Below are positions 1-64,000 of a stretch of 64,000 nt of DNA, in pieces; positions within the stretch are counted from its first letter, which is position 1, and each line of letters starts with the position of its first letter. The position numbers and the translations under genes were made by a program. Below the pieces are notes generated by a model that was not told where the DNA came from, searched no databases, and worked only from the letters and a program-made list of their open reading frames with translations. The stretch comes from a bacterium (lineage in GTDB: Bacteria > Patescibacteriota > Minisyncoccia > Phycocordibacterales > UBA9973), in NCBI GenBank assembly GCA_027484965.1, contig JAIXRY010000015.1:1622-65621 (forward strand), written 5' to 3'.

Positions 1-61
1 CACAGTTTCAGAAAGAGAAATCGCCTCGTGAATACAAACACTGGGCACACTTTAATTTTTT

Positions 62-406
62 ATGACAAGATCACTCAAAAAAGGCCCATTCGTTGACGAA
101 AAGCTCCTCAAAAAAATTGAGGGCAAAAAACCGTTAGAAACTGGTGTTATTAAAACATGGTCACGTAGAAGTCAGATTCCACCAGAAATGGTAGGGTTCA
201 CTTTTGGCGTGCACAATGGAAAAAACCACATTGAAGTTCTCGTAACTGAAGATATGGTTGGACACCGTCTTGGTGAATTTTCTCCAACACGTAAATTTAC
301 ACGTCATGGAGGTAAAATGCAAAAAGACCTCGACCAAAAGAAAAAGGAATCAGAAATTGCTGCAGCTAAAGCCGCAAAATCTTCTGGCGACTCTAAAAAG
401 AAATAA
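62..406 (+). CDS. rpsS: 30S ribosomal protein S19, with a short Lys-rich C-terminal extension
   Basis: N-terminus [12 protein letters not shown]..., characteristic of S19. It is the first gene of the S10-spc style cluster. Upstream bases 1-61 are probably the end of rplB. Confidence 0.9.
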
Positions 407-426
407 TTATTTATTAATCAACCTGT

Positions 427-792
427 ATGAAAGCTATACTTAAAAATTATCGCCAAGCACCACGAAAAGTTCGTCTAGTGGGAAATCTCATAAAAGGGAA
501 GCGTGTTTCTGACGCTCTCGTAGAATTAGAATTCCTTGCAAAACGCGCATCTCTCCCTCTCCAAAAACTTATTAGTTCTGCTGCTGCAAATGCAGTTAAG
601 AATAATGGTGCAGACCCTGAATTATTGGTTGTAAAAAACGTTACAGTTGATAAAGGTTTGGTTATGAAGCGTTTTATGCCACGTGCTCGTGGTTCTGCTT
701 CTCCAATACACAAACACTCAAGTCATGTATCTATAGAGCTCGCACAGGTCGAAAAGAAAGAAAAAAAATCTAAAGCTAAAGCTTCAAAATAA
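427..792 (+). CDS. rplV: 50S ribosomal protein L22
   Basis: Conserved L22 sequence (RQAPRKVRLV...A..VK.V.V.KG...KRF.PRARG). It sits between S19 and S3. Confidence 0.9.
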   Translation: MKAILKNYRQAPRKVRLVGNLIKGKRVSDALVELEFLAKRASLPLQKLISSAAANAVKNNGADPELLVVKNVTVDKGLVMKRFMPRARGSASPIHKHSSHVSIELAQVEKKEKKSKAKASK

Positions 793-795
793 TTT

Positions 796-1470
796 ATGTC
801 AAAAGTTGTACACCCATTTTCACACCGTCTCGTAGTGCTTCGTGATTGGAAATCACGCTGGTTTGCTACTGGTCAAAAATATAATGAATTCCTAAAGACA
901 GATGTTCTTGTTCGTGAATTTCTCGCAAAACGTCTTCGTGGCTTCTATGTATCACAAGTAATAATAGAAAGAAATCAAAAACAAACTCGTATCGCTCTAC
1001 ACACTTCACGCCCAGGAATGATTATTGGACGTCAAGGTGAAGGTATTGAAAAACTCAAAAAAGATTTGAGTAAATTCATGCAAAGACAAGACCTTAAGGT
1101 TCTTGGTGAAGTAAAAGTTGATGTTGTTGAAATCAGTGAACCAGACGCAGATGCTGCAATCGTAGCATACGCCGTTGCTGAAGGCTTAGAAAAACGTCTT
1201 CCTTTCCGTCGTGTTTTGAAACAAACAATTGATCGTGTGATGCAAGTTCGTAATGTAAAAGGAGCTCGTATCTACGTTACAGGTCGTTTAGGTGGTGCTG
1301 ATATCGCACGTAGTGAACAAGTAAAGCGTGGTTCTATTCCACTCCAAACTTTCCGTGCTGATGTTGACTTCGCTCGTGAAAAAGCACATATGCCATATGG
1401 AGATCTTGGTATTAAGGTTTGGATTTACCGTGGTGATGTTTTTAATGATAAGGACTCTAAAATAAATTAA
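796..1470 (+). CDS. rpsC: 30S ribosomal protein S3
   Basis: KH-domain-type S3 sequence (GQKVHPFSHRL...RPGMIIGRQGEGIEKLKK). Operon position fits. Confidence 0.92.
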   Translation: MSKVVHPFSHRLVVLRDWKSRWFATGQKYNEFLKTDVLVREFLAKRLRGFYVSQVIIERNQKQTRIALHTSRPGMIIGRQGEGIEKLKKDLSKFMQRQDLKVLGEVKVDVVEISEPDADAAIVAYAVAEGLEKRLPFRRVLKQTIDRVMQVRNVKGARIYVTGRLGGADIARSEQVKRGSIPLQTFRADVDFAREKAHMPYGDLGIKVWIYRGDVFNDKDSKIN

Positions 1471-1476
1471 ACGCGT

Positions 1477-1896
1477 ATGTTATTCCCAAAGAAAGTAAAA
1501 TTTAGAAAGTGGCAAACAGATCGTAGAGATATGTCAAAAGCACCTCATGATACAAGAGGTACGACCATTGCTTTTGGTTCATACGCCCTCAAAGCCGAAA
1601 CAGCTGCACGTGTTCGTTCAAATCAAATTGAATCTGCTCGTAAAGTTGCAACAAGAACAATTACAAAAGTAGGACGTCTCTGGATTCGTATTTTTCCTGA
1701 CAGACCATTCACTGCAAAACCAGCAGAAGTAGGTATGGGAAAAGGAAAGGGAGACCCACAAGGATACTGTTTCGAAGTACTCCCAGGTCGTATTATATTT
1801 GAAGTTGATGGTGTGACAGAAGAAGTTGCCCGCGAAGCCCTCCGTAAAGCAGGTACAAAACTTCCAGTTAAAACACGTATAATTTCACGCCAATAA
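1477..1896 (+). CDS. rplP: 50S ribosomal protein L16
   Basis: KKVKFRKWQ...GMGKGKG motif of L16. It follows S3. Confidence 0.92.
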
Positions 1897-1901
1897 TATT
1901 T

Positions 1902-2144
1902 ATGGAAAAAACAAACACAAAAACAAAAAAGACTCTTGATGGTATTGTTGTATCAGACAAAATGACAAAAACAATTGTTGTTACTGTTGATACTTTCAAA
2001 AAACACCAAAAGTACCAAAAGTACTACAAAATAACAAAGCGTTACAAGGCGCGTGATGAAGAAGGTAAGTACAAGGTCGGTGACAAGGTTACTATCATGG
2101 AAACACGTCCACTCTCAAAAGACGTTCATTTTATCGTCCAATAA
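1902..2144 (+). CDS. rpsQ: 30S ribosomal protein S17
   Basis: [14 protein letters not shown]...HDE...GD.V.I.E.RPLSK pattern of S17. It follows L16 directly, with no room for rpmC. Confidence 0.88.
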
Positions 2145-2162
2145 TTTTTAATATATAGGCTT

Positions 2163-2534
2163 ATGATACAAGATGGAACAGTAGTAAAAATCGCAGACAA
2201 CTCCGGAGGTAAAATCGGGAAAGTTTTCAAAGTGCTCAATGGCGCACATCGTCGTTATGCAGGACTTGGAGACCTCGTTATTATTTCTGTAAAAGTTGCA
2301 GAACCTAGAAAAGGTGTAAAAAAGAAAGACGTTTGCCAAGCTGTGGTTGTTCGTCAAAGAAATGCACACCGTCGTGCTGATGGATCATACATCCGCTTCG
2401 ATGAAAACGCAGTAGTTATCCTTGATAAAGGTAAAAAAGAACCAAAAGGAGGTCGTATTTTCGGTCCAATTCCAAGAGAGATCGCGGAACGTGGATATCA
2501 AAAAATAGTATCACTTGCCCCAGAGGTAATTTAA
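2163..2534 (+). CDS. rplN: 50S ribosomal protein L14
   Basis: MIQ..T..K.ADNSG motif of L14. Confidence 0.92.
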
Positions 2535-2539
2535 ATTGT

Positions 2540-2755
2540 ATGAAAATAAAGAAAGGAGATAAAATTGAAGTAATAGCAGGAGATGATAAGGGAACAAAAG
2601 GAACAGTTCTTAAGGCTTTTCCTCTTTTAAATAAAGTACTTGTTGAAGGTGTTAATATTGTAAAGAAGCATCAAAAATCACGTGTTAGTGGTGCTAAAGG
2701 TACAATAGTCGAAAAACCTCTACCTATTCACGCTTCTAATGTTAAAAAAGTATAA
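2540..2755 (+). CDS. rplX: 50S ribosomal protein L24
   Basis: KOW-type L24 (KIKKGD.V.VI.G.DKGK.G.V). Confidence 0.85.
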
Positions 2756-2765
2756 CTAAAATTAT

Positions 2766-3305
2766 ATGCAAACAGTAAAAGAAAAAGAGAATAATATTTT
2801 TGATGTTATGAAAGGAGAGTTTGGCTACAAAAACAAACTCGCTGCACCAAGATTTGTAAAGGTTGTAGTTTCTTCAGGAACAGGTACAAAAATGAAAAGA
2901 GATCGTGGGACTAATGATTTAGTTTCAGACCGTCTTTCAAAAATCACAGGACAAAAAACAGCTGTTCGTGGAGCAAAGCAATCAGTTGCAAGTTTCAAAA
3001 TTCGTGAAGGGGATCCAATCGGTGTTACTGTAACACTTCGCGGAGCTACTATGTACTCTTTCCTAGAAAAGCTTATCAATGTTGCAATTCCTCGTACAAA
3101 AGACTTTCGTGGTCTAGACAGTAAATCAGTGGACGCTATTGGTAATATGACTATGGCTGTTCGTGAACACACTATCTTCCCAGAATGTACAGACGAAGAA
3201 CTCAAAGATGTATTCGGATTCAGTATTACTATGGTAACTACTGCAAAAGATAAAAAAGAAGCAACAGCTTTCTTTTCAAACATCGGAATGCCTTTCAAAA
3301 AATAA
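2766..3305 (+). CDS. rplE: 50S ribosomal protein L5
   Basis: L5 family sequence; follows L24 in the spc-operon order. Confidence 0.92.
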   Translation: MQTVKEKENNIFDVMKGEFGYKNKLAAPRFVKVVVSSGTGTKMKRDRGTNDLVSDRLSKITGQKTAVRGAKQSVASFKIREGDPIGVTVTLRGATMYSFLEKLINVAIPRTKDFRGLDSKSVDAIGNMTMAVREHTIFPECTDEELKDVFGFSITMVTTAKDKKEATAFFSNIGMPFKK

Positions 3306-3316
3306 GCATTCAAATA

Positions 3317-3350
3317 AAAGACCCTCACTTAGGTGAGGGTCTTTTATTAT
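3317..3350 (+). terminator. Rho-independent terminator after rplE
   Basis: Hairpin AAAAGACCCTCACTTAGGTGAGGGTCTTTT followed by a T-run. Confidence 0.6.
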
Positions 3351-3361
3351 TTTAATTTATG

Positions 3362-3370
3362 TGTTATAAT
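3362..3370 (+). promoter_or_regulatory. Possible extended -10 promoter (TGTTATAAT) for the inserted gene
   Basis: TGnTATAAT-like element about 25 nt upstream of the ATG at 3393. No clear -35. Confidence 0.3.
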
Positions 3371-3392
3371 GCTTGGGAACAATTATAAAAAA

Positions 3393-4058
3393 ATGAGTAC
3401 TTATACAATTTACGCTTTGACCGCTCTGGGAGTGATTTTAGTAACACTTTTTATTTTTAAAAAGTTTATTCCTTCAGAATTTGATTTCTTTTTTACAAGA
3501 ACAAATCTACAAAATCTGCAAAATGGTCTTACTTTTGACCCTTCTCTTACTTTTTTTCGTCTAAAAAAACATTATGATGAAAAGGTTAAAAACGAAAAAG
3601 TTTTTAAATTTTCTCCACAAAAAATGGAAAAATTTAAAAATTCAGCTACGAATGTTTTGGTAAAACATATTATTAACGATGCTAAAAATTCTGGACTTGG
3701 AGTTTCTGCAGTTTTAATAAAAAAACTTGAAGGATCTTGTGAGGTATGTAGAAAAACTGAATATGAAGTTTTGGGATCTGTTTTACAAGGTTTGTCACAC
3801 CATAAAGATTTGCTAACTGCTTTAAAAGAAGAGCTTTCTGTTTATGAAAAAAATCTAGAAGAATCTAGTATAAAAGAAGATCCACTAAAAATTAAAGCTA
3901 TTTGTGTAAATAAATTAATTTTTTTCTTTGTAAACTTAAGGTCTGTTAATTCAGAAACAAAGTTACTTGATCTATTTGAGGCTGATCATAAAAGATTAAG
4001 CCATATTGTAGATTTGAAACCGCAAGGCTTTATTGTTAAAGAACAAAAAAGCGCTTAA
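3393..4058 (+). CDS. Hypothetical N-terminally membrane-anchored protein inserted in the ribosomal spc cluster. The ORF track starts at 3333; the ATG at 3393 is more plausible.
   Basis: Open frame with an N-terminal hydrophobic helix (TYTIYALTALGVILVTLFIF). No recognisable catalytic motif. Bracketed by its own promoter-like element and terminator, between rplE and rpsN. Confidence 0.5.
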   Translation: MSTYTIYALTALGVILVTLFIFKKFIPSEFDFFFTRTNLQNLQNGLTFDPSLTFFRLKKHYDEKVKNEKVFKFSPQKMEKFKNSATNVLVKHIINDAKNSGLGVSAVLIKKLEGSCEVCRKTEYEVLGSVLQGLSHHKDLLTALKEELSVYEKNLEESSIKEDPLKIKAICVNKLIFFFVNLRSVNSETKLLDLFEADHKRLSHIVDLKPQGFIVKEQKSA

Positions 4059-4082
4059 CCCTCTTAATTGAGGGTTTTTTTA
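4057..4082 (+). terminator. Rho-independent terminator
   Basis: AACCCTCTTAATTGAGGGTTTTTTT hairpin plus T-run. Confidence 0.6.
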
Positions 4083-4111
4083 TTGACAAAATGCCTTGAT
4101 TTTGCTATTAT
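4083..4111 (+). promoter_or_regulatory. Near-consensus sigma70-type promoter (TTGACA-17 nt-TATTAT) restarting transcription of rpsN through map
   Basis: TTGACA at 4083-4088, exact 17-nt spacer, TATTAT at 4106-4111. Followed by a leader of about 156 nt before rpsN. Confidence 0.55.
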
Positions 4112-4267
4112 AGGCAAACCTAATTGGTAGATCCATTACTCTCCTTAAGACCTTGTTTTTAATAAGTATTTAAGAAAAATAGTGTGATATCCCTTTTTGG
4201 TTTAGCCTCAGGTTATACATTGAGGAATCTTTATTAGAAACTAGTATAAAACTAGATAGTTAATTTT

Positions 4268-4453
4268 ATGGCAAAAACATCAGTATTAGCACGTGCAGCA
4301 AAAAAACAAAAATATCCGGTTCGCGCAAAGAATCGCTGTTTTAAGTGTGGTCGTGGTCATGGATATATGAGAGACTTCGGTCTTTGTCGTATATGTTTCC
4401 GTGAGCTTGCAAACGAAGGTATGATTCCTGGAGTTCGCAAATCTTCTTGGTAG
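4268..4453 (+). CDS. rpsN: 30S ribosomal protein S14, type Z (zinc-binding, 61 aa)
   Basis: CxxC...CxxC Zn ribbon ([23 protein letters not shown]), typical of S14 type Z. Confidence 0.9.
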
Positions 4454-4474
4454 TTTAATTTTAAAAAATATTTT

Positions 4475-4861
4475 ATGGACCGTATTGGAGACATGTTAAA
4501 TATGATCAAGCTTGCAGGTAAGGCTAAACACCCTATCGCAACAATCCCGCATTCAAAGCAAAAACTTGCTATTTTAGAATGCTTATTAAAAGCTGGTTAC
4601 ATCGCAGGATTATCTGTTCGTACAGAAAAAGGATTTCCTGTTATTGATGTAACTATTCGTTATGAAAATGATGCACCTCGTATTCACGAAGTTGCTCGTA
4701 TTTCAAAACCATCTCGTCGTTTGTACACTTCATCAAAGGATCTACGTCCTTTCCATGGTGGACACGGATCACAAATTCTCTCAACACCAAAGGGGATTTT
4801 GACAGACAAGGAGGCAAAAAAACAACAGGTCGGAGGTGAAATTCTTCTTAGTATTTGGTAA
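4475..4861 (+). CDS. rpsH: 30S ribosomal protein S8
   Basis: S8 family. The annotated N-terminus may be a few codons long. Confidence 0.88.
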   Translation: MDRIGDMLNMIKLAGKAKHPIATIPHSKQKLAILECLLKAGYIAGLSVRTEKGFPVIDVTIRYENDAPRIHEVARISKPSRRLYTSSKDLRPFHGGHGSQILSTPKGILTDKEAKKQQVGGEILLSIW

Positions 4862-5406
4862 TTTACACATTTATGTCACGTATAGGAAAACAACTCATTC
4901 AAATTCCACAAGGTGTTACAGTAACTATTTCTCCAGACGAAGTAGTTGTTGCAGGACCTCTTGGAACACTCAAGAAAAATACTCTTGATTTGGTAGCTAT
5001 CTCACAACAAGATGGTGTGCTTACATTTACTCCAAGAAAGACAGATAAATTCTCTCGCTCACTTTGGGGAACATATGCTTCACATGTTGAAAATATGATC
5101 CAAGGTGTTGTGACTCCATTCGTTAAAAAACTCATCTTAGAAGGTGTTGGGTTTAAGAGTGAGGTAAAAGGAACAGATCTTCATCTTGCTCTTGGATTTT
5201 CACATCCAGTAGTAGTAGCGATTCCACAAGGACTCACAGTTACTGCAGAAAAGAACAATATTACTGTTACAGGAATCGACAAAGATCTCGTTGGATTTTT
5301 CACGGCTCATGTTCGTTCTTTGAAGAAACCAGAACCTTACAAAGGTAAAGGTTTCCGTTACAGTGATGAAATTATTCGTCGAAAAGCTGGTAAAAAATCT
5401 GCATAG
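4855..5406 (+). CDS. rplF: 50S ribosomal protein L6 (true start probably at 4873, MSRIGK)
   Basis: MSRIGK...Q.P.GV.V tandem L6 domains. Confidence 0.9.
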   Translation: MVIYTFMSRIGKQLIQIPQGVTVTISPDEVVVAGPLGTLKKNTLDLVAISQQDGVLTFTPRKTDKFSRSLWGTYASHVENMIQGVVTPFVKKLILEGVGFKSEVKGTDLHLALGFSHPVVVAIPQGLTVTAEKNNITVTGIDKDLVGFFTAHVRSLKKPEPYKGKGFRYSDEIIRRKAGKKSA

Positions 5407-5421
5407 TCTTAATATACATAT

Positions 5422-5772
5422 ATGAATACATTACAGAAAAAAACAGAAAAACGTCTTCGTCTTAAGAAAAAGATTCGTAGTAAAATCTTTGGTACAGCGG
5501 AACTTCCACGTCTTACAGTGTTCCGTTCTAACATCCACATCTACGCTCAACTTATCGATGACACAAAAGGTAACACTCTTTGCTCATTCTCTGATATGGG
5601 TATAAAAGATGGTACTAAAAAAGATCACGCACTTCTAGTTGGAAAAGGAATCGCAGAAGTAGCAAAAAAGGCAGGTATCACTAGTGTTGTTTTTGACCGT
5701 AACGGTTTTAAATACACAGGTCGTGTAAAAATATTAGCTGATGCAGCCCGAGAGGGAGGACTTACATTTTAA
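5422..5772 (+). CDS. rplR: 50S ribosomal protein L18
   Basis: [18 protein letters not shown]...S...[18 protein letters not shown], typical of L18. Confidence 0.88.
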
Positions 5773-5777
5773 TTTTT

Positions 5778-6398
5778 ATGCCTACACCACAAAAAACAAC
5801 AACAACATCATCATCAAACAGACCAGGTTCACGCGGACCAGGATCTAATGGACCAAGACGTCCAGGTGGAAAAGAAGGAGGTCGCACTTATGCAGATCGC
5901 CCAAAGCCAGAATTTGATCAAAAAATTCTAGATATTCGTCGCGTTACTCGTGTTATGGCAGGAGGTCGTCGTATGACTTTTGCTGTAGCAATGGTTATTG
6001 GTGACAAAAAAGGTTCAGTTGGACTTGGTACTGGTAAAGGAGCTGATACAGCGCTTGCTATTGCGAAAGCTTTGAAGAGTGCTCGTAAAGCAATGATTAC
6101 TATCAAGACAACAAAAGACATGTCTTTGCCTCATGAAATAAAAGCAAAAGAAACAAGTTCACAAGTATTCTTGATGCCTAACAAAGGAAAAGGTCTTGTA
6201 GCTGGTTCTGCTGTTCGTGATATTCTTACACTTGCAGGATTGAAGAATGTTACTGCAAAAATTCATTCAGGAAGTAAAAACCGTTTGAATAATGGTCGTG
6301 CAACAATGAAAGCACTTGCTCTTGTTTCTACAAAAAAGAAACATGGTCTTCCAGAAGCAGTTGCTGTTCCAGAAGTAACTCCTGCAATAGAAAAATAA
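5778..6398 (+). CDS. rpsE: 30S ribosomal protein S5 with a roughly 45-aa Gly/Pro/Arg-rich N-terminal extension
   Basis: Core RV.RV..GGR...FA...V.GD..G.VG.G.GKA is S5. The N-terminal low-complexity tail is extra. Confidence 0.9.
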   Translation: MPTPQKTTTTSSSNRPGSRGPGSNGPRRPGGKEGGRTYADRPKPEFDQKILDIRRVTRVMAGGRRMTFAVAMVIGDKKGSVGLGTGKGADTALAIAKALKSARKAMITIKTTKDMSLPHEIKAKETSSQVFLMPNKGKGLVAGSAVRDILTLAGLKNVTAKIHSGSKNRLNNGRATMKALALVSTKKKHGLPEAVAVPEVTPAIEK

Positions 6399-6409
6399 TT
6401 TAAAGGCTT

Positions 6410-6853
6410 ATGCAAATGAACACAATTTCTCGTACAATTTCAAATAAAAAAGCAAAAGTAGTTGGACGTGGGGGAGCTCGCGGTAAAACTTCAGGACGCG
6501 GAGGAAAAGGACAAACAGCTCGCGCTGGTAACAAAACTCGCCCTCAAATGCGTGACATCATCAAGAAACTTCCAAAACTTCGTGGACGTGGTAAGAATAG
6601 TAACAAATCAATTACAGAAAAACCTGTAGTAGTTACTCTTGCAACTCTCGAAAAAATCTTTGACACAGGATCAAGAATTAATCCTAGTGTACTACTTGAG
6701 AAGAGACTTATCAGTCGCACACAAGGAGTCCTTCCTGCTGTTAAGATTCTTGCAACAGGTACTCTTACTAAAAAACTTATTGTTACTAGTGAATGTCTCG
6801 TGAGTGCTGCAGCTCGTGTACAAATAGAGGCAGCCGGCGGGAAGGTTTACTAA
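6410..6853 (+). CDS. rplO: 50S ribosomal protein L15
   Basis: Gly/Arg-rich L15 N-terminus (GRGGARGKTSGRGGKG). It follows S5 directly, so there is no rpmD (L30). Confidence 0.88.
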   Translation: MQMNTISRTISNKKAKVVGRGGARGKTSGRGGKGQTARAGNKTRPQMRDIIKKLPKLRGRGKNSNKSITEKPVVVTLATLEKIFDTGSRINPSVLLEKRLISRTQGVLPAVKILATGTLTKKLIVTSECLVSAAARVQIEAAGGKVY

Positions 6854-6865
6854 AACCTAAACTCT

Positions 6866-8137
6866 ATGGATACCTTTATTCTTAAACTAAAAAATTTATG
6901 GAACGATTCTCAATTGAGAAATCGTATCATCGTAGTTATATTGATGCTTGTGGTGTTCCGTGCACTTGCTTCAATCCCAGTTCCAGGAGTAGATGTAGGA
7001 CGTCTTTCAGCGCTTCTTGCTAATAATCAATTCTTTGGTGCACTTAACGTATTTTCTGGAGGAGGACTTTCAACTCTTTCTATTCTAATGCTTGGTGTTG
7101 GTCCATATATTACAGCTTCTATCATTATGCAACTTTTGACTATGATGATTCCAAGTCTGAAGTCTATGTATCAAGAAGAAGGTGAGATTGGACGTATAAA
7201 ATTTACTCAATACTCACGCTTCCTTACTATTCCTCTTGCTGCACTTCAAGGATTTTCACTTCTATTGCTTCTTTCAAAGCAAGGAGTGATTCCAGGACTC
7301 GATCAATTTGGATATTTCCTAAGTATCTCTGTTATTGTTGCTGGTTCAATGCTCCTTATGTGGATTGGAGAACTTCTTTCAGAATTCGGTATTGGAAATG
7401 GAATATCACTTCTAATATTCGCTGGTATCGTAGCTTCTGTTCCTACACATATTAGTCAATTACTTTATACATTTGACGCTTCACAAATACCTACACTTCT
7501 AGCGTTTGTGGGTGCAGGTATTCTTGTTATTGCTGGTGTTGTATATATTACAGAAGCAGAAAGATTGATTCCTATTACTTATACAAAACAAGTAAAGGGA
7601 AGCCGTGTGGTTGGTGGAAATTCAACATACCTCCCACTTAAACTTAATCAAGCAGGAGTTATTCCAATAATTTTTGCGCTCTCAATCTTGTTATTTCCAC
7701 AACTCATTGCAACTTTCTTGAGTGGAATGGAAAGTGCTACAGCTCAATCAGTGGCAAGATCTCTTACACTGTTTTTGCAAAGTACATGGTTATACTCTCT
7801 TGTATACTTCATACTCGTAACTCTCTTCACTTACTTCTACACTGCTGTTACTTTTGACCCAGAACAAATGGCTACAAACTTACAAAAGAATGGAGCATTT
7901 ATTCCAGGAATTCGTCCAGGACAATCAACAACAGAGTACCTTACAAAATTAGTTACTAAACTCACTTTTGTAGGAGCTATATTCCTTGGAATCGTAGCGG
8001 TATTGCCACTTATTGTGAGAACACTTACAGGTATTAATTCTGTTGCTCTTGGAGGTACCGCGCTTTTGATTGTTGTCTCTGTTGTTCTTGATTTGATCAA
8101 GCGTACAGATGCACAGCTTTCATTACAAGAATACTAA
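6866..8137 (+). CDS. secY: Preprotein translocase subunit SecY
   Basis: 10-TM protein with the SecY signature. Conserved position after rplO. Confidence 0.92.
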   Translation: MDTFILKLKNLWNDSQLRNRIIVVILMLVVFRALASIPVPGVDVGRLSALLANNQFFGALNVFSGGGLSTLSILMLGVGPYITASIIMQLLTMMIPSLKSMYQEEGEIGRIKFTQYSRFLTIPLAALQGFSLLLLLSKQGVIPGLDQFGYFLSISVIVAGSMLLMWIGELLSEFGIGNGISLLIFAGIVASVPTHISQLLYTFDASQIPTLLAFVGAGILVIAGVVYITEAERLIPITYTKQVKGSRVVGGNSTYLPLKLNQAGVIPIIFALSILLFPQLIATFLSGMESATAQSVARSLTLFLQSTWLYSLVYFILVTLFTYFYTAVTFDPEQMATNLQKNGAFIPGIRPGQSTTEYLTKLVTKLTFVGAIFLGIVAVLPLIVRTLTGINSVALGGTALLIVVSVVLDLIKRTDAQLSLQEY

Positions 8138-8187
8138 GAATAGTTACCAGTAATCAGTAACAAATAACTAGTAAAATACAAGACAAC

Positions 8188-8222
8188 AAAAGCGGGACCC
8201 GAAGGGTTCTGCTTTTGTTTTG
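8188..8222 (+). terminator. Rho-independent terminator (CCCGAAGGG-loop family)
   Basis: AAAAGCGGGACCCGAAGGGTTCTGCTTTTGTTTT. Confidence 0.5.
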
Positions 8223-8241
8223 TGCGTAAATTTATTAATTA

Positions 8242-8844
8242 TTGTATACTTATTTTATGGAACCATACACAATTCTTTTCTTTGGTCGCACAGGAGCAGG
8301 AAAAGGCACTCAAGCTCATCTTCTTCAAGATTACCTAAGAGAGCAAAAAAAGGAAGTTTTATACATAGAAACAGGAGCACGTTTTCGTCTTTTTACGGAA
8401 GAACCTTCCTATACCGCAAAATACACTAAAAAGATTCTTGAAGACGGAGGGCTTTTACCTGATTTTCTTCCTGTTGCACTTTGGGGAAGAATTTTTATGG
8501 AAGAATACAGAGGTGATGAAAACATAATTCTAGATGGACTTGCACGTCGTGAAAATGAAGCAGTTCTTCTTGATTCTGCACTTTCATTTTTTCAAAGAAA
8601 AAACACATATGTTTTAGATATTAATATTTCTAGAGAGTGGGCAGAAAATGTTTTGAAAACAAGAGGGAGAGCAGACGATGATAGTGAAGATATAAAACAT
8701 AAAATGGAGTGGTTTGAACTAAATACTATTCCAGCAATCAATCATTTTAAAAATAATAGTGCTTATACATTTATAGAAATTAATGGCGAGCAAACAATAG
8801 AACAAGTTCATAATGATATTTTAAAAGCATTAAAGATTGTTTAA
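8242..8844 (+). CDS. adk: Adenylate kinase, divergent (start possibly at 8257)
   Basis: P-loop GRTGAGKGTQA, LDGLARR (compare GFPR) and RADDD motifs. Canonical secY-adk-map order. Confidence 0.75.
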   Translation: MYTYFMEPYTILFFGRTGAGKGTQAHLLQDYLREQKKEVLYIETGARFRLFTEEPSYTAKYTKKILEDGGLLPDFLPVALWGRIFMEEYRGDENIILDGLARRENEAVLLDSALSFFQRKNTYVLDINISREWAENVLKTRGRADDDSEDIKHKMEWFELNTIPAINHFKNNSAYTFIEINGEQTIEQVHNDILKALKIV

Positions 8845-9613
8845 TATGGCAGTAATTATTAAAACAAAAGAACAAATAGATATTCTCAGGCAAGGAGGAA
8901 AAAGACTAGCTGAAGTTGTTCACAAGGTATCTCAAAAAGCGTTACCGGGAGTCACTACAGACGAGCTTGATACATACGCATACGAGCTTATTGTCTCTAT
9001 GGGAGATAAGCCTGCTTTTTTGAATTATAAGCCAGAAGGAGCACCTTATGCTTTTCCTAAGACACTTTGCATTTCTGTAAATGATGAAGTTGTTCATGGA
9101 ATACCAGGAGAAAAAGTTTTGAAGAATGGAGATATTGTCTCTATTGATTGTGGAATAAATCATGGAGGACTTTTTACAGATCATGCTGTTACTGTGGTGG
9201 TAGGAGAAACAACAAAAGAATCATACAGACTTATTGAAGCTGCAACATTATCTCTTGAAGCGGGAATAGAAGCTATAGTCCCAGGTGCTCGTATTGGTGA
9301 TATTTCTTCTGCAATAGAAAAGGTTATAAAACCTTATAAGTTTGGAATAATAAAAGAGCTTGCAGGTCATGGTGTGGGTGTAAAAATTCACGAAGATCCA
9401 TACATACCAAATTATGGAAAAGCTGGAACTGGTCTTGTTCTCAAACCAGGAATGGTTATAGCTATAGAGCCTATGATTAATATAGGAAAACAGTCTATAA
9501 CTATTGCACGTGACGGTTGGACTATTAAAACCAAAGACAGATCAAGAAGTGCTCACATGGAACACACTGTACTTATTACAGAGACTGGTGCCGAGATTCT
9601 TACTATGATGTAA
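8837..9613 (+). CDS. map: Methionine aminopeptidase type I
   Basis: Pita-bread metal-ligand pattern (VVHGIPG...D.V.ID.G...HGG..D...T...EPM). Follows adk. Confidence 0.9.
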   Translation: MFNMAVIIKTKEQIDILRQGGKRLAEVVHKVSQKALPGVTTDELDTYAYELIVSMGDKPAFLNYKPEGAPYAFPKTLCISVNDEVVHGIPGEKVLKNGDIVSIDCGINHGGLFTDHAVTVVVGETTKESYRLIEAATLSLEAGIEAIVPGARIGDISSAIEKVIKPYKFGIIKELAGHGVGVKIHEDPYIPNYGKAGTGLVLKPGMVIAIEPMINIGKQSITIARDGWTIKTKDRSRSAHMEHTVLITETGAEILTMM

Positions 9614-9615
9614 AT

Positions 9616-9645
9616 AAAAACCACAAACATATGTTTGTGGTTTTT
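9616..9645 (+). terminator. Rho-independent terminator after map
   Basis: AAAAACCACAAACATATGTTTGTGGTTTTT. Confidence 0.6.
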
Positions 9646-9690
9646 ATTATCACAGAGCATATTAAAATTTGTATGTTAAAATAAATTCAT

Positions 9691-12426
9691 ATGGAACAAT
9701 TTGATATTCCCAATCTCCCTCAATTTAAATCACCAGAAGAAGAGATCGCTTTTCTTCGTGCTCACATAGAAAAGAAAGAGCAAGAATTAAAAGGTAGTAA
9801 TATTGAAAAAGAAGTAATTGCAAAAGAAACTTTAAATACATACAAAGAGATTTCAAAGAATGATGTTTTTCATAAAAAAATAAACATAGAAACTCATGAG
9901 GTAGAATCTCTTGTACTTCGTCTTGCTCCCGAAACCCATGATAATACCATGGAAGAGTTGCTCGGTATTCTCCTTACAAAAGGGATTAAGAATGCGCTCG
10001 ATGTTGTTCATGGATTAAAGAATCCTCACTTAGAAGATGACTTTCATCGCTTCCTTATACAATACCTTTTGAGTACTCACAAAATACCAGGACTTAAAGA
10101 AGGAAACTCTCTTTGGAAATCTCTTTCAAAAGTTCTTTTTGAAGTAACGCTTCCAGATAAAAATCCTAATGATCCAAGAAGTTTTAAGGATATTATTGCG
10201 ACAATGGAGCAGTTCTTTGCTGGGATGCAATATATAGGTGAAGACAAAGAAAATAAAAATAACGATGTGTATACACTCGAAATTGCTACAGCTCACGGTA
10301 ATTCTGATGTGGTGTTTTATGTAGGTGTACCAAGAGAGAAGAGTGAACTTTTTGAAAAGCAATTACTCTCTATCCATCCACTTGCTCGTATTAATGAAAT
10401 TCCAGATGACTACAATATTTTTTCTGAAGGAAATGAAACTTCTTTTGCTGTGGCAGCACTCGAAGAAAATGACGTCTTACCACTTAAGACATACGAGGCT
10501 TTTGATCGTGACCCAATAGAAATTTTTATTAATTCATTTAATAAAGTATCGAGTGTTGGTGAGGGTGCGTGTATTCAATTTGTTATTAGACCTTGTAGCC
10601 AATCAATACTTAAACATTTCTCAACTCTTTTAGAAAAAGCAAAAAAGGGTGAAGATGTAAAAAAAGAAGATACTCCTTTTGGTGATTTTGCAAAAGATTT
10701 TGGTCATGTACTTCTTGAAACTTTTTGGCTTAAAGAAGAAAAAGATAAGAAAGAAGAAGAAAAGAAACCTGAAGCCGATGGTGTTGTGGTTTCTGGTATC
10801 CAAAAGAAATTAGAAAGTACTATTACTAATGTGAATATTCGCATTATTACTTCTTCAAAAACAAAAACACGTTCAGATATGATGCTCTCTGATATAGAAG
10901 CGTCTTTCTCTCAATTTTCATTACCGGGCGGTAATGGACTAAAGTTTATTTATCAAAAAGAAAATAAACTTCATGATTTGCTTGCGGATTTTTCTTTTAG
11001 AAATTATAGCGAAGAAACAACTCTTGCTCTCAATCACAAAGAACTCGCAACTCTTATCCACTTCCCATACGGTATTACGCTTGCTCCTCAACTCAAAACA
11101 GCACGCGCAGGATCTGGTTCTGCACCATCAGACCTTCCACAAGAAGGAGTCTTGCTCGGATACAATATTTATCGTGGTGTTTCTACAGAAGTGCATATTC
11201 TTCCAGAAGACCGTATGCGTCACTTATATGTGATTGGTCAGACAGGTACAGGTAAGACGTCTATTTTGAAGAATCTTATTGCTCAAGATATTGCCCGAGG
11301 TGACGGTGTTTGTTATATCGACCCTCACGGAACAGATATCCAAGATATTCTTTCCTATATTCCAAAAGAACGTGTTGATGACGTGATATATTTTGACCCG
11401 AGTTATATGCCTCGCCCGATGGGTCTCAATATGCTCGAATTTGATGAAAGATTTCCAGAACAAAAGACTTTTGTAGTGAATGATTTGCTTGGAATATTCA
11501 ATCAGCTCTTTGATTTGAAATCGTCTGGTGGGCCAATGTTCGAACAATATTTCAGAAATGCAGCATTCTTGGTAATGGAAGATGTTGAGTCAGGATGCAC
11601 ACTTCTTGAGATTACTCGTGTACTTCAAGACAAAGCTTTTCGTGATTACAAACTTTCAAAATGTAAAAACCCTATAATCAAACAATTCTGGATTGCAGCC
11701 GAATCTTCAAAAGGTGAGCAAGGGCTCGAAAACTTTGTTACATATATCTCAAGTAAATTTGATCCATTTATCTCGAACGATATTATGCGTCCTGTTATAG
11801 GGCAAGAAAAGTCAGCATTCAATTTCCGTGAAATAATGGATAACAAAAAGATTCTATTGGTAAATCTTTCAAAGGGAAGACTTGGTGATATCAATGCGAA
11901 TCTTATCGGTCTTATCTTGGTAGGGAAGCTTCAACAAGCAGCACTTTCTCGTGTTGATATGTTTGGAAAACAGATAAATGACTTCTATCTTTATATAGAT
12001 GAATTCCAAAATGTTACGACGCCTGCAATTTCTTCAATTCTATCTGAAGCTCGTAAATACCGCTTGTCATTAAATGTCGCTCACCAATACATTGCACAGC
12101 TTCCAGAAGATACGAAGAATGCTATCTTTGGAAACGTAGGTTCTATGTGTGTATTCCGTATTTCACCTGATGACGCTGCATATCTTGAGCCAAAATTCGC
12201 CCCAACATTTACAGCAAATGATATAATGAAGCTTGAAAATAGAGTAGCCTATGCTTCAATAATTGTTAATAGAACTCCGACATCAAAACCATTCAATATT
12301 ATTACAGCTGACAATCCAAAAGGAAACAAAAATATAATTGATTCACTAAAAGAGCTTTCTTATATGAAGTTCGGCCGCCCTCGAGAAGAAGTAGATGAGA
12401 TAATAATTAGAAAATACAATAAATAA
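9691..12426 (+). CDS. Large soluble VirD4/TraG/TraD-family (type IV coupling-protein-like) P-loop ATPase. It has a roughly 480-aa uncharacterised N-terminal region and no TM helices.
   Basis: Walker A YVIGQTGTGKTS. Walker B-like LYIDEFQN, then AHQYIAQL, which matches the TraG-D_C / TrwB AAD-binding signature. A charged coiled-coil stretch (KEEKDKKEEEKKPE) lies in the N-terminal part. Confidence 0.6.
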   Translation: MEQFDIPNLPQFKSPEEEIAFLRAHIEKKEQELKGSNIEKEVIAKETLNTYKEISKNDVFHKKINIETHEVESLVLRLAPETHDNTMEELLGILLTKGIKNALDVVHGLKNPHLEDDFHRFLIQYLLSTHKIPGLKEGNSLWKSLSKVLFEVTLPDKNPNDPRSFKDIIATMEQFFAGMQYIGEDKENKNNDVYTLEIATAHGNSDVVFYVGVPREKSELFEKQLLSIHPLARINEIPDDYNIFSEGNETSFAVAALEENDVLPLKTYEAFDRDPIEIFINSFNKVSSVGEGACIQFVIRPCSQSILKHFSTLLEKAKKGEDVKKEDTPFGDFAKDFGHVLLETFWLKEEKDKKEEEKKPEADGVVVSGIQKKLESTITNVNIRIITSSKTKTRSDMMLSDIEASFSQFSLPGGNGLKFIYQKENKLHDLLADFSFRNYSEETTLALNHKELATLIHFPYGITLAPQLKTARAGSGSAPSDLPQEGVLLGYNIYRGVSTEVHILPEDRMRHLYVIGQTGTGKTSILKNLIAQDIARGDGVCYIDPHGTDIQDILSYIPKERVDDVIYFDPSYMPRPMGLNMLEFDERFPEQKTFVVNDLLGIFNQLFDLKSSGGPMFEQYFRNAAFLVMEDVESGCTLLEITRVLQDKAFRDYKLSKCKNPIIKQFWIAAESSKGEQGLENFVTYISSKFDPFISNDIMRPVIGQEKSAFNFREIMDNKKILLVNLSKGRLGDINANLIGLILVGKLQQAALSRVDMFGKQINDFYLYIDEFQNVTTPAISSILSEARKYRLSLNVAHQYIAQLPEDTKNAIFGNVGSMCVFRISPDDAAYLEPKFAPTFTANDIMKLENRVAYASIIVNRTPTSKPFNIITADNPKGNKNIIDSLKELSYMKFGRPREEVDEIIIRKYNK

Positions 12427-12480
12427 AAGTCGCATTTCTAAGGTTTTTCTGGTAAGATAGATATTATTTATTAAAATTTA

Positions 12481-12996
12481 TTGATATATTTTATGGAAAA
12501 AACACTTGTTATTATGAAGCCAGACGCTGTTCAAAGAGGAATTGTGGGAGAAATCATTTCTCGTTTTGAAAAAGTTGGATTAAAGATTGTTGGTACAAAA
12601 ATGCTTCAACCAAGCTATGATCAATATTTCCATCACTACGAAAATATAGGTAAACTAATCTCACGCAGAGGTCAGAAAACATTTGATGTTACTTTGACAA
12701 TGATGAAGCAAGGTCCTGTAATCGCTTTTGTTTTAGAAGGGGTAGAAGCTGCAGGCCTTGTTCGTAAAATGGTTGGTGCTACAGAACCAAAATCAGCCCT
12801 CCCTGGAACTATTCGCGGAGATTATTCTCATATGAGTTATGGACATGCAGACGCTAATGAACTAGGTATCCCAAATATTGTTCATGCTTCAGGTGATGCT
12901 CAAGAGGCAGAATTAGAAATAGCACACTGGTTTTCTGAAAATGAATTGTTTTCTTATGATGCGGTTCATACAAAATTTACTCAACCAACAAAATAA
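12481..12996 (+). CDS. ndk: Nucleoside diphosphate kinase, long form
   Basis: KTLVIMKPDAVQRGIVGEIISRFE and the catalytic-His region NIVHASG. Confidence 0.85.
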   Translation: MIYFMEKTLVIMKPDAVQRGIVGEIISRFEKVGLKIVGTKMLQPSYDQYFHHYENIGKLISRRGQKTFDVTLTMMKQGPVIAFVLEGVEAAGLVRKMVGATEPKSALPGTIRGDYSHMSYGHADANELGIPNIVHASGDAQEAELEIAHWFSENELFSYDAVHTKFTQPTK

Positions 12997-13026
12997 TTAA
13001 TTTATTTACGCTGACTTGAAATAATT

Positions 13027-13058
13027 AAAAAGCGGAACCCGAAGGGTTCCGCTTTTTA
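13027..13058 (+). terminator. Rho-independent terminator after ndk
   Basis: AAAAAGCGGAACCCGAAGGGTTCCGCTTTTTAA. Confidence 0.6.
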
Positions 13059-13383
13059 ATTCATATAAAGTAAGGTCTTGTATACAATCTTGTTGCTTGT
13101 TTGTAAAAAGTATGTGATGAATAAAAATTTTGTTGATGCACTAAAAAATATTTTTTTGTCTAGATTGTTTTGATTATTTATTTTGATATATACTATCATT
13201 ACGGTTATATAGAGCTGTATTATCTAGAACAATTTTTTTTAGGGAGCATGGAGTCTTGTGTTATTGTTTTACAAAAGACACAAGCAGTGCACCCACCTAG
13301 CACGGGCTAGGTTAATACGTTCTCTATAGCCGTAAAAAAACACTTCCTTAATAGGAGGTGTTTTCTTATGGTAGAATATATGT

Positions 13384-13794
13384 ATGGATTTAGAATCAAA
13401 ACAAAAATTAAAAAAGCTCTCAAATTTTCTGTTAAAAATAACAACAATTGTTTTTGTTTTACATTTTTTAGCAACAAAGCTTTACTGGTATAGTGATTTT
13501 TGGTGGTTTGATATGCTTATGCATTTTTTGGGAGGTGTTTTTATTGGTATTCTTACGTTGTATATTATTTTTCGTACACATAAAAATATACAGATGTCTG
13601 TATATATAATTACAAAATTAACAATTATTTCTGTTTTTGTTATTGGGTTTTCTTGGGAAATATACGAATATGTTGTTCAAGGTTTCACTGGTGCAATACT
13701 TGCAAACCCTCTAGATTCAATTTCTGATTTATTTTTTGATATGGCTGGCGGTCTTTATGCAGTTTATAATATTGATATTTTAAAAAATAAATAA
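13384..13794 (+). CDS. Small multi-pass membrane protein (possibly VanZ-like)
   Basis: Three to four hydrophobic helices. E..E..Q...D..D..G.. pattern near the C-terminus is weakly reminiscent of the VanZ family. A structured leader with a Shine-Dalgarno-sequestering hairpin lies upstream. Confidence 0.4.
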   Translation: MDLESKQKLKKLSNFLLKITTIVFVLHFLATKLYWYSDFWWFDMLMHFLGGVFIGILTLYIIFRTHKNIQMSVYIITKLTIISVFVIGFSWEIYEYVVQGFTGAILANPLDSISDLFFDMAGGLYAVYNIDILKNK

Positions 13795-13837
13795 TTATTA
13801 CACATTATTTTTTTATACATCGTGTTACAATAAAATT

Positions 13838-15202
13838 ATGGAACAAAAAGAATTAAAAATAACTTTCTGCTCTGGAGCAGGAAGTGTTACAGGTGCAAAC
13901 TTTTTATTGGAAGGAGAAGGTAAGAAATTTCTAGTGGACTGCGGTCTTGAGCAGGGAACAAGTGTTGCCGATCAAACAAACTGGTCTTCATTTTTATACA
14001 ATCCGAGTGAAATAGATATTCTTTTTATTACTCACGCTCATATCGATCATATCGGCCGCATCCCAAAACTAATCCAAGAAGGTTTTAAAGGAAGAATTAT
14101 TTCTACAGATGCGACTCATGAACTCGCACGTCCAATGCTCGAGGATACTATTCGTATCTTGGCTCATGAAGAAGACTTGGCAATTCACGAGATGTATACA
14201 GAAAAGAATCTTGAAAGAGCTCTCGAACTTTGGGAAGGAATTCCTTATCATCAAAATATTAATATTGATCATGGTTTCAAAATGCAATTTCTTGATTCAG
14301 GACATATTTTAGGTTCTGCAATGCTTGAGATTATTTACAATGGAAAAAAGATTGTATTCACTGGTGACCTAGGTAATTCACCTTCACCACTTTTGCGTGA
14401 TACAGAAAAATTGTCTGGTGTAGACTATTTAATCATGGAATCTGTTTATGGTGATAGAAATCACGTAGATCGTGATGTTAGAAGAAAGAGATTAGAGGCT
14501 GTTATTGAGGATAATTATGGAAGACAAGGAGTTTTGGTTATTCCGACATTTTCACTTGAGAGAAGTCAGGAGCTTCTTTATGAATTAAATGATTTTGTAG
14601 AGAATAAACGTATTCCTCAAATGCCTATTTTCTTTGATTCACCACTTGCTATTAGGCTTACTTCTGTTTACAAAAAATTCAGTCATTATTTTAATGAAGA
14701 AGCACAACAAACAGTAAATAGTGGAGATGATATATTTGCATTCCCAGGAATGAAATCAACACCAGAAACAGAAGATTCAAAAGCTATCCTCCATAGTTCA
14801 AACCCTAAGATTATTATCGCAGGTTCTGGAATGTCTAATGGTGGAAGAGTTCTTCATCATGAGAAGAATTATTTACCAGACCCAAACAATACTATTCTCC
14901 TTACTGGCTATCAAGCCTACGGGACTCTAGGACGCCATATTATGGAAGGTGCGGACGAAGTGAAGATAAATGGCGAGATAGTGCCTATAAGAGCCAAAAT
15001 AGAACAAATAGACGGGTACTCAGGTCACAAGGACTCAGATCATTTGATAGAATTTGTAGAACAAACAGCTGACTCTCTCAAACAAGTTTATGTTGTAATG
15101 GGCGAACCAAAATCTTCTCTATTTTTAGTCCAACGTCTTCGTGATTATCTTGGAGTCGATGCACAAGCACCAAGTCAGGGCGACAGTATTATTATTTCGT
15201 GA
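13838..15202 (+). CDS. Beta-CASP family MBL-fold ribonuclease (RNase J / CPSF-like)
   Basis: HAHIDHIG metal motif, GHILGSA beta-CASP motif, 454 aa. Ends with a TGA stop. Confidence 0.75.
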   Translation: MEQKELKITFCSGAGSVTGANFLLEGEGKKFLVDCGLEQGTSVADQTNWSSFLYNPSEIDILFITHAHIDHIGRIPKLIQEGFKGRIISTDATHELARPMLEDTIRILAHEEDLAIHEMYTEKNLERALELWEGIPYHQNINIDHGFKMQFLDSGHILGSAMLEIIYNGKKIVFTGDLGNSPSPLLRDTEKLSGVDYLIMESVYGDRNHVDRDVRRKRLEAVIEDNYGRQGVLVIPTFSLERSQELLYELNDFVENKRIPQMPIFFDSPLAIRLTSVYKKFSHYFNEEAQQTVNSGDDIFAFPGMKSTPETEDSKAILHSSNPKIIIAGSGMSNGGRVLHHEKNYLPDPNNTILLTGYQAYGTLGRHIMEGADEVKINGEIVPIRAKIEQIDGYSGHKDSDHLIEFVEQTADSLKQVYVVMGEPKSSLFLVQRLRDYLGVDAQAPSQGDSIIIS

Positions 15203-15214
15203 TAAACTTTCTCT

Positions 15215-15863
15215 TATGGAAGATACAAAAAAAGAAAAAGGAGAACATTTAATTTGTTATAACGGGCCGATAGGTAATGGTGACAAACATAACCATCTTA
15301 AAATTAAGATTGGAGTTTCTGGTGCTGCTGAAACAGGGCAATGTGGGCTTCATGTACTTGATCAAGCAAAAGAAGTTGGTAGAGAAATTATAAAGCAAGG
15401 AGGTATTGTGGTTACTGGAGCTACGAGTGGATTCCCACTCTGGGCTTCAATAGGCGCTAAAGACGAAAGAGGGCTAGTTATTGGACTTTCACCCGCATCG
15501 AATGAACACGAACATATTACAGCGTACAGACTACCTCTTGATTATACTGATTTGATTATATATACAGGTTTTGGTTTTCCAGGTAGAGATTTGCTCTTCA
15601 CACGAAGTTGTGACGCTCTCATCGTAGGGTGTGGCCGTGTAGGTACTATTCATGAGTTCACTATTGCTTTCGAAGATAATAAACCAATCGGTATTTTAGA
15701 AGGAGAGTGGGCAACAGATGAAATTCTTAGAGAGATTATGGAAAAGGGAAATAGAACAAGTGATAAAGTTATATTTGATTCTGATCCAAAAAAGCTAGTA
15801 GAAAGAGTTATGGCTTTGGTTATAAAAGATAAAGATAAAGAATTCACTCCTATAGCACAGTAA
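15215..15863 (+). CDS. TIGR00725 / LOG-SLOG family Rossmann-fold nucleotide-binding protein (ORF track start 15141 overlaps the upstream gene; ATG 15215 preferred)
   Basis: IGVSGAAE...GG.VVTGATSGFPLWASIGAKDERGLVIGLSP matches the LOG/TIGR00725 glycine-rich pattern. Confidence 0.5.
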
Positions 15864-15910
15864 TAAACACAAAAAATTCCGCTTATGAGCGGAATTTTTT
15901 GTGTTTATTA
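15863..15910. terminator. Bidirectional terminator shared by the convergent LOG-like gene and rplT
   Basis: Palindrome AATAAACACAAAAAATTCCGCTTATGAGCGGAATTTTTTGTGTTTATT. Confidence 0.6.
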
Positions 15911-16252
15911 CTTTACCTTTTCTACGATTCTTGCGAATGTTTCTGGGTTTTCTTGAGCAATTTGTGAGAGTATTTTCCTGTCTATTTCAATTTCTGCTTT
16001 CTTTAGAGCTCCAATGAATTTACTGTAAGACATACCGATTGCGTGTAGCATTGCGTTGATTTGTACTGTCCACATGCGACGACGGTCATTCTTTTTGTCG
16101 CGACGGTGAGCAAAAGCAATGTTTCCAGCGTGAGCTATAGCTTCGCGTGCTTGTCTTTCTTTTGTACTGCGTCCATAACGAAATCCTTTTACTTGTGAGA
16201 GGATATTTCTTCGACGTTTGAGTGAGGTTGTTCCTCTTTTGATACGTGTCAT
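15908..16252 (-). CDS. rplT: 50S ribosomal protein L20
   Basis: MTRIKRG...RRR...QA.G.....R......A......A...A...R...KR..R.LW. .RINA, typical of L20. Confidence 0.92.
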   Translation of the reverse strand: MTRIKRGTTSLKRRRNILSQVKGFRYGRSTKERQAREAIAHAGNIAFAHRRDKKNDRRRMWTVQINAMLHAIGMSYSKFIGALKKAEIEIDRKILSQIAQENPETFARIVEKVK

Positions 16253-16288
16253 ATAATTAAAAAATAGTGATTAAATAAAAGGGTTAAA

Positions 16289-16480
16289 CTATGCACTTGG
16301 AAGAAAACGTGACTTGTCTTTTGGTGAAATAGTGAAGTCTTGCATCTTCTTTCCTGTAAGTTGTTTGGTGCGTGATTGTTTCGCGTTAAAGTGATTGAAA
16401 CCAGGAGTACGTGCAAGAACCTTACCTGTACGGGTTAATTTCAAACGTTTTGCGAGTGATTTGTTTGTTTTATTACTCAT
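16289..16480 (-). CDS. rpmI: 50S ribosomal protein L35
   Basis: 63-aa basic protein (KRLKLTRTGKVLARTPGFNHF) between infC and rplT. Confidence 0.88.
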   Translation of the reverse strand: MSNKTNKSLAKRLKLTRTGKVLARTPGFNHFNAKQSRTKQLTGKKMQDFTISPKDKSRFLPSA

Positions 16481-16646
16481 ATGTTTTTTGATACGGACAT
16501 AAAGTAGACCGCACCAGATAGGGGAGATTATATCATAAGGAAATAAAAAATGCTAGCCCAGTAACAATTTATTACAGTAAAAAGTATTTATAGATAAAGG
16601 AATTCAAAAATAAACAAAAAAGTCCTTTTTATAAGGACTTTTTTGT

Positions 16647-17165
16647 TTATTGAGGTTTTTTTGTATCTTTTTCTATCGTAAGCATCATTCCTTTTGGAAT
16701 CTTTTTGAGGGGTTCGGCAACTTTGAAGTTCTCTGTAATAAGGTTTAGAACACGATTTAGACGTTCTTTGAGGAAGTCTTCCTGCATGTATTTTGAACGT
16801 CCTTGAAGATATAGTTCTACTTTGATACGATGACCTTCTTTAAGCCATTTTGAGGCTGCTTTTGCTTTCATTTCAAGATCGTTTTCACTTGTTCCTGGTT
16901 TCACTTGAATAGATTTTGTTTCTGTTGGTTTTGCTCCTGCCTTTGCTTTCTTTTGCTTTTTGTTTTCTGCATATTGCCACTTTCCGTAATCCATCAACTT
17001 TGCAATAGGGGGTTTTGCGTTAGGCGATATTTCTATAAGGTCAACATTGCGTTCAACAGCCATTTTCATTGCTTCTTCCAAAGGGAAAACACCGAGGTTT
17101 TGTCCCTCTTCGTCAATGAGTCTCAATTCTTGAGCTCTTATTCTACTGTTTATACGAATATTCAC
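16647..17165 (-). CDS. infC: Translation initiation factor IF-3
   Basis: IRINSRIRAQELRLIDEEGQ...G, the IF3 N- and C-domain pattern. Conserved infC-rpmI-rplT operon. Confidence 0.88.
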   Translation of the reverse strand: MNIRINSRIRAQELRLIDEEGQNLGVFPLEEAMKMAVERNVDLIEISPNAKPPIAKLMDYGKWQYAENKKQKKAKAGAKPTETKSIQVKPGTSENDLEMKAKAASKWLKEGHRIKVELYLQGRSKYMQEDFLKERLNRVLNLITENFKVAEPLKKIPKGMMLTIEKDTKKPQ

Positions 17166-17298
17166 GAGTTACAGAAGATTATCTGATATTTATATAATAC
17201 TAGAGAATTGATTTAAAAACAAGATATCCTCGCTCAATGAAATAATACAGAATACGTAATTATAAATTTCATATCATTTTTGATATACTCGCAATATA

Positions 17299-18054
17299 AT
17301 GGAATTAAAAAAGGGAATTCATCTTATATATAAAAACGAAGGGGAAACACCTCTTTTTGCTATGGAAGAATACCGAAAAGAAAAAGGAATCCCAAAAGAA
17401 ATTTCTCTTACATATGCCGGACGTCTTGATCCAATGGCAAAAGGTTTACTTCTGGTGCTTTCTGAAGACGAGGTTTTTAATAAAGAAAAATATACAAATT
17501 TGAAAAAGATTTATAAATTTCAAATACTTTTCGGTGTTTCTACAGACACGGGAGATGTGTTGGGGATAGTTACTAGCAACAAGAAACAAGAAACTAAAAT
17601 ACAAAATACAGAAATACAAAAAATACTTAAATCTTTTGTCGGGAAACAAGAACAAAATTACCCAATGTACTCATCAAAAACTGTGAATGGAATACCGCTG
17701 TGGCAGTATGCTCGTGGTGATTTAAAGCTTGAAGAAATTCCAAAACATGAAATAGAAATATTTGATCTAAAATTAGAAGGATTGGAAATAAAAAAAGGAA
17801 AAGAAATTTTGAATGAAGTCGAAAATCGCACACAAAAATTGAGTGGAGATTTTCGACAAGAAGAAATTATAAATTCTTGGAAAGAAAGTCTAGAAAATTT
17901 AAAAGAAGAAGAATTTTTTATTGCCACATGTATTGCTGAAGTTTCTTCTGGAACATATATTCGCGTACTCTCAGAAAGTATTGGTGAGAAATTAAATACA
18001 CCATCACTTGCGTATAATATCGAAAGAATTCAGATAGGTGAGTATAAATTGTGA
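17299..18054 (+). CDS. truB: tRNA pseudouridine(55) synthase TruB-like
   Basis: Catalytic-Asp motif AGRLDPMAKGLLLV and the downstream TDTGD motif of the TruB family. Confidence 0.75.
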   Translation: MELKKGIHLIYKNEGETPLFAMEEYRKEKGIPKEISLTYAGRLDPMAKGLLLVLSEDEVFNKEKYTNLKKIYKFQILFGVSTDTGDVLGIVTSNKKQETKIQNTEIQKILKSFVGKQEQNYPMYSSKTVNGIPLWQYARGDLKLEEIPKHEIEIFDLKLEGLEIKKGKEILNEVENRTQKLSGDFRQEEIINSWKESLENLKEEEFFIATCIAEVSSGTYIRVLSESIGEKLNTPSLAYNIERIQIGEYKL

Positions 18055-18066
18055 TAGAATATACAT

Positions 18067-18513
18067 ATGATTTTTGCGGAGAATAGAAAAGCAAAATTTA
18101 ATTATCAAATCATTGATAGATTTGAAGCGGGAATACAACTTTCAGGGCAAGAAGTGAAGGCTATTCGTGTAGGTAAGGTGAATCTCGATAGTACTTTTGC
18201 TATTATTCGTGGCGGAGAAATGTTTTTGATTGGAACTCAAATTCAACCCTTTCAAGAGAAGAATGTGGGGGGTGGTTATGACAAAGAAAGAACCAGAAAA
18301 CTCTTATTAAGAAAGGCTGAAATAACAAAATTAGAAAAGATTCTTCACGAACAAAAATTGACCTTAATTGGTACTATGTTGTATAATAAGGGACGCAATA
18401 TCAAGATTGAAATAGCTCTCGGAAAAGGTAAAAAAGAGTTCGATAAACGAGAAACTATTAAGAAAAGAGATATTGATAAAGAGATAAATCGTTTAATGAA
18501 AAACAAGCGATAG
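18067..18513 (+). CDS. smpB: SsrA-binding protein SmpB
   Basis: NRKAKFNYQI.DRFEAGIQL.G.EVK..R...V.L sequence. tmRNA lies immediately downstream. Confidence 0.9.
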   Translation: MIFAENRKAKFNYQIIDRFEAGIQLSGQEVKAIRVGKVNLDSTFAIIRGGEMFLIGTQIQPFQEKNVGGGYDKERTRKLLLRKAEITKLEKILHEQKLTLIGTMLYNKGRNIKIEIALGKGKKEFDKRETIKKRDIDKEINRLMKNKR

Positions 18514-18605
18514 AACTTTGAAAAATAGTAAGTAAATTTTTGCCCTTCGGCGATTTTCAATAAGATTGAAAATTTTCTCAGGACGAATTTTACTTCGTAA
18601 AATTC

Positions 18606-18985
18606 GGGAGTGCTAGGCTTCGACAGGTGACATTCTTCTATATGGTGCATGTCGAGTTCGTGTCTATATCGTAAAAAGAGACACAAAACACGAAATGCAA
18701 AAAACACTTTTGCGGTAAAATCTCCTTTCTTCGGATTTGCAGATTTTGCTTTTGCTCGCGCTTAAGCGAACAATGGTTGTTATTTTGACATCTGATAAAA
18801 TTAACAACTATCATACACATCAGGTTGCAAAGAATTCTTGTCTCGAGGATTCTTTAAAGACATAGAGACACCTCTATTACTTTTTTGTTTTGCTTTAATG
18901 TAATAGATCAAATAAGCATAACTACACATGTAGATCTGTATAGAAAATTCATTTGGACGGGGGTTCGATTCCCCCCACTTCCACA
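18606..18985 (+). ncRNA. ssrA: tmRNA (ssrA), one-piece, about 380 nt
   Basis: 5' end GGGAGTGCTAGGCTTCGACAGG...GGTGCATGTCGAG resembles the E. coli 5' tRNA-like domain. The 3' end GGACGGGGGTTCGATTCCCCC + CACTTCC + A forms a T-arm plus a 7-bp acceptor stem with 5' GGGAGUG (one G-U pair). The candidate tag frame begins near 18697 (GCA) and ends ...FADFAFARA at the TAA at 18763-18765. Confidence 0.75.
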
Positions 18986-19032
18986 AATTAAAAAACCAAC
19001 AATTCTGTTGGTTTTTTAATTTGTGGAAGTGG
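18975..19032. repeat. Long perfect inverted repeat (about 27 bp arms) that includes the tmRNA 3' acceptor end. Likely terminator.
   Basis: CCACTTCCACAAATTAAAAAACCAACA / TGTTGGTTTTTTAATTTGTGGAAGTGG. Confidence 0.55.
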
Positions 19033-19226
19033 AGTAAAGCACCTGCGTGCTTTACGTGGAGAATCGAAAGGAGTTTCATTATTGAACGTAGTGAAATTGA
19101 AACTCACCTGCCGACGTAGTCGGCGATTCCCTTGAATTTTATAATAAAATATCTAGTGATTCGTGAGTCAATTCCTCTAAAAAATACTTACTTGTGACCA
19201 ACTCAATTTATGACGAGGAGTAATAC

Positions 19227-19268
19227 AAAAAACAAAAACATCTATTTTAAAATAGATGTTTTTGTTTT
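19227..19268 (+). terminator. Rho-independent terminator upstream of ftsH
   Basis: AAAAACAAAAACATCTATTTTAAAATAGATGTTTTTGTTTTT. Confidence 0.55.
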
Positions 19269-19333
19269 TACGGTTAAATGAAATTTATTTACGAGTTTTT
19301 AAATATGAACATTTTTTGATATAATGTCTATAT

Positions 19334-21247
19334 ATGTCACAAAAGAAACAAAAAAATAAGAAACAAAATGTATGGATGAAATTCAGCGCACACATTACAA
19401 CGACAGTTATCATATTGCTTGCCGTTGTGGTCTTGTACAATGCAATTTCAAACAGTTTTAAACCTACAGAGAAGCTCACTCTTTCAGATGTTGCAAGTAA
19501 GGTTACAGATGCTTCAATCAAGAACATTATCGTTGATGGAGACACTCTCGACATTACACTTACAGATGATACAAAGAGGGAAGCCAAGAAAGAACCAGAC
19601 GCTTCACTTACTGAAACATTAAAAAATTATGGAGTAACTTCAGAGGCTCTCAAAAATATTCCTATCACAATCAAGTCTCCATCTGGTTTTGGAATATTCC
19701 TCCTCAATGTTCTTCCGTTTGTTATACCTTTAGTGCTTATAGGATTTCTTCTTTGGTACACACTTCGCCAAGCAAAAGGTGCAGGAATGCAAGCTATGAG
19801 TTTCGGTCAGTCACGTGCACGCATTACTGACCCAAACGATCCAAACAATCGCGTAACATTCAAAGATGTAGCTGGTAATAGAGAAGCAAAAGAAGAACTT
19901 ACTGAAATAGTAGACTTCTTGCGTAATCCAAAGAAATTCTTAGACATTGGCGCCCGTATTCCAAAAGGAGTGTTGCTTACAGGTGCTCCAGGTACAGGTA
20001 AAACACTTCTTGCTCGTGCAGCCGCAGGAGAGGCTGGTGTACCATTTTTTCATTTATCTGGTTCTGAATTTGTAGAGATGTTCGTCGGTGTTGGTGCGTC
20101 ACGTGTACGTGATCTTTTCCGCATGGCCAAGAAGGCTTCACCTGCGATTATCTTTATAGATGAGATTGATGCTGTAGGACGTGTTCGTGGCGGTGGATTT
20201 GGTGGGGGTAATGATGAACGTGAACAAACTCTCAATCAAATTTTGGTTGAGATGGATGGATTCGAACCAACAGAGAAAGTGATAGTGATGGCAGCAACAA
20301 ACAGAAGTGATGTTCTTGATCCCGCACTACTTCGTCCAGGACGTTTCGATAGAAGAGTAACTCTAGATCTTCCTGATCGTCGTGACCGCGAAGAAATTCT
20401 AAATATTCACGCAAAAGAAAAACCATTTGCAAAAGATGTGTCACTTTCTGTAATCGCAACACGCACTCCAGGATTCTCTGGTGCAGATTTGTACTCACTC
20501 ATGAATGAAGGTGCAATATTCGCAGCACGTGACAACAGAAAAGAAATTTTCCAAAATGACTTGATGCGTGCAATCGAAAAAGTAATGATTGGTCCAGAGC
20601 GAAAGAGTCACTTGATGACTGAAGTTGAGAAAAAAATTGTGGCTTACCATGAAGCAGGACATGCTCTTATATCTTCTGTGCTTCCACACGCAGATCCTGT
20701 TCACAAAGTCTCTATAATCGCACGAGGAAGCGCTGGAGGATATACATTGCATCTTCCTCTAGAAGAGAGAAAACTTCAGTCAAAACAAGAGTTTATTGAC
20801 GATTTGGCTGTATCTCTAGGTGGATACGCTGCAGAAGAATTGATTATGGGAGATATTACTACAGGCCCATCAAATGATCTTCAAGTCTCTACAAATCTTG
20901 CTCGTGCTATGGTTACAAGATGGGGTATGAGTGATCTTATTGGTCCTGTTGCACTCGAATCAAATGGAGGTAAAGTTATGTTTGGAAAAGGTGTTGATGA
21001 TGAAAAATATTCAGAGAGTATGTCAGCGAAGATTGATGGTGAAGTGTCACGTATGATGCATGATGCACTCGACACGGCACGTAAGACTATTCGCACATAT
21101 CGTGAAGCGCTCGACGCAATCGCAAACAAATTGATTGAAGTAGAAAACTTGGAACAAGATGAGTATGAAGAAATAATTTCTAAGCACGGAATCAAATTAA
21201 AAAAACTTTTAGAAAAAAAATCTGAAAAAATTATTTCTAAAAAATAA
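19334..21247 (+). CDS. ftsH: ATP-dependent zinc metalloprotease FtsH
   Basis: N-terminal TM helices, AAA+ Walker [15 protein letters not shown], and HEAGHAL zinc site. Confidence 0.93.
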
Positions 21248-21306
21248 AAATACAGTGCATAAAAAATTCCGACCATGTGGTCGGAATTTTTTATGCACTG
21301 TATTTT
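21248..21306. terminator. Nested palindromic bidirectional terminator
   Basis: AAATACAGTGCATAAAAAATTCCGACCATGTGGTCGGAATTTTTTATGCACTGTATTT. Confidence 0.6.
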
Positions 21307-21353
21307 TGCAAGAGGGGAAAGTGTAAAACTTATAAATAATACAAAAAATTTAT

Positions 21354-21851
21354 TTAGTCAATTTTTATATTTTTTGCTTGACCAACACTTGCAAGTTCGC
21401 TTGTTGCAAGATCAAGGATCTCTCCATGGAAGTTCAATCCTTCTTCACAAATCATCATAAGGCTACTATTGTCAATACCTTGCGCACATCCATTAAGTAA
21501 TGCAAAATGCACAATCGCAGCACCTTCGAAGAAGCCACTCCACTCCATAATCTCAGTTGCATTTTCCCATTCATCACCCACATATAAGTCACGCATTTTT
21601 GTGAGTTTTTCGACTGTTTTTCCTTGTTTTGTAAGGGTTATTTCAGATACTCCACTTTCTTCCACAAACTTTTTTAGCGCTTCTAAGTGGGCGTTATTTG
21701 TGTCTATATAGCTTGTCACTTGTTCTGCTCCAAGAGTGTTTGTGAGAGTGAGTGACGCTCTCTTCCAAGTGTCGATTCCTACCTCACAAAACGCTAATAC
21801 TTCACCAATTTTTTTTGCTGTAAATTCATTAATCATACATAGAGTATACAT
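21354..21851 (-). CDS. Hypothetical protein (about 160 aa, helical). Start uncertain.
   Basis: Long ORF convergent with ftsH. No motif recognised. Confidence 0.4.
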   Translation of the reverse strand: MYTLCMINEFTAKKIGEVLAFCEVGIDTWKRASLTLTNTLGAEQVTSYIDTNNAHLEALKKFVEESGVSEITLTKQGKTVEKLTKMRDLYVGDEWENATEIMEWSGFFEGAAIVHFALLNGCAQGIDNSSLMMICEEGLNFHGEILDLATSELASVGQAKNIKID

Positions 21852-21961
21852 GCACAGTACGTATGTACGTCAAGTGGATAAATATCTTTATAAAATAAAG
21901 GTTTTATCCACATATAAACACAGAAAATATAGATAAATTTTGTTAAAATAATAAGAGTCAT

Positions 21962-24900
21962 ATGCAGAGTGGCTACACCAAAAACTTACGCGCATTTTTG
22001 CGGAAGAACAGCATCATTTTGTCGCTGGTATTTTTTGCTTTGTTTGGTACTGGTGTAAGTCTTTTTGCTGCTGCTCCAGATACTGAGCCATATCAACCAG
22101 GAGAGACTCTTGACCCCACATGTATTCCAGGTTCTTCAGTAAACTGTACAGTTCGAATATTACCTTCTCAAATTGGTAATGCTGGTAAATTTTTGACTAC
22201 AAACGGAACAACAACATCTTGGGCTTCAGTTCTCACTTCTCCATCTTTTTCTGATGTTACCCTTACAGGTAACACTACATTTCCATCCCTTTCAACTGCT
22301 GGGGGAATATTATACACAGATGGTTCTGGCGTTCTTGCTCAGTCTGCTGCAGGTATTGCTGGCCAAGCAGTTATTTCTGGGGGCGCTACTGGTCCAACAT
22401 ATTTTGCTCCAACATTAGGTTCAATACTTTTTGCTGGAACATCTGGAATTCTTTCTGAAAATAATTCAAATTTCTTTTGGGATAATACGAACAACAGACT
22501 AGGTCTTGGTACAAATACTCCAGTAACATTACTTAATATCGGGACAGGTACACCTACAACAGCTTCTAGTGGAATTCAGTTTGGTACAGATGTGCTTGCA
22601 AACCTATATCGTAACGATACAGGGAATATTAAAACAGATGGTGTTTTGAATGTGGGCGACCAATTGAACGTGGGGAACAGTTTAGATCTTACAGGTAATC
22701 TCTATTCTAGAGGCGATCTAAGACTTTTGAATAAAGCTGAAAATGGTTGGATTAGTTTTGCTACTCGCAACACTGCTGGACCAGAAGCTCTATATGACTT
22801 ATCAAATATTGGAACATTGTTTGCTAACCAAATTAATTCTTCTGGAACTATTAGTGCAACACTACCTTCAGGCTCATTTGGTACTATCGCTTCTTTTGGA
22901 GCAAATGGTGCTGCTGGTCTTATAAATATCGGATATGAAGATGGTAGTGGAATTAGTAGTATTACCGGCTCTGGTTTCGGACCTTTCCAAGTCGCTTCAT
23001 CTGCGAATAATAATATTATTATCAATCCAGGTAGTGGTAATGTGGGAATCGGAGCAGTGAGTCCTACTCAAAAATTGGAGGTGAATGGAAATATATTGGT
23101 AGGTGGCAGTAATGCATATTTGTATTTTAGAGATGAATATAATTACATTAAAAATGCTGATGGATTACCTGTAGATGTAAAAGGTCATCATGGAGTGCGC
23201 GCATACAATGATCTTGGGGAAGTTGCACGTTTTGGTACAGCGAGTGATTCTTTGAATTCTTACTTTAATGGAAATGTCGGTATTGGTTCTGTTACACCTT
23301 CCGCAAGACTTGAAGTTAAATCAGAATTAAATACAGACAGTGTTATTGCTATTAATACAAATTCTGTAGATTTTGATTCATACCTTTCACTTCAAGAAGC
23401 TGGTGTTGAAAAATGGAAATTCCGCAATCAAGGTGATAGTGGAGATAAGCTTCGTATTGGAAGTGCTACAAACCCTCTAGCAATTTCTGTTTCTCAAATG
23501 GGACAAATAAGTTTGGGTTCAACAACAGCTAGTGCTTGGTTGTATCTTCCAGCAAGTACTGGAGCTGGTCAAACTGCGCCACTTAAATTCACAGCAGGGA
23601 CAAATATTATATCTCCAGAAACAGGTGCTGTAGAATATGATGGTACTCAGCTATTTTTTACTCCAGCTTCTACTCGTAATATTTTGGCGCAAGTGTCAGG
23701 ATCTACAGCTCTTACTTCAGGATCTATTCCTTTTGCAACAACTTCAGGATATCTCACACAAGATAATTCAAATTTCTTCTGGGACGATACTAATAACAGA
23801 TTAGGTATTGGTACAGCGAGTCCAGCAACAGCATTGGATGTAAATGGTGTTGTTAAAGCCTCATTTCTAAGAGCAGATTATTTAAATACAACAAATAATG
23901 GAGCAACTATTATAGGTAATTTTACAAGTGAAAACCGTATTTATGACCAAGCTGGTACATGGTTAATGACTTTAAAATCAGGTAACGTCGGTATTGGTAC
24001 AACTAATCCAGGTTATAGATTAGATATTCTAGGTTCTAGTACGTCTGGTGTCTCTGCTTCAACTCAAATTCTCGGTGGAACAGGAACAAGTGCTGGTGGT
24101 CTTAGATTAGGTGCTTGGAGTGCTTCATACGGAGGATTTTGGTCTGCGAGTGTAATACCTTCATCTACTAACTATGCTCTTATTTCAAATGGTGCTGATA
24201 CAGCATTAAACACTACTTCAACTGGAGGAATTTATATAAACAATAGTACACAAGCTTTAGGGTGGAATATTAACGGAGTTTCAATCGGAGCAGCCGCTAC
24301 TAGTCAAGGACAGCTTGCTGTTATAAATCAAAATAATTCTCGTGTAGCTCTTGTAGTAAGAGCTACCACTTCTCAAACCGCAAATCTTACACAATGGCAA
24401 GATAATACAGGTGTTGTATTGGCTAGAATAGCTTCTAATGGTGCATTAAGTGTAGGTACAACTAACACCTCTGACCTGTATGGTGATTGGGGAGGTGCTG
24501 CTGAAATTCCAGCTGGTGCAGCCAATAGTTCTTCTAATGGTGGAATGTCTCTTTTTGCTGGGGGCACTACTCCTGGAACGAATAAAGCGGGTATTTACTA
24601 TTATCAAGGGGGTACACAATGGCGTTCAGCTGCAGAAGTTTCTAACACAACAAGCGGTTTTGGAAACCTTTTGCTTATGAAGTCTGGCGGTAACGTTGGT
24701 ATTGGTACAACAAGTCCAACCGCAAGACTAAATATTGTTGGAAATATTTTAGGACAAAGCTCTCTAACAGATGCAACAGCTAAAGACTTTTCTATAACTA
24801 CTGGACATCATACAAATTCAGAAGAATCTTTAGCGATGATTTCTGGTATTTCAAATGCTACACAAAATATTATATATTTAGGAGGTGGAAGTTCTTCTAA

Positions 24901-27900
24901 TAATACAGCTACTGATGTTCGTTTCTTTACAGCTGCAAACAACACAACAACTACAGGGACAGAAAGAATGAGAATATTATCAAATGGTAATGTCGGTATT
25001 GGAACAACAAATCCAGGATTCCCATTAGAAGTAGCGTCTAGTGGTACCAATGATACTGCAAGATTTTATGGGAATAGTGGTACAGCTCTTGTGTATGTTG
25101 GAGTAAACGGAACACTGGCTAGTGTAAGTGGTCAGTATAGAATTTATGCAAATAGTGGTATTCCTCTAACTCTAGGTGCTAACGGTATTCATAGTCAAAT
25201 GTTTATAAGTACTGCAGGCAATGTCGGTATAGGAACTACAAGTCCAGTAGGAAAACTAGATGTATCTGCTGGTCTTGGTTCTCAAACAGCTGGAGATTTT
25301 GTTGTAGATACTGCAAATAATATCGTGTATGTTGGTAAACTCGATAGTGTTTCAGGTAATACAAACTTTATCTTTAGAGATAGGTTGGGTGGTGTGAAAT
25401 CACGTTGGGAAAACGCAGGTTCTGGAAGTATTGGATTTTCTAATTTTAGTAACGGCTTTGGTGTAAGTATCGGTCCAACAATATCAGGTTCTATAGGGTC
25501 TATTGGAACAATGCTGTTAGTTCAAAATGCGAATGCTGGTTCTACTAATCCAACAGCGATATTTAGACAAGGCACAACTCAAACAGGTGACTTAATGCAA
25601 TGGCAAAATAGCGCAGGAACTGTTCTTGCTGAAATAGATGTTAATGGTTCTATGATAAACGACTCACTTTTCAGTCTTACTCATAATGCAACATCAAGAA
25701 CAGCAGTTGAAATTACAAAATCAAACGATGATGGTATATTAAATATTTATCGTGATGGTTCTATTGATACAAAAATTCAAGGTAATGGTAATTCATACTT
25801 TGCAAGTCTTAGTGGTGCTTTTGTAGGTATTGGTACTTCAAGTCCTTCTTATCCTCTTGATGTTACCGTTCCTACATCTGGTAGTTTTGCTCAAAGAATT
25901 ACTCGAAACACAGCAGCAACAACAAACTTTAATTCAACAAACATTCTAGTTTCAAGATCAACAGGAGACGCTGCTGACGGATTTGGAGGAGGTTCTGTAT
26001 ATGCTCTATCAGACAACACAGTAGGAGATACATTTCTGGGTTCTGTTGGTGCTGTGAGGGACGGCGCTGATAATTCTGGCGCTTTGGTTTTTAATACATA
26101 TATAACTGGTAGTTTCAATGAAAGAATGAGAATTACTTCATCAGGTCTTGTGTCTATTGGTGTAAACTCTGGTATAGCTCGATTGGGGGTAGTGAATGCT
26201 AATGCTGGAGGTGTTGCTATGATTGTAAGAGGAGCAGCTTCACAGTCTGCAAACTTAGTTCAATTTCAAGACGCTACTGGTACTGTTTTAAGTCGTGTAG
26301 CAGCGGATGGAAGTCTCCTTGTGAGAGAAGATTATACAACAGGTGCTGCTGTTTTAATGACATTTGCTGGAAATAGAGCTACTTATGGTATTGACTCTAA
26401 TTCAGATTTTTATATTGATACATCTGCTGCTAGAGGTACAGCAATAAAATCAGGTGGTGTAACAACATTGTATACATCATCTAATTCTACAGGAAACAAT
26501 ATAACTATTGGTTCAAATACTTCTATTGCTAAGTTTGGAGTTATAAACTCTAATGCTAGTACTGTTGCTTCTGTAATTCGTGGTACTACTTCTCAATCAG
26601 CAGATTTAACACAATGGCAAGATAACTCGGCTACAGTTTTAGGCGCAATTAAATCTAGTGGCGCAATGGTTATTGGTAATAGTGGTGCTCAAATTGGGTC
26701 TGTACCGCTCTCTGTTGTTGGTTCAGGGACAGATGCTTATATAGCAATGAAACCAGTAGGACAATCAGGATTTGGTTTTACCTTTGGTACACCTTCTGCA
26801 CAAAACTCTGAATTATGGAATTACGGAACTGGATTTATGCGTTTTGCAACAAACAATGCAGAATATATGAGAATTGTCTCAACTGGGGATGTAGGTGTCG
26901 GTACATCTACCCCTCTTACAGTAAACGGTATTTCTGTTGCAGGCGAGAGAGTATTAAATGTAAACGGTTCTGGTGGTACAAGACTCGCAGTACAGAGTGC
27001 GTCAGGTTCTAGTTTGGACTTCGTAAATACTGGAAACTCTACAAATGCAAAATGGGCATTATTCCAAAATCTTTCAAATAACTTCATTATTAAGTCTCAC
27101 ACTGACGCAGGTTCTACTCGCTTTACTTTCTTAACTGCTGATTTGACTACTGGCAATCTTACTGTGGGAAATTCTGGAATGGCAAAAACTTTGTCTTTAC
27201 AATCTGACAGAGCTAATATTATTGTAAGAGGTTCTACAGACGGAGGGACAGGTCCATTTATAGATTATGATATAAACTCAAGCTCTACAGCAGGTACTAC
27301 TTTTGCTCGTATTTCAAATGGTACACTGTCTGGCGCTACTTCAGGAACAAATATTGCTGTGGCGATGTCTCCAACATTTAATCCAGCTGCAGGAACAGGT
27401 GTGTTTAGAACTCTTGATATAAACTACACCACCAATGCAAGTGGCGCTCAAGGTGGTTCAATGACTGGGCTTCGTGTGAATAGAAATGTTCAAGGTGGCT
27501 CTACTGCATTTACTACAGACATGCTTGCAGATTTCCAAGCAGGAGGTCTCTCTCAATTTTCTGTGAGAGCTGATGGTGTAGTTACTATTGGGTCGTCTGG
27601 ATATTTAGTAACTCCAACAATATTTTCTGGTGGAGGAGGAACAACAGCGTTTGGTAATAGAGTATTGGTCGGTACTACTGGAACCACTACTGCACAACTA
27701 GAAACTAGGGCTGCATCTGCAACTACTGTTCCTTTGTTTGTAAGAGGTGCGTCTTCACAAACAGCAGACCTTCAGCAATGGCAAAGTAGCGACAGTACAA
27801 GATTGTTGTCAGTAAATAGTGCTGGTAATATCGTTATGCAAGCCACTTCAGACAAATACATATATGGTGGACCTGCAAGTGGAAACTATATCAATATGTA

Positions 27901-30052
27901 TAATTCATCAACAGGAAGAATACATTTAAAGGGATTAGGTACAGCTGGAGCTCAAATAGAGGGTGCTTTGGTTGTAGAAGGGGCTCTTAGCTTTAATGGT
28001 AATCTATCTCTTGCTAGTAATAGTATTTTAGGTACAAGTAATTCTGAAATACGTTTATATGACGGATCAACAGGTAATATTCAATTGCGAGCTGGTACTG
28101 GCTCAGTTGGTATATCACAAATTTCATTTTGGACCGGAACTACTCCTACAGAAAGAATGAAAATTGATAGTAGTGGTAATGTCGGTATTGGTACAACGAG
28201 CCCATCTGCTAGACTTCAAGTTAACTCAACTTCATCAGCTGTAGATCCACAGGTGATTGATATATCTACTGGTGGTTATGCTTCCAGTACTAATCATAAT
28301 GGACTAGTTTTGCAAAACAGTAATACAGCTACAAACAACAATCAACAATACGCACCGAGTATAGTATTTAGTGGTAATACTTGGTCTACTAATTCTTCGA
28401 CTGCGAACAATTCAAAATTAAGAATTGCACAGACTGGTGGTCAGACTTTTGCGCAAGGCAGGTCTTATCTGAGTTTTCAAAATAATGAAAACAATGGTGG
28501 TTGGAATACAATGATGCACCTAACTCCAGATACAGGATTGTTTGTAGGAGGTACAAATGGTATGGGAAATATTACTTCTTTAAACCTAACATTAGGTCCA
28601 AAATCTTCTTCAGGTACAATTGCTCAAGGTTCTATGATTTTTATGAGAATTGCATCAAACTTTAATCCGACATCAGGTACGGCAAATGCTTCAAACATTG
28701 ATACTACAGGTCTAGGATTTAATCCATCTTCAGGAAATGCAGAATTCAATGGGTACGCATATAGCATGTTAATAAGTCAAACAGGTAGTGCGGCTGGCAT
28801 CACTCGTGGAATGTATATTAATCCTAATTTGGCATCAGCAGCAGATTTCCGAGCAATAGAGATATCAAACAATAGTCATTATGGAATATATCAAAGTGGT
28901 GCAAGTGCAAAAAACTATTTCAATGGGAACGTCGGTATTGGAACAACATCTCCAGCAGAAAGATTTCATGTGTCAGGAAGTGATACTAGTGGTAGTGGGA
29001 TTGTCGCATTGGTTGAAAATACTGCAACAACAGGATCACCTTATGCTACCTTTAGAATGAAGTCATCTAATACGGTTTATGGGCAGTTCTTTGGCGGTGC
29101 TGTAAATGATCCTTATGGAATTGTAAATGGTATAACAATGACTCCAGGAACAAGTACTCAAGATATTGGTTTTCGAACTGGTAATCAGGTTACAGGTGGC
29201 GGAAATGGACCTTCAATGATTATTAAAGATAGTGGTAATGTAGGTATTGGGACAAAAGCACCAGGATACAAATTGGAAGTAGGTAGTGCAAGTGTGACTG
29301 GGATAGTGTCTCGATTTGTAAACTCTACTGGTACTTGTGATATTAATCCTACAACCACATCACTCTCTTGTTCTTCAGACCAAAATCTTAAGAAAAATAT
29401 TACTTCACTTTCAGATGAATTATTAACAAAAGTTATTTCACTTAGACCTGTAACTTATAATTGGAATAGTGAGACTACAGAGACTGTTGGTCATATTGGA
29501 TTTATAGCTCAAGAAGTTGAACAGATATTCCCAGATTTGGTGTCTACCGATTCTGTCTCAGGATTAAAATCCTTAAATTATATTGGCTTTATTCCTTACA
29601 TAACAAAAGCTGTTATAGAGCAAAATATAAAAGTATCACTCCTTGAAGATAGGGTTAAGGCTTTGGAAGATAAAATCAACGGAACAAATGGTTTAATTGG
29701 TGGAATTGTTAGCGATGTAAAAGATATGGTTGTGAGTACTTTGAAAGTTGGAACACCAGAAAAGAGAACTGGTATTACAATATACGACGAATCGACAGGT
29801 GATCCTTTCTGTATAAAAGTTGTAAACGGAAATATGCAAACAGTTCCAGGTGAATGTGCTGTAGTAAGTGCTCAAACACAAACAGTTCTTCCTGAAAATA
29901 GTCAAAACCAAAATATAAATGAAGAACTAATAAATGACTCTTCAAAAAATACAGACACAGCAGAAAAGATGATAACAGAAGACCAAACAACAGATCTGAC
30001 GGTTGAACCAATAATAGAAATACCTCAAACAGAAGAAATTGCCACAGAATAA
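21962..30052 (+). CDS. Giant (2696 aa) secreted or surface fibrous protein: N-terminal signal/TM, Gly/Thr/Ser/Asn-rich tail-fibre-like repeats, C-terminal intramolecular-chaperone (peptidase S74-like) domain
   Basis: N-terminal hydrophobic segment LSLVFFALFGTGVSLFAAAP. At least eight copies of GNVGIGTT(S/N)P...(R/K)L.V.G. At least five copies of SQ(S/T)A(N/D)L.QWQ...G.VL. The C-terminal segment (about 29370-29700) SSDQNLKKNI...L.PV.YNW.......HIGFIAQEVEQ.FP.LV matches the endosialidase / tail-fibre intramolecular chaperone family. Confidence 0.8.
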   Translation: MQSGYTKNLRAFLRKNSIILSLVFFALFGTGVSLFAAAPDTEPYQPGETLDPTCIPGSSVNCTVRILPSQIGNAGKFLTTNGTTTSWASVLTSPSFSDVTLTGNTTFPSLSTAGGILYTDGSGVLAQSAAGIAGQAVISGGATGPTYFAPTLGSILFAGTSGILSENNSNFFWDNTNNRLGLGTNTPVTLLNIGTGTPTTASSGIQFGTDVLANLYRNDTGNIKTDGVLNVGDQLNVGNSLDLTGNLYSRGDLRLLNKAENGWISFATRNTAGPEALYDLSNIGTLFANQINSSGTISATLPSGSFGTIASFGANGAAGLINIGYEDGSGISSITGSGFGPFQVASSANNNIIINPGSGNVGIGAVSPTQKLEVNGNILVGGSNAYLYFRDEYNYIKNADGLPVDVKGHHGVRAYNDLGEVARFGTASDSLNSYFNGNVGIGSVTPSARLEVKSELNTDSVIAINTNSVDFDSYLSLQEAGVEKWKFRNQGDSGDKLRIGSATNPLAISVSQMGQISLGSTTASAWLYLPASTGAGQTAPLKFTAGTNIISPETGAVEYDGTQLFFTPASTRNILAQVSGSTALTSGSIPFATTSGYLTQDNSNFFWDDTNNRLGIGTASPATALDVNGVVKASFLRADYLNTTNNGATIIGNFTSENRIYDQAGTWLMTLKSGNVGIGTTNPGYRLDILGSSTSGVSASTQILGGTGTSAGGLRLGAWSASYGGFWSASVIPSSTNYALISNGADTALNTTSTGGIYINNSTQALGWNINGVSIGAAATSQGQLAVINQNNSRVALVVRATTSQTANLTQWQDNTGVVLARIASNGALSVGTTNTSDLYGDWGGAAEIPAGAANSSSNGGMSLFAGGTTPGTNKAGIYYYQGGTQWRSAAEVSNTTSGFGNLLLMKSGGNVGIGTTSPTARLNIVGNILGQSSLTDATAKDFSITTGHHTNSEESLAMISGISNATQNIIYLGGGSSSNNTATDVRFFTAANNTTTTGTERMRILSNGNVGIGTTNPGFPLEVASSGTNDTARFYGNSGTALVYVGVNGTLASVSGQYRIYANSGIPLTLGANGIHSQMFISTAGNVGIGTTSPVGKLDVSAGLGSQTAGDFVVDTANNIVYVGKLDSVSGNTNFIFRDRLGGVKSRWENAGSGSIGFSNFSNGFGVSIGPTISGSIGSIGTMLLVQNANAGSTNPTAIFRQGTTQTGDLMQWQNSAGTVLAEIDVNGSMINDSLFSLTHNATSRTAVEITKSNDDGILNIYRDGSIDTKIQGNGNSYFASLSGAFVGIGTSSPSYPLDVTVPTSGSFAQRITRNTAATTNFNSTNILVSRSTGDAADGFGGGSVYALSDNTVGDTFLGSVGAVRDGADNSGALVFNTYITGSFNERMRITSSGLVSIGVNSGIARLGVVNANAGGVAMIVRGAASQSANLVQFQDATGTVLSRVAADGSLLVREDYTTGAAVLMTFAGNRATYGIDSNSDFYIDTSAARGTAIKSGGVTTLYTSSNSTGNNITIGSNTSIAKFGVINSNASTVASVIRGTTSQSADLTQWQDNSATVLGAIKSSGAMVIGNSGAQIGSVPLSVVGSGTDAYIAMKPVGQSGFGFTFGTPSAQNSELWNYGTGFMRFATNNAEYMRIVSTGDVGVGTSTPLTVNGISVAGERVLNVNGSGGTRLAVQSASGSSLDFVNTGNSTNAKWALFQNLSNNFIIKSHTDAGSTRFTFLTADLTTGNLTVGNSGMAKTLSLQSDRANIIVRGSTDGGTGPFIDYDINSSSTAGTTFARISNGTLSGATSGTNIAVAMSPTFNPAAGTGVFRTLDINYTTNASGAQGGSMTGLRVNRNVQGGSTAFTTDMLADFQAGGLSQFSVRADGVVTIGSSGYLVTPTIFSGGGGTTAFGNRVLVGTTGTTTAQLETRAASATTVPLFVRGASSQTADLQQWQSSDSTRLLSVNSAGNIVMQATSDKYIYGGPASGNYINMYNSSTGRIHLKGLGTAGAQIEGALVVEGALSFNGNLSLASNSILGTSNSEIRLYDGSTGNIQLRAGTGSVGISQISFWTGTTPTERMKIDSSGNVGIGTTSPSARLQVNSTSSAVDPQVIDISTGGYASSTNHNGLVLQNSNTATNNNQQYAPSIVFSGNTWSTNSSTANNSKLRIAQTGGQTFAQGRSYLSFQNNENNGGWNTMMHLTPDTGLFVGGTNGMGNITSLNLTLGPKSSSGTIAQGSMIFMRIASNFNPTSGTANASNIDTTGLGFNPSSGNAEFNGYAYSMLISQTGSAAGITRGMYINPNLASAADFRAIEISNNSHYGIYQSGASAKNYFNGNVGIGTTSPAERFHVSGSDTSGSGIVALVENTATTGSPYATFRMKSSNTVYGQFFGGAVNDPYGIVNGITMTPGTSTQDIGFRTGNQVTGGGNGPSMIIKDSGNVGIGTKAPGYKLEVGSASVTGIVSRFVNSTGTCDINPTTTSLSCSSDQNLKKNITSLSDELLTKVISLRPVTYNWNSETTETVGHIGFIAQEVEQIFPDLVSTDSVSGLKSLNYIGFIPYITKAVIEQNIKVSLLEDRVKALEDKINGTNGLIGGIVSDVKDMVVSTLKVGTPEKRTGITIYDESTGDPFCIKVVNGNMQTVPGECAVVSAQTQTVLPENSQNQNINEELINDSSKNTDTAEKMITEDQTTDLTVEPIIEIPQTEEIATE

Positions 30053-30094
30053 AAATAACTAGAGATAGTTATTTTTATTTGTTATAATTATTTT

Positions 30095-30688
30095 ATGAAA
30101 AAAGGTTTTACCCTTCTCGAGCTCCTCATTGTTATAGCAATCATAGGAGTACTCTCATCTATAGTTCTTGTAAGTTTGGGTAATTCCCGCGCAAAAGCCG
30201 ATACTGCTTTTGTAAAACAACAAGCAGATCAGATTAAAAAACAAATGGAATTATATTATCAACAATATGGTAATTATGGTTATTATGCTACCAACATGAA
30301 TATTCGTGGTGGGTATCAACCAGCAGGATATGCAGGATACGTCAATTTTCCAGGTGGCGCAGGGGATTGCTACGCCCCCTTTGCAAGACAAACTGTATCT
30401 GATACTCCGGGGACAATTAGTTATCAGATTGCTTTGATGGTTGGTAAAGCAATGCAAAAAACAAGTGATAATGTATTTTGGTGTTATATTTCACCAGACC
30501 AACAATCATACGCTTTTGCTTTTGTTGGTATGAAGACTGGTCCTAATACTTATTGTATTGATTCTAGTGGTAATGTTAAGGAGTCTAATACTGCAAATCT
30601 AACAACTCCTATAGGAAGCGTCATTGGTGGAACTTTGCAACGAGTTACGAATGCTGCATTACTAACTTCACCTGTGTCTTGTTTGTAA
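30095..30688 (+). CDS. Type IV pilin-like protein (prepilin, class III signal)
   Basis: MKKGFTLLELLIVIAIIGVL, with G|FTLLE at the prepilin peptidase site and Glu5. Confidence 0.85.
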   Translation: MKKGFTLLELLIVIAIIGVLSSIVLVSLGNSRAKADTAFVKQQADQIKKQMELYYQQYGNYGYYATNMNIRGGYQPAGYAGYVNFPGGAGDCYAPFARQTVSDTPGTISYQIALMVGKAMQKTSDNVFWCYISPDQQSYAFAFVGMKTGPNTYCIDSSGNVKESNTANLTTPIGSVIGGTLQRVTNAALLTSPVSCL

Positions 30689-30760
30689 TTTAAACCTATA
30701 CACTCTGGGTATGCGGACATTAATTAAAAAACCTCCTTTTGTGGAGGTTTTTTAATTAAT

Positions 30761-30779
30761 GTCCGCCCTCTTGGATTCG
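30761..30779. repeat. 19-bp direct repeat of the tRNA-Ile(TAT) 3' end (att-like scar). The partner is at 32412-32430.
   Basis: GTCCGCCCTCTTGGATTCG is identical at both positions. The upstream copy is embedded in a long palindrome (30713-30768). Confidence 0.6.
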
Positions 30780-31428
30780 CCCGCGACTAATTAGTTTGCA
30801 AACTAATTGTCTGGGCACCAGCTCGTCTATTTTTCTGCTGAAAAATATGACTCCGCTGTTCGAAACCAAACGTACATGAAGCAGTTTATGTACTTAGGGC
30901 GAACCCTCGTTTCACTCGTGTCCACTCTGAATATTCTACTTCGAACCAAATTGAATGTGGATTCAAGTTTTTATCTGTTGAAATAGAGAAAATTAGAAGT
31001 GAACTAAAATCATTAAATTCATTATTAGTTATTGATGAGGATAATCGTTAGGTATTATTGATATTTTCCATTACTTTTGGAGTGAACAATCATCCAAATA
31101 AAGAATTGGTTAGGTTTCGATATGAAACACAATTAAACTCATAAATAAAAATAATTCAATTTTTGGTTAATGTTAAATTAGTTGTGCTTATAATTTTCAT
31201 AACACCCTAGTTGAATTTGGGCTAACTAAATTATATTTAAATATATTGACTTTATAAAAAAAGTAGAGATAAATCTGGTTAATTGTTTTGGTGTTGGCAG
31301 TTTTGATTATACTTTCGATTTTGAAGGTTTAAAAACAAATTCATTATTGAAAATACTGCAATTATTTTGTGGCTTTTTTAATTTCAATAAAATAAAAAAA
31401 GACACAACTAAAAGTCATGTCTTATATA

Positions 31429-32007
31429 TTAATTCGAATAAATTTCCTTCCGTATGTACTTCTCAAATTCAATTGGAAACTTATCCTGAGGCCAACCCCT
31501 TAATGCAGTACGAACTGCAAGTTTATATGACTCCTTCCATGTTCCTTTGAAACTATATAAATCTGGGAAGTTTTCGAAATCTTCTAGAGTTTCGATTTTA
31601 AATAATGCCGAACCATCTGTTTTAAGGTAAACATCAATAGTTTTATCTTTTGCGTCATAAAATATTGATGGAGGGAATTTACATAAAAGAATTACTCCTT
31701 GTTTTTGTAGAATTTCAGAGTCTAGTTCTGTAATAATGGCGCTGGTGTTTTTACCGGGTAGGTTTTTAAATATGCTTACCCAATTTTTTAAAGTTGGAAG
31801 CATCTGGTTAAAATCAAAAAGTTTAATTTCTATTGGGTCAATGGTAATTACTTTCTCACTTAAAATGTCTTTAAGTAAAGGTAACTGACCTAGAAAAAAA
31901 CATAATTCTAATTTTTGTTCTGGTGTTAGAGGTTGTTCTGTTTCGATTTGTTTCTTAATTTCCTTAAAGATTGTCAAATCCTTAATTGTTAAAATTAATG
32001 TATTCAT
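31429..32007 (-). CDS. Hypothetical protein (192 aa), the only ORF between the direct repeats
   Basis: Long ORF with no recognised motif. It is flanked by AT-rich non-coding DNA. Confidence 0.45.
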   Translation of the reverse strand: MNTLILTIKDLTIFKEIKKQIETEQPLTPEQKLELCFFLGQLPLLKDILSEKVITIDPIEIKLFDFNQMLPTLKNWVSIFKNLPGKNTSAIITELDSEILQKQGVILLCKFPPSIFYDAKDKTIDVYLKTDGSALFKIETLEDFENFPDLYSFKGTWKESYKLAVRTALRGWPQDKFPIEFEKYIRKEIYSN

Positions 32008-32409
32008 ATTGTAAATGCTTGATTTACAACAGCATACACCTTTAACTACTTAGTGTCAATAATAAATTACCTATTACAATAGTAGAGAGAAATAATTCAT
32101 ATAAAAATCAGTCTTTATTTTAAGGTGAAATAATTTGTCCAGGTAGGTCAAAAAAGTTGAGTATTATTACCTTAAAAGTACAGCAAAAAACTATCACAAA
32201 ATTTTTGTCATAAATTGTGGTATTTGTTATAACAGAAATAAGTAATAACCTAAATAAGACTTTATCTAAATTTATCAAGTTTGTTGTTATAAAGATACAG
32301 TGGTTCGAATTTCCTGAAGGAATAGTCTTTGATGGAAACAAATTTTGAACCAACAAAATATGCAGTATTTTTAAGGTAAATGAGTTATTTTACGCAATTG
32401 ATTCCAAAA

Positions 32410-32486
32410 TGGTCCGCCCTCTTGGATTCGAACCAAGGACCCCAGAGGTATAAGCTCTGTGCTCTAACCAACTGAGCTAAGGGCGG
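32410..32486 (-). tRNA. tRNA-Ile (anticodon TAT / UAU), CCA encoded
   Basis: Manual fold gives a 7-bp acceptor CCGCCCT/AGGGCGG, D-arm GCTC-AGTTGGTTA-GAGC, anticodon stem CAGAG/CTCTG with loop CTTATAC, and T-arm CTTGG-TTCGAAT-CCAAG. Confidence 0.7.
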
Positions 32487-32605
32487 ATGTGTCATTTATT
32501 AACTAAAATTGTTAATCTGTTAATGACTGTAATTATAGATTAAAAATCAACAATTATCAACAATATGTAAATTATATCATTAAAATGGTATAATTTATTG
32601 GTAGT

Positions 32606-33172
32606 ATGAATAAATCTAATAAAGCATTTACACTCATCGAACTCCTTATAGTTATTGCAATCATTGGCGTTCTTGCGTCTGTTGTTCTTGCAAGTCTTAA
32701 TTCTTCTAGGAATAGAGCTGATGCGGCTTTTGTAAAACAACAAGCAGATCAGATTAAAAAAGAATTTGAAATTTACTATGCTTCAAATGGAAATAGATAT
32801 GGCTTCTGGGCAAGTAATATGAATTTACAGAGTCCATATACATCAGCCGGGTTTACAAGTATCCACGCAGGTGCTGGTCATTGTTATGTACCTTTTGGAA
32901 GAGTGGATACAAATATTACAAGAATGGTAGGTAAGGCAATGGAAAAAACAAATATTAATTTGACTGGAGGTAGTAATGGGGGAGGTGTTGGTTTTGGTTT
33001 CTGGTGTAGAGTATCTCCAGATGGTCAATCTTACGCATTCGCTTTTGTTAATATGAAGAGTGGTCCAAATATTTATTGTGTTGATTCAAGTGGAAATATA
33101 AAAGAATCTAACAATGCTTCTAGTGTTGATCCTATTAGTACTCATATGGCAAATCCTGTGACTTGTATATAA
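32606..33172 (+). CDS. Type IV pilin-like protein (paralogue of 30095..30688; shares AFVKQQADQIKK)
   Basis: KAFTLIELLIVIAIIGVL prepilin motif. Confidence 0.85.
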   Translation: MNKSNKAFTLIELLIVIAIIGVLASVVLASLNSSRNRADAAFVKQQADQIKKEFEIYYASNGNRYGFWASNMNLQSPYTSAGFTSIHAGAGHCYVPFGRVDTNITRMVGKAMEKTNINLTGGSNGGGVGFGFWCRVSPDGQSYAFAFVNMKSGPNIYCVDSSGNIKESNNASSVDPISTHMANPVTCI

Positions 33173-33212
33173 TTTATACATAAGTCTTTTTTGTTATAAT
33201 ATAAATACAATT

Positions 33213-33746
33213 ATGTTTAGTAATAAAAAAGCATTTACTCTTTTGGAACTCCTTGTTGTCATTGCGATCATCGGCGTTCTTGCGGCTATTGTGATGGCAA
33301 GTTTGAATAGTGCGAGAGTGAAAGCAAGAGATGCGCGTCGTCTTCAAGATATAAAAACCATCCAGACTAATTTAGAAATATATTACAATACATATAATAG
33401 TTATCCGCCAACTCCTACAGGTGGATGGATTCATAGTTCAGAAACAACATGGGATGGTCTAGAAAATTCTATGGGCATGAAATTGCCAAGAGACCCTGTA
33501 AATCAGGCTTCACCTTGGTTAAATGATCAATCTAGAGCATGGTCTTCAGATCAAAGGTTATTCATGTACGATTATTTGTCAGGAAGCGTACAGAATGGGT
33601 GTGCTACAGGAACTTTTTATTGGCTTGTCTATCGTCTTGAAAAAGGGAATACTCCTGTAAATGAAAGTCCAGGTGTTTTTATGTGCGATGGATCTACTTT
33701 TAAAGCTGTAAATGGTGCAATAACTGTTGGTGCGAATTCAAAATAA
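33213..33746 (+). CDS. Type IV pilin-like protein
   Basis: KKAFTLLELLVVIAIIGVLAAIVMASLNSARVKARD. Confidence 0.85.
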   Translation: MFSNKKAFTLLELLVVIAIIGVLAAIVMASLNSARVKARDARRLQDIKTIQTNLEIYYNTYNSYPPTPTGGWIHSSETTWDGLENSMGMKLPRDPVNQASPWLNDQSRAWSSDQRLFMYDYLSGSVQNGCATGTFYWLVYRLEKGNTPVNESPGVFMCDGSTFKAVNGAITVGANSK

Positions 33747-33782
33747 AAATCATATTTTAAAAAATCTGTTATAATTAATAGT

Positions 33783-34250
33783 ATGAAAAAAGGATTCACT
33801 CTCCTCGAACTCCTAGTCGTCATTGCAATCATTGGCGTTCTTGCTGCTATTGTTATGGCGAGCTTAAATAGCGCTAGAGTGAAATCAAGAGACGCAAAAC
33901 GAGTGTCTGATATACGACAAATTAAAGTTGCGCTTGATTTGTACTTTAACGATTTTGGATATTATCCTGATTGTTCTGGTAATGATGTATGTTCCAGTAC
34001 TGGATACTCTGGTTCTATATATAATTTAAGTATTGTTCCAAACTATATAAAAAATATAAGTAGTGACCCTAGAAATATATCAGGTCAGTATGGTTATTAT
34101 TATGCAAGGACTTACAAGAAGGCGGGGAGTAGTTATATATATACAGGATTAAGTACAGATTATATACTTGCTACAAGACTTGAAAATACAAGTAATGGAT
34201 CATTTGGGGGTTGGGACAATAACTTTTTAAACTATATAGAAGGAAATTAA
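33783..34250 (+). CDS. Type IV pilin-like protein
   Basis: MKKGFTLLELLVVIAIIGVLAAIVMASLNSARVKSRD. Confidence 0.85.
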   Translation: MKKGFTLLELLVVIAIIGVLAAIVMASLNSARVKSRDAKRVSDIRQIKVALDLYFNDFGYYPDCSGNDVCSSTGYSGSIYNLSIVPNYIKNISSDPRNISGQYGYYYARTYKKAGSSYIYTGLSTDYILATRLENTSNGSFGGWDNNFLNYIEGN

Positions 34251-34297
34251 AACTAAATGTATATTTAACTATGTATTAAAAATGTTATAATTATTTT

Positions 34298-34792
34298 ATG
34301 AAAAAAGCCTTTACTTTAATAGAGCTTCTTATAGTTATAGCAATCATTGGTGTTCTTGCTTCTATTATTCTTGCAAGTCTTAATTCTTCTAGAGATAAAG
34401 GTTCTGATACTGGAATGAAGACTGCTATTAATAGTCTTCGTTCTGCCGGTAATATTATCTTTAACGAGTATGGTTGTTTTGCTGGTTCTAGTGGGGGTTG
34501 TAATGGTACAAACCTTGGACCAGGAGCATGTTCTACACCAGGAAGTACTATTTTTAGTAATTTAGAATTTGCAAAAATAACTGCTCCTTATAGAACTAGT
34601 AGTGATTTTATAACTTCATGTAGTTCAACAACAGGTCAAACAGCTTGGGCTATTGCTATTAGACTTAAAAGTAATACAACAAAAGCATGGTGTGTTGATT
34701 CGCTTAATACCGCAAAAGAAATAAGTAATGGCGGAACAGCTTTTAATCAGACAACATTAAATAATGCTATTGTTGGAGGTGTTTGTAGTTAA
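34298..34792 (+). CDS. Type IV pilin-like protein
   Basis: MKKAFTLIELLIVIAIIGVLASIILASLNSSRDKG. Confidence 0.85.
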   Translation: MKKAFTLIELLIVIAIIGVLASIILASLNSSRDKGSDTGMKTAINSLRSAGNIIFNEYGCFAGSSGGCNGTNLGPGACSTPGSTIFSNLEFAKITAPYRTSSDFITSCSSTTGQTAWAIAIRLKSNTTKAWCVDSLNTAKEISNGGTAFNQTTLNNAIVGGVCS

Positions 34793-34793
34793 T

Positions 34794-36974
34794 TTACTCA
34801 AAATGCATTTCTTTAATTTCCTCTACCTTTTCTTTGAGTAGGGGATTTTTTTGTAGTTCAAAATCGTCAGCTATTATTTTTTGTGCTTCATTGCGAGCAG
34901 CTTCTACAAGCTTAATATTTCTAAGTGCCTCCATGGCAATATCAGAGACACCCCACTGTTTGAATCCTGCAAGTTCTCCAGTACCCCTTTGTTCTAGGTC
35001 GAGTTCTGCAAGCTTAAATCCATCGTCAGTATCGACGAGAGCTTGTAGTCTGTCGACTGTTTTTTGTTGTTTTGCATCGGCAAGTAAGAAACAATAAGCC
35101 TGATGTGAGCCTCTTTTTGTGCGTCCGCGAAGTTGGTGGATTTGAGCAAGACCAAAACGCTCTGCACCTTCTATAATCATCATATTTGCATTTGGTACAT
35201 TAACACCGACCTCAACAACAGATGTGGCGACAAGTATTTGTATTTTTCCATTAGAAAATTCCTCCATAACCTGCTCCTTTTTTTGAGGAGTCATTTTCCC
35301 ATGTAACACTCCAATACTTTCATTTTTAAATATTTCTTTCTTAAGTCTTTTTGCTTCTGTTTCTACTGATTTTGCAATAAGTTTTATTTCGTCGCTCTCA
35401 TCTGGATCATTTATTCTTGGACAAATTACATATAATTGTCTTCCGTTTTTTATCTCCTCTTTAATTTTTGAATACATTTCCTCGCGAGTTTTTTCGGTTA
35501 TTATTTCTGTCTGAACTTTTTTTCTACCGCTTGGTAATTGATCGAGAAGTGTAATATCGAGGTCTCCATAAATGGTAAGAGCAAGTGTACGGGGGATAGG
35601 GGTGGCTGTCATTGAAAGGAAGTGTGGCGACACAGATGAATTTACTGATGTTTTCTTTGCGAGTGCGCGCCTTTGTTTTTGGCCGAAGCGGTGTTGCTCA
35701 TCAACAATAGCAAGAGCGAGGTGTTTGAATACAACACTTTTTTGAATAAGGGCGTGAGTTCCTACTACAACACTTATTTCTCCTTGTTCTACCCATTTTG
35801 ATAATTGTGTTCTTGATATGGTGGTCCAAGGTTTGGTCGCACTTGCGACTTTTGTGGGGAATTTGCGACAGCCACTTCCTGTAATAAGTGCGATTTGTAT
35901 GCCTGTTCCTTTAAAAAATTCGATAAATGATTCGAAGTGTTGTGTTGCTAGAATTTCTGTTGGCGCCATGTAAGCAACTTGAAGTGTCCCAAATTTTTGA
36001 TTTTTCGGTCTTGTCTTAATGGTTGCATATGTTGCAAGAGCAGCGACTACTGTTTTTCCAGAACCAACATCACCCTCAAGAAGTCTTGACATAGGATGAG
36101 TTTTTTTAAGATCTTCTACAACAGCGTTCATTGCATTAATCTGCGCATCTGTCGGTTCAAAGGGGAGATTGTCTATGAATTCTTGTAAGATTTTTTCTTC
36201 CGTATGAATTCCATAAGAACCATCTTTTTTTGATTCTTCTTTTTCTTTAGTTCTTGCGACTTGTATGAGGAATATTTCTTGAAAAGAAAATCTCTTACGA
36301 GCTGCTTCGGCATGTTCTTTTTTCTCTGGTCTATGAATCCAAAGTAGGGCTTTTTGAATATCTGGAAGAGAATATTTTTTCAATATATATTCTGGGATAG
36401 GGTCTGTGACTTGTGTATGTATTTTTTCATTAAAAATTTTCTCTAGTGTTTTTTGTATCCATAGAGAAGATATGCCCTTTGTCTCTTTGTATATAGGTGC
36501 TCCAAATTTATAATTCGATACATTTTCTTTTTGGAATAGGGAATCATGAATATCTATAGGAAGACCTTCTTGTTTTTGAATGTTTCCATTTACTATAGAG
36601 AATGTTCCATTTTTTTGGATGTTTGCAGTACCACTAATCATTACATTGTCTCCATCATGAAGCATTTTTGCTATGTAAGGCTGATTGAACCAAACAAGAC
36701 TTATTTTCCCTGTAAGGTCTTCAAGTGTACCTTCAGCCATTGTGACTTTTGTATGGAAACTCTTTTTGGTTTTGAGATTTTTTATTACACCGAATAGTGT
36801 AATTGGAATTCCAGCTTCTATATCACCAATGTTTGTAACTGTTGATATATCACTATATCGAGCAGGGAAATACAAAAGTAAGTCCAAAACACTTTTAATT
36901 TGGAGTTTGTTTAATCCTTTTTTTTGTAAATCAGAAAGTCGGGAAATTTTTTCAATCGGTGTGTGCAACTCCAT
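34794..36974 (-). CDS. recG: ATP-dependent DNA helicase RecG
   Basis: N-terminal wedge/OB region, helicase motifs LEGDVGSGKT, DEQHRFG, TATPIPRTL. The 726-aa size fits RecG rather than Mfd. Confidence 0.85.
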   Translation of the reverse strand: MELHTPIEKISRLSDLQKKGLNKLQIKSVLDLLLYFPARYSDISTVTNIGDIEAGIPITLFGVIKNLKTKKSFHTKVTMAEGTLEDLTGKISLVWFNQPYIAKMLHDGDNVMISGTANIQKNGTFSIVNGNIQKQEGLPIDIHDSLFQKENVSNYKFGAPIYKETKGISSLWIQKTLEKIFNEKIHTQVTDPIPEYILKKYSLPDIQKALLWIHRPEKKEHAEAARKRFSFQEIFLIQVARTKEKEESKKDGSYGIHTEEKILQEFIDNLPFEPTDAQINAMNAVVEDLKKTHPMSRLLEGDVGSGKTVVAALATYATIKTRPKNQKFGTLQVAYMAPTEILATQHFESFIEFFKGTGIQIALITGSGCRKFPTKVASATKPWTTISRTQLSKWVEQGEISVVVGTHALIQKSVVFKHLALAIVDEQHRFGQKQRRALAKKTSVNSSVSPHFLSMTATPIPRTLALTIYGDLDITLLDQLPSGRKKVQTEIITEKTREEMYSKIKEEIKNGRQLYVICPRINDPDESDEIKLIAKSVETEAKRLKKEIFKNESIGVLHGKMTPQKKEQVMEEFSNGKIQILVATSVVEVGVNVPNANMMIIEGAERFGLAQIHQLRGRTKRGSHQAYCFLLADAKQQKTVDRLQALVDTDDGFKLAELDLEQRGTGELAGFKQWGVSDIAMEALRNIKLVEAARNEAQKIIADDFELQKNPLLKEKVEEIKEMHFE

Positions 36975-36983
36975 AGAAATTGT

Positions 36984-37964
36984 TTAAGGTCTTTTTAAGA
37001 ATTTATCAATACTCCACATACCTCCACCTTCTATTGTAAGGATTGCGAGTGCTGAGAAAAGTGTTACATGTGAATATACAGCTTCTTCAAAATAGAAGAA
37101 TGTAAGAGATAATACAAGTATTCCAATAACTCCAACCACTCTAGTGTAGTATCCAGAAATAATAAGTATTCCAAGTAGTAGCTCTATAATACCAGCCCCA
37201 AGAACCCACATTGCAGGCATAACAGGCACATATTGTGTAAGGTTGTATTGTTCTACAACTAAATTTGAAAGTCCAGGATTTAAAAGTTTTTCATGAAGAG
37301 CGAGGTATATAAAAGCAATACCTACTCCAAGACGTATGATTACAGGCAGCCAATATCTGTGAATTTTTAGGAATTTTAAGAGAGAGATATTGAGTATATC
37401 GTCGAGTCCTGGTCTTGCACTATGAAATACAAGTACAGACAGTGCGAGTGCTAAAAAATCAATATTACCAATTAAATAAGGTTCCTGAAGTAGTGCGTAT
37501 ATATATAGTCCGATAGTTATAAGAGATACTGGAGCAAGCAAGAATCCAGCTAAAAAACAAAAACCAAGAGCTACTTGTAAAAAAGCAAAAACAGAACCAT
37601 TTGTAATTGTTGGAGAAATAAGAACTCCAGCAGTTCCTGCGCCTATAAGAGATATACCAAGAGCAAGACGAAGAATCCAAGGAATGAGCTCGTGGTATGT
37701 ATTGAGTTTTTGAATTATCTTGTAAAAAAGATTTTTGAAGAAAGGTATTCTTTTTATGAAGACGAATAAAATTACTACAGCAATAGCTGTTGCAATCATG
37801 AGAAAAATATTTAAAGGATCAATAAGTGCTTTCTGTAGATAAACAGGATTTGGACCCATAACTTTTGCTGCATCTTCTGCTTTTACTACATACGATACAT
37901 GGGCGCTTGCTATAAAAGGGAACATTGTTGATAAAAATAAAAGTACTTTTGTTAGAGTTTTCAT
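36984..37964 (-). CDS. DoxX-like integral membrane protein (tandem DoxX-like halves) with an N-terminal signal peptide
   Basis: Multi-TM protein with two ILRL.LGI...AG / IIRLGVGIAF segments typical of DoxX/DoxD-like proteins. Confidence 0.45.
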   Translation of the reverse strand: MKTLTKVLLFLSTMFPFIASAHVSYVVKAEDAAKVMGPNPVYLQKALIDPLNIFLMIATAIAVVILFVFIKRIPFFKNLFYKIIQKLNTYHELIPWILRLALGISLIGAGTAGVLISPTITNGSVFAFLQVALGFCFLAGFLLAPVSLITIGLYIYALLQEPYLIGNIDFLALALSVLVFHSARPGLDDILNISLLKFLKIHRYWLPVIIRLGVGIAFIYLALHEKLLNPGLSNLVVEQYNLTQYVPVMPAMWVLGAGIIELLLGILIISGYYTRVVGVIGILVLSLTFFYFEEAVYSHVTLFSALAILTIEGGGMWSIDKFLKRP

Positions 37965-38027
37965 ATATCTATTTTATACCAAATCAAGAAAATAAAAAAT
38001 GGCAGTTTTTTAAACCGCCATTCTTTA

Positions 38028-38915
38028 TTATATTTTTTTATACCATTCTTTCATTTCGTCAATTCTTGTTTTGTGAATACAAAGAATTTCTTCTGGAACA
38101 GGGGACATATCTTCTTCAGGTATGAATTTGTAGGGGATTAATTTATTATCTTTTATTTCAAAAAAACAATAACCCATCTTGTGGCTCATACCAAACACAG
38201 GACAAGCGTCCCACGGTGTCTGCATTCCATATCTTGATTTTATCAAAAGTCCTCCAACTTCTCCTTTCCAGAGTCTAGCAAATGTAAAACCTATACTTCC
38301 TACAGTAACTTCGATATCAAAAAATAATTTATTCTTATTATGAGTCATCTTCTGGGCAAGCTCTGAAAGATCTCTAGGATCATTTCTAAGCTGTAAGAAA
38401 GAGTGTCTTAGAGGTGTTTCTGTTTCTATTACAAGTTCTTGAGCATTTTCAAATTCGTATATTCTATACACTTTGTTACTTCCAGGTTTTGAGTGAAATA
38501 TTTCAAGAGTGTTTGGGTCTCCTATGGTTACAGCTTCAATGACTCCTTCGAAGACAAATGCAATCATTGTTGTTACAGCGTGGGATTGTTTTCTTTTGTA
38601 GGCGCGAGTTCCATCGAGAGGGTCTATAGTAAAGTAATAGTTGTGGTTTTTGTCGGTACACTTACGAGAAAATTTTTCTTCAGCAACTATTCCAGCTTTT
38701 GGAAAGTTTTCGTTGATTATATTTATAAAAATTTTTTGCGCTGCAAAATCAGCAGAAGTCACAAGATCTTCTTCTTGTTTATAATCAACAATCTTTGATT
38801 GAGCATGAAATGTAATCCTTTGACGTCTAATTTCAAGGATTGCTCTTCTCACACATTCTTTCATTATTAGACTTACTGTGTTTGGATTTATCTCTCCAAA
38901 TTTATTTTGACTCAT
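38028..38915 (-). CDS. Inositol monophosphatase / FBPase / CysQ-family phosphatase
   Basis: Family signature EEK...IDPLDGT and downstream metal-ligand region. Confidence 0.7.
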   Translation of the reverse strand: MSQNKFGEINPNTVSLIMKECVRRAILEIRRQRITFHAQSKIVDYKQEEDLVTSADFAAQKIFINIINENFPKAGIVAEEKFSRKCTDKNHNYYFTIDPLDGTRAYKRKQSHAVTTMIAFVFEGVIEAVTIGDPNTLEIFHSKPGSNKVYRIYEFENAQELVIETETPLRHSFLQLRNDPRDLSELAQKMTHNKNKLFFDIEVTVGSIGFTFARLWKGEVGGLLIKSRYGMQTPWDACPVFGMSHKMGYCFFEIKDNKLIPYKFIPEEDMSPVPEEILCIHKTRIDEMKEWYKKI

Positions 38916-38980
38916 GTATTTAATGTATAGATTTGATAGGTGAGTGTCAAATTTAAGGTTGTATTTTTTTTGTAGATATT

Positions 38981-39037
38981 GGGACTCGCTGACTACATCG
39001 GTCAGTACTTTTTAATACAGGACTCGAACCAGTAATC
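38981..39037. repeat. Copy A of a short palindromic interspersed repeat (GGGACTCGCTGA(C/T)TACATC(G/A)G...) plus a tRNA-Asp-3'-end-like segment GGACTCGAACCAGTAA
   Basis: Shares 40 to 60 bp with copies at 39671-39738 and 39851-39925. Also 17/19 identity to the tRNA-Asp 3' half at 50366-50386. Confidence 0.5.
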
Positions 39038-39043
39038 TATATT

Positions 39044-39598
39044 TTAAATTCCTTTAAGAATCATTTCCATTTCTGGTATAACAGCACCACTCTTCATTTT
39101 AAACCTTTCTTCTGAAAAACGTTTTCCTGTATCTTTAAAACCTAACTTTTTATAGAATTCAATCGCATTCGTGTTGTATATAGCAACATCCACAACAGTA
39201 TCTTTATTCAAATCAAGAATAGTTTTAGCTTGATTCCAAAGTAGCGAACCAACACCCTTTCCTTGATATTCAGGTTTTATATAAATTAGACTTAATCTGT
39301 TTCCTTGTGTATTTTTTTCGATACGACAAATACCAAGTATGTTATTTGCATTTTTTGCAACAAAAAAAGTTTCACCCTCAGGAGGGTTTGTAATCGTTTC
39401 AATTCTTTTTTGTATTTTTTCTTCAGTGAATGCATTTTTAAATTTATCTTCAATGTCATCAATAGTTATTCCGAATTCTTCATTTGGATATGTAGTAAGC
39501 CATGTCTTATAAAAAACTTCTTGAATTTCTTTTGCATCATCTGGTTTTGCTAATAAAATCTTCACGTCCATTTTTTCTTGGTTTATTATCTTTTCCAT
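39044..39598 (-). CDS. GNAT-family N-acetyltransferase
   Basis: Acetyl-CoA binding motif A IYIKPEYQGKGVGSLLW. Confidence 0.75.
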   Translation of the reverse strand: MEKIINQEKMDVKILLAKPDDAKEIQEVFYKTWLTTYPNEEFGITIDDIEDKFKNAFTEEKIQKRIETITNPPEGETFFVAKNANNILGICRIEKNTQGNRLSLIYIKPEYQGKGVGSLLWNQAKTILDLNKDTVVDVAIYNTNAIEFYKKLGFKDTGKRFSEERFKMKSGAVIPEMEMILKGI

Positions 39599-39670
39599 CT
39601 ATATATTATATCAGCTCTAAAGTTCTATCACTATAAATAAAAACATCTAAGAAGAACTCAAATAGATACT

Positions 39671-39738
39671 GAGACTCTCTGATTATATCAGTAAGCACTT
39701 TTCAATCTCGTAAACTCGATAATGAAAAGTCTTTCGAT
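39671..39738. repeat. Copy B of the palindromic interspersed repeat
   Basis: GAGACTCTCTGATTATATCAGTAAGCACTTTTCAATCTCGTAAACTCGATAATGAAAAGTCTTTCGATG aligns with copy C at high identity. Confidence 0.5.
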
Positions 39739-39850
39739 GATTGAACTCGATCCTTACAGGATCAGTACACCTTTTCGATATATTCGAAACATATTTCTCA
39801 TATATAACGAAAAGCTTTTCGAGTCCCGCACGTAAGCCATGCAGATGGAC

Positions 39851-39925
39851 GGGACTCGCTGATTACATCAGCAGGTACTTTTCAATCTCATAAATTCGAT
39901 AATGAAAAGTCTTTCAAGTCCCGAC
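39851..39925. repeat. Copy C of the palindromic interspersed repeat. A reverse-orientation GAGTCCCG lies at 39821-39828.
   Basis: GGGACTCGCTGATTACATCAGCAGGTACTTTTCAATCTCATAAATTCGATAATGAAAAGTCTTTCAAGTCCC. Internal stem GGGACT...AGTCCC. Confidence 0.5.
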
Positions 39926-39963
39926 GTGAGTGAAGCAGTTCACTCACTACCTTTCTGTGTATT

Positions 39964-40003
39964 AAATAAAAATAACTGAGAAGAACTCAGTTATTTTTAT
40001 TTA
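39964..40003. terminator. Palindromic terminator downstream of the minus-strand TA pair
   Basis: AAATAAAAATAACTGAGAAGAACTCAGTTATTTTTATTT. Confidence 0.5.
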
Positions 40004-40090
40004 TGCGCGGACTAGTAAACGATGTGGGAACTGCGATACGACAACGTAATGGTTATATTTATATACCAACCTTAAAATAAAAATCTCAAA

Positions 40091-40549
40091 TTAGTCTATT
40101 TTTGTATATCCGTATGCAAAAAAAGATTTTAACCTTCCTATAGTTTCTCCTTGAAACTCGACCTCGCTATCCTTAACTTCCTTTTTATGTTTTATTGAAG
40201 CAAGAACTATATGCTTACCATTGATACAATACATAATTCTTAAGCCATAACGAGCACCTTCCTTATCTACTGCCCATCTCATTTTCCAAAGAACCCAATC
40301 TTCTGATAAAAATGGCTGTTGTCCATTTTTATCATTATTAGGTATTTCATTTGGTGTACTGAACTTATTTTTAATTGTACTTGAAATCTGCCTTAAAATT
40401 GGAATAGTAGATATTTTCTCTGAAACAGAAAGTTTTTCGAACTCATCCTGAGTTAAGTCACACTCTAAAAAAGTGGGTTTTATATGTTTAGAAAGTTTTT
40501 TGACGTCTTTCCAAAAATCAGGGCAAGTAAATAGGGTGCAATCATCCAT
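40091..40549 (-). CDS. Candidate toxin: 152-aa protein with a C-terminal RelE/ParE-fold-like core, encoded directly downstream of the Panacea-domain gene
   Basis: C-terminal GARYGLRIMYCINGKHIVLASIKHKKEV resembles the RelE/ParE beta-sheet core (yRi.Y.i....i.il.i.H.k). The roughly 90-aa N-terminal extension is of unknown function. A 9-bp gap separates it from the upstream gene. Confidence 0.4.
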   Translation of the reverse strand: MDDCTLFTCPDFWKDVKKLSKHIKPTFLECDLTQDEFEKLSVSEKISTIPILRQISSTIKNKFSTPNEIPNNDKNGQQPFLSEDWVLWKMRWAVDKEGARYGLRIMYCINGKHIVLASIKHKKEVKDSEVEFQGETIGRLKSFFAYGYTKID

Positions 40550-40558
40550 TTTAGTAAT

Positions 40559-41077
40559 CTAAGCATTTTGATAATCAGGATATTCTTCAACCAAGTTGTA
40601 AGCGGTATTATATTCTACTACTCCTCCTTCATTAGCTGAAAGATAAGGTATTTGTTTGTGAGTAATATCTGCCAATATATTATAAGAATAGTTTGCGTAT
40701 TTATTTAAAACATACTTAACTGTTTTAATCTCCTTAGCATCTAGCCCTACATTAACATTATCTTTTGGGCAATACTCAAACTGACCTTTCTTTTCTATTA
40801 GACCACTACGTACAAGTACGTTTAGATCGGCATTAAAGGAACGCGCCAAAGGACCATATGTTCTCTTTTCATAAATACTTTCAATGTCAGAAATCGGTTC
40901 ATCATTAAAAGCATAGTGAATAAAATCAGAAAAGTATTGAAACTTTGCTAATTTAATTTTATCGTCAATACCGTTAGTTTCTTGAATTATTGTATATAGA
41001 AGTTTTTGAGATTTAGTGAGGTCCATACTTATATTATTATACACTAATCTAGTAAAGGAATGTAATTCCAAAATCAA
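40559..41077 (-). CDS. Panacea-domain (DUF4065, SocA-like) putative antitoxin. True start probably MDLTKSQ.
   Basis: QKLLYTIIQ...KRTYGPLARSF follows the KLqKLLYf...W.yGPv pattern of DUF4065. Confidence 0.5.
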   Translation of the reverse strand: MILELHSFTRLVYNNISMDLTKSQKLLYTIIQETNGIDDKIKLAKFQYFSDFIHYAFNDEPISDIESIYEKRTYGPLARSFNADLNVLVRSGLIEKKGQFEYCPKDNVNVGLDAKEIKTVKYVLNKYANYSYNILADITHKQIPYLSANEGGVVEYNTAYNLVEEYPDYQNA

Positions 41078-41229
41078 GTGTGAATAACATAATATAGTAT
41101 AATTTATATTATGTCAAGTATTATAGTACTTTGTCAGTCATTATAAAATTAAAGACAAGCATAAAACTACTTTTTTATATTTAAAACTTTCTTAACTTAA
41201 TGATATCAATCAATAAAGAATGGTCAAGA

Positions 41230-43521
41230 TTAAATTAAAATATCACTCAAGTTTTTCCAACCCTTAAGAGCTGTGGTGTACTCATATTCGGCGCTAGTAT
41301 TGATTTTCCAGCCATTTGAGCCATCTTGAACAGCTATACCGCCATAGTAACCTTTCTTACTTTTGAGCCACGCTTGGAGCGATTCAGCGCGTTCTTTCGC
41401 CCCTTTTGCAGTATCTCCACCTTTAGTATCAATAATGTAGATACCTTTTTTAGTTTTTATAATCCAATCAGGGTAAAACAAACTCTCTTTATTCTTTGTT
41501 GTGTCGTGATAGGGAATAGAAAAAAACTCGCTACCTAAATCACCATTCTTATACCACCAAATAATAGAGTCATTTTCTTCAAGAGATTTTATAAAGTTTG
41601 TTTCATTTTTTCTGCCAGTATATTCTTTCTCAATAAAAAATGGTTGCATAGCACTTTTCTTAACTTTCATTTCTTCATATTGGTCAGTATAAAAAAGTGA
41701 TGGTCTTGGTATTTCAATTTGTTCGGTCCTCTTTGAGCGATCTGATTTACGGTTTACTTCTTGCTCTCGAATCGGACGATATGTCGCTAATGCTTTACCG
41801 ATAACATTACTTAAAACACTATTTACCTTTAGAAAATCACCGACAACAATATGGTATATTTCTAATCTTTGTTCTTTCAATAATCCAAGAAGCCACACAT
41901 TCAAAGCGGTCTTTAATTTACCCCAAGAACGCTCTGGAGCAAACTTTTTATCCTCATCAATTTGCTTAGCAATACTATTGAAACAAAACAGATTATATAA
42001 TCTTTCTAAATCGTGCTGAGACATTTCTTGCTCATAACTACTACCTTCAGCAAGAAGCTCTTGTTTGAAGTTATCGTAATCATCAATCTCAACATCAACA
42101 ATCAAACCATTCGTCACTCTTTTATTTAAGACAAGTTTCTTATCAGTCAATTTTTTTATGATATTTGCTTTTGTGTCTTTCTCAGAAATACTAAAATACT
42201 CATTAGCTGTTTCCTTGAAAGTTTCTTGAAAACTATCACCTAAGTCATTGTAATCAGTTCGGCTCATAAACACAGAATCAAGGACTATTGGCTCAACAGA
42301 CGGGTTACGATAACTACTATTTATTGCTGGTCTATTTTGGTCAGCAGATTTTGAATATCCTACAAGCACCTCATTGCGTTTATAGTTTGTATATAAATAA
42401 CCAAGATTAAGTTCTGGTATTGCGAAATGTGTACCTAGTGGCATACGCAATATACGCCCTACTGTTTGAATAGCAAAAGTAGCATTCTTTATTTCTCTAA
42501 ACATAACTAAGACACTTGCTCGTGGACAATCCCAACCAGTAGCTACTGCTTGTTTAAATAGTAAAAAAGAAACTGGAGAATTGTGACTTTCTATATCCTT
42601 AAGATTAACCTTGTCGTCAGATAGCCAGACCGCTATTTCGTCTTCTGTAATACCTTTAGCTTTTAGAAAACTAATAATGAAACCTTGTTTATTATCATTT
42701 GTACCCTTACTTGCTTTGTCATCGTTTGGTAATTGAATTAAAACTAAAGGATTTATATCAAGTTTTAGTTTATCCTTATAAAAATCTAAAAGTTCTTTTC
42801 TTTTATTAAAAGCTAAAGTGAGTAATGCATCACTATCATTCAAATCTTTCATTTCTTCTAAATCTTCTTTTGTTTGAAAAACGATTTTCTCTTTAATCAA
42901 TCCCTCTCTAACGACATCTTTGCGATCCACATCAACAGTAATACCTTTGGTTTGAGGAGTAGCAGAAACACCAATAATGATTCTTGGCTTAATAACATTC
43001 TTGATTAAATCACTCGCTAGAACTGTATCTGAAGCAATATGTTCTTCATCAATAATCAACACAACATCACGCTTAAGTAAATGTGTGTTTTCTAAATACA
43101 TATCAAAAGTAGTATTAGCTTCACCTTCAGTACGAAGTTTCCTATTGTCTTTTGATCTTGAAACAAGTTTTTGCCAGTTTATAAAAAACACTCCATTTTT
43201 AGGTAGATTCCCGTCTCGTAAATTATTCATATCCACAAGAGGATTTTCACTCGCTCCACCATAATAAGAAAAAAGTTTCTCTTTTGACTGCATTGCGAGA
43301 GAATCTGAGTTTGTTATCCAAATAAAACTAACATTAGCACTAGAAAATCTTGGATCAGAAACAATATCTCTTAAGAACTGAGCCATCATTATTGTTTTAC
43401 CTGAACCAGTAGGAGATTTGAAAGTCAGGTTCACATTAGTATCGCCAAGTTTCCATAAAGTTAGAAACTTATCTTTAAGTTGTGATATGGCTGTTTCTTG
43501 AAATGGTTTTAGTGTAAGCAT
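41230..43521 (-). CDS. res: Type III restriction enzyme Res subunit (SF2 helicase plus C-terminal PD-(D/E)xK nuclease)
   Basis: Helicase motif I KSPTGSGKT. DEAH-like LIIDEEH. C-terminal nuclease motif YPDW...IYIIDTKG (PD...D.K). Immediately downstream of mod in the same operon. Confidence 0.7.
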   Translation of the reverse strand: MLTLKPFQETAISQLKDKFLTLWKLGDTNVNLTFKSPTGSGKTIMMAQFLRDIVSDPRFSSANVSFIWITNSDSLAMQSKEKLFSYYGGASENPLVDMNNLRDGNLPKNGVFFINWQKLVSRSKDNRKLRTEGEANTTFDMYLENTHLLKRDVVLIIDEEHIASDTVLASDLIKNVIKPRIIIGVSATPQTKGITVDVDRKDVVREGLIKEKIVFQTKEDLEEMKDLNDSDALLTLAFNKRKELLDFYKDKLKLDINPLVLIQLPNDDKASKGTNDNKQGFIISFLKAKGITEDEIAVWLSDDKVNLKDIESHNSPVSFLLFKQAVATGWDCPRASVLVMFREIKNATFAIQTVGRILRMPLGTHFAIPELNLGYLYTNYKRNEVLVGYSKSADQNRPAINSSYRNPSVEPIVLDSVFMSRTDYNDLGDSFQETFKETANEYFSISEKDTKANIIKKLTDKKLVLNKRVTNGLIVDVEIDDYDNFKQELLAEGSSYEQEMSQHDLERLYNLFCFNSIAKQIDEDKKFAPERSWGKLKTALNVWLLGLLKEQRLEIYHIVVGDFLKVNSVLSNVIGKALATYRPIREQEVNRKSDRSKRTEQIEIPRPSLFYTDQYEEMKVKKSAMQPFFIEKEYTGRKNETNFIKSLEENDSIIWWYKNGDLGSEFFSIPYHDTTKNKESLFYPDWIIKTKKGIYIIDTKGGDTAKGAKERAESLQAWLKSKKGYYGGIAVQDGSNGWKINTSAEYEYTTALKGWKNLSDILI

Positions 43522-43525
43522 AAAA

Positions 43526-45214
43526 TTATAGACGATTTATTTCTTTATAAACTTCAAGGATAGGTTCAGGAATATCCTCGACACGAATCAAACTTGAACT
43601 ATATTCATTCTTATACTCATTTTTACCCCAACCAAAAACATAAAGAACTGCTGGAGTTTTTTCTTTCTCTAGCTTAGAAATAAGTTCTTTAATTTTTGAC
43701 TTATCTTCTTTGAAGTAAATAGCTGTCTTTTTATTAACGCCTTCAAAAACCTGATACCATTCATTTTTCTCTATTTCATTGAGGGTGTCCTCACGAACAG
43801 CAATCATTTCACCTGCTTGATAAGTGACTTTAATTTTGGCTTCATCAGAAATCTTATGCAGTTTATCTACATTTACAAGATCAGTTTTGTAATACGATAA
43901 ATTACCACCAAGACCATCAACCTTTTCGCCTTTCTTATTTTTGTATCCCTTAATAACTCTTTTTATACGCTCATAAGTCACTTCCTCACAGATATTATTT
44001 TCATTGTTAGTACAAAGAATAAACTTGCGATTACCACCATCTTGCTTATTGAGTTCAAGTACGGCGTGTCCTGTTGTACCAGAGCCAGCAAAGAAATCTA
44101 GGACAAGACCATTTTTATTCTGTTCTACAGCAGTAAGACATTCTTTAACTAAATGCAGTGATTTTGGAAATGGGAACTTGTCAGGAAGTATTTGTGATAG
44201 TAGCTGAGTGCCATAGATATTTGCATTAAACTTAGAATCATCCCAAACTGTTTTTCTAATATAGTTTTTCTTTCCACGTAAAATGGAGTATTGCTCACCT
44301 TGTTTTTTGGCAACAAGTTCATCAGCTATTGTTTCAACAGTATCTCTAGCAAATCTCCATCTTCGCTCTATTCCGTTTCCGTCTATAGGGTAAATATAAA
44401 TAAGACCATTTTTTAGCTCATTTGCTAATTTTGGATGAAATGTATCTTTGGGGACATCTCCAAATCCAACAATTTTATTTCCATCAAATATAATTGAATA
44501 AAAACAATTAGGTGACCCTTCTCTTTTTGAGTTTTCTTTACCCCAATCTCTAAATGGAGTCAGTTCCTCACCAGAACGCAATTCTGGATTTATATATCCA
44601 CTTTGTTTTGGATAAACAAAATAAATGTATTCGTGATTATAAGAAAAGTTTGTTCCTTGAATTCCTCCTTGGTTGTGAATTACAGTTACACAGTCTATTG
44701 CCCAGCCATAAAAGATTTCTTGTAGTAAAAGACCTAATGTATTTAATTCGTTCTCATCAATAGCACACACTAACGCACCCTTAGGAGAGAGTAATCCCTT
44801 AGCGAGTTTTAATCTTGAGTACATCATAGACAACCATTTACTGTGCCTAAAATCATCTTCTTTGTCTATATAATCATTATTATAACGCCAACTATTATTT
44901 CCAGTATTATATGGGGGATCAATATAAATAACATCAATCTTGCTTTTGTGTGTATAGTTCAAAACAGAAAGAGAGTGATAATTGTCACCCTCAATCAAAA
45001 GATTGCTTGGCGCTGAATTATCAGAAACAATTTTTCTATTCTTAACTTCTCTAAGAATTGGTATATTCTCTTTGCATTGTAAAACAACATCTTCTGGTTT
45101 ATCTTCCCAGATGAGTCCATATTTTTTATCCTTGAGTTTTTTAATTTCTAACTCAAGTTCTGAAATACGAGCAAGAAGCTCTTTTTCGTGTAATTGTAAT
45201 TTATTTGTAGACAC
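43526..45214 (-). CDS. mod: Type III R-M Mod subunit (beta-class N6-adenine DNA methyltransferase) with N-terminal coiled-coil and about 160 extra C-terminal residues
   Basis: Motif IV IYIDPPYNTG precedes motif I DFFAGSGTTGHA, the beta-group order. Gene order is mod then res. Confidence 0.75.
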   Translation of the reverse strand: MSTNKLQLHEKELLARISELELEIKKLKDKKYGLIWEDKPEDVVLQCKENIPILREVKNRKIVSDNSAPSNLLIEGDNYHSLSVLNYTHKSKIDVIYIDPPYNTGNNSWRYNNDYIDKEDDFRHSKWLSMMYSRLKLAKGLLSPKGALVCAIDENELNTLGLLLQEIFYGWAIDCVTVIHNQGGIQGTNFSYNHEYIYFVYPKQSGYINPELRSGEELTPFRDWGKENSKREGSPNCFYSIIFDGNKIVGFGDVPKDTFHPKLANELKNGLIYIYPIDGNGIERRWRFARDTVETIADELVAKKQGEQYSILRGKKNYIRKTVWDDSKFNANIYGTQLLSQILPDKFPFPKSLHLVKECLTAVEQNKNGLVLDFFAGSGTTGHAVLELNKQDGGNRKFILCTNNENNICEEVTYERIKRVIKGYKNKKGEKVDGLGGNLSYYKTDLVNVDKLHKISDEAKIKVTYQAGEMIAVREDTLNEIEKNEWYQVFEGVNKKTAIYFKEDKSKIKELISKLEKEKTPAVLYVFGWGKNEYKNEYSSSLIRVEDIPEPILEVYKEINRL

Positions 45215-45216
45215 AA

Positions 45217-45362
45217 AAGGGATGGGTTTTTTGTCTTGTAAAAGCTGGCTACGAAATCACAGAACCCCGCGCCAGCCTGAGCTTTTTACAGCCCCATATC
45301 AGTTTCCCGATATGACCCATCCCTGAGTAGCTGAACGCGGGGTTCAGTATCAGGGATGGGTG
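45217..45362. promoter_or_regulatory. GC-rich cluster of interleaved inverted repeats in the mod / 45478-ORF divergent intergenic region
   Basis: GGGATGGGT appears forward at 45219 and 45353, and as its reverse complement ACCCATCCC at 45315. CAGAACCCCGCG (45260) pairs with CGCGGGGTTCAG (45337). The GC content is very unusual for this AT-rich genome. Confidence 0.45.
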
Positions 45363-45477
45363 TTTTATACCGTATCTATCAATTTTTACATTAAATAGAC
45401 CTTAGGTAAATTAAATTGTCTTGTCTTTTTAGGACAATTTTAGTATAGCAAAAAACACTTAATTTTCATAGTCAAAT

Positions 45478-46791
45478 ATGATAAAATGCTTATGGTTTAA
45501 TACCAATTACAATTACTCAATGAATAAATTAAATCTAAAAGTTAAAGAGCAGATTGCGAGAGTTATTGGAGACAATTTTACTACTAATGAAATTGTTAAT
45601 GTCTTTACTGACGCGAATGTAAAAACAGATATATCTCTTTATGCAAAATGGAAGATAATTCTAAACGGGTTTAGTAATACATCTTCAGAAGAAGTGCTTT
45701 TTTATATTATTGAACAGTTTTGTCATCCTCTTAATTTTCCAGACACAGAAAGCAGATCTGACTTCATTATTAAATTAAACGAGATTCTTAAATATGAGTT
45801 TTTAGATTTAGTAGCCACAGAAAGAACAGTAAAAATTGTTGATATAAACGATGAAACTATACAAGAAAGAATACGAAAACCAGCAAAAACTTCAACTGAT
45901 TATATAGTAGATGCATTAAACTTTTTTAAGAATGAATACAATAAGGTTAGGATTTCTGGTTTAGATTATGAGTACTCATTAGGAGTAAATGCTAGTAGCG
46001 AAGAATTAGAATTAGACGATGGAGAAGAATATAACGCAAAACTTGAAGCCATAAAACGACTAAATAATGTTGGTTTAATTACTGAATATAAAATTGAAGA
46101 AAGAATGGAAAGTGGAGGATATTATGTTTGGGATTATGCTATTTGTAAAATAGACGAGCAAAAAATTACTGGTCAAGAAGAACCATTAGCTACAGATGCT
46201 GACATAAAATCAATAACCAAGAAAATAATACACGAACATACTCATAGATTTGAAAATAGTATTCAAGAAAAAGGAATTGATCTAAATATAAAAAATAAAG
46301 AAGATAATGTGGTTATAAAAAATAAAAAGAAAATCACATTACCTAGATTTCCAAGAACAGAATGGTCTAAAGTTTCAATAACACTTCTTGATGATACGAA
46401 TATGCTTCTTTCTGATGGAAAAAGCACGAAACCATCTTCTTTTGAGGGGATAGGTTGTGAGGATGGTAGAAATGGTAAACCAGATGAAAACTGGGCTTTT
46501 TTAGTAAGATTAGCTAAGGGTGATGGTCAAACAATTCCTATTTCCAAAAAAGAACGAGAGAGTAAGAAAAAACAAAAACAGAAGATTACAGACATTTTAA
46601 GGAAGATATTTCAAAACGAAACCGACCCTTTTGAAAATGAGTCAGGAGGAGTTTACAATGCAAAGTTTAATATAAAATATAATACTGACAAGAAAGAAAA
46701 AACTGATAGTAGATACTCTGATTTAGAGGATGTATTCTCTGAAATGACAGCGTCAACCGAAGAAGATATGAATAGTGATTTTTCACAATAA
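45478..46791 (+). CDS. Hypothetical protein (437 aa), island cargo adjacent to the R-M system
   Basis: Long ORF with a K/E-rich low-complexity C-terminus. No recognised catalytic motif. Confidence 0.45.
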   Translation: MIKCLWFNTNYNYSMNKLNLKVKEQIARVIGDNFTTNEIVNVFTDANVKTDISLYAKWKIILNGFSNTSSEEVLFYIIEQFCHPLNFPDTESRSDFIIKLNEILKYEFLDLVATERTVKIVDINDETIQERIRKPAKTSTDYIVDALNFFKNEYNKVRISGLDYEYSLGVNASSEELELDDGEEYNAKLEAIKRLNNVGLITEYKIEERMESGGYYVWDYAICKIDEQKITGQEEPLATDADIKSITKKIIHEHTHRFENSIQEKGIDLNIKNKEDNVVIKNKKKITLPRFPRTEWSKVSITLLDDTNMLLSDGKSTKPSSFEGIGCEDGRNGKPDENWAFLVRLAKGDGQTIPISKKERESKKKQKQKITDILRKIFQNETDPFENESGGVYNAKFNIKYNTDKKEKTDSRYSDLEDVFSEMTASTEEDMNSDFSQ

Positions 46792-46917
46792 TATAAAATA
46801 GAGAAAAGTATAGAAGCCACAACATATTTCTGTTGTGGCTTTTTGCCCTTGTGATTTTTCGTCCCCTGTAAATGAGAGCTCGAAACTCTCATATTACAAA
46901 TCATTAGAAAAATTACT

Positions 46918-47181
46918 ATGAAAAGTAAAAAGATTTCTATAAGCGATCCATCGTCTGTGTTCACCACTTATGACTTAGGTTGCAGTACTGCACTTTTATG
47001 TGCAGATTTTGAGCTTTTGACGATTGAGAAAGACGATCCAAGAAAAGCTCTTTTTGTATTCCATAAGAAAAGTGGAATAGAAGAAACAGCAAATAAGTAT
47101 TTTGCTGATAAATTAGATGTCAAAGCAAGGTCGTATTTTGACAACTTGAAAGCTCTAAAAAATAAGCTGTACGGAAACTAA
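46918..47181 (+). CDS. DUF5659-like small protein
   Basis: TTYDLGCSTALLCADFELLTIEKDDPRKALFVFHK...YFDNLKALKNKLY matches the DUF5659 pattern common on mobile elements. Confidence 0.5.
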   Translation: MKSKKISISDPSSVFTTYDLGCSTALLCADFELLTIEKDDPRKALFVFHKKSGIEETANKYFADKLDVKARSYFDNLKALKNKLYGN

Positions 47182-47184
47182 TCT

Positions 47185-47391
47185 ATGATGTTGTCAGATG
47201 AAAACATTATAGTATTTCAAAAACTCTATAAAGAGCATTTTGGAAAAGACATAAGTAAAGAAGATGCATATAAACAAGGCACAAAGTTTTTACGATTGAT
47301 GTCTTTGGTGTATCGTCCGATGACACGAGAAGAGTTTCAGTTTGCTCAAGAACGACAAGCAGAATCTTTGCGAAAGCAAAGAATTCCTTGA
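47185..47391 (+). CDS. Small hypothetical protein (68 aa)
   Basis: ORF tightly packed between the DUF5659 gene and the Rep-like gene (4-bp overlap). Confidence 0.35.
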   Translation: MMLSDENIIVFQKLYKEHFGKDISKEDAYKQGTKFLRLMSLVYRPMTREEFQFAQERQAESLRKQRIP

Positions 47392-48608
47392 AAAACACCG
47401 ACAACATAAAAATCATTATGGATACTATTATTATAAAAATACACGGTCCCAATAAGTTTGATTTTAAAGATAGGTCACTATTTCTACCAGAGATAAATCC
47501 TAGAAAATATGCAGATTTGTCACCTAGTGAAGTACGATCACGAAACTCGTCGCGCCCGTACCTCAGGAAGTTTGTCCTATATCCTAAGGCAAGCGATGAC
47601 TACATACCTAGAGTTGAAGTATTTGAAACTTTATTAAAAGATCGTAATTTCGTTGTTTATATTATGAAAATCACTTTTTCAGCCCCAAAACTACTTTATT
47701 GGAATAGTTTGCAGGAGGTAGGAGAAAAAGATAAAGATAAACTGTTTTATGCTTTGCGGATGTCTCTTGAGAATGTTGGTATCGGGGTAGAGACTGAATC
47801 TCTCGCGAACGCAACACTGGAGGCTGTGCACGTATGTAAAAATATACCTTTACCTAAAACGATAAAAATGCGAGATATAATCAATGAATTGGCGAAAATA
47901 GATATTAGTAAGGCATTTGATGTATCGGACAAGCAAGACAAAAAAGGTGCACGGGTGCTTAATATACACTCGGGGACAGTGGAATGGTCCTTGTACGATA
48001 AGATTTCAGATTCTATTCGTCCCAATAATAAACGTAGTGATAAGGGGCGTATGGGTGAAGAAAAAACAATTGTTGGAATATATAACCTACAAGACAGAGA
48101 AGTATTCCGTTACGAGTATCGTTTAAAGAAAACACAAACAACAAAAAGAGAAATAAATAAATTACTTAAAAGAGATTCCAAAACACCAGTCATTTTTAAA
48201 GATCTCTTTACTCCTGATTTGCTCAAAAAATTAGTACTCAATTCTTGGTACTTTATAGTAAATAAACCAGAAAATCAGCTTGCTCTATTTAGTGAAATAA
48301 ACAAATTAAAACTTTTACTGCACATACTCTCTGAGGCAAGTAAAAATGGTAAAAAAGCTCATAGTATGGATAATGCTTTTGTCTCATATGGACTAGCGAC
48401 TGTTATGCACGACGTTGGAGCAAAAGAGGTAAAAGGAGCTGTATTCGATGTCTGGAATAAAGATCATCCTGAGCGACTTACAAAGAAAATAAAGACAGCA
48501 TTAGATTTAATGAAAGGACTACCAATATCTCACAATATCGCTTTCATCGACTCTGAACTTGAAAAGTTTGAACTTATTAGCTTGGCTTCATTACAAAAAG
48601 GTATATAA
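47388..48608 (+). CDS. Putative rolling-circle replication initiator (Rep_trans / pT181 RepC-like)
   Basis: WSLYDKISD...VFRYEYRLKK parallels RepC FIRIYNKKQE...LWRVEIELKRD. This is a recalled-consensus comparison only. Confidence 0.4.
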   Translation: MKNTDNIKIIMDTIIIKIHGPNKFDFKDRSLFLPEINPRKYADLSPSEVRSRNSSRPYLRKFVLYPKASDDYIPRVEVFETLLKDRNFVVYIMKITFSAPKLLYWNSLQEVGEKDKDKLFYALRMSLENVGIGVETESLANATLEAVHVCKNIPLPKTIKMRDIINELAKIDISKAFDVSDKQDKKGARVLNIHSGTVEWSLYDKISDSIRPNNKRSDKGRMGEEKTIVGIYNLQDREVFRYEYRLKKTQTTKREINKLLKRDSKTPVIFKDLFTPDLLKKLVLNSWYFIVNKPENQLALFSEINKLKLLLHILSEASKNGKKAHSMDNAFVSYGLATVMHDVGAKEVKGAVFDVWNKDHPERLTKKIKTALDLMKGLPISHNIAFIDSELEKFELISLASLQKGI

Positions 48609-48728
48609 TGTAAACATCTACCCGTTTTTATGCAAAAGTATTTTTATTATAGACAACTTATGTTTTCTATACAGATGGGCATCCTTGTCCGCTTTGCTTT
48701 TGCAAACGGGTAGAGCAAGGATGCCCTT

Positions 48729-50384
48729 TTGTGTACTATAATAATTATGAATAACGATTACTCAAAAATTAAATACTTTATTTACGCTCGAAAATCTCAA
48801 GAGGGAGAGGAGAAGCAAGTTCAGTCTATTCCTGATCAATTACGAGAAGATGATATTGTCGCTAAACGATACAATATCAAGCCTGTAGGGATTTTAACTG
48901 AAGAAGGATCTGCAAAAGAACCAAACAAGAGACCTGTATTTGAAGAAATGCTTGCCCGTATAAAAAATGGTGAAGCAAATGGAATTATCTGTTGGAACTT
49001 AAACCGTTTATCAAGAAATCCAGTAGATAGCGGAAAACTTCAATGGATGCTCCAAGAGGGTTTAATTCAATCAATTTTAACACCATCCAGAGAATACAAA
49101 CCGAGTGACAATGCAATTATTTTTAGTGTGGAAAGTGGTGGAGCAAATCAATATATTCTAGATTTGAAAGTGGGAGTACGGAGAGGATTAAACAGTAAAA
49201 TCATTAAGGGGCAAGCGCCAATACTTGCACCGCTTGGATATTTGAATACTAAGCACGAACTTCGCGGAGAAAATTACATAATAAAAGATCCTGAACGATA
49301 TGAACTTGTTAAGAAAGCTTGGGAGTTGATGCTTACTGGGGAATACTCTATTCCTAAGCTTTTAAAGATAGTAAATAATGACTGGGGGTTGAGAACACGA
49401 AAAAGAAAACATCGTGGCGGTGGAGAGGTTAATAAAAGTACTATGTATGGTGTTTTTACTAATATCTTTTATACAGGACTTTATTTATATAAAGGAAAAA
49501 TAGAAAATGGTATACACGAACCAATGATTACTATTGAGGATTTTGATAAAATGCAACAGATTCTTGGGAGGTATGGAAAACCAAGAGTTAAAAGTCATAT
49601 TTTTACCTACACAGGTACTATGATATGTGGGGAGTGTAATAGTGCAATCACTGCGACTACAAAGACCAAGTTAGTAAAAACTAAAAATGAATTGAAGGAT
49701 TATACTTTCTACTATTGTTCTCGTCGCAAGAAAGGTGCAGAAAAATGTACCCAGAGGGAATATATACCACTTAAGGAGATGGAGGATATCATAAAAGAAG
49801 AATTAGAAAAATATACGATTTCAGAAAAGTTTAGAGATTGGGCTTTGAAGATTTTGGAAGAGGAGCACACAGGTGAAGTGTTGGAACGTGAAGCTATCTA
49901 TAAGTCACAATTGAACGCATTAGACGTATCTCAAAAGGAGCTTGATAATCTAATAACTATGAGAATGCGAGAACTAATAGATGATGATCAATATACTTCA
50001 CGAAAAAAGGAGCTAAGTCAGACAATTGCTGTAATGAAGCAGAAAGTATCTGAAACTCAAAGTAGGGCACAAAATTGGGTCCAATATACTGAACAGGTGT
50101 TTGAGTTTGCACATATGGCTAAAGCAAGATTTGAAGACCCAAAAACTACCGTAGATGACAAGAAAGGTATCTTTATGGCTCTTGGTTGGAACTACATCAT
50201 AAAAGACAAAAAACTTTATATTTCTCAATGTGATTTACTAGAACCGATAGTAAAAAATCGTGACGCTGTAGAAAGTGAAATAAGTCGGTTGGAACTGGAA
50301 GAAAACATTGGTACAGAAAGACAAAACACCCCTTTCGGAGTGGCTTGTCCATTACTGCGCAGTCGGCGGGACTCGAACCCGTAA
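48729..50384 (+). CDS. Large serine recombinase (serine integrase). Start possibly at 48747.
   Basis: N-terminal resolvase catalytic domain (YARKSQEG with catalytic Ser, ...R..R), recombinase domain, and zinc ribbon CGEC...C. The 3' end overlaps tRNA-Asp on the opposite strand. Confidence 0.8.
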   Translation: MCTIIIMNNDYSKIKYFIYARKSQEGEEKQVQSIPDQLREDDIVAKRYNIKPVGILTEEGSAKEPNKRPVFEEMLARIKNGEANGIICWNLNRLSRNPVDSGKLQWMLQEGLIQSILTPSREYKPSDNAIIFSVESGGANQYILDLKVGVRRGLNSKIIKGQAPILAPLGYLNTKHELRGENYIIKDPERYELVKKAWELMLTGEYSIPKLLKIVNNDWGLRTRKRKHRGGGEVNKSTMYGVFTNIFYTGLYLYKGKIENGIHEPMITIEDFDKMQQILGRYGKPRVKSHIFTYTGTMICGECNSAITATTKTKLVKTKNELKDYTFYYCSRRKKGAEKCTQREYIPLKEMEDIIKEELEKYTISEKFRDWALKILEEEHTGEVLEREAIYKSQLNALDVSQKELDNLITMRMRELIDDDQYTSRKKELSQTIAVMKQKVSETQSRAQNWVQYTEQVFEFAHMAKARFEDPKTTVDDKKGIFMALGWNYIIKDKKLYISQCDLLEPIVKNRDAVESEISRLELEENIGTERQNTPFGVACPLLRSRRDSNP

Positions 50385-50431
50385 CCTCCCGCGTGACAGG
50401 CGGGTGCTCTAACCAGTTGAGCTACGACTGC
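50358..50431 (-). tRNA. tRNA-Asp (GTC)
   Basis: Manual fold gives acceptor GCAGTCG/CGACTGC, D-arm GCTC-AACTGGTTA-GAGC, anticodon stem CCCGC/GCGGG with loop CTGTCAC, and T-arm ACGGG-TTCGAGT-CCCGC. No encoded CCA. Confidence 0.75.
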
Positions 50432-50483
50432 ATATTTGTTTTTAGACTAAACAATCTTTTTAAAAGGGAAGATGTAACCCATG

Positions 50484-50557
50484 TGTCGATGGGAGGGAAC
50501 GATCCTCCGACCTTAGCTTTATGAGTGCTACGCTCTAACCAACTGAGCTACATCGAC
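50484..50557 (-). tRNA. tRNA-Met (CAT), elongator Met or possibly Ile2. Atypical T-loop ATCGTTC and an A.A mismatch at 31:39.
   Basis: Acceptor GTCGATG/CATCGAC, D-arm GCTC-AGTTGGTTA-GAGC, anticodon loop CTCATAA. Confidence 0.55.
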
Positions 50558-50652
50558 ATGTGTTTTATATGACATTATATGAAGTATAGCAAAAAACATA
50601 TAGTGTATTTTATTCAAAAAATGACTGATGAAACCTGTCACGTTTCGAATTG

Positions 50653-50723
50653 TTGCGGGGCCCGGAATCGAACCGGGGTCCCAAGGTTATGAGCCTTGTG
50701 AGATGCCTCTTCTCTACCCCGCG
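50653..50723 (-). tRNA. tRNA-Met (CAT), probable initiator tRNA-fMet
   Basis: C1.A72 mismatch at the top of the acceptor stem (CGCGGGG / CCCCGCA). A11:U24 in the D-stem (GAGA/TCTC). Anticodon loop CTCATAA. T-arm CCCGG-TTCGATT-CCGGG. Confidence 0.6.
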
Positions 50724-50786
50724 GTAAAGTGTTCTAACATCATAACATTTTATTATAGAATATTCAAGCTTTTATTGTTCTCTATG

Positions 50787-50858
50787 AGCCATCAGTGAGA
50801 ATCGGACTCACGCTCTCTCCCTTACCAAGGGAGTGCTTTGCCACTAAGCTATGATGGC
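50787..50858 (-). tRNA. tRNA-Thr (GGT)
   Basis: Acceptor GCCATCA/TGATGGC, D-arm GCTT-AGTGGCA-AAGC, anticodon stem CTCCC/GGGAG with loop TTGGTAA, T-arm GTGAG-TCCGATT-CTCAC. Confidence 0.7.
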
Positions 50859-50963
50859 TTATTTGTTTTTATAATAATAGCTTATTTCTTGTGCGTTTCA
50901 AAATAGATTGTTGACTTTTTTATTTTTAAATGTATTATAAGATAAAAAGAAAGGAAACAAAAT

Positions 50964-51482
50964 ATGTCAGGAAAAATAAAAGATTTGCCATACGGTAGCC
51001 AGATAAGAACTTTCATGTCTGAAATTTTTAAAATTGCAAAAACGTCCCCAATAAAGATACCATATATCCTAGAAGAACTTCGAAATAAATTGGTAGAATT
51101 AGACAAAAAAGATGTTGGCCCAAGCATTTTACTCTCTAAAGGTGAGTATGTACTTGTGATAGGTACTCTAAATATTAGAAAAGAAGAAATTTCATCTATT
51201 TGTAAAGAATTTGCTATTAAAGATGTGAGATTTTTTGATGACTATGATAAAATGTCTGGAATAGAAGATGTAATCTCAAGTTCGAGGTGCGTTGCTGTTA
51301 TTTGTGGTCCTGTGCCACACTCTTTACCAAATGAGGTCATTTCAAAATATGATGAGAAGATTTTTAAAGCCAGAGTAAGCGGTAAACTGAAAATTACTCG
51401 CGGCAGTTTTTTAGAGACTATTGAGAAAATGATGCTTGATAGAACGAAGAAACATTTAGAATACGAACAGTCACGAAGTTAA
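50964..51482 (+). CDS. Hypothetical protein (172 aa)
   Basis: ORF with clear coding character. No recognised motif. Confidence 0.4.
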   Translation: MSGKIKDLPYGSQIRTFMSEIFKIAKTSPIKIPYILEELRNKLVELDKKDVGPSILLSKGEYVLVIGTLNIRKEEISSICKEFAIKDVRFFDDYDKMSGIEDVISSSRCVAVICGPVPHSLPNEVISKYDEKIFKARVSGKLKITRGSFLETIEKMMLDRTKKHLEYEQSRS

Positions 51483-51553
51483 GCTTCGTGATTTTATATT
51501 GAATAATAGGTAGTTTAATAAAATTAAATATAGGTTTATAATTTTTTTTATAA

Positions 51554-52459
51554 ATGTTATTCTTCTTAAATAATATGGACAAAGAACAAATAGAAAATCG
51601 TATAAAAGAAATAGAATTTGCTATGGAGCAAGTTGATTTTTGGAATGACAAAAATTCTGCTCAATCAATGATTCGAGAACTTCAAGATTTAAAAGAAAAA
51701 AAAGAAGGTGTTTCAAAGTATGACAAAGGGAATAGTGTCCTTACTATTATTGCAGGCGCAGGAGGTGACGACGCAGAAGACTTTGCTTTTATACTTGTGC
51801 GAATGTATGAAAAGTTTTGTGAAGGACACAACTTTCAAATGTTTCTAAAACATAAAAATGAGAATGATCATGGAGGGTATCGTAATATTACATTTTCTAT
51901 TATTGGTAAAAATTCATATGGATTTTTGAAACATGAATCCGGTGTTCATCGACTTGTAAGACTTTCTCCTTTTAATGCTGATCAAAAAAGACATACATCT
52001 TTTGCTCTTGTAGAAGTTATTCCAGAAATTGCCGAAATTGAAAGTATTACAATAAATCCTTCTGATTTAAAAGTAGAACTTTCAAAATCAAGTGGTCCCG
52101 GAGGACAGAATGTAAACAAAAGAGAGACTGCTGTGCGTGTCGTGCATATTCCTACAGGCCTCGCTTCAGGGTCTGACGGAGAACGAACTCAAGAAGCAAA
52201 CAAGGAGCAAGCAATGAAACTTCTAATAGGTAAACTTATTAAAAAAGCTGAAGATGAAAAAAAATCTTTAGAAGAAAGTATGCAGATTTCTAAAACTACA
52301 GATATTGAATGGGGGAATCAAATAAGGTCATATGTACTACATCCATACAAGATGGTAAAAGATCACAGAACAGGCGTAGAAACATCACAAGTCGACAAAG
52401 TCTTGGAAGAAGGTGCTATAGAAGATTTTATTGAGGCTGTTAAAAATCAAACTATATAA
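51554..52459 (+). CDS. prfB: Peptide chain release factor 2 (short N-terminus, no programmed frameshift evident)
   Basis: SPF tripeptide (RLSPFNAD) and GGQ motif (SGPGGQNVNK). Confidence 0.85.
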   Translation: MLFFLNNMDKEQIENRIKEIEFAMEQVDFWNDKNSAQSMIRELQDLKEKKEGVSKYDKGNSVLTIIAGAGGDDAEDFAFILVRMYEKFCEGHNFQMFLKHKNENDHGGYRNITFSIIGKNSYGFLKHESGVHRLVRLSPFNADQKRHTSFALVEVIPEIAEIESITINPSDLKVELSKSSGPGGQNVNKRETAVRVVHIPTGLASGSDGERTQEANKEQAMKLLIGKLIKKAEDEKKSLEESMQISKTTDIEWGNQIRSYVLHPYKMVKDHRTGVETSQVDKVLEEGAIEDFIEAVKNQTI

Positions 52460-52560
52460 TAACAAAAAAACACTTTTCTCGACAAAGTGTTTTTTTGTTA
52501 TTTAAATTGAATTCCACTATTAATTGTATTGAAGTCTTTTTGGAGAGGGTGGTATAATAA

Positions 52561-53247
52561 ATGGTAATGATTCAATTCGAAAATGTTTCCAAATTATATA
52601 AACAAGACGATACACTGTCTCTTGATAATATCACCTTGAAAATCAATCAAGGTGAATTTGTGTCGGTTGTTGGGCACTCAGGTGCAGGTAAGACAACTCT
52701 CACAAAGTTAATTATGAAAGAAGAATCTCCTACAACAGGGAGTATTTTTGTGGATGGTGTTGATATAGAAAAGCTTAAGAGTTCAGACCTTACACAATAT
52801 CGCCGTCGTATAGGTGTTGTGTTTCAAGATTTCCGTTTACTTCAAAACAAGACTGCATATGAAAATATTGCATTCGCTATGGAGGCTGTAGGAAAATCTG
52901 ATGAAGAAATACAAACAGATGTTCCTCATGTACTTGAGCTTGTAGATCTGTCAAATAGAATGATGCATTTTCCTTATCAAATGTCGGGAGGAGAGAAACA
53001 ACGTCTTGCTATTGCTCGTGCAATTATCAATCAGCCAGAAGTTATTATTGCAGATGAGCCTACAGGAAATCTTGACCCAATGAACACTCAAGAAGTTGTT
53101 AATATTTTGAAAAAAATTAATGACTTAGGTACAACAATCCTTCTCACAACTCACAATAAAGAAGTTATACATTCTTTAGGAAAGAGGGTTATAACTTTTG
53201 AGAAGGGTCGTATTATTAGTGATGAGAATAACAGTAAGAAAATATAA
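52561..53247 (+). CDS. ftsE: Cell division ATP-binding protein FtsE
   Basis: ABC ATPase (Walker A GHSGAGKTT, signature LSGGEKQR, Walker B IIADEPT). Followed by ftsX. Confidence 0.85.
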   Translation: MVMIQFENVSKLYKQDDTLSLDNITLKINQGEFVSVVGHSGAGKTTLTKLIMKEESPTTGSIFVDGVDIEKLKSSDLTQYRRRIGVVFQDFRLLQNKTAYENIAFAMEAVGKSDEEIQTDVPHVLELVDLSNRMMHFPYQMSGGEKQRLAIARAIINQPEVIIADEPTGNLDPMNTQEVVNILKKINDLGTTILLTTHNKEVIHSLGKRVITFEKGRIISDENNSKKI

Positions 53248-53249
53248 AT

Positions 53250-54173
53250 ATGTTTTGGATAAGCTTTAAAAGAATTATTCGTTCGGGTATCATTAATTTT
53301 CGTAGAGCGGGGACTGTGTCTTTGTCTTCTGTTCTTGTTGTTACTGTAATGCTTTCTGTTGTTGGAATTATTATATTCCTTCAAGCAACACTACAAACAG
53401 CTCTTCAGTCTATTCGCGACAGAGTTGATGTTACTGTATCATTTGTGACAAGTGCTCCAGAAGAAAAAATCTTGTTATTAAAAAATGATCTAGAACAACT
53501 TCCTGAAGTAAGAGAAGTCGCATACAAGGAACGTGAAGCGGTTCTTGCTGATTTCCGTGACCGTCATCAAGATGATTACACATCTCTTCGTGCTCTCGAT
53601 GAACTATCTCAGAATCCTTTTGGAGCAATGCTTACTATCCGTGCAACAGACCCTTCTCAATACGAAACAATTGCTAATTTCTTGGAAGAAGAAAATCCTA
53701 GTATGAAAAAATATTCAGGATTAGTAGAAAGAATAAATTATTCCCAAAACAAAGAAGTTATAGAAAGACTAAATGGAATGATTTCTGGAGCAGAAAGACT
53801 TGGTCTTATTGTAACTTTAATTTTAGCGTTTATCTCGGCTTTAATTACTTATAATACTATTCGTCTTGCTATATATATATCAAAAGAAGAAATAGGTATT
53901 ATGAAGCTTGTAGGTGCCGAAAATAAATACATCAGAGGTCCTTTCTTGATAGAAGGAGTTCTTTATGGAGTTATTGGTGCTATTACTACTCTTATAATTT
54001 TTATTCCAGTAACTTTGTGGGCAAAGCATAACTTACTGCAATTTCTTGGTATAGACCTCTTCTCGTATTATGGATCAAATTTCTTGCAAATAGCCTTTAT
54101 ACTGCTTGTTGTAGGAGTGTTTGTTTCAGTTCTATCAAGTTTTGTGGCTACTAGAAAGTATTTAAAAATATAA
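53250..54173 (+). CDS. ftsX: Cell division permease-like protein FtsX
   Basis: 4-TM FtsX topology with a large periplasmic loop. Tightly coupled to ftsE. Confidence 0.8.
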   Translation: MFWISFKRIIRSGIINFRRAGTVSLSSVLVVTVMLSVVGIIIFLQATLQTALQSIRDRVDVTVSFVTSAPEEKILLLKNDLEQLPEVREVAYKEREAVLADFRDRHQDDYTSLRALDELSQNPFGAMLTIRATDPSQYETIANFLEEENPSMKKYSGLVERINYSQNKEVIERLNGMISGAERLGLIVTLILAFISALITYNTIRLAIYISKEEIGIMKLVGAENKYIRGPFLIEGVLYGVIGAITTLIIFIPVTLWAKHNLLQFLGIDLFSYYGSNFLQIAFILLVVGVFVSVLSSFVATRKYLKI

Positions 54174-54204
54174 AATTAAAAATATAATTTACTGACAAGA
54201 TTTT

Positions 54205-55866
54205 ATGAAAAAAGATAATAAACCCCTTAATAAATATATATTCGTTGTAGGAGGGGTGATGTCGTCAGTAGGTAAAGGCATAGCAGCAGCTTCTGTTGGT
54301 AAAATTCTTCAAGCGAAAGGTTATCGTGTTACAGCTCTCAAAATTGATCCATATATTAATGTGGATGCAGGCACTATGAATCCTACAGAACATGGAGAAG
54401 TTTTCGTGACCAAGGATGGTGATGAGACAGACCAAGATATAGGTAACTATGAACGATTCCTTGATATTGATATTACAAAGATAAATTATATGACTACAGG
54501 TCGTGTATATCTTTCTGTTATTGAAAAAGAGCGTTCAATGTATTACAAAGGTAAGTGTGTAGAAGTTGTTCCTCATGTTCCTTTTGAAATTATTGATAGA
54601 ATAAATACTGCTGCAAAAAATGCTCAAGCAGATTTTACTATTGTAGAGATTGGTGGAACAGTAGGTGAATATCAAAGTATGCTTTTCTTAGAAGCTGTAA
54701 GAATGCTCAAAACAAAGAATCCAAAAGATGTAATTACTATGATGGTGTCGTATCTCCCAATACCTTCTAAAGTTGGAGAAATGAAAACAAAGCCAACACA
54801 GTATGCTGTGCGCACACTTAACTCTGCGGGAATATTTCCAAACTTCTTACTCTGTCGTGCTGAGAGATCTCTTGACGAAGTTCGTAAAGAAAAATTAGCT
54901 TTATCTTGCAATATTTCTGTAGAGAATATTATTTCAGCTCCAGATGTTGATAGTATTTATGATATTCCTCTAAATTTTGAAAAAGAAGGTCTCTCTTCTG
55001 CTATACTCAAAGAACTGGGAGTTAAAGAAAAGAAGCAAAATAAGGACGGTCTTCTTGAATGGAAAAATTTTGTAAAGAAAACAAAATCAAATACTAAACA
55101 AGTTAAAATTGCTATTATCGGAAAATATTTTGAAACAGGAGACTTTGTTCTTGCTGATTCATATTTATCTGTTATTGAAGCTTTGAAATATTCAGCGTAT
55201 GCAACAGGGAGACATCCTGTGCTTACTTGGATGAATGCTCTTGATTTTGAATCTAATCCTAAAAAATTAGAAGATCTAAAGAAATACGACGGAGTTCTTA
55301 TTCCAGGAGGATTTGGTTCTCGTGGAATAGAAGGAAAGCTTAATGTTATAGAATATGTCCGCAAAAACAAAATTCCTTATTTTGGAATTTGTTATGGTAT
55401 GCAATTAATGGTCATAGAATATGCAAGAAATATTTTGAAACTCGAAGGTGCAAACACTCGCGAGATTGATCCAAAATCAAAACATCTTGTTGTTGATGTG
55501 ATGGAATCTCAAAAAGAAAACATTGAAAAAGGAAAGTATGGCGGAAGTATGAGACTTGGCGCTTATGATGCAAAACTTAAAAAGGGAAGTATTGCATACA
55601 CTGCGTACGGACAAGAAAATATTAGTGAACGTCACCGTCACCGCTATGAAGTCAATAATGAATATGTAGAAAGGCTTGAAAATGCTGGACTCATATTCTC
55701 TGGTAAATCTCCAAGTGGTGATCTCTGTGAGATAGCCGAGCTTCCAAAAAAAGAACATCCATTTTTTCTAGGCGCTCAATTTCATCCAGAATTTCTTGCT
55801 CGTCCACTTCGCCCGCATCCATTGTTTACATCATTTATACAAGCTTCAATTAAAAATCAGAAATAA
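54205..55866 (+). CDS. pyrG: CTP synthase
   Basis: N-terminal synthetase motif FVTGGV.SS.GKG..A.S.G, and a C-terminal GATase domain with GICYGMQ. Confidence 0.92.
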   Translation: MKKDNKPLNKYIFVVGGVMSSVGKGIAAASVGKILQAKGYRVTALKIDPYINVDAGTMNPTEHGEVFVTKDGDETDQDIGNYERFLDIDITKINYMTTGRVYLSVIEKERSMYYKGKCVEVVPHVPFEIIDRINTAAKNAQADFTIVEIGGTVGEYQSMLFLEAVRMLKTKNPKDVITMMVSYLPIPSKVGEMKTKPTQYAVRTLNSAGIFPNFLLCRAERSLDEVRKEKLALSCNISVENIISAPDVDSIYDIPLNFEKEGLSSAILKELGVKEKKQNKDGLLEWKNFVKKTKSNTKQVKIAIIGKYFETGDFVLADSYLSVIEALKYSAYATGRHPVLTWMNALDFESNPKKLEDLKKYDGVLIPGGFGSRGIEGKLNVIEYVRKNKIPYFGICYGMQLMVIEYARNILKLEGANTREIDPKSKHLVVDVMESQKENIEKGKYGGSMRLGAYDAKLKKGSIAYTAYGQENISERHRHRYEVNNEYVERLENAGLIFSGKSPSGDLCEIAELPKKEHPFFLGAQFHPEFLARPLRPHPLFTSFIQASIKNQK

Positions 55867-55870
55867 ACTA

Positions 55871-55910
55871 AAACAAAAGAGCGACCCTTCGGGTCGCTCT
55901 TTTGTTTCTT
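55871..55910 (+). terminator. Rho-independent terminator after pyrG
   Basis: AAAAGAGCGACCCTTCGGGTCGCTCTTTTGTTT. Confidence 0.6.
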
Positions 55911-55911
55911 G

Positions 55912-55982
55912 TTGCTAGACTAGGACTCGAACCTAGATAGGCGGTACCAGAAACCGCAGTCCTACCATTAGACGATCTAGCA
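55912..55982 (-). tRNA. tRNA-Gln (CTG)
   Basis: Acceptor TGCTAGA/TCTAGCA (U1:A72), D-arm GTCT-AATGGTA-GGAC, anticodon stem GCGGT/ACCGC with loop TTCTGGT, T-arm CTAGG-TTCGAGT-CCTAG. Confidence 0.7.
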
Positions 55983-56064
55983 ATATTTTTATATAATACA
56001 TCATATTTTAAAATAAATATATATGTCTATAATTACTAAAAAAATCGATACAGAATAGTTTGAA

Positions 56065-56295
56065 ATGATCTCATCAGGCAAAAAGAAGTTTGAATTACGT
56101 CTTGCTGATTTTGATATTGAAGAAGGCGACACTCTAAGGCTTGAGGAATGGGTAGGAGAAAAAGAAAATAGAAAGCCAACAGGTAGAATTATAGATAAGG
56201 TTGTTACTTATGTACAAAAGCCAAATTTACAAGAATGGATAGAACAACAGCCAGAATTGTTAGAGAAATCATTTTTTGTTATACAATTTGATTAA
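56065..56295 (+). CDS. Small ASCH/DUF3850-like (PUA-fold) protein
   Basis: KKFELRLADFDIEEGDTL.LEEW pattern typical of DUF3850 / ASCH. Confidence 0.45.
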   Translation: MISSGKKKFELRLADFDIEEGDTLRLEEWVGEKENRKPTGRIIDKVVTYVQKPNLQEWIEQQPELLEKSFFVIQFD

Positions 56296-56300
56296 TATAA

Positions 56301-57413
56301 ATGTCTAAAATAATTACAAAAAATAATTTAATTACAGCCACTTTTATTTTGTGTTTTGTATTTTTATTTTGTAATTCAACAAAAGTTTTTGCAAGTTATG
56401 TAGAAAATCCTCCCATTAAAAAGATAACACTTTTTGCTGTGGGGGATATTATGATGCATAAGTCACAAATTCTTGCTGGTTATAATAAAGAAACAGATTC
56501 TTTTGACTTTTCTTCATTTTTCAAAAATATCAATCCATATCTAAAAGATGGTGATATTGTATATGCAAATCTTGAAACTCCAATAGCCGGTCAAAAATTT
56601 AAATATACTGGATATCCAACATTCAATGCCCCAGAAGAATTGCTTGGAGAAATAAAAAATAATTTTTTTACTCATCTATCTTTAGCCAATAATCATTCGC
56701 TTGATCGTGGATCTGTAGGACTTTCAAATACAATTAAAAATGTAGAAAAATATGGCTTTGTAGGGTTGGGTGCTCGTAATGATTCCACTAAACCAAATTA
56801 TGAAATCACAGAGAAGAATGGTATGCGTATAGGGTTCCTGTCTTATACTTATGGAACAAATTCTATTGTTCTTCCAAAAAGTAAGAAGTATATGCTTTCT
56901 TATATAGATAAGAACCAAATCAAAAAAGATATAGAAGAATTAAAAAAACAAAATATAGACGTCGTTGTTGTAGCTCTACACTTTGGAGATGAATATAAGT
57001 TACAAGAAAATAGTTTTCAAAAAGATATAGCCCAATATGTGTGCGATAGTGGTGCAAATATTATTTTAGGTTCTCATCCACACGTACTTGAACCTATTGT
57101 ATTTTTGAATGATAAAACATGTTTAGTTGCGTATTCTTTAGGTAACTTTATTTCTGGGATGAGCAAAGCTTATACAGACCTTGGTGGAATTTTAAAAATT
57201 GAAATTTCAAAAGAAAATGAAACACTTTCTTTGAAGCCAGAATTTATGGGCACATGGGTGAAAAGAGGTTTTGATAAAAATGGATTAAGATACTATACAG
57301 TTCTTCCTTTGGATATCGATAAAATTCCAAATGAAATTGAATTAACAAAAACAGAAAAAATTCGTCTTGAAAAATATAGAAATTTTATTAATACTAAAAT
57401 AAAAAAATATTAA
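56301..57413 (+). CDS. CapA/PgsA-family metallophosphatase-like protein (poly-gamma-glutamate capsule-synthesis family), secreted
   Basis: Signal peptide. FAVGDIMMH...YANLETP...ANNHSLD...GSHPHVLEP motifs of the CapA family. Confidence 0.7.
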   Translation: MSKIITKNNLITATFILCFVFLFCNSTKVFASYVENPPIKKITLFAVGDIMMHKSQILAGYNKETDSFDFSSFFKNINPYLKDGDIVYANLETPIAGQKFKYTGYPTFNAPEELLGEIKNNFFTHLSLANNHSLDRGSVGLSNTIKNVEKYGFVGLGARNDSTKPNYEITEKNGMRIGFLSYTYGTNSIVLPKSKKYMLSYIDKNQIKKDIEELKKQNIDVVVVALHFGDEYKLQENSFQKDIAQYVCDSGANIILGSHPHVLEPIVFLNDKTCLVAYSLGNFISGMSKAYTDLGGILKIEISKENETLSLKPEFMGTWVKRGFDKNGLRYYTVLPLDIDKIPNEIELTKTEKIRLEKYRNFINTKIKKY

Positions 57414-57414
57414 T

Positions 57415-57657
57415 ATGTTTTTTGCCTATATTTTGGAATGTAAAGACAAGACTCTTTATGTGGGTTCTACAAATAATTTAGAAAAAAGACTACACGAGCA
57501 CAATAATTCTAAAAATGGTGCGCACTATACGAAGATTCGTCGACCTGTAGTATTGAAATATTTTGAAACATTAGATACTTTTAGTGAAGCGAGAAAAAGG
57601 GAGGTCGAACTGAAGAAATTAAGTAGAGCAGAGAAATTAAAATTAATTTCTCTATAA
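57415..57657 (+). CDS. GIY-YIG nuclease-family small protein
   Basis: YILECKDKTLYVGSTNNLEKRLHEHN. Confidence 0.7.
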   Translation: MFFAYILECKDKTLYVGSTNNLEKRLHEHNNSKNGAHYTKIRRPVVLKYFETLDTFSEARKREVELKKLSRAEKLKLISL

Positions 57658-57663
57658 ATTATT

Positions 57664-58164
57664 ATGAAAAATATTTTAGAAAATAAAACACAATTTTTTG
57701 TTTCATTATTTACATCTTCTTATTTTTTATACTATCTATATACATATAAAGAATGGCACTTTCTTGATAATGTAAATTTAATCATTCATGAAGCAGGACA
57801 TGTGATATTTATGTTTTTTGGTGAATTCTTTCATATCCTTGGAGGCTCTCTTTTTCAAATGCTTTTTCCAAGTTTATTTGTTTTATATTTTTATCGGAAG
57901 CAAAATTATTTTTCGGCGTCATTGCTATTGTTTTGGGTAGGGCAGAATATTGTTAATGTTTCTGTATATGCTTCAGATGCTTTGAATATGGAATTACCTT
58001 TACTTGGTGGAGACTTAAGTGGGCATGACTGGAACAATTTATTACAGATGACAAATACACTTGAATATACAAATACTATTGGAACAAGTATTTTTTACTT
58101 AGGTGTTATCACTATCTTCTGTGCTGTTTATTTTTCATTCAAAACTCATAAAAAATCCCTCTAA
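57664..58164 (+). CDS. Membrane protein with an HExxH motif (putative small membrane metalloprotease-like)
   Basis: IIHEAGHVIF in the first TM segment. Four hydrophobic helices. Confidence 0.4.
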   Translation: MKNILENKTQFFVSLFTSSYFLYYLYTYKEWHFLDNVNLIIHEAGHVIFMFFGEFFHILGGSLFQMLFPSLFVLYFYRKQNYFSASLLLFWVGQNIVNVSVYASDALNMELPLLGGDLSGHDWNNLLQMTNTLEYTNTIGTSIFYLGVITIFCAVYFSFKTHKKSL

Positions 58165-58177
58165 TTAGAGGGATTTT

Positions 58178-59455
58178 TTATGAGTTACTTCCTGCTACGT
58201 ATCCTGTTGTCCAACAGAGCTGTAGAGAGTATCCACCTGATGGGCGATTGATATGGAGAAGATCTCCTGTTACAAAAAGATTATCTATCTTTTTTGAACG
58301 CATTGTCTTGGTGTCTATTTCTTTGAGGTCTATTCCTCCATCAGAAATTACAGCACGGTCATATCCCATCAGCCCCTTTATTGATACTGGGAGTGCTTTT
58401 AAAAGGTCTACAATCTGTCTTCTTTCTTCTTTTGTAATACTGTGTACTTTTTTGTTTGTATCAATATTTTTAAGGAGTGACATTATTGCATCACTTGTAC
58501 CGTCTGGAGTTATCTCTTTAAAAATATTTTTTAGTGCTTTATTTTTGTTTTGATCAAAAACTTTTATAAGTTTTGTTTCGAGACTTCCAATATCTGTATC
58601 TGGAAATGCATCTATAACTGCAGTCACATCTCCTTTGTGTAATAAATCAGAAACAATTTTTGAACTATTGAGTATTAGTGGGCCAGAGAGTCCAAAATGA
58701 GTAAAAAGTATTTTTCCTTTCTTTGAGAATTGTTTTATTTTTTGACCACGTTCTTCTGTGAAGAATGTGATTTTCATAAAAGAAAGTGATACACCTGCAA
58801 GTGTCTTTATCCAAGTATCTTTTACTTCAAGAGGAACAATGTCTGGAGTAGGACTTACCACAGTGTGTCCGAGGTCTGTAAGCCATTTGAAACCGTCACC
58901 AGTAGAGCCAGTCTCTGGGTGTGATACACCACCTGTAGCAAAGATAAAAGTTTTTGCACGGTATTCCGCACCTTTTACAAGAACAGCACGAATGCGTCCG
59001 TCTTCTGTAGCAACTTTTACGACAGGAGACTCAGTCTTTACTGTTACTTTGTTTTCGCGAACATATTTTTCTAGAACCTTGAATACATCATAAGCTCTTT
59101 GTGTTTCTGGAAAAGCTCTTTTTCGAGCTTCGACTACAAGATTAAGTTTGCGAGATTCGAAGAAAGTGAAAGTGTCTTTCATTCCAAACTGAGCGAAAGG
59201 GGAATAGAGAAAAGAAGCACTTTTTCCGTAGTGTTTCAAAAATTTGTGAATATCATCTTCTGCATTTGTAATATTACATCTACCACCGCCGGTAATCTTG
59301 AGTTTTTCACCAAGAGCTTTGTTTTTTTCAAGAAGAAGTACTTTTTTACCGAGAGAGCCTGCACGTCCAGCCGCCATAAGACCTGAAGATCCTCCTCCAA
59401 CTACTATCACATCATAATTTTCTACAGGTTTTGCCATGAATATATATAATAACAC
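58178..59455 (-). CDS. HI0933/YhiN-like FAD-dependent flavoprotein (aminoacetone-oxidase family). Start likely MAKPVEN.
   Basis: N-terminal dinucleotide-binding motif DVIVVGGGSSGLMAA. Family-typical GGGRCNITN. Start likely at about 59437. Confidence 0.7.
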   Translation of the reverse strand: MLLYIFMAKPVENYDVIVVGGGSSGLMAAGRAGSLGKKVLLLEKNKALGEKLKITGGGRCNITNAEDDIHKFLKHYGKSASFLYSPFAQFGMKDTFTFFESRKLNLVVEARKRAFPETQRAYDVFKVLEKYVRENKVTVKTESPVVKVATEDGRIRAVLVKGAEYRAKTFIFATGGVSHPETGSTGDGFKWLTDLGHTVVSPTPDIVPLEVKDTWIKTLAGVSLSFMKITFFTEERGQKIKQFSKKGKILFTHFGLSGPLILNSSKIVSDLLHKGDVTAVIDAFPDTDIGSLETKLIKVFDQNKNKALKNIFKEITPDGTSDAIMSLLKNIDTNKKVHSITKEERRQIVDLLKALPVSIKGLMGYDRAVISDGGIDLKEIDTKTMRSKKIDNLFVTGDLLHINRPSGGYSLQLCWTTGYVAGSNS

Positions 59456-59519
59456 AAAAATTAATAAATGTGAAGAGTTTGTTAAAATTTCGAAGTTGTT
59501 TGTGTGGTATTATTAATAT

Positions 59520-60293
59520 ATGTCTAATTCTAGAAAAATCTTAATAATTATTGCTTTAGTTCTTGCTGTATCTTTGTATGCTTATTTTTTCTTGTATCAC
59601 AAAGCGTTTGCTCCAGCACAAATTCAAGAAGTAAACAAAGAAAATATAAAAATGGTTACTGTTAATTCTAATTCTGATTATTCAATAGCGACAGGTGAGT
59701 ATCCTCAGTTTAATAACGCTGGAGCAGATTTTAATAAAAAGATTAGCAATATTGTAGAGAGTGCTATAAATGAGCATTCAAAAATTTCTGAAGAAAGCTG
59801 GAACGCTCGTTTTGAGACTAAGGCGCCAGGTGAAGATATTTCAAAAATCCCAAACAAAGAAGATAGATTTTCTATTGATGTAAGTACTTTAATAATTAGA
59901 AATGATAGCAATGTAATAAGTTTCAAAATGGATATCTATGAATTTTCTGGTGGAGCACATGGAAATACCGGAACATACACATTTAATTATGATGTTAAAA
60001 ATCAAAAAGAAATTAATCTTCTTGAGATAGGTAAAAGGGATACACAATTACTGCAGAAACTCTCTAACAAGTCACGAGTATTAATTCGTGAAGATCTTGC
60101 AAGGCGTTCAGAAATAAAACCAGAAGAAGTCGATACTGAAATGCTTAATAGTGGTACAACACCAGAGGCTGATAATTTCTCACTCTTTACTCTTCCAGAA
60201 GATGGTAAGATAACTTTTCATTTTACCGCTTATCAAGTCGCACCTTATGTTTTTGGTCCTTCAGAAATTACTTTGGATTTACCTATAAAATAA
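59520..60293 (+). CDS. Membrane-anchored DUF4163/DUF3298 (RsiV-like) domain protein
   Basis: N-terminal TM helix. YEFSGGAHGNTG motif typical of DUF3298. Confidence 0.6.
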   Translation: MSNSRKILIIIALVLAVSLYAYFFLYHKAFAPAQIQEVNKENIKMVTVNSNSDYSIATGEYPQFNNAGADFNKKISNIVESAINEHSKISEESWNARFETKAPGEDISKIPNKEDRFSIDVSTLIIRNDSNVISFKMDIYEFSGGAHGNTGTYTFNYDVKNQKEINLLEIGKRDTQLLQKLSNKSRVLIREDLARRSEIKPEEVDTEMLNSGTTPEADNFSLFTLPEDGKITFHFTAYQVAPYVFGPSEITLDLPIK

Positions 60294-60304
60294 AAATTTA
60301 TATT

Positions 60305-60946
60305 ATGAATAAAGATTTAGAAAATAAATTAACTGCTTATCTTGTTGTAAAGTATAATCCTATAGCACTTATTTTGCATGGTTCATATGCAAATGGAAAT
60401 GAACGCCAACATAGTGATTGGGATTTTGCCATAATTGTTGATAAGAAAACAGAAGTAGAAAGAGAAATAATTGATGAATCAAACATAGATGTTGTAGTAT
60501 TGGAACTTCCTTTTGAAGAAGAAAATATACAAGGTAAATGGCTAATCCTAAGAGAAGATAATTGTAAAATATTGTTTGATAAAAATTTAATTTCAAAAAA
60601 TATTATAGATAAAGTTACTAAATATTATTATACTCCTCGTGTATGGACTACTTCTGATATGTTGGGACACAAGGCATGGTTCCGTTCTCAATTAGACGGA
60701 ATGATTGATTATAAATATGAGCATGAAGCATTTTTTAGAAAACTTGGAGAACTTTATATAAGAAGTATTCAAATTTATTTTTGGTTTGTGAAATTAGGAT
60801 ATATGCCTCAAGTATATAAATCTATTCCTCAAATTGAGATGGAAGATCCTGAGTATTTTAAATTACTCAAAATACTTACAGGTAATTACTCTAATACTGA
60901 GAAAATAGAAGCAGGCGAAGAAATTTATAAAAAAATCTGGAAATAA
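60305..60946 (+). CDS. Nucleotidyltransferase-domain protein (KNTase/ANT-like)
   Basis: HGSYANGNERQHSDWDFAIIV (GS...D.D nucleotidyltransferase motif) plus a helical C-terminal domain. Confidence 0.6.
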   Translation: MNKDLENKLTAYLVVKYNPIALILHGSYANGNERQHSDWDFAIIVDKKTEVEREIIDESNIDVVVLELPFEEENIQGKWLILREDNCKILFDKNLISKNIIDKVTKYYYTPRVWTTSDMLGHKAWFRSQLDGMIDYKYEHEAFFRKLGELYIRSIQIYFWFVKLGYMPQVYKSIPQIEMEDPEYFKLLKILTGNYSNTEKIEAGEEIYKKIWK

Positions 60947-60979
60947 AAACCCTTTGAATTTATTAGAAAACAGGGTATA

Positions 60980-62467
60980 GTGTATGTCTATATGGCACAC
61001 GGAGAAGTAGTTATACGTTTTGAGAAAGTTTCGTTTGAATACGGGCACAATAAGCCGATTTTAGACACGGTTGATTTCTCTGTGCGTAGAGGAATGAAAG
61101 TGACTATTATGGGTCAAAATGGTGCCGGTAAGAGTACTTTGTTTTCTTTGATTACAAAAGACAGGTCTCCTGAAGAAGGTAAGGTTATTTTAGCTGACCG
61201 TACAACTATTGCTCTTTCACGTCAGATTATTCCTCGTGACGAACTCGAACTCACTGTTCGTGAATTCTTCCAAAAATGTTTCAAAGAAAAGGTGTATGAT
61301 ATTGACCCTCGTATCGATGATGTACTTGAGGTTGTTAACTTGGTTGGGCACGAAAAAGTTCACGATAGAATTATTAAGACTTTTTCTGGGGGGCAGCAAG
61401 CACGTCTTTTGCTTGCGTCAGCACTCATTCAAGAGCCAGATATTCTTCTATTGGATGAGCCGACAAACAATCTCGATAAAGCAGGTATACAACACCTTAC
61501 AGATTTTCTAGTACAGTACAAAAAAACAGTAATCGTTATTTCTCATGATGCGCATTTCTTGAATGCTTTTACTGATGCTGTGCTTTATCTTGATGTTTAT
61601 ACAAAAAAGATAGAACAATATGTAGGTAACTATACAGATGTGCGTGATCAGATTACAGCTCGTATGGAGAGAGAAAATAGAAAGAATGCGATGCTCTCAA
61701 AAGAAATCCAAGCCAAAAAAGATCAAGCGAATGCCTTTGCTATGAAAGGAGGTAATCTTCGTGCTGTTGCGAAGCGCATGAGAGACCTCGCGGCTGATCT
61801 TGAAGATGAGAAAGTGGATGTTCGAAAAGAAGATAAAACAATTCGTCCTTTTGTAATTCCATTCCAACAAGATGTTAATGGAGATATTGTTGTTATTCCG
61901 TCTGTTTCAGTTTTGAAAAATGGGAAACCAAGAAAAGTAACCGTTAATATAAAACTTCGCAAAAATAAACATTTACTCTTATCTGGTCCAAATGGAATCG
62001 GGAAGAGTACACTTCTTGAAGCTCTTGCAAACGGTACAGCCGAAGGTGTAGAAGTACAGAAAGATGTTCGTGTTGGATACTATCGCCAAGACTTCTCAAC
62101 TCTTAATTTTGAAGATACAGTCTACAGGTCACTTGTAGAAGTATCTAAAAGAGTAACAGGGAAGATTGATGAAGAAAAAATTCGCTCTGTGGCTGCAGGA
62201 TTTTTGATTACTGGAGATGTTATCAATACTAAGATTGGAAGTCTGTCAGAAGGACAAAAAGGTCTTGTGGCGTTTGCTCGTCTTGTGCTTGAACAACCAG
62301 GTCTCCTTATTCTCGATGAACCAACAAATCACATAAACTTCCGTCACTTACCTGTGATTGCTAAAGCTCTAGATTCTTATATGGGAGCAATGATTCTTGT
62401 GTCTCACGTTCCAGAATTCGTAGAACAAATACGCATTGATGAAAATCTTGATTTAAATAAAGAATAA
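60980..62467 (+). CDS. ABC-F family ATPase (tandem ABC domains, no TM; translation-associated)
   Basis: Two Walker A motifs (GQNGAGKST, GPNGIGKST) and two signatures (SGGQQAR, SEGQKG) with an inter-domain linker. Confidence 0.8.
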   Translation: MYVYMAHGEVVIRFEKVSFEYGHNKPILDTVDFSVRRGMKVTIMGQNGAGKSTLFSLITKDRSPEEGKVILADRTTIALSRQIIPRDELELTVREFFQKCFKEKVYDIDPRIDDVLEVVNLVGHEKVHDRIIKTFSGGQQARLLLASALIQEPDILLLDEPTNNLDKAGIQHLTDFLVQYKKTVIVISHDAHFLNAFTDAVLYLDVYTKKIEQYVGNYTDVRDQITARMERENRKNAMLSKEIQAKKDQANAFAMKGGNLRAVAKRMRDLAADLEDEKVDVRKEDKTIRPFVIPFQQDVNGDIVVIPSVSVLKNGKPRKVTVNIKLRKNKHLLLSGPNGIGKSTLLEALANGTAEGVEVQKDVRVGYYRQDFSTLNFEDTVYRSLVEVSKRVTGKIDEEKIRSVAAGFLITGDVINTKIGSLSEGQKGLVAFARLVLEQPGLLILDEPTNHINFRHLPVIAKALDSYMGAMILVSHVPEFVEQIRIDENLDLNKE

Positions 62468-62471
62468 ATTT

Positions 62472-63053
62472 ATGAAAAAACGCTACGGATTTGATCTTGA
62501 TGATGTAATATTAAATTTTATGGAATCTTTCCGTGAATTTCATAATGAAAATTATGGAACAGAACACGCGTTTGAAGAATATACAGATTTTTATTTAGAA
62601 AATATTTTAGGTTGCAGTAAAGAAGAAATAGTTAAACGAGTAGATATTTTTTATAATTCGCACGAACATAAAAATGCAGAGCCTATACATGGAGCTATTG
62701 AAGTTCTAAAGAAACTTAGTGAAAAATATGAGCTTATAATTATTACAGCAAAGCCAGAAGAATTAAGAGAGCAAACTATTTTCTGGCTTAATACTCATCT
62801 TCCAAACATATTTTCTGATATTGTTTTTACAAATCATTTTCAAGGTGAAGGACTAAAGAGAAATAAAGGAGATGTATGTCTGGAGCTCGGTATAGAAGCT
62901 TTTGTTGATGATGCAATTCATAATGCGGAAAGTGTTGCGTCTGTTGGTATTCCTGTACTTCTTCTTGATACTCCTTGGAATAAAAAATTCAAAGAAACTG
63001 AACTTATTAAACGTGTACAAAACTGGGAAGAGATAGAACAAATTCTTTTGTAA
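62472..63053 (+). CDS. HAD-superfamily 5'(3')-deoxyribonucleotidase-like protein
   Basis: HAD motif I FDLDDV. NT5C-like length and layout. Confidence 0.55.
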   Translation: MKKRYGFDLDDVILNFMESFREFHNENYGTEHAFEEYTDFYLENILGCSKEEIVKRVDIFYNSHEHKNAEPIHGAIEVLKKLSEKYELIIITAKPEELREQTIFWLNTHLPNIFSDIVFTNHFQGEGLKRNKGDVCLELGIEAFVDDAIHNAESVASVGIPVLLLDTPWNKKFKETELIKRVQNWEEIEQILL

Positions 63054-63056
63054 AAA

Positions 63057-63108
63057 TAAAAGGTGCACAAAAAATTCCCTTATAAAGGAATTTTTTGTGC
63101 ACCTTTTA
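63057..63108. terminator. Nested palindromic bidirectional terminator
   Basis: AAAAGGTGCACAAAAAATTCCCTTATAAAGGAATTTTTTGTGCACCTTTT. Confidence 0.6.
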
Positions 63109-63882
63109 TTTTTCTTTTTGATTAATTAAATATTGTAATCCTTCTTCATTTCCGTGCTCTAAAATAGTCTTTCTCCAAAAATTATAAAAAGGTAAATCTG
63201 TGTCTACAACAACAGATTCTTTTGTGTGAGGTTTATTTAAATGAATATAGTTTTTTGATTCCATATGTAAATAAGACACTCTATCTGTAATATCTAGTAG
63301 TGAATGTTTTCCATTTTTCAACAAAGGTACAAGTTCTGGAAATTTATAAGGAAATAAAGTTATAAGGTTGTTATAAAAGAGAACAGATCTTAATATACAA
63401 ATATTTCCAGCAAATAGATCGTGGAGACTTTCACAATATCCATCTATTTTATCTATATAAGAAACTAATTTTGCTTCTATTGTATTTTTCTCAGTAGATT
63501 CTTTTAATAGAGATTCATAATTATAACCATTAATTTCTTTTGGGAATTTTTGCACCATTTCTGATATGGCTTTTAATTCATTTTGTTTAACTATTTCTAA
63601 TTCTTCTTCTGACATACGAGCTTTGTGTCCAGCTTGTACGTCACCTGTAACAATTTCAGCATCGTCATGTATTAGGGCTAGAACTCTTATTTTCTCTTCG
63701 TCAAATTCCAAATATTTTTTTGCTTCTGGAACTATTTCCTCTATAAGCCAAAGAATTCTTTTTGTATGAAAATAGACGCTTGAACGATAATACATTTTAT
63801 CGAACATGCTATATCTCATTATCTGTGATAATTTTTCCTCACGTTCTTCTGGAAAAATAGTCATATCTATATCTTTAAACAT
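63106..63882 (-). CDS. HD-domain phosphohydrolase (YfbR-like 5'-deoxynucleotidase family)
   Basis: HTKRI...LALIHDDAEIVTGDV (the H..HD...D HD-domain pattern). Confidence 0.65.
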   Translation of the reverse strand: MFKDIDMTIFPEEREEKLSQIMRYSMFDKMYYRSSVYFHTKRILWLIEEIVPEAKKYLEFDEEKIRVLALIHDDAEIVTGDVQAGHKARMSEEELEIVKQNELKAISEMVQKFPKEINGYNYESLLKESTEKNTIEAKLVSYIDKIDGYCESLHDLFAGNICILRSVLFYNNLITLFPYKFPELVPLLKNGKHSLLDITDRVSYLHMESKNYIHLNKPHTKESVVVDTDLPFYNFWRKTILEHGNEEGLQYLINQKEK

Positions 63883-64000
63883 ATGCCCATTATATAGATA
63901 ATTTTCATGATATACTAGATTCTATGATTAGTGCGATTATTTTATGGATTGAATCAATTGTGGTGCCTTTTGGTGCTTTCGGTATTATTTTAGGTTCATT

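Follow-up and report, generated by a model that had tools for sequence, protein, structure and literature searches.

In Escherichia coli, the spc operon carries an operator for ribosomal protein S8 at the rplE start codon, with the expected logic of feedback when S8 exceeds free rRNA. This operator imitates helix 21 of 16S rRNA by reproducing its asymmetric internal loop; in the rRNA, G597, U598, C599 and A600 lie opposite U638, G639, A640, U641, A642 and C643, and PMC4176348 was the source for what defines an S8 site. The operator has an extra bulged base relative to the rRNA. Such extra bulges reduce its affinity, and the element is reported to be confined to Gammaproteobacteria (PMC3616713). 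Rfam and Eckert & Weinberg 2020 (PMC7247131) list other conserved and covarying 5' UTR structures preceding ribosomal-protein operons, probably rRNA mimics; the latter work makes no mention of rpsN, uS14 or the candidate phyla radiation (CPR). A literature search found no leader RNA described for Parcubacteria. Regarding the ribosome itself, complete genomes showed that uL30 is universally absent from CPR and that uL29 was lost in some lineages, with some Peregrinibacteria named as lacking it (Tsurumaki et al. 2022, PMC9297842).

In this study, we analysed a stretch of 64,000 nucleotides (hereafter the window) from an uncultured member of the Paceibacterota, CPR bacteria with a tiny genome, known from metagenome assemblies. 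For comparison, 33 Paceibacterota loci were taken from the species genomes of GTDB. The window very likely displays the usual gene organisation of a Paceibacterota clade (Parcubacteria/Nomurabacteria-like CPR) rather than a one-off insertion. Taken as a whole, an explanation that combines a clade-wide split of the operon with an S8-mimicking leader exerting feedback appears probable.

Results

The operon is split after rplE across the clade

Gene identities from rplP to rplO were assigned via Pfam and NCBIfam and agree, with their coordinates, with the gene order originally described. All features reported here lie on the plus strand. The upstream unit contains rplP (uL16, 1477-1896; Pfam Ribosomal_L16, E = 1.5e-42), rpsQ (uS17, 1902-2144; Pfam Ribosomal_S17, E = 2.8e-27; NCBIfam uS17_bact), rplN (uL14, 2163-2534; Pfam Ribosomal_L14, E = 5e-45), rplX (uL24, 2540-2755; Pfam ribosomal_L24 and KOW) and rplE (uL5, 2766-3305; Pfam Ribosomal_L5 and L5_C), with which it ends. 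The downstream unit opens with rpsN (uS14 of the zinc-binding type Z, 4268-4453; NCBIfam type Z S14, E = 3e-30), followed by rpsH (4475-4861; Pfam Ribosomal_S8, E = 3.2e-35), which encodes uS8, the proposed leader ligand. Then come rplF (4873-5406) and rplR (5422-5772), both identified by gene calling and Pfam on contig L001, which is identical, rpsE (uS5, 5778-6398; Pfam S5 N- and C-terminal domains covering residues 46-185, after a low-complexity N-terminal extension of ~45 aa) and rplO (uL15, 6410-6853; Pfam, NCBIfam and ORF list). According to the ORF list, secY, adk and map come after rplO.

The original prediction placed two terminators (3317-3350 and 4057-4082), a membrane-anchored ORF and a near-perfect TTGACA-17-TATTAT promoter between rplE and rpsN, and this physical split of the operon is indeed present. 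The intrinsic terminator after rplE (3313-3358) consists of a perfect 16-bp hairpin (3313-3348) and a U-rich tail (-25.1 kcal/mol, z = -7.95); it is palindromic, and the minus strand folds equally well. The ORF, hereafter ORF221, is preceded by an extended -10 promoter element, TGTTATAAT (3362-3370), read from the sequence, which a two-hexamer scan missed because its -35 is weak. The string TTATGTGTTATAAT at this promoter is unchanged in two relatives (L002 and L100). The second terminator (4057-4083), a 7-bp stem (4057-4076) followed by T7 (-10.9 kcal/mol, z = -2.5), overlaps the ORF221 stop codon. The sigma-70-type promoter of the rpsN operon (4083-4111), with TTGACA, a 17-nt spacer including a TG extension and TATTAT, scores 11/12 and is the top-scoring site in the first 10 kb of the window. 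Transcription of the upstream unit would stop at the intrinsic terminator just past rplE, and the conserved promoter would restart it for rpsN-rpsH-rplF-rplR-rpsE-rplO-secY-adk-map.

This organisation recurs in the relatives. Of 34 Paceibacterota loci, 27 have a hairpin followed by a T-run no more than ~100 nt from the rplE stop; in L002, the hairpin is retained with a different stem sequence. TTGAC-N17-TAnnAT occupies the equivalent position in 21 of the 23 relatives having rpsN in the locus. The rplE-rpsN gap spans 176-3119 nt in Paceibacterota, versus mostly 10-60 nt in non-CPR outgroups and Amesbacteria. Eleven Paceibacterota loci have no rpsN after rplE in the available sequence, two of which end less than 700 nt from rplE. 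The rpsN operon is not beside rplE in L077-80, and rplE stands alone in L010, L012, L018 and L029. Two loci (L022 and L024) have the terminator, promoter and leader around a gap of 176-211 nt that contains no gene; the split is therefore older than the gene cargo found in other gaps and independent of it.

The rpsN leader is a conserved RNA resembling the S8 site

A new result, missed by the original prediction, is that the rpsN leader, 156 nt long, forms a conserved RNA structure. It holds a conserved, covarying RNA of ~90 nt, modelled as R1 (4115-4206; 54.8 bits, E = 1e-8), which folds into helices P0 (~4119-4127 with 4192-4200), P1 (4134-4138 with 4180-4184) and P2 (4144-4149 with 4169-4174). 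RNAalifold and single-sequence folds gave identical helices. In the alignment, 91% of cells were paired versus 71% in shuffles, with none of 500 shuffles as high, and both sides change in 18 of 21 pairs. For the core and P1, an unfitted MAFFT alignment gave 97.9% paired versus 80%. The fold energy of the leader by itself is unremarkable (z = -0.74). No Rfam 15 family matched the leader, even at E <= 10. Over ~1 Mb of sequence searched, R1 matches were confined to sites just upstream of rpsN, and those outside the seed alignment came from four lineages (L077-80, L085-87, L092 and L100). Two more hairpins are folded downstream of R1 (4206-4264), at 4206-4225 and at 4233-4264, the second ending 4 nt before the rpsN AUG. 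The former is absent from L002 and L100 and the latter is conserved in both; they may have a regulatory role.

The R1 core was aligned with helix 21, whose E. coli numbering was checked. The 5' strand comprises G4130 (596), A4131 (597), U4132 (598), C4133 (599) and C4134 (600), and the 3' strand G4184 (638), U4185 (an extra bulge), G4186 (639), A4187 (640), U4188 (641), A4189 (642), U4190 (643) and C4191 (644). The invariant positions of R1 are A-U-C-C opposite G-N-G-A-U-A-U, so that U598, C599, G639, A640, U641 and A642 are identical to 16S rRNA. The invariant asymmetric internal loop of the stem matches the S8 binding site, namely U598/A640, C599-G639 and the bulged U641 with A642, and is closed, as in the rRNA, by Watson-Crick pairs 597-643 and 596-644. 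The 596-644 pair covaries: it is A-U in 15 sequences, G-C in 6 and never broken.

In lineages without the R1 RNA, minimal hairpins almost exactly matching helix 21 were found in the rpsN 5' UTR. The hairpin of L089 reads CAGAG-CA-AGUC-GGC...GCC-GAUACU-A-CUCUG, and that of L096 reads CGAGG-AA-AGUC-AUU...AAU-GAUACU-A-CCUCG, with both flanking helices compensatorily changed between the two. A third, in L081, reads UACGUC-ACC...GGU-GAUACGG. A595 and positions 594/645 are likewise reproduced in all three. No recognisable S8-type site was seen in the split operons of L031 and L094/95.

This mimicry suggests S8 as the ligand of the conserved leader, a reading we hold somewhat more firmly than an even chance. 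An alternative, which we consider rather unlikely, is that the leader is real but binds S14 or another protein of the operon, or that it only serves mRNA stabilisation or processing at the 5' end, its likeness to helix 21 being coincidental. Indeed, rpsN is always the first gene past the leader and always precedes rpsH, so gene content does not separate S8 from S14 as ligand. The structure also begins close to where the transcript is predicted to start, like mRNA-stabilising stems, and a loose helix 21 descriptor is commonly matched by chance (~0.12 matches per 330 nt). Moreover, the R1 core departs from the E. coli rRNA: pair 597-643 is A-U instead of G-C (the reference is E. coli and the host's own helix may differ), an extra nucleotide is bulged between 638 and 639 and position 595 is not conserved; the L077 leader has G-C at 597-643, the rRNA state. 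Against a coincidence, however, the invariant nucleotides are exactly the loop contacted by S8, whereas the helices covary, and three differently built leaders (the R1, L089/L096 and L081 types) have only this loop in common. The two minimal types reproduce helix 21 of E. coli or Thermus, including the 2-by-1 loop 594-595/645, and such short hairpin matches are expected by chance only 0.008 times per 330 nt. For S14, we are aware of no rRNA site of this kind.

With S8 as the ligand, we infer feedback control of the rpsN-rpsH operon from the sequence comparison. S8, encoded by the second gene, would bind the leader when in excess over free 16S rRNA, and expression of rpsN and the genes that follow it would fall. 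Predicted features of this model are the binding of S8, the direction in which regulation acts and an effect of the upstream site on translation or mRNA stability. In the window, the S8-type site precedes the AUG by ~80-140 nt, with two additional hairpins in between, which makes a direct steric block of initiation, the E. coli mode, unlikely there.

L29 and L30 are missing from their canonical positions

As originally predicted, rpmC (uL29) and rpmD (uL30) are not in their canonical positions. The spacer after rplP, the last gene before the missing rpmC, is only 5 nt (1897-1901), and that between rpsE and rplO only 11 nt (6399-6409), leaving no space for either gene. Across all frames of the full 64-kb window, small HMMs detected no L29- or L30-like ORF; outgroup loci served as positive controls. 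L30 is absent at rpsE-rplO from every Paceibacterota locus and from the Amesbacteria locus, whereas many non-CPR outgroups have it, consistent with L30 loss as a known CPR trait (PMC9297842). In 20 related loci without L29, the rplP-rpsQ spacer is 7-85 nt (-4 in L016), while 7 other related loci retain L29 at the canonical position. Loss of L29 from this slot is common to ~20 relatives, in agreement with the published lineage-specific losses. Within the S10/spc cluster, rpmD would have been lost as throughout CPR, and this subclade would also have lost rpmC from its canonical slot.

Relocation of rpmC elsewhere in the genome, with a ribosome that still has L29, is an unlikely explanation. In its favour, the window covers just 64 kb of the genome, ribosomal-protein genes are mobile in this clade (the solitary rplE and detached rpsN operons described above), and highly divergent L29 proteins kept by L011 and L034 were detected only by an improved HMM. 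Yet neither the window nor the 12-kb flanking sequences of the 20 relatives lacking canonical L29 contained an L29-like ORF. Spacers down to 5-12 nt in the window, its nearest relatives and several other loci suggest a clean deletion, and loss of uL29 in particular CPR lineages is documented in complete genomes (PMC9297842).

The gap contains variable cargo, here a fast-diverging orphan gene

Different lineages carry different non-ribosomal genes behind the rplE terminator, including pilin-like (N_methyl), adhesin-like (YadA_head and Peptidase_S74), PG_binding and orphan transmembrane proteins, and MscS and DsbB in L085-87. This position is a variable slot, and its cargo here is ORF221 (3393-4058), equipped with an extended -10 promoter and a terminator of its own. 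The predicted length of 221 aa and membrane anchor were retained, and the start was corrected from 3394 to the ATG at 3393. The protein has an N-terminal transmembrane helix and an otherwise all-helical remainder; its AlphaFold model is poor (pLDDT 44.8). It belongs to no Pfam, NCBIfam or PADLOC family, and its only matches were weak (a PHROG, E = 0.029; PADLOC Csm3, E = 0.0074). Only three homologues turned up in searches of public protein sets: P0001 (identical), P0002 (69-70% identity) and P0123 (32%), all encoded between rplE and rpsN.

The original prediction regarded ORF221 as a foreign gene whose insertion split the operon. Recent horizontal transfer of a cassette (promoter, ORF and terminator) into an intact operon could account for a gene with so few relatives, its own signals and a low overall GC content (27.8% versus 31-42% in neighbouring genes), as well as for an 18-nt direct repeat (83% identity) common to both flanking terminators. 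This scenario is nonetheless very improbable: the split is found in nearly all Paceibacterota loci examined, including the two without a gap gene, and neither an integrase or transposase nor insertion-sequence-like ends were detected. Homologues occupy the same place in L002, L076 and L100. In two relatives whose ribosomal proteins remain ~88-98% identical to those of the window (88-98% in L100), they are 69% and 32% identical to ORF221, the latter being P0123 of L100. Compared with L002, dN/dS is 0.28 and dS is 0.66, within the 0.05-0.93 of neighbouring genes; GC3 (0.145) also falls within their range (0.11-0.35). These same-site homologues and substitution values indicate that ORF221 is a real, vertically inherited and very fast-diverging orphan rather than a recent import.

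A chimeric assembly or mis-join, conceivable because only metagenome assemblies represent this uncultured organism, is practically negligible, since the independent Logan assembly L001 matches the arrangement base for base and diverged versions recur in L002, L076 and L100 from other samples.

Discussion

The abutting of rpsE with rplO and of rplP with rpsQ fits the reduced CPR ribosome (PMC9297842); the uL29 loss differs in affecting a Nomurabacteria-like Paceibacterota subclade rather than some Peregrinibacteria, and the divergent L29 of L011 and L034 represent intermediate states.

Like the leaders of Rfam and of Eckert & Weinberg 2020 (PMC7247131), the rpsN leader is a conserved, covarying 5' UTR structure before a ribosomal-protein operon, probably based on rRNA mimicry; unlike the Rfam-catalogued leaders, it matches no existing family. 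Relative to 16S rRNA helix 21, the leader element differs in being a short hairpin of an mRNA, outside the rRNA, and in having an unrelated distal helix.

The closest parallel is the E. coli spc operator. Both RNAs lie in an S8-encoding mRNA, appear to copy the same loop of helix 21 and have an extra bulged base, and the same feedback logic would be expected. The leader differs in being located in the 5' UTR upstream of rpsN, 80-140 nt from the start codon in the window, and not over the rplE AUG, so that rplE, rplN and rplX lie outside the regulated unit. Its strands follow the rRNA order (AUC strand 5', GAUA strand 3'), and its R1-type pair 597-643 is A-U. Since the two elements have no sequence homology and that of E. 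coli is reported to be confined to Gammaproteobacteria, the rpsN leader is an RNA of independent origin that would apply the same feedback at another place in the operon.

Ribosomal-protein gene order and content

The 5' end of the window falls within the S10/spc ribosomal-protein cluster, and the organism has a low GC content (34.6%). Pfam and NCBIfam assignments gave the gene order rpsS-rplV-rpsC-rplP-rpsQ-rplN-rplX-rplE-ORF221-rpsN-rpsH-rplF-rplR-rpsE-rplO-secY-adk-map, where ORF221 is a membrane-anchored orphan ORF. The genes include rplP (1477-1896), rpsQ (1902-2144), rplE (2766-3305), rpsN of type Z (4268-4453), rpsH (4475-4861), rpsE (5778-6398) and rplO (6410-6853). The original prediction had noted the absence of rpmC and rpmD, and both are indeed missing from their usual places. 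The spacer from the rplP stop codon to rpsQ is 5 nt and that between rpsE and rplO is 11 nt, leaving no room for a gene in either. The direct succession of rpsE and rplO without rpmD is that of the CPR-type uL30-less ribosome, and the lack of rpmC between rplP and rpsQ is that of uL29 loss at the canonical slot. Small L29 and L30 HMMs, which recovered both proteins in non-CPR outgroup loci, found no match in any frame of the 64-kb window, including the short rpmC ORF in another frame that might have been overlooked; for rpmC, this window was the only part of the genome examined. L29 fused to rplP or rpsQ, or placed in another frame, was also searched for and neither was seen.

To place this arrangement among relatives, the L5 protein was compared with one genome per GTDB species, which gave 73 loci. 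The 33 closest belong to Candidatus Paceibacterota or Nomurabacteria (CPR/Patescibacteria), and the remainder are non-CPR outgroups and one Amesbacteria. All loci were annotated with the proteins of the window and the L29/L30 HMMs. L30 had no match in any CPR locus, while the same HMM recovered it in many non-CPR outgroups; uL30 absence is an established CPR trait (PMC9297842). L29 is kept between rplP and rpsQ in L017, L021 and L031-33, and an improved, clade-enriched HMM added very divergent canonical-slot forms in L011 (4874-5092) and L034 (2760-3041), with E about 1e-4, which look like intermediates toward loss. It is absent from the canonical slot in 20 relatives, with rplP-rpsQ spacers of 7-85 nt (-4 in L016), and likewise in L094/95 and L100. 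From this distribution and the divergent L011 and L034 forms, canonical-slot L29 loss is a subclade trait with intermediate states, in line with the published lineage-specific uL29 loss in CPR (PMC9297842).

Several other features of the cluster were observed. The gene following map (9691-12426) encodes a 911-aa TraG/VirD4-like coupling ATPase (TrwB_AAD_bind, TraG-D_C); since it stands in place of infA-rpmJ-rpsM-rpsK, the alpha operon has been separated from the cluster too. The uS5 N-terminus carries a low-complexity extension of about 45 aa (5778-5912, MPTPQKTTTTSSSNRPGSRGPGSNGPRRPGGKEGG...) preceding the conserved S5 domain. A Shine-Dalgarno-like GGAGG is absent upstream of all ribosomal-protein genes between positions 40 and 6900, and the 20 nt preceding each ATG are A/U-rich (e.g. 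AATTTTATG), which together suggest that initiation in this organism is Shine-Dalgarno-independent.

The split between rplE and rpsN

A foreign gene with its own promoter and terminator had been proposed to split the spc operon between rplE and rpsN. The signals are all in place. A predicted intrinsic terminator follows rplE (3313-3348, a perfect 16-bp stem and then a U-rich tail; -25.1 kcal/mol, z = -7.95) and a second one lies at the end of ORF221 (hairpin 4057-4076, then T7), and both consist of a GC-rich hairpin with a U tract immediately behind it. The top-scoring promoter-like site of the first 10 kb is TTGACA-17-TATTAT (4083-4111), a predicted sigma-70-type promoter (11/12, with a TG extension and 17-nt spacing). 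The whole arrangement is real, since it is identical in an independent Logan assembly. The two terminators flanking ORF221 also have in common an 18-nt direct repeat (3328-3345, CTTAGGTGAGGGTCTTTT, and 4063-4080, CTTAATTGAGGGTTTTTT; 83% identical), which could be the trace of a terminator duplication as the cargo cassette arose, or chance.

The rplE-rpsN gap measures mostly 10-60 nt in the outgroups and Amesbacteria, versus 176-3119 nt in Paceibacterota. In 11 Paceibacterota loci no rpsN was found 3' of rplE within the sequence examined, two of these loci ending less than 700 nt past rplE. A hairpin with a T-run lies at most about 100 nt from the rplE stop codon in 27 of 34 Paceibacterota loci, and TTGAC-N17-TAnnAT, usually with the TG extension, is kept 5' of rpsN in 21 of the 23 relatives' loci that contain rpsN. 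L022 and L024 accommodate terminator, promoter and leader within 176-211 nt, with no gene in the gap. Because the terminator and promoter are clade-wide and these two gaps are gene-free, the split is older than any given inserted gene and does not depend on it. In L010, L012, L018 and L029 (Paceibacterota or "Saccharibacteria"-labelled MAGs), rplE is solitary, with no rplN-rplX upstream and no rpsN in the 6 kb downstream, so the cluster is more fragmented in some lineages.

Gap genes and ORF221

Gap genes of other lineages are mostly unrelated to one another; they encode type IV pilin-like proteins, a 967-aa YadA-head/Peptidase_S74 protein, a peptidoglycan-binding protein, MscS with DsbB, and several small orphan membrane proteins. 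Judging from this content, the gap behaves as a variable slot. Elsewhere in the window, at 21962-30688, a 2696-aa protein that carries a Peptidase_S74 (tail-fibre chaperone) domain at its C-terminus precedes a type IV pilin-like protein. Both are of the kinds that occupy the gap in relatives such as L005 and L007.

ORF221 stands as originally described (221 aa, 3393-4058), the sole correction being its ATG at 3393. It has no credible Pfam, NCBIfam, PHROG or PADLOC assignment, and an AlphaFold2 model built from a two-sequence alignment was unusable (pLDDT 44.8), its only hint being an N-terminal transmembrane helix with further helices behind it. The Lys/Arg residues after the transmembrane helix suggest, by the positive-inside rule, that the helical domain would face the cytoplasm. 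A word-indexed search of 5.8 billion proteins returned the protein itself in identical form and a homologue at 69% identity; HMMER, run exhaustively on 1.84 billion representatives, contributed one further homologue (P0123, E = 4e-12). A metagenome scan with S8 yielded one locus only, L076, which nearly duplicates L002. Every homologue is encoded between rplE and rpsN, so that all three closest relatives (L002, L076 and L100) carry one at that site.

Compared with its L002 homologue, ORF221 has a dN/dS of 0.28 and a dS of 0.66, inside the range of the flanking genes. Its GC3 (0.145) also falls inside the 0.11-0.35 of its neighbours, its low total GC being due to amino-acid composition. These values indicate a real gene, under purifying selection and inherited along with its neighbours. 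The gap protein of L100 (3880-4506, Logan SRR22752015) is 32% identical to ORF221, aligned over most of its length. The 12 flanking ribosomal and SecY proteins of L100 are all 88-98% identical to those of the window, and its rplE terminator, extended -10 (TGTGTTATAAT) and rpsN leader are almost the same. The gap gene is thus a hypervariable gene at a fixed locus, and ORF221 a syntenic, extremely fast-diverging orphan rather than a recent foreign import. No integrase or transposase gene was found, and the sole repeat is the 18 nt of the two terminators. A horizontally acquired island or mobile element is not supported, given this lack of mobility genes, the neighbour-like GC3 and dS, and the same-site homologues in the closest relatives. 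The operon is therefore split as first proposed, but not by a foreign insertion, since relatives without a gap gene are already split and ORF221 is vertically inherited. ORF221-like genes are candidates for fast-evolving functions.

A conserved RNA upstream of rpsN

Conservation across the clade is visible over the 230 nt 5' of rpsN, and an RNA of about 90 nt (4115-4206) follows the promoter. RNAalifold on a MAFFT alignment and single-sequence folds of 20 of 22 leaders share one architecture, which comprises an outer helix P0, an asymmetric internal loop, helix P1, a 5-by-5 loop, helix P2 and a variable tip. The covariance model of this RNA, R1, matched its 21 seed sites and nothing else in 0.88 Mb (the window and 74 loci). 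Beyond the seed it matched four lineages, L085-87 (46 bits), L077-80 (40 bits), L092 (50 bits) and L100 (52 bits), each time immediately upstream of rpsN. The rpsN operon of L077-80 adjoins shikimate kinase and zeta-toxin genes, not rplE; the RNA at this detached operon shows that it travels with rpsN-rpsH.

Covariation supports the fold. In the model-fitted alignment (A3), 91% of the cells of the 21 pairs are paired, against a shuffled mean of 71% (0/500 as high) and 36-55% when the 3' partner is slid by 1-3 columns; 18 of the 21 pairs show both-sided changes. In the structure-agnostic MAFFT alignment (A2), the 9 pairs of the core and P1 are 97.9% paired, against a shuffled mean of 80% (0/500 as high) and 18-54% after sliding by 1-3 columns. 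Alignment A6, which included two spurious minus-strand matches, was left out of the pair counts. Rfam 15 gave no match to the leader at gathering threshold in a search of the whole window, and no credible one at E <= 10 on 3250-4500, where the matches were terminator-driven noise, with two sub-threshold chance matches within 4112-4267 that overlap its edges.

L016 (7084-7236) keeps the leader core (AAUCCGCAA...UUGCGCGAUAUUC) and carries an apical insertion of about 100 nt, which lowers its score to 18.6 bits; large insertions are thus tolerated in the distal part of the RNA. Other RNAs identified in the window are a LOOT RNA (RF03000, 45279-45408, minus strand, 67 bits), a tmRNA (18606-18986, plus strand) starting 93 nt past smpB (18067-18513), and a four-tRNA cluster on the minus strand (50358-50858).

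Resemblance of the leader to the S8 site of 16S rRNA

The leader (4115-4206) lies on an S8-encoding transcript, with rpsH as the second gene downstream, in the window as in all of the at least 25 loci matched by R1. Its sole invariant nucleotides are A-U-C-C on the 5' strand, opposite G-N-G-A-U-A-U on the 3' strand. In E. coli, helix 21 of 16S rRNA, the primary S8 site, reads A595 A596 G597 U598 C599 A600 ... U638 G639 A640 U641 A642 C643 U644. The site contains the pairs U598/A640 and C599-G639, a bulged U641 and an invariant A642, with the base triples (G597-C643)-U641 and A595-(A596-U644) (PMC4176348). The leader core (G4130-C4134 opposite G4184-C4191) has the same loop, with U598/A640, C599-G639, bulged N641 and A642, and Watson-Crick pairs at 597-643 and 596-644, invariably across 21 sequences. 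U598, C599, G639, A640, U641 and A642 are identical to the rRNA, and 596-644 is always Watson-Crick and covaries (A-U in 15, G-C in 6). Pair 597-643 is A-U in 21/21 seed sequences and G-C, the rRNA state, in L077; the reference here is E. coli 16S, which may differ from the host's own rRNA at this pair. In E. coli, a Tyr of S8 makes a contact with G597 N2 (PMC4176348); the S8 of the window conserves this residue, as RRLYT, and with A at 597 the contact would be lost. A597-U643 may be a copy of the host rRNA or a deliberate weakening. Position 595 is A, G, C or U in RNAs of the R1 type, with A595 in the window. One extra base is bulged between 638 and 639; the S8 site of E. coli spc mRNA also has extra bulged bases, implicated in an affinity below that of rRNA (PMC3616713).

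The strongest support for S8 mimicry comes from lineages without the R1 RNA, where the rpsN 5' UTR contains short hairpins that are near-exact copies of helix 21, also with A595. These are CAGAG-CA-AGUC-GGC[ACAUCUA]GCC-GAUACU-A-CUCUG in L089, CGAGG-AA-AGUC-AUU[ACAUCUA]AAU-GAUACU-A-CCUCG in L096 and GAAG-UA-CGUC-ACC[GGUUCUA]GGU-GAUACG-G-CUUC in L081. L096 differs from L089 by compensatory changes in both flanking helices, and L081 has C596-G644 as in Thermus, with U594, A595 and G645 the same as in E. coli. This short-hairpin form is rare (0.008 expected per 330 nt).

Matches to a loose helix 21 descriptor often arise by chance (0.12 per 330 nt, about 190 chance matches per 0.89 Mb), and its scan was dropped as stand-alone evidence. 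One of its matches (UUGAUCGCGG...GUCGUAGAUAUCAC) is found repeatedly inside rplR or at its end, at about 8150-8370, in the Anaerolineae/Thermoflexales outgroups L035, L039, L043, L049, L051, L055 and L057, reaching the rplR-rpsE junction in most; it could be chance kept by coding conservation, or another S8-type site.

Proposed regulation of the rpsN-rpsH unit

Three RNA architectures share only this loop, each before an operon with S8 in second position, and for this reason S8 is the most likely ligand of the leader, an assignment in which we place fair confidence. S14 may be the ligand instead: rpsN is always the first gene behind the leader, and the gene order is compatible with this reading as well, the loop held in common by the three architectures being the point that favours S8. 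With S8 as the ligand, we propose that the protein would repress the rpsN-rpsH unit by feedback through the leader. The end of P0 lies 12-20 nt 5' of the AUG in many relatives, and no Shine-Dalgarno is visible in the window's genome, so a protein-stabilised P0 could keep ribosomes from their landing site. The S8-like site of the window, L002 and L100 is about 80-140 nt upstream of the AUG, and there the mechanism could involve a refolding of the RNA or its stability as an mRNA. Another hairpin (4233-4264) lies right before the rpsN AUG in the window. The hairpin at 4206-4225 was rejected as an S8-controlled attenuator, since L002 and L100 lack it.

A broader scenario is put forward tentatively, as a possibility well short of the S8 assignment in likelihood. 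Paceibacterota may have replaced classical spc control, with the cluster always terminated after rplE and rpsN-rpsH under its own promoter and S8 feedback. The helix 21 mimics that serve this feedback would have arisen, or been rebuilt, on at least three occasions. The gap would then be a dedicated hypervariable slot for rapidly diversifying envelope and host-interaction genes of these episymbionts (pilins, adhesin- or tail-fibre-like proteins, and membrane-anchored orphans such as ORF221).

If true, a mimic of the S8 site that covaries and recurs ahead of rpsN in several architectures would be a clear example of ribosomal autoregulation evolving convergently in a lineage that is uncultured and very reduced, and the leader and S8 form a directly testable RNA-protein pair in a minimal-genome lineage. 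The split of a highly conserved bacterial operon also bears on the coordination of ribosome gene expression in minimal cells. As rpsN and rpmC are easily mis-scored as missing, the split, the cargo slot and the stepwise uL29 loss are useful for CPR annotation.

Comparison with known systems

The functionally closest known system to the rpsN leader is the S8 operator of the E. coli spc operon. The E. coli S8-interacting RNA (Fu et al. 2013) overlaps rplE at its start codon and in its coding sequence, whereas the leader described here lies in the rpsN 5' UTR, in a different transcription unit past the post-rplE terminator, and has no sequence homology to that operator. As it does not overlap rplE, it is an analogue and not a member of the E. 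coli family, an element reported to be confined to Gammaproteobacteria (PMC3616713). No ribosomal-protein leader for CPR is described in Rfam or in the literature searched. The absence of L30 was known before, and that of L29 adds a new case to a kind of loss already described; the clade-wide split with its variable cargo slot and the putative S8-mimic leader are new variants of known features.

Follow-up and report, generated by a model that had tools for sequence, protein, structure and literature searches.

What does an ATPase related to conjugative coupling proteins do among the housekeeping genes of a patescibacterial chromosome? In the window, by which we mean the whole 64-kb stretch of DNA analysed here, such a protein of 911 amino acids is encoded directly behind secY, adk and map. 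A large share of bacterial diversity belongs to the Patescibacteria, whose members are reduced epibionts. In the one genetically tractable species of this group the secretion system of type IV (T4SS) is essential, and no coupling protein or relaxase was recognised in its T4SS gene cluster (PMC10633639). A highly conserved motor of the type IV coupling protein (T4CP) type that lacks an anchor, carries a VirB4-like docking domain and occurs in hundreds of species is a concrete candidate for the ATPase that should feed substrate and is missing so far. If not, it clearly exemplifies how a conjugation motor can be put to housekeeping use.

Domain architecture of the 911-aa protein

The features to which we refer below are the following:

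6866-8137: SecY, upstream neighbour
8242-8844: Adk, upstream neighbour
8837-9613, + strand: map (methionine aminopeptidase), upstream neighbour (Peptidase_M24, 8e-47)
9613-9648, + strand: perfect 16-bp hairpin with U-run (RNA fold), likely the intrinsic terminator of the spc operon
9691-12426, + strand: complete gene of the soluble 911-aa protein with DUF8128 and a T4CP-like P-loop ATPase, a single long ORF
9691-10095, + strand: all-helical N-terminal head of the ~910-aa Paceibacteria subfamily, aa 1-135 (AF2 helices H15-32 through H112-127)
10108-11100, + strand: DUF8128 core with a predicted alpha/beta fold like that of the VirB4 N-terminal domain, aa ~140-470
10666-10773, + strand: charged low-complexity loop (KEEKDKKEEEKK), aa 326-361 (pLDDT 30-38 in both models)
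11146-12315, + strand: RecA-like nucleotide-binding domain of the HerA/VirB4/VirD4 group, aa 486-875
11236-11262, + strand: Walker A GQTGTGKTS, aa 516-524, which aligns with the TrwB Walker A GATGTGKS
11455-11784, + strand: all-alpha insertion of seven helices that separates Walker A from Walker B, aa 589-698 (AF2 helices H589-607 through H692-698)
11989-12012, + strand: Walker B LYIDEFQN, aa 767-774, with D770 and E771 invariant
12046-12102, + strand: EARKYR, aa 786-791, a candidate for the arginine finger, and AHQYIAQL, aa 797-804, with the sensor glutamine; both contain invariant residues
12481-12996, + strand: ndk, downstream neighbour (NDK, 5e-38)

The gene begins with ATG, it is the only long ORF at its position, and the start codon is backed by the homologues, in which M1 and E2 each reach a conservation of at least 90%. 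Since 1,337 homologues were found at E<=1e-5, the gene is real and not a chance reading frame. The best 120 of these homologues matched over the full length with about 1,170 bits or more, and the proteins among the matches listed have about 910 aa and are 58-93% identical. In Patescibacteria the family is large, with more than 1,300 matches of about 58-60% identity, and spans at least 577 species genomes, and its N-terminal domain is common to 973 representative clusters. Databases name its members either "DUF8128 domain-containing" protein, as UniRef does, or "type IV secretion system DNA-binding domain-containing" protein. The precomputed Pfam annotation of the exact protein comprises DUF8128 (PF26449, E<=1e-5), TrwB_AAD_bind and TraG-D_C, and PF26449 is likewise annotated on nearly all homologues among the matches listed. 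The ~480 N-terminal residues, which the preliminary description had called unassigned, therefore belong to DUF8128 by precomputed annotation alone; our local Pfam copy gave no PF26449 match, and the segments aa 1-140 and aa 136-480, when searched locally with Pfam and NCBIfam models, returned no match even at E<=10.

The protein consists of three modules, namely a helical head of 135 aa, a DUF8128 domain resembling the VirB4 N-terminal domain and a P-loop domain. All structures considered here are AF2 predictions with a mean pLDDT of about 75. Within the head the alignment showed an invariant PExHD motif (aa 80-84) together with H113, D117, F118, R120 and F121, and no local Pfam model matched this segment even at E<=10. 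Homologues of 689-823 aa, as well as phrog_5156, align only from about aa 136-149 onwards. Two identities were considered for the head and rejected. The pattern PExHD ... H ... DD is reminiscent of HD phosphohydrolases, but hhalign against the HD-domain protein of the window itself gave a probability of 0.1%. Besides, TALE-repeat proteins were the PDB sequences matched by the head profile, at E about 1e-8 but without any single stretch that was significant by itself, and we take this match as an artefact of weak matches summed across many repeats.

The predicted structure of the DUF8128 region has the VirB4-type N-terminal domain fold, which the preliminary description did not mention. Therefore, the overall protein looks like a VirB4-type architecture with a T4CP-type motor. 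The family itself is already catalogued under a Pfam DUF number, and the VirB4-like front half is the new observation. A "charged coiled-coil" had been proposed for the N-terminal part, a detail that does not stand; this stretch corresponds to KEEKDKKEEEKK at aa 348-359, inside the loop of aa 326-361, whose low pLDDT is accompanied by the weakest conservation of all segments (mean top-residue frequency 0.58, 13% gaps).

The C-terminal half carries the Walker A, Walker B and sensor glutamine of an FtsK-HerA-type P-loop nucleotide-binding domain, and the three motifs quoted in the preliminary description (GQTGTGKTS, LYIDEFQN and AHQYIAQL) were all confirmed in the translation. In 46 aligned sequences, G516, Q517, T518, G519, G521 and K522 of the Walker A motif are invariant, as are E786, A787, R788, K789, Y790, A797, H798, Q799, Y800 and I801 further downstream. 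We infer from family membership, not from an alignment, that EARKYR and AHQYIAQL may be equated with the TrwB motifs GRKAGLR and VAGLQS. The seven-helix insertion is the best-conserved segment of the protein (0.89) and sits in the AF2 model where TrwB has its all-alpha domain, TrwB being aligned across 362-440 residues; on the predicted structure only, the protein thus has the all-alpha domain of T4CPs. As had been claimed, an N-terminal transmembrane (TM) anchor is missing. The highest Kyte-Doolittle mean over 19-residue segments was 1.23, located within the ATPase domain, compared with the usual threshold of 1.6 for a TM helix.

Relatives among conjugation, plasmid and phage ATPases

At the sequence level the closest relatives of the ATPase core are the type IV coupling proteins, in agreement with the preliminary description. 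Pfam TrwB_AAD_bind (30.6 bits, cut-off 20.5) and TraG-D_C (26 bits, cut-off 22) matched above their cut-offs, each over just 47-62 residues confined to the Walker A and Walker B regions, and the best PDB sequence matches were TrwB and DotL. The PF02534 match is weak in homologues, and every NCBIfam equivalog stayed far under its cut-off, with 19-39 bits for the TraD and CD1115 equivalogs against cut-offs of 250-650. The protein shares with coupling proteins (VirD4/TrwB/TraG/TraD; PF10412, PF12696, PF02534) the layout of Walker A, Walker B and sensor Gln as well as the all-alpha insertion in the nucleotide-binding domain. It differs from them in that it lacks N-terminal TM helices, has about 480 extra N-terminal residues, is encoded by a chromosomal core gene away from relaxase and T4SS genes, and is matched by their models over short stretches only, the equivalogs missing by hundreds of bits. 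In Foldseek the best full-length matches were TrwK/VirB4 (TrwK, E 9e-14), and the TM-score against TrwB, normalised to the target, was 0.62-0.64; HerA, VirB4 and VirD4 are not told apart by this comparison of a predicted structure.

Searches for the marks of other motor families were negative. For HerA, we found no N-terminal HAS-barrel, no DUF87 model above threshold and no NurA partner; for FtsK/SpoIIIE, including TcpA-type coupling proteins, neither the FtsK_SpoIIIE model nor a TM domain or gamma domain was found. PADLOC reported a generic P-loop match to MADS mad8 (4e-12) and weak HerA matches, and no defence-system context around the gene. The coupling protein TraJ of pIP501 is not known to have a VirB4-like N-terminal domain. 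TraJ is comparable in that it acts in monoderm conjugation and is thought to reach the membrane via another protein, its putative anchor being TraI, but it belongs to a plasmid tra operon (PMC13037476). CedB and CedD of the Sulfolobales likewise combine VirB4-NTD-like domains with HerA/VirB4-like ATPases in a T4SS-like machine without relaxase (PMC11868833). However, they are archaeal, usually TM-anchored, and each contains the VirB4 N-terminal domain only in part; the CedD equivalog NF053655 scored 18.7 bits against a cut-off of 600, and the archaeal Ced context is absent. What the two have in common with our protein is the general architecture only.

Homologues outside the phylum were found on plasmids of Bacillaceae, where they are named "DUF87 domain-containing" proteins. 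These proteins resemble ours in DUF8128 and ATPase homology and in length (883-913 aa), but they are just about 22-25% identical, lack the 135-aa patescibacterial head and have genes for a replication-relaxation protein and a Tcp-like T4SS next to their own. On the Bacillus subtilis plasmid NRS6116_2, the 913-aa homologue (WP_144625398.1) was matched by hhalign with a probability of 99.7% and E 8e-26 over query aa 216-896, and it also has no TM helix (maximum Kyte-Doolittle value 0.96). It is followed in gene order by a "replication-relaxation family protein", TcpC, TcpD, TcpE and an AAA_10 VirB4-like ATPase, and the same module is carried by a Shouchella clausii plasmid (WP_248290882.1). The Bacillaceae homologues thus occupy the coupling-protein slot of Tcp-like conjugation modules, beside a relaxase-like gene; we found no characterised function for them in the literature. 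The DUF8128 plus ATPase architecture also occurs in phrog_5156 (E 9e-74, aa 149-907), in gp156 of Bacillus phage G (hhalign probability 99.8%) and in "VirD4 component-like" proteins of SPO1-like phages, such as a 906-aa protein of SP8 (98.6%). These proteins differ in being viral and only about 22% identical, and gp156 additionally has one strongly hydrophobic segment (KD 2.28) and is paired with the VirB-like ATPase gp155. A viral origin of the patescibacterial gene was considered and rejected, as an IMG/VR scan gave just two distant matches. The TM-less plasmid proteins and the large Bacillus phages would offer tractable systems for studying the role of the DUF8128 architecture.

Within the phylum, Quinonero-Coronel et al. 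reported in 2025 that 2,918 of 3,035 Patescibacteria genomes contain VirD4-type homologues, 5,713 in total, of which just 148 lie near virB4; VirB4 itself was present in 2,417 genomes and relaxases were nearly absent (PMC12102498). The authors considered exaptation of these T4CP homologues possible. The protein studied here belongs to the same phylum and annotation class and is likewise far from virB4 and perhaps exapted, whereas the earlier study did not split the homologues by architecture and is silent on DUF8128, on an N-terminal domain like that of VirB4, on the lack of TM helices and on the synteny with map and ndk (PMC12102498). Accordingly, no new category is opened here, as T4CP homologues far from virB4 have been published for this phylum and the family has its Pfam number.

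Chromosomal neighbourhood

The preliminary description placed the gene in the slot that the alpha operon would occupy. The gene does directly follow secY-adk-map, and no alpha-operon genes were seen among the ORFs scanned in the window, all but the shortest; the slot has no evident functional meaning, given the terminator-like hairpin and the other contexts of divergent homologues. This hairpin lies directly 3' of the stop codon of map (dG -19.2 kcal/mol, z -6.1, equalled by 0 of 200 shuffles) and was found by direct folding, as a simple terminator scan did not flag it. Therefore, the 911-aa gene is probably a separate transcription unit. The terminator scan showed no terminator-like site in the 54-66 nt up to ndk, and co-transcription with ndk is possible. 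Beyond ndk follow a small membrane protein, a beta-CASP RNase, a SLOG protein and, on the minus strand, rplT/infC.

The order map, 911-aa-type gene, ndk, beta-CASP RNase recurs in Patescibacteria amid housekeeping genes. In 43 of 61 informative loci the 4 kb upstream contain a map gene of the same strand, and ndk lies downstream in 37 of 51, with varying genes between the homologue and ndk. Dozens of species-level genomes keep this map-linked position, with about 50-60% identity, and the GC content of the gene matches its surroundings. Relaxase or T4SS genes were found neither in the window nor in the flanks of 80 related loci; virB3, virB6 and virB8 are absent from the flanks, and no second T4CP-like or VirB4 gene was found in the window.

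Possible roles of the motor

Our preferred explanation, of moderate confidence, is that the protein is a cytoplasmic translocase driven by ATP and presumably assembled as a ring, and that it belongs to the VirB4/VirD4 branch of the FtsK-HerA superfamily, i.e. a TM-less DUF8128-type relative of T4CPs that is inherited vertically as a core gene of Paceibacteria (Nomurabacteria-like). In short, we regard it as a domesticated, anchorless T4CP variant. It would form a hexamer in which ATP hydrolysis pushes a polymer, either DNA or unfolded protein, toward a membrane channel. Docking on a membrane partner would occur through the VirB4-like N-terminal domain, not through TM helices of its own; it might be a VirB3/VirB8-like protein or, in the way suggested for TraJ, an anchor that resembles TraI. 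The most likely partner machine would be the chromosomal, relaxase-less T4SS encoded elsewhere in the genome, and the place after map may simply reflect a lineage-specific gene order with no functional tie to ribosomal genes. Several observations count against this explanation, namely the missing physical linkage to a T4SS in the window and the 80 related loci, the Bacillus phages that hold homologues and have no T4SS, the confinement of T4CP-model matches to the Walker regions and the failure of the fold to separate HerA, VirB4 and VirD4. Moreover, T4CP homologues occur in more genomes than VirB4, and in S. epibionticum the t4cp homologue, which may or may not be of the DUF8128 type, is dispensable while the T4SS is essential (PMC12102498).

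It is possible, though we rate it as rather doubtful, that the protein was exapted from a coupling protein into a nucleic-acid motor that works alone in the cytoplasm, in the manner of HerA/FtsK and independently of the T4SS, and that serves some housekeeping process on DNA or RNA, for example repair, segregation or the processing of imported DNA for nucleotide salvage. The phage homologues, the wide spread of T4CP homologues seldom near VirB4 and the exaptation allowed by their authors are consistent with such a role. The same holds for the neighbours, which in many species include nucleotide-metabolism genes (adk, pyrH, ndk, CYTH, HD, beta-CASP nuclease), and for more divergent homologues in other housekeeping contexts, e.g. 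after nusA-ppa-tig-clpP. Nevertheless, the N-terminal domain is specifically VirB4-NTD-like, a module known from T4SS and Ced membrane machines, and neither a HAS-barrel nor a NurA-like partner was found. Gene order does not equal an operon either, given the probable terminator after map and the variable genes before ndk, and the nearest contexts outside Patescibacteria are conjugation modules. More speculative, and in our view unlikely, is an early capture by Paceibacteria of a coupling protein with a VirB4-like docking domain instead of an anchor, which became a near-universal housekeeping motor without plasmid export and either feeds imported or host-derived nucleic acid into salvage or energises the essential relaxase-less T4SS used on hosts. 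If this were true, the placement beside the nucleotide-metabolism genes named above would mark a real nucleic-acid-scavenging module.

Following the preliminary description, the protein could drive a machine for DNA uptake or competence together with the "nearby pilins" of the region, a role that we judge improbable. An uptake role for such ATPases has a precedent, as CedB and CedD, which are VirB4-NTD-like, are needed for import and not for export (PMC11868833), and Patescibacteria lack de novo nucleotide synthesis (PMC10633639). The window does contain five N_methyl pilin-like ORFs (30095-34792), but these lie 17.7-22 kb downstream, separated from the gene by 10 or more unrelated genes of both strands that include ndk, an RNase, rplT, infC, truB, smpB, ftsH and a 2,696-aa ORF. 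Pilin-like genes occur within +/-10 kb of a homologue in just 4 of 80 related loci, and neither comEC nor pilB nor pilC was seen in any annotated flank. The low CedD score argues in the same direction, and loss of comEC did not affect the viability of S. epibionticum (review PMC12857230).

That the protein is the VirB4 of the organism's own T4SS, mislabelled as a coupling protein, is highly improbable in spite of the TrwK/VirB4 matches in Foldseek. Unlike VirB4/TrwK (R388; PDB 7o42, 8rtd), it is matched by T4CP models and by none of the VirB4 sequence models (PF03135 CagE_TrbE_VirB, PF12846 AAA_10, PF19044 P-loop_TraG, TIGR00929-type) at E<=0.01, whereas AAA_10 as a positive control matched the plasmid VirB4-like protein at 8e-85. 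Its motor also has the seven-helix insert resembling the TrwB all-alpha domain, and proteins of this type coexist with a genuine VirB4 in related genomes as well as in the plasmid modules. In GCA_000991405.1, the genome with the related locus L019, a separate VirB4 adjoins VirB3 and VirB2 elsewhere in the genome (Table S3, PMC12102498). The t4cp1 match KKP96999.1 in the same table (87% profile coverage) is plausibly the L019 orthologue, as equated by CDS index only and not by accession match (PMC12102498).

A restriction-modification and serine-recombinase island is located at about 40-50 kb of the window. The T4CP-type Pfam matches and this island, 28 kb from the gene, might speak for a common conjugative coupling protein brought in by the recent integration of a plasmid or ICE segment. 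This reading is effectively refuted because the chromosomal synteny is conserved across dozens of species, and the missing anchor, the flanks free of relaxase and T4SS genes, the neighbour-like GC content and the lack of close viral copies likewise count against it, in agreement with the preliminary description, which had leaned away from classical conjugation.

The ATPase gene and its chromosomal surroundings

The sole long reading frame at 9691-12426 (+) is the ATPase gene, whose 911-aa product bears three ATPase motifs.

Sequence motifs of the ATPase protein
aa 516-524: GQTGTGKTS
aa 767-774: LYIDEFQN
aa 797-804: AHQYIAQL

The peak 19-residue hydropathy of the protein is 1.23 and lies within the ATPase domain; therefore, it has no transmembrane (TM) helix. 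On its 5' side the gene is preceded by the S10/spc ribosomal genes and then secY, adk and map. On the 3' side it is followed by ndk, a small membrane protein, a beta-CASP RNase and a SLOG protein, beyond which lie rplT, rpmI and infC (minus strand) and then truB, smpB and ftsH. None of the ORFs scanned across the 64-kb window is an alpha-operon gene. The single reading frame, the motifs, the hydropathy, the gene order and the lack of an alpha-operon ORF thus bear out the preliminary description, which had placed a soluble, anchorless ATPase behind secY-adk-map with no alpha operon following.

Directly 3' of the map stop codon, a perfect palindromic hairpin of 16 bp with A- and U-runs on either side is found at 9613-9648 (dG -19.2 kcal/mol, z -6.1). 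This is probably the end of the spc operon, and the hairpin could terminate transcription in both directions. The ATPase gene probably forms a separate transcription unit, possibly shared with ndk; a terminator scan found no terminator-like site between the two. Three independent Logan contigs bearing the ATPase gene begin 72 nt 5' of it, inside the hairpin.

In related genomes, map precedes the gene by at most 4 kb on the same strand in 43 of the 61 loci with enough upstream sequence, and downstream of the ATPase gene ndk is found in 37/51 and the beta-CASP RNase in 39/51 loci. The map-unlinked copies (18 loci) are more divergent, with a median best-HSP identity of 51.6% vs 56.1% in linked ones. 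The only unlinked context that is fully annotated is a housekeeping one too (L082; nusA, ppa, tig, clpP). The GC content of the region is unremarkable, and close relatives of the protein are essentially absent from viral contigs. Together with the kept chromosomal gene order, this rules out a mobile-element remnant; the gene is inherited vertically on the chromosome, and its gene order is specific to the lineage. The position after map is part of this order, and we rejected the idea of a functional stand-in for the alpha operon.

Several genes vary around this core. In 12 related loci, members of a family of unannotated paralogous proteins of 560-585 aa are inserted between adk/pyrH and map (e.g. 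L001 5753-9195; L047 1226-4706 and 7319-9022); they showed neither a Pfam match nor a TM-like segment and are absent from the window. Just upstream, L047 carries two extra paralogues resembling type IV coupling proteins (T4CPs), namely a soluble 496-aa protein with the ATPase domain only (4786-6276; 32% identical to query aa 507-907) and a fragment at the contig end (10-1209). From one to three CYTH-domain genes, together with an HD-domain gene, lie around ndk, between the ATPase gene and the RNase, in L001 (12732-15761) and L002 (12736-15191), and are missing there in the window. With adk, pyrH and ndk they form a nucleotide-metabolism-rich neighbourhood in related genomes. The beta-CASP RNase of the window (13838-15202, +) has the type VII CRISPR Cas14 model as its best NCBIfam match (410 bits, under the cut-off of 800) and is also similar to aCPSF1; its homologues bear the Anti-Pycsar Apyc1 Pfam label. 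The SLOG/LDcluster4 gene (15141-15863, +) overlaps it by about 60 nt, and the pair is kept downstream of the ATPase gene in most related loci.

Family and domain anatomy

Among 5.8 billion proteins searched, 1,337 matched the ATPase protein. The best 120 of these are all 906-945 aa long with 57-93% identity across the full length, and their named sources are Nomurabacteria, Paceibacterota or Patescibacteria. NCBI names of homologues include "TraM recognition domain-containing protein" and "hypothetical protein", and one UniRef name is "DUF8128 domain-containing protein"; the precomputed Pfam labels are PF26449 (DUF8128), which covers the N-terminal part, PF10412 and PF12696, often with PF02534. 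With each GTDB species represented by one genome, at least 577 genomes carry a relative, and the N-terminal 480 aa alone match 973 clusters at the 50% identity level. Among these clusters are shorter homologues of 689-823 aa, from Roizmanbacteria and Minisyncoccia, without the first ~135 residues. Column identity averages 75% over 46 aligned family members and all catalytic residues are invariant; the P-loop motor is intact and strongly constrained, with its full catalytic motif set. AlphaFold2 models were built from this 46-sequence alignment (pLDDT 74.5 at full length; pLDDT 76.5 and pTM 0.71 for the N-terminal 480 aa).

Domains of the ATPase protein predicted by AlphaFold2
aa 1-135: helical head of six helices, with invariant PExHD (aa 80-84) and H113/D117/F118/R120/F121
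aa ~140-470: alpha/beta domain interrupted by a charged loop
aa 486-875: RecA-like domain
aa 589-698: seven-helix insertion between Walker A and Walker B

The C-terminal half matches Pfam TrwB_AAD_bind and TraG-D_C, both above gathering thresholds, as the VirD4/TraG-like assignment made at first reading had anticipated. NCBIfam gave partial TraD and VirD4 matches with every equivalog score far under its cut-off, and the best PDB sequence matches are TrwB and DotL. Each match covers only the Walker A or the Walker B neighbourhood. Only T4CP-type models match, and at the sequence level they appear to single out this type. In the models, the N-terminal domain is predicted to be of VirB4 type, and the all-alpha insert, which has the highest conservation of any segment (0.89), would occupy the position of the substrate- and DNA-facing domain of TrwB. 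No Pfam match was found for the head at aa 1-135; an HD domain was dismissed as no similarity to one was found, and a TALE-repeat match is regarded as a repeat-summing artefact. The "charged coiled-coil" described earlier (KEEKDKKEEEKK) did not hold up: it sits in the aa 326-361 loop (pLDDT 30-38), in the least conserved, gap-containing part of the alignment.

Plasmid and phage relatives and the proposed role

A tblastn search of PLSDB gave matches in 236 plasmids, 72 of them from Bacillus and 55 from Streptomyces, with others from haloarchaea and Sulfolobus. The B. subtilis plasmid NRS6116_2 encodes a 913-aa TM-less homologue (aligned to query aa 216-896, hhalign probability 99.7%), immediately followed by a "replication-relaxation family protein" and then TcpC, TcpD, TcpE and an 854-aa AAA_10 (VirB4-like) ATPase; a Shouchella clausii plasmid bears the same module. 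From this gene order it follows that the DUF8128-type ATPase takes the expected coupling-protein place in monoderm conjugation modules, beside a separate VirB4. Among phage proteins, phrog_5156 (PHROGs, unknown function) matches query aa 149-907 (E 9e-74), and homology over DUF8128 and the ATPase extends to gp156 of Bacillus phage G (825 aa, hhalign probability 99.8%) and to the 906-aa "VirD4 component-like protein" of the SPO1-like phage SP8 (hhalign probability 98.6%). In jumbo phage G, gp156, misannotated as MsbA-like, is immediately preceded by gp155 (549 aa, VirB4/TraG-P-loop-like ATPase; L083 4258-8400), an adjacent ATPase pair in a phage. In Sulfolobales, the DNA-importing ATPases CedB and CedD have VirB4-NTD-like domains (PMC11868833).

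Quinonero-Coronel et al. (2025, PMC12102498) reported that, of 3,035 Patescibacteria genomes, 2,918 carried VirD4-type T4CP homologues and 2,417 carried VirB4. The T4CP homologues numbered 5,713, only 148 of them near virB4, and relaxases were nearly absent. The t4cp homologue of S. epibionticum was dispensable, and the authors do not exclude exaptation. Their Table S3 lists T4CP hits at CDS 148, 153, 596 and 712 and VirB3, VirB4 and VirB2 at CDS 683-688 of GCA_000991405.1, the genome of our locus L019; judged by position alone, a plausible orthologue of the ATPase gene is CDS 596 (t4cp1, 87% coverage). For one Nomurabacteria genome the same table gives four or more T4CP hits, comparable to the extra paralogues of L047. 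Wang et al. (2023, PMC10633639) described an essential T4SS cluster of S. epibionticum with no recognisable coupling protein or relaxase. DUF8128 is not mentioned in the literature searched. Therefore, the existence of such T4CP-homologue genes is already known, and four features appear to be undescribed: the architecture of a VirB4-like N-terminal domain without TM helices, the subfamily-specific head domain, the map-ndk synteny, and the relationship to phage proteins and to those in the coupling-protein slot of plasmids. The finding was largely foreshadowed by recent literature and database annotation.

Two defining features of T4CPs are missing: the protein has no TM anchor, and its gene is not linked to a relaxase or T4SS. 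We therefore do not class it among the canonical T4CPs; the best description is that of a coupling-protein variant of DUF8128 type that is anchorless and domesticated. We infer that a hexameric ring of the protein would move a polymer with ATP and would dock to a membrane complex via its N-terminal domain, the partner presumably being a chromosomal, relaxase-less T4SS. The N-terminal domain of R388 VirB4 reportedly contacts VirB3 and VirB8 in a published structure. We hold the family and architecture with high confidence, and give about even chances to the whole, a constrained P-loop motor with a VirB4-type N-terminal domain acting as a hexameric translocase docked to such a T4SS. In patescibacterial biology, the protein makes a good candidate for a component that has so far been missing.

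The main rival, a housekeeping nucleic-acid motor independent of any T4SS, seems the less probable account, and finds support in the housekeeping and nucleotide-kinase neighbourhood, a distribution wider than that of VirB4, the phage homologues and the dispensable S. epibionticum gene. The preliminary description had suggested that, with the nearby pilins, the protein may be part of a DNA-uptake or translocation machine; its anchorless T4CP-type core stands, and the link to pilins and competence is improbable, as the pilin-like genes lie 17.7 kb off and such linkage recurs in just 4 of the 80 related loci. VirB4 sequence models did not match the protein, and that it is the organism's VirB4 is very doubtful. 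An ordinary plasmid T4CP is scarcely credible.

Other loci in the window

Downstream of a 2,696-aa ORF (21962-30052, +) lie five type IV pilin-like ORFs (30095-30688 and 32606-34792, +) of 155-197 aa, each with an N_methyl motif and a near-identical N-terminus (KGFTLLELLIVIAIIGVL...); recG is convergent to them (34794-36974). Together, these ORFs may form a pilus or adhesin locus. The region at ~38000-50400, where GC skew is negative from 38 to 46 kb, resembles an integrated island of the restriction-modification or mobile kind. It comprises a minus-strand block of a GNAT acetyltransferase, a SocA/Panacea antitoxin-like protein, a ResIII helicase (763 aa) and an N6/N4 DNA methylase (562 aa), followed on the plus strand by two unassigned ORFs (437 and 406 aa) and a large serine recombinase (551 aa). 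Further nucleotide-salvage genes of the window are a CTP synthase (54205-55866) and, at 62472-63882, a 5'-nucleotidase (NT5C/HAD) adjoining a YfbR-like HD 5'-deoxynucleotidase.

What the first reader, a model, noticed from the sequence alone, without database searches (positions are those of the whole stretch)
21962..34792. Giant tail-fibre-like surface protein with a self-cleaving chaperone domain, embedded in an array of five type IV pilin paralogues
One 8.1-kb gene encodes a 2696-aa secreted protein. It is built almost entirely from two alternating repeat classes, GNVGIGTT.P...L.V.G and SQ.A.L.QWQ...G.VL. It ends in a domain matching the intramolecular chaperone / S74 peptidase of phage tail fibres and endosialidases, which folds a trimeric beta-helix and then excises itself. 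Five genes with the G|FTLLE prepilin motif follow directly (30095, 32606, 33213, 33783, 34298). In a small-genome, apparently CPR-like organism this looks like a candidate host-attachment apparatus: a phage-fibre-like adhesin plus pili. The fibre has about 115 residues beyond the chaperone domain, which is unusual.
Basis: partly seen in the sequence, partly recalled or inferred. Interest (0 to 1): 0.75.

Follow-up and report, generated by a model that had tools for sequence, protein, structure and literature searches.

The report
Giant self-cleaving surface fibre beside pilins
A tiny-genome (Patescibacteria-type) bacterium encodes a 2,696-residue surface fibre related to the prey-grabbing fibres of the predator Bdellovibrio, with a self-cleaving folding domain as in phage tail fibres; five pilus-subunit genes lie next to it, but that pairing recurs only in some relatives.

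Summary
The core observation holds. Window 21962-30052 (+) is one intact ORF of 2,696 aa. It has one N-terminal hydrophobic signal segment and a strong Peptidase_S74 (intramolecular chaperone) domain at aa 2472-2527 with the catalytic S2472-x4-K2477 motif. Five genuine type IV prepilin genes follow.

The description is overstated in three places. The two motif classes cover about 62% of the protein and do not alternate regularly. The pilins are not a contiguous array: a 1.9-kb gap holds an opposite-strand orphan ORF and a tRNA-Ile(UAU). The window contains no pilus machinery.

The shaft is homologous, by sequence and by predicted fold, to the crystallised trimeric beta-helix fibres of the Bdellovibrio MAT adhesin family. 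The MAT N-terminal retention domain is absent; a short Cys-loop "head" shared by a Patescibacterial subfamily takes its place. The roughly 120 residues beyond the chaperone are not unusual, because they form a module found in about 2,000 protein clusters.

Fibre-pilus linkage recurs in some lineages: 4 of 20 fibre-centred loci sit upstream of a complete pilus operon. It is absent from 37 pilus-centred loci, so functional coupling is unproven.

Verdict: a real, native, uncharacterised variant of a known kind of adhesin, of moderate interest.

The parts
21962..30052 (+). Giant fibre gene, 2,696 aa, a single intact ORF
   Evidence: GC3 is 0.18, within the range of neighbouring genes, so codon usage is native. 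An identical protein is on record from a 156,834-bp NCBI contig.
21962..22072 (+). Signal peptide, aa 1-~37: basic n-region, hydrophobic core aa 16-40, probable A-x-A cleavage 'LFA|AAP'
   Evidence: This is the only Kyte-Doolittle window above 1.6 in the protein. The '...A-x-A|(T/A)PP' context is conserved in relatives. Cleavage is inferred; no signal-peptide predictor was available.
22073..22231 (+). Conserved N-terminal 'head' cassette, aa ~38-90: 'PYQPGETLDPTC.PG..NCTV' followed by 'ILPSQ.GNAGKFLTTNGTTTSW'
   Evidence: Shared by P0002, P0052, P0067, P0145, P0160, P0169, P0175, P0203 and P0224 and by the fibres of L011, L021 and L044, which otherwise have unrelated shafts. Two paralogues in L086 carry an identical head.
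22880..29353 (+). Shaft, aa ~307-2464: 14 MAT-like beta-helix modules ('ERMRI..sGNVGIGT..P...L.V' capping-loop motif) and 5 'SQxAxLxQWQ' modules, with unassigned stretches between
   Evidence: Profile mapping. PDB sequence hits to 8OND Bd2133 and 8OML. PHROG tail-fibre families phrog_9942 (8e-32) and phrog_18345. AF2 model of aa 985-1125 is all-beta with pLDDT 75. The top 14 Foldseek PDB hits are all Bdellovibrio MAT fibres.
29375..29680 (+). S74 intramolecular chaperone / autoprotease domain, aa 2472-2573, including the long C-terminal helix. Predicted scissile or nucleophile Ser2472 (codon 29375-29377) and Lys2477.
   Evidence: PF13884 at E 2.1e-16. S, D and K are invariant in 14- and 23-sequence alignments. 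AF2 pLDDT 83-96. Foldseek hits: MyRF ICA 7DC3 at E 1.6e-4 and prob 1.0, plus 3GW6 and 3GUD.
29696..29863 (+). Post-chaperone module, aa 2579-2634: a helix plus a three-stranded beta unit with two conserved Cys (C2617, C2632); 'TLKVG.PEKRTGIT.YDE.TG.P.C....NG....PGEC'
   Evidence: Profile A3 finds 1,972 representative proteins at E <= 1e-3, nearly always close to the C-terminus. The module follows canonical or divergent S74-like domains. AF2 pLDDT 69-80. No Pfam match.
29864..30049 (+). Acidic low-complexity tail, aa 2635-2696 (14 D+E, 2 K+R)
   Evidence: Relatives have Pro/Glu/Thr-rich tails in the same position.
30095..30688 (+). Prepilin 1 (197 aa), 42 nt after the fibre stop. No terminator lies between them, and a -10-like box sits in the gap.
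30713..30766 (.). Perfect hairpin with 24-nt arms directly after pilin 1; a likely transcription stop for a fibre-pilin 1 unit (inferred)
32606..33172 (+). Prepilin 2 (188 aa), full-length paralogue of pilin 1 (50% aa identity; DNA duplicate spaced 2,520 bp)
33213..33746 (+). Prepilin 3 (177 aa)
33783..34250 (+). Prepilin 4 (155 aa); shares only the N-terminal helix with pilin 3
34298..34792 (+). Prepilin 5 (164 aa), Cys-rich head

Best explanation
The gene encodes a native, cell-encoded trimeric fibre adhesin of the MAT / tail-fibre type.

Proposed mechanism:
1. The precursor is exported by Sec through its single N-terminal signal peptide. Signal peptidase I probably cuts it at the conserved A-x-A site (inferred).
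2. Three chains are brought into register by the C-terminal S74 intramolecular chaperone. This nucleates folding of an intertwined triple beta-helix shaft running N-wards. This step is inferred from the family; homology is shown here.
3. The Ser2472/Lys2477 dyad then cuts the chain at Ser2472. The motif and fold are shown here; cleavage is inferred.
4. Cleavage releases a 225-aa fragment consisting of the chaperone, the conserved beta module and the acidic tail. It exposes a disulphide-braced distal tip, '...CDINPTTTSLSC'.
5. The mature fibre of about 2,435 aa per chain would be roughly 150-180 nm long. This uses the rise per residue modelled for Bd3182 and is an inference.
6. The fibre is held on the cell by the short conserved N-terminal Cys-loop head (inferred).
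7. It binds surface glycans or proteins of the partner cell on which this Patescibacterium lives (inferred by analogy with Bdellovibrio MAT fibres and phage fibres).

The five neighbouring genes are ordinary type IV pilin subunits, assembled by machinery encoded elsewhere. They share a variable surface-structure locus with the fibre. They may act in the same attachment process, but nothing shows a physical or regulatory unit beyond possible co-transcription of the fibre gene with pilin 1.
For: - S74 domain: E 2.1e-16 with SDxxxK. The catalytic residues are invariant across relatives. The fold matches the solved intramolecular chaperones 7DC3, 3GW6 and 3GUD.
- Shaft: homologous to the crystallographic trimeric beta-helices of Bdellovibrio MAT fibres by sequence (8OND 1.3e-5, 8OML 8.7e-5) and by predicted fold (top 14 PDB hits). 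PHROG tail-fibre families match.
- MAT fibres are surface-displayed, self-cleave at the S74 serine and bind prey glycans (PMC10769870).
- Export: a single N-terminal hydrophobic segment.
- Native chromosomal gene: it lies between FtsH and RecG with native GC3, and the window holds no phage structural genes.
- Mosaicism: shuffled shared blocks with P0002, with both ends conserved. Paralogues in L086 have an identical head and different shafts. This is the pattern expected of a display end plus a variable binding part.
- Family size: 309 giant relatives, many from Patescibacteria.
- Pilins: all five pass the N_methyl and TIGR02532 thresholds.
Against: - No experiment and no multimer model was possible, so trimerisation and cleavage are inferred.
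- The MAT-defining N-terminal domain is not detectable, so the retention mechanism is unknown.
- The distal tip is conserved among distant relatives while the shaft varies. This is the reverse of the usual 'variable tip' rule, so the binding site may lie elsewhere, or the fibre may not be a specific adhesin.
- 38% of the protein matches neither module profile.
- The host or partner organism is unknown.
Confidence: 0.6

Rival explanations
1. Fibre and type IV pili form one co-evolved host-capture apparatus. The fibre would be docked on, positioned by or exported with the pilus system, for instance through its Cys-loop head, and the adjacent pilins would be its dedicated partners.
For: - All five pilin genes of the 64-kb window lie within 4.8 kb downstream of the fibre gene on the same strand. 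Pilin 1 starts 42 nt after the fibre stop with no terminator between them.
- L001 keeps fibre followed by pilins.
- L021 carries a fibre with the same head directly upstream of pilM-pilO-pilB-pilT-pilC-pilins.
- L006, L049 and L061 show the same order.
- That is 4 of 20 informative loci against about 0.5 expected under a crude random-placement null (Poisson p about 0.002). This is my own calculation and assumes the loci are independent.
- The MAT paper itself raises a possible interplay with type IV pili.
Against: - 0 of 80 PilB-centred loci contain an S74 domain; 37 of them have at least 5 kb upstream. The HMM recovered 86 of 87 positive controls. Only one fibre-like ORF was seen.
- This implies that fewer than about 8% of such pilus operons have an S74 gene within the sequence available upstream.
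- Fibres with the same head in L011, L044, L085 and L086 lie among housekeeping genes.
- 16 of 20 fibre-centred loci have no pilus machinery operon downstream (L022 has an adjacent pilin).
- The window has no pilus machinery, and the fibre has no prepilin N-terminus.
Confidence: 0.2
2. A surface fibre with a non-adhesive role: a structural envelope or spacer fibre, or a tailspike-like polysaccharide depolymerase acting on the partner's capsule or wall.
For: - S74 chaperones also mature enzymes such as endosialidases; the family description is 'Chaperone of endosialidase'.
- Weak fold hits include a beta-helical hyaluronidase, 4UFQ.
- The conserved tip and variable shaft fit lateral activity along a beta-helix.
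Against: - No catalytic domain was found by Pfam, NCBIfam-type or PHROG scans; Peptidase_S74 is the only Pfam hit.
- The 4UFQ matches are not significant (E 0.2-0.8).
- The best structural relatives are adhesins.
Confidence: 0.13
3. A remnant or active component of a prophage, tailocin or contractile injection system, that is, a true virion-type tail fibre.
For: - PHROG tail-fibre hits.
- tblastn hits to the T4-like distal long tail fibre, cyanophage and Pelagibacter phage fibres.
- 6F45, the phage S16 gp37 structure.
Against: - The phage similarity covers at most 13% of the protein, at 26-33% identity.
- The flanks are FtsH, SmpB/tmRNA and RecG, with no capsid, portal, terminase, baseplate or sheath genes among the window ORFs scanned.
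- Codon usage is native.
- A Sec-type signal peptide is not a feature of virion fibres (established knowledge).
- Relatives are likewise embedded in housekeeping contexts.
Confidence: 0.03

Closest known systems
Bdellovibrio bacteriovorus MAT (mosaic adhesive trimer) fibre superfamily, S74 subgroup (e.g. Bd3182; also Bd2133, Bd1334, Bd2439); Caulton et al. 2024, PMC10769870
   Same: - Cell-encoded and exported, not part of a virion.
- Beta-helix shaft carrying the same 'ERMRI..GNVGIGT..P...L' capping-loop motif. Sequence hits to 8OND and 8OML; fold hits to 8OND, 8OML, 8ONC, 8OJN, 8ONB and 8ONF.
- C-terminal S74 domain with SDxxxK.
- Mosaic architecture with one conserved end.
- The organism lives by attaching to other microbes.
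   Different: - The MAT-defining ~130-aa beta-rich N-terminal domain is not detected. A ~30-55-aa Cys-loop head replaces it.
- 2.5-3 times longer: 2,696 aa against about 1,000.
- Contains an extra 'SQxAxLxQWQ' shaft module with no known relative.
- Has an additional post-chaperone module and acidic tail.
- Patescibacteria are not listed among MAT-bearing taxa in that paper's supplement.
Phage tail fibres and tailspikes with a C-terminal intramolecular chaperone (K1F endosialidase CIMCD 3GW6, GA-1 3GUD, T5 pb1, S16/T4-like gp37 6F45); MEROPS/Pfam Peptidase_S74
   Same: S74 domain by sequence and fold, with the Ser-Lys dyad, placed after a beta-helical region.
   Different: - No phage context.
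- Has a signal peptide.
- Similarity is limited to the last ~350 aa.
- Far longer.
- The chaperone is followed by a further conserved module.
MyRF ICA (intramolecular chaperone auto-processing) domain, 7DC3
   Same: It is the best structural match of the predicted C-terminal domain (E 1.6e-4, prob 1.0). The MAT paper also notes that the capping-loop motif recurs in MyRF.
   Different: It is a eukaryotic membrane-bound transcription factor, so the biology is unrelated. Only the trimerising, self-cleaving module is shared.
Patescibacterial type IV pili (Nanosynbacter lyticus TM7x T4P-1 and T4P-2; PMC11623550)
   Same: - Short-leader G|FTL(L/I)E prepilins.
- TM7x also has a pilin-only locus with 5 pilins, separate from its machinery loci.
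- Pili mediate host binding and motility in cultured Saccharibacteria.
   Different: - No orthology to named TM7x pilins was tested.
- None of the five pilins here carries a large accessory (lectin or propeller) domain; they are 155-197 aa.
- No S74 fibre is reported next to the TM7x pilus loci in that paper.

Membership tests
Peptidase_S74 / C-terminal intramolecular chaperone domain (PF13884) | Profile match above the curated threshold | tested here: met
   60.4 bits against a cut-off of 22, E 2.1e-16, aa 2472-2527, profile positions 1-57 of 58
Peptidase_S74 / C-terminal intramolecular chaperone domain (PF13884) | Catalytic Ser-Lys dyad in an S-D-x3-K motif at the start of the domain | tested here: met
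   S2472-D-Q-N-L-K2477. S, D and K are invariant in alignments A1 and A4. The same SDxxxK criterion is used in PMC10769870.
Peptidase_S74 / C-terminal intramolecular chaperone domain (PF13884) | Fold of solved intramolecular chaperone domains | tested here: met
   AF2 pLDDT 83-96 over the domain. Foldseek: 7DC3 at E 1.6e-4 and prob 1.0, 3GW6 at prob 0.89, 3GUD at prob 0.99.
Peptidase_S74 / C-terminal intramolecular chaperone domain (PF13884) | Autoproteolytic release after trimer folding | not testable with these tools
   Needs expression of wild type and S2472A, or proteomics
MAT (mosaic adhesive trimer) superfamily, Bdellovibrio | Signal peptide | tested here: inconclusive
   A single N-terminal hydrophobic segment at aa 16-40, preceded by basic residues and followed by A-x-A. 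No signal-peptide predictor was available.
MAT (mosaic adhesive trimer) superfamily, Bdellovibrio | Conserved ~130-aa beta-rich domain immediately after the signal peptide | tested here: not met
   BLASTP of aa 1-700 against full Bdellovibrio fibre ORFs (L032, L033, L080) gives only shaft-repeat matches and nothing to their N-terminal 'LTYQGRILKPDGSPL...' domain. A different, shorter head is present. Only BLAST sensitivity was applied.
MAT (mosaic adhesive trimer) superfamily, Bdellovibrio | Trimeric beta-helix shaft with the capping-loop motif | tested here: met
   10 exact GNVGIG motifs and 14 profile hits. Sequence matches to 8OND and 8OML lie on the motif. The monomer AF2 model's top 14 PDB hits are all MAT fibres. 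Trimer state itself was not modelled.
MAT (mosaic adhesive trimer) superfamily, Bdellovibrio | Terminus is either S74 or another adhesive tip domain | tested here: met
   S74 terminus
MAT (mosaic adhesive trimer) superfamily, Bdellovibrio | Display on the cell surface and binding of partner-cell epitopes | not testable with these tools
   Experimental
Phage virion tail fibre | Encoded within a phage, prophage or tailocin structural module | tested here: not met
   The flanks are FtsH, SmpB/tmRNA, TruB and RecG, with no phage structural genes among the window ORFs scanned. GC3 is native.
Phage virion tail fibre | Similarity to phage tail-fibre families | tested here: met
   phrog_9942 at 8e-32, phrog_18345 at 1.6e-15, phrog_33119 at 1.5e-7. 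GenBank phages match at most 13% of the protein at 26-33% identity.
Type IV pilins (the five downstream genes) | Class III signal: short leader, G|F-T-L-[IL]-E with Glu5, hydrophobic N-terminal helix | tested here: met
   All five pass PF07963 (29-34 bits against 21.2) and TIGR02532 (31-37 bits against 16.3).
Type IV pilins (the five downstream genes) | Assembly machinery (PilB/PilC/PilM/PilD) encoded with them | tested here: not met
   tblastn with L021 PilM, PilN, PilO, PilB, PilT and PilC finds nothing in the window. The rest of the 157-kb source contig was not available.

The most novel reading that the evidence does not exclude
In a set of Patescibacterial lineages, S74-matured giant fibres carrying the conserved N-terminal Cys-loop head form a two-stage partner-capture device together with type IV pili. 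The fibre would be docked through that head to a pilus-associated or envelope receptor and would be co-inherited with the pilus operon. A second novel element is that the widespread post-chaperone module, which is released with the chaperone, acts as a previously unrecognised control or retention element. If correct, phage-derived fibres would be a shared attachment solution of predators (Bdellovibrio MAT), bacterial episymbionts (Patescibacteria) and possibly DPANN-like archaea (L083).
Probability: 0.12. Interest if true: 0.8.

Novelty: new variant of a known kind. Interest (0 to 1): 0.55.

Why it matters
How ultrasmall Patescibacteria recognise and hold on to their partner cells is largely unknown. 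Only type IV pili and unspecified 'surface adhesins' have been implicated so far.

This locus links a very large, uncharacterised Patescibacterial protein family to a structurally and functionally characterised adhesin system, the Bdellovibrio MAT fibres. NCBI annotates members of the family only as 'tail fiber domain-containing protein'.

The link gives concrete, testable predictions:
- a defined cleavage site at Ser2472;
- a candidate docking head at the N-terminus;
- a conserved distal tip;
- a mosaic shaft.

It also defines two sequence modules with no known relatives: the 'QWQ' shaft module and the post-chaperone module, the latter found in about 2,000 protein clusters. If the fibres are host-range determinants, they would be useful markers for predicting CPR-host pairings from metagenomes.

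Tried and rejected
1. Exact-sequence lookup of the giant protein's contig failed twice, although the protein is in the collection. The rest of the source contig could therefore not be inspected for pilus machinery.
2. The first 14-sequence C-terminal alignment was too diverse for the genome scan. A 5-sequence alignment worked, but the source genome is not a species representative.
3. The word-indexed homology search could not handle the 71-aa post-chaperone module (no candidates). It gave only 2 hits for the N-terminal head. Both searches were effectively wasted. The exhaustive HMMER search solved the first question.
4. Cluster lookups for module-bearing proteins gave almost no organism names, so the module's taxonomic range is unknown.
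5. A profile of the 'SQxAxLxQWQ' module against PDB and PHROGs gave no significant match.
6. Folding the N-terminal head was abandoned once alignment showed that only ~30-55 aa are conserved.
7. Prophage or tailocin origin was rejected on context and codon usage.
8. Recent horizontal acquisition was rejected. The raised GC lies in codon positions 1-2 and reflects Gly/Ala/Ser/Thr-rich composition; GC3 is not raised.
9. orf165 upstream of the fibre (21354-21851, minus strand) is conserved only in L001. The 165-aa ORF upstream of the L021 fibre is unrelated.
10. Literature searches joining CPR/Patescibacteria with endosialidase chaperone, 'tail fiber domain-containing protein' or MAT found nothing.
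Full report
**1. What is in the sequence**

Window 21962..30052 (+) is one uninterrupted ORF of 2,696 aa. The identical protein is on record from a 156,834-bp NCBI contig.

The protein is rich in Gly, Ser, Thr, Asn and Ala and has six Cys in three close pairs. Its only hydrophobic segment is aa 16-40, preceded by basic residues and followed by 'LFAAAP'. That fits a Sec signal peptide with an A-x-A cleavage site. This is inferred; no predictor was available.

Pfam finds a single family, Peptidase_S74, at aa 2472-2527 (E 2.1e-16, 60.4 bits against a cut-off of 22). The domain opens with S2472-D-Q-N-L-K2477, the SDxxxK Ser-Lys motif. PHROGs returns three tail-fibre families.

Five ORFs at 30095, 32606, 33213, 33783 and 34298 all exceed the curated thresholds of PF07963 and TIGR02532. 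They are the only prepilin-motif ORFs in the 64 kb.

**2.

- There are 10 exact 'GNVGIG' motifs and 5 'SQxAxLxQWQ' motifs, at irregular spacing. Profiles built from family members map 14 MAT-like modules (1,422 aa) and 5 'QWQ' modules (477 aa), together 62% of the protein. Unmatched stretches are aa 1-306, 1326-1370, 1753-1891, 1989-2049, 2162-2318 and the C-terminal region. Internal repeats are too diverged for BLAST at E < 1e-6.
- The fibre gene is not embedded in the pilin array; it lies upstream of it. Only pilin 1 follows directly, after 42 nt containing a -10-like box and no terminator. A perfect hairpin with 24-nt arms follows pilin 1.
- A 1.9-kb stretch then holds a minus-strand 192-aa orphan ORF and tRNA-Ile(UAU), before pilins 2-5.
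- Pilins 1 and 2 are full-length paralogues at 50% identity. Pilins 3 and 4 share only the N-terminal helix.

**3. Genomic setting**

The neighbours are housekeeping genes: the SecY/ribosomal cluster, TruB, SmpB with tmRNA, and FtsH upstream, and RecG downstream. No phage structural genes and no pilB, pilC or pilM were found in the window.

The fibre gene's GC3 (0.18) lies within the range of its neighbours (0.11-0.30). Its higher overall GC sits in codon positions 1-2. The gene is therefore native, not a recent import.

**4. What the protein is related to**

- A sequence search of PDB gives as best hits 8OND (Bd2133, E 1.3e-5) and 8OML (E 8.7e-5). The alignments fall exactly on 'ERMRI..sGNVGIGT..P...L.V'.
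- These are fibres of the Bdellovibrio MAT ('mosaic adhesive trimer') superfamily. MAT fibres are surface-displayed and trimeric, with a beta-helix carrying a recurrent capping-loop motif. Thirteen of the 21 end in an S74 domain with SDxxxK. Self-cleavage has been shown experimentally (Bd3182, S782), and so has prey-glycan binding (Bd2439) (PMC10769870).
- An AF2 monomer model of shaft aa 985-1125, using a 36-sequence alignment, is all-beta with mean pLDDT 75. Its 14 best PDB matches are all MAT fibre structures. Seven have E <= 0.001 and probability >= 0.99. TM-scores are low (0.23-0.36), as expected when a monomer model is compared with chains from intertwined trimers.
- An AF2 model of aa 2290-2643 gives pLDDT 83-96 for the S74 part. 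It matches the MyRF ICA domain (7DC3, E 1.6e-4) and the phage intramolecular chaperones 3GW6 and 3GUD.
The S74 assignment is solid. The shaft is homologous to proven trimeric beta-helices, although the trimer itself could not be modelled here.
- GenBank phages match only aa ~2250-2600, at most 13% of the protein, at 26-33% identity.

**5. Differences from MAT and from phage fibres**

- *No MAT N-terminal domain.* The ~130-aa N-terminal MAT domain is not detectable by BLAST against three full Bdellovibrio fibres.
- *A different head.* The mature N-terminus is instead a ~30-55-aa cassette: '(T/A)PP..Y.PGETLDP[TS]C.PG..NC[TS]V', sometimes followed by 'ILPDQTG.AGK.LTTDG...SW'. Nine other proteins and the fibres of L011, L021 and L044 share it, although their shafts are otherwise unrelated. 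Two paralogous fibres in L086 carry an identical copy. By analogy with phage and MAT fibres, this conserved end is the likely docking end (inference).
- *Mosaic shaft.* P0002, the closest relative, shares both ends and several shaft blocks in shuffled positions, and carries about 1,400 extra residues.
- *Conserved tip.* The distal tip just before the cleavage site ('ARF.N..G.CDINPTTTSL.CSSD') is conserved among distant relatives. This is the opposite of the usual variable-tip rule.
- *Orphan shaft module.* The 'QWQ' shaft module has no match in PDB, PHROGs or Pfam.

**6. The C-terminal extension**

Beyond the chaperone's long helix (aa 2543-2573) lie three elements:
- a second helix (aa 2579-2593);
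- a three-stranded beta unit (aa 2605-2629, pLDDT 69-80) with two conserved Cys;
- a 62-aa acidic tail.

A profile of this module, searched against 1.84 billion representative proteins, finds 1,972 proteins at E <= 1e-3 and 721 at E <= 1e-10. The module is almost always 100-250 residues from the C-terminus of proteins of 120-7,453 aa. It follows canonical S74 domains, divergent S74-like domains that keep S-x4-K, or, in a few proteins, a region with a 'GRVPVKV...G.I..GD' motif that I did not scan against a family library.

In the family, the distance from the cleavage Ser to the C-terminus ranges from 83 to 558 aa. The extension is therefore real but common. It has no Pfam model and no assigned function. 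Because it lies after the cleavage site, it should leave with the chaperone.

**7. Is the fibre linked to pili?**

Fibre-centred sample (33 Patescibacterial loci found through the S74 region):
- A pilin lies immediately downstream only in L001 and L022.
- L001 is almost the same genome; its upstream gene is 89% identical.
- Scanning for machinery shows a complete pilM-(N)-O-pilB-pilT-pilC operon downstream on the same strand in L006, L021, L049 and L061.
- That is 4 of the 20 loci with at least 5 kb of downstream sequence.
- The L021 fibre carries the same N-terminal head as the window protein and lies next to a RecG orthologue at 56% identity.
- Under a crude null of one or two pilus loci per ~0.8-Mb genome, about 0.5 would be expected. 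The Poisson p is about 0.002. This is my own calculation and assumes independence.

Against general coupling:
- Fibres with the same head in L011, L044, L085 and L086 lie among housekeeping genes.
- Other giant relatives (L082, L084) also do.
- In the reverse test, 80 PilB-centred metagenome loci (930 kb; 37 with at least 5 kb upstream) contain 128 pilin-motif ORFs, no S74 domain and only one fibre-like ORF. The same S74 HMM recovers 86 of 87 positive controls.
- This gives a 95% upper bound of about 8% for pilus operons with an S74 gene in the sequence available upstream.

Conclusion: the linkage is recurrent in some lineages but not general. It is compatible either with functional cooperation or with co-residence in a variable surface-structure locus.

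For context, cultured Saccharibacteria also keep a pilin-only locus of five pilins apart from the machinery loci (PMC11623550).

**8. Most likely mechanism (confidence about 0.6)**

1. Sec export and signal-peptide removal.
2. Trimer registration by the S74 chaperone.
3. Folding of a triple beta-helix.
4. Ser2472/Lys2477 autocleavage, releasing a 225-aa fragment.
5. A mature fibre of about 2,435 aa per chain, roughly 150-180 nm long if it has the rise per residue modelled for Bd3182 (550 Å for about 760 residues).
6. The fibre is held by its N-terminal head and binds partner-cell surface structures.

Shown here: domain identities, catalytic motif, predicted folds, homology to MAT, native chromosomal context and mosaicism. 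Inferred: export, trimerisation, cleavage, surface retention and ligand.

Rivals are a fibre-pilus apparatus (0.2), a non-adhesive fibre or depolymerase (0.13) and a phage or tailocin remnant (0.03).

**9. Novelty and interest**

S74-terminated cell-surface fibres are a known kind (MAT; phage fibres). NCBI already labels Patescibacterial members 'tail fiber domain-containing protein'.

In the searchable literature I found no paper that connects Patescibacteria with S74 or MAT fibres. The MAT paper's list of other taxa names predators only.

The following make this a new variant of a known kind rather than a plain member:
- a different head;
- giant size;
- an orphan shaft module;
- an unannotated post-chaperone module;
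- the lineage-restricted pilus neighbourhood.

Interest is moderate at 0.55. It is a concrete, testable candidate for the long-sought host-attachment determinants of CPR bacteria. The central idea, a phage-like adhesin on a cell that attaches to other cells, has a precedent, and the coupling to pili is unproven.

Noticed in passing
window 32410-32486 (-) and 31429-32007 (-): A tRNA-Ile with anticodon UAU (Rfam 69.4 bits) and a 192-aa orphan ORF (no Pfam or NCBIfam hit) sit in the 1.9-kb gap that splits the paralogous pilin 1 and pilin 2 genes. Those two genes are a DNA duplicate spaced 2,520 bp at 73-76% identity. This looks like an insertion or rearrangement into a former tandem pair. The UAU anticodon for Ile is, to my knowledge, uncommon in bacteria.
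   Followed up: partly
window 45279-45408 (-): A LOOT RNA (Rfam RF03000, 67 bits against a gathering score of 46) lies next to a type III restriction-modification pair (mod 43526-45214, res 41230-43521, both on the minus strand).
   Followed up: no
window 18606-18986 (+): A full-length tmRNA (160 bits) lies directly after smpB (18067-18513). Farther on there is a strong 20-bp-stem bidirectional terminator at 21253-21300, between ftsH and the 165-aa ORF that precedes the fibre gene.
   Followed up: no
window 9691-12426 (+): A 911-aa VirD4/TraG-like coupling protein (TrwB_AAD_bind, TraG-D_C). It is of the kind discussed for the Patescibacterial monoderm-type type IV secretion system.
   Followed up: no
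window 48729-50384 (+) and 50357-50858 (-): A large serine recombinase (Resolvase + Recombinase + Zn_ribbon_recom) abuts a cluster of four tRNA genes (Asp, Met, Met, Thr). Two ORFs without any family (437 and 406 aa, at 45478 and 47388) precede it. This may be the edge of an integrated element.
   Followed up: no
family members P0012, P0028, P0038, P0041, P0044, P0048, P0117 (e.g. L082 10001-20155): Several giant S74 fibres begin with an HTH_17 (PF12728, excisionase/MerR-like DNA-binding) domain. In the three N-termini I read (P0012, P0041, P0044) a hydrophobic segment follows it, in place of a signal peptide. This is an odd cytoplasmic-domain, membrane-segment, extracellular-fibre architecture.
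   Followed up: no
L083 10001-19309: A 3,102-aa S74-terminated relative (P0029) lies in an archaeal gene context (Ribosomal_L15e, TFIIE_alpha, diphthamide synthase, wyosine synthesis). The fibre family therefore also occurs in archaea, possibly DPANN-type.
   Followed up: partly
L086 10001-15979 and 17943-20972: Two S74 fibres (1,992 and 1,009 aa) in one Campbellbacteria contig share an identical signal peptide and Cys-loop head but have different shafts. A CarboxypepD_reg-like 624-aa gene separates them, and the pair is inserted between EF-G and EF-Tu.
   Followed up: partly
L021 10933-19875; L049 11618-20292; L006 4078-10708: Complete Patescibacterial pilus operons with the conserved order pilM, an unassigned ~230-aa ORF, pilO, an unassigned ~225-aa ORF, pilB, pilT, pilC, pilins. 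The two unassigned ORFs have no Pfam match.
   Followed up: partly
window 30060-30094, 33173-33212, 34270-34297: At least three of the pilin start codons (pilins 1, 3 and 5) are preceded at about 7-12 nt by a TATAAT-like box, for example 'ttgttataattattttATG'. The upstream regions of pilin 1 and pilin 5 are alike. This suggests individual, nearly leaderless transcription units.
   Followed up: no
L049 9362-10420; P0024 N-terminus: A second type of fibre N-terminus, '...TPNPGH.WS...', occurs on the small 352-aa S74 protein next to the L049 pilus operon and on the 3,710-aa P0024. This suggests several alternative head cassettes in the family.
   Followed up: no
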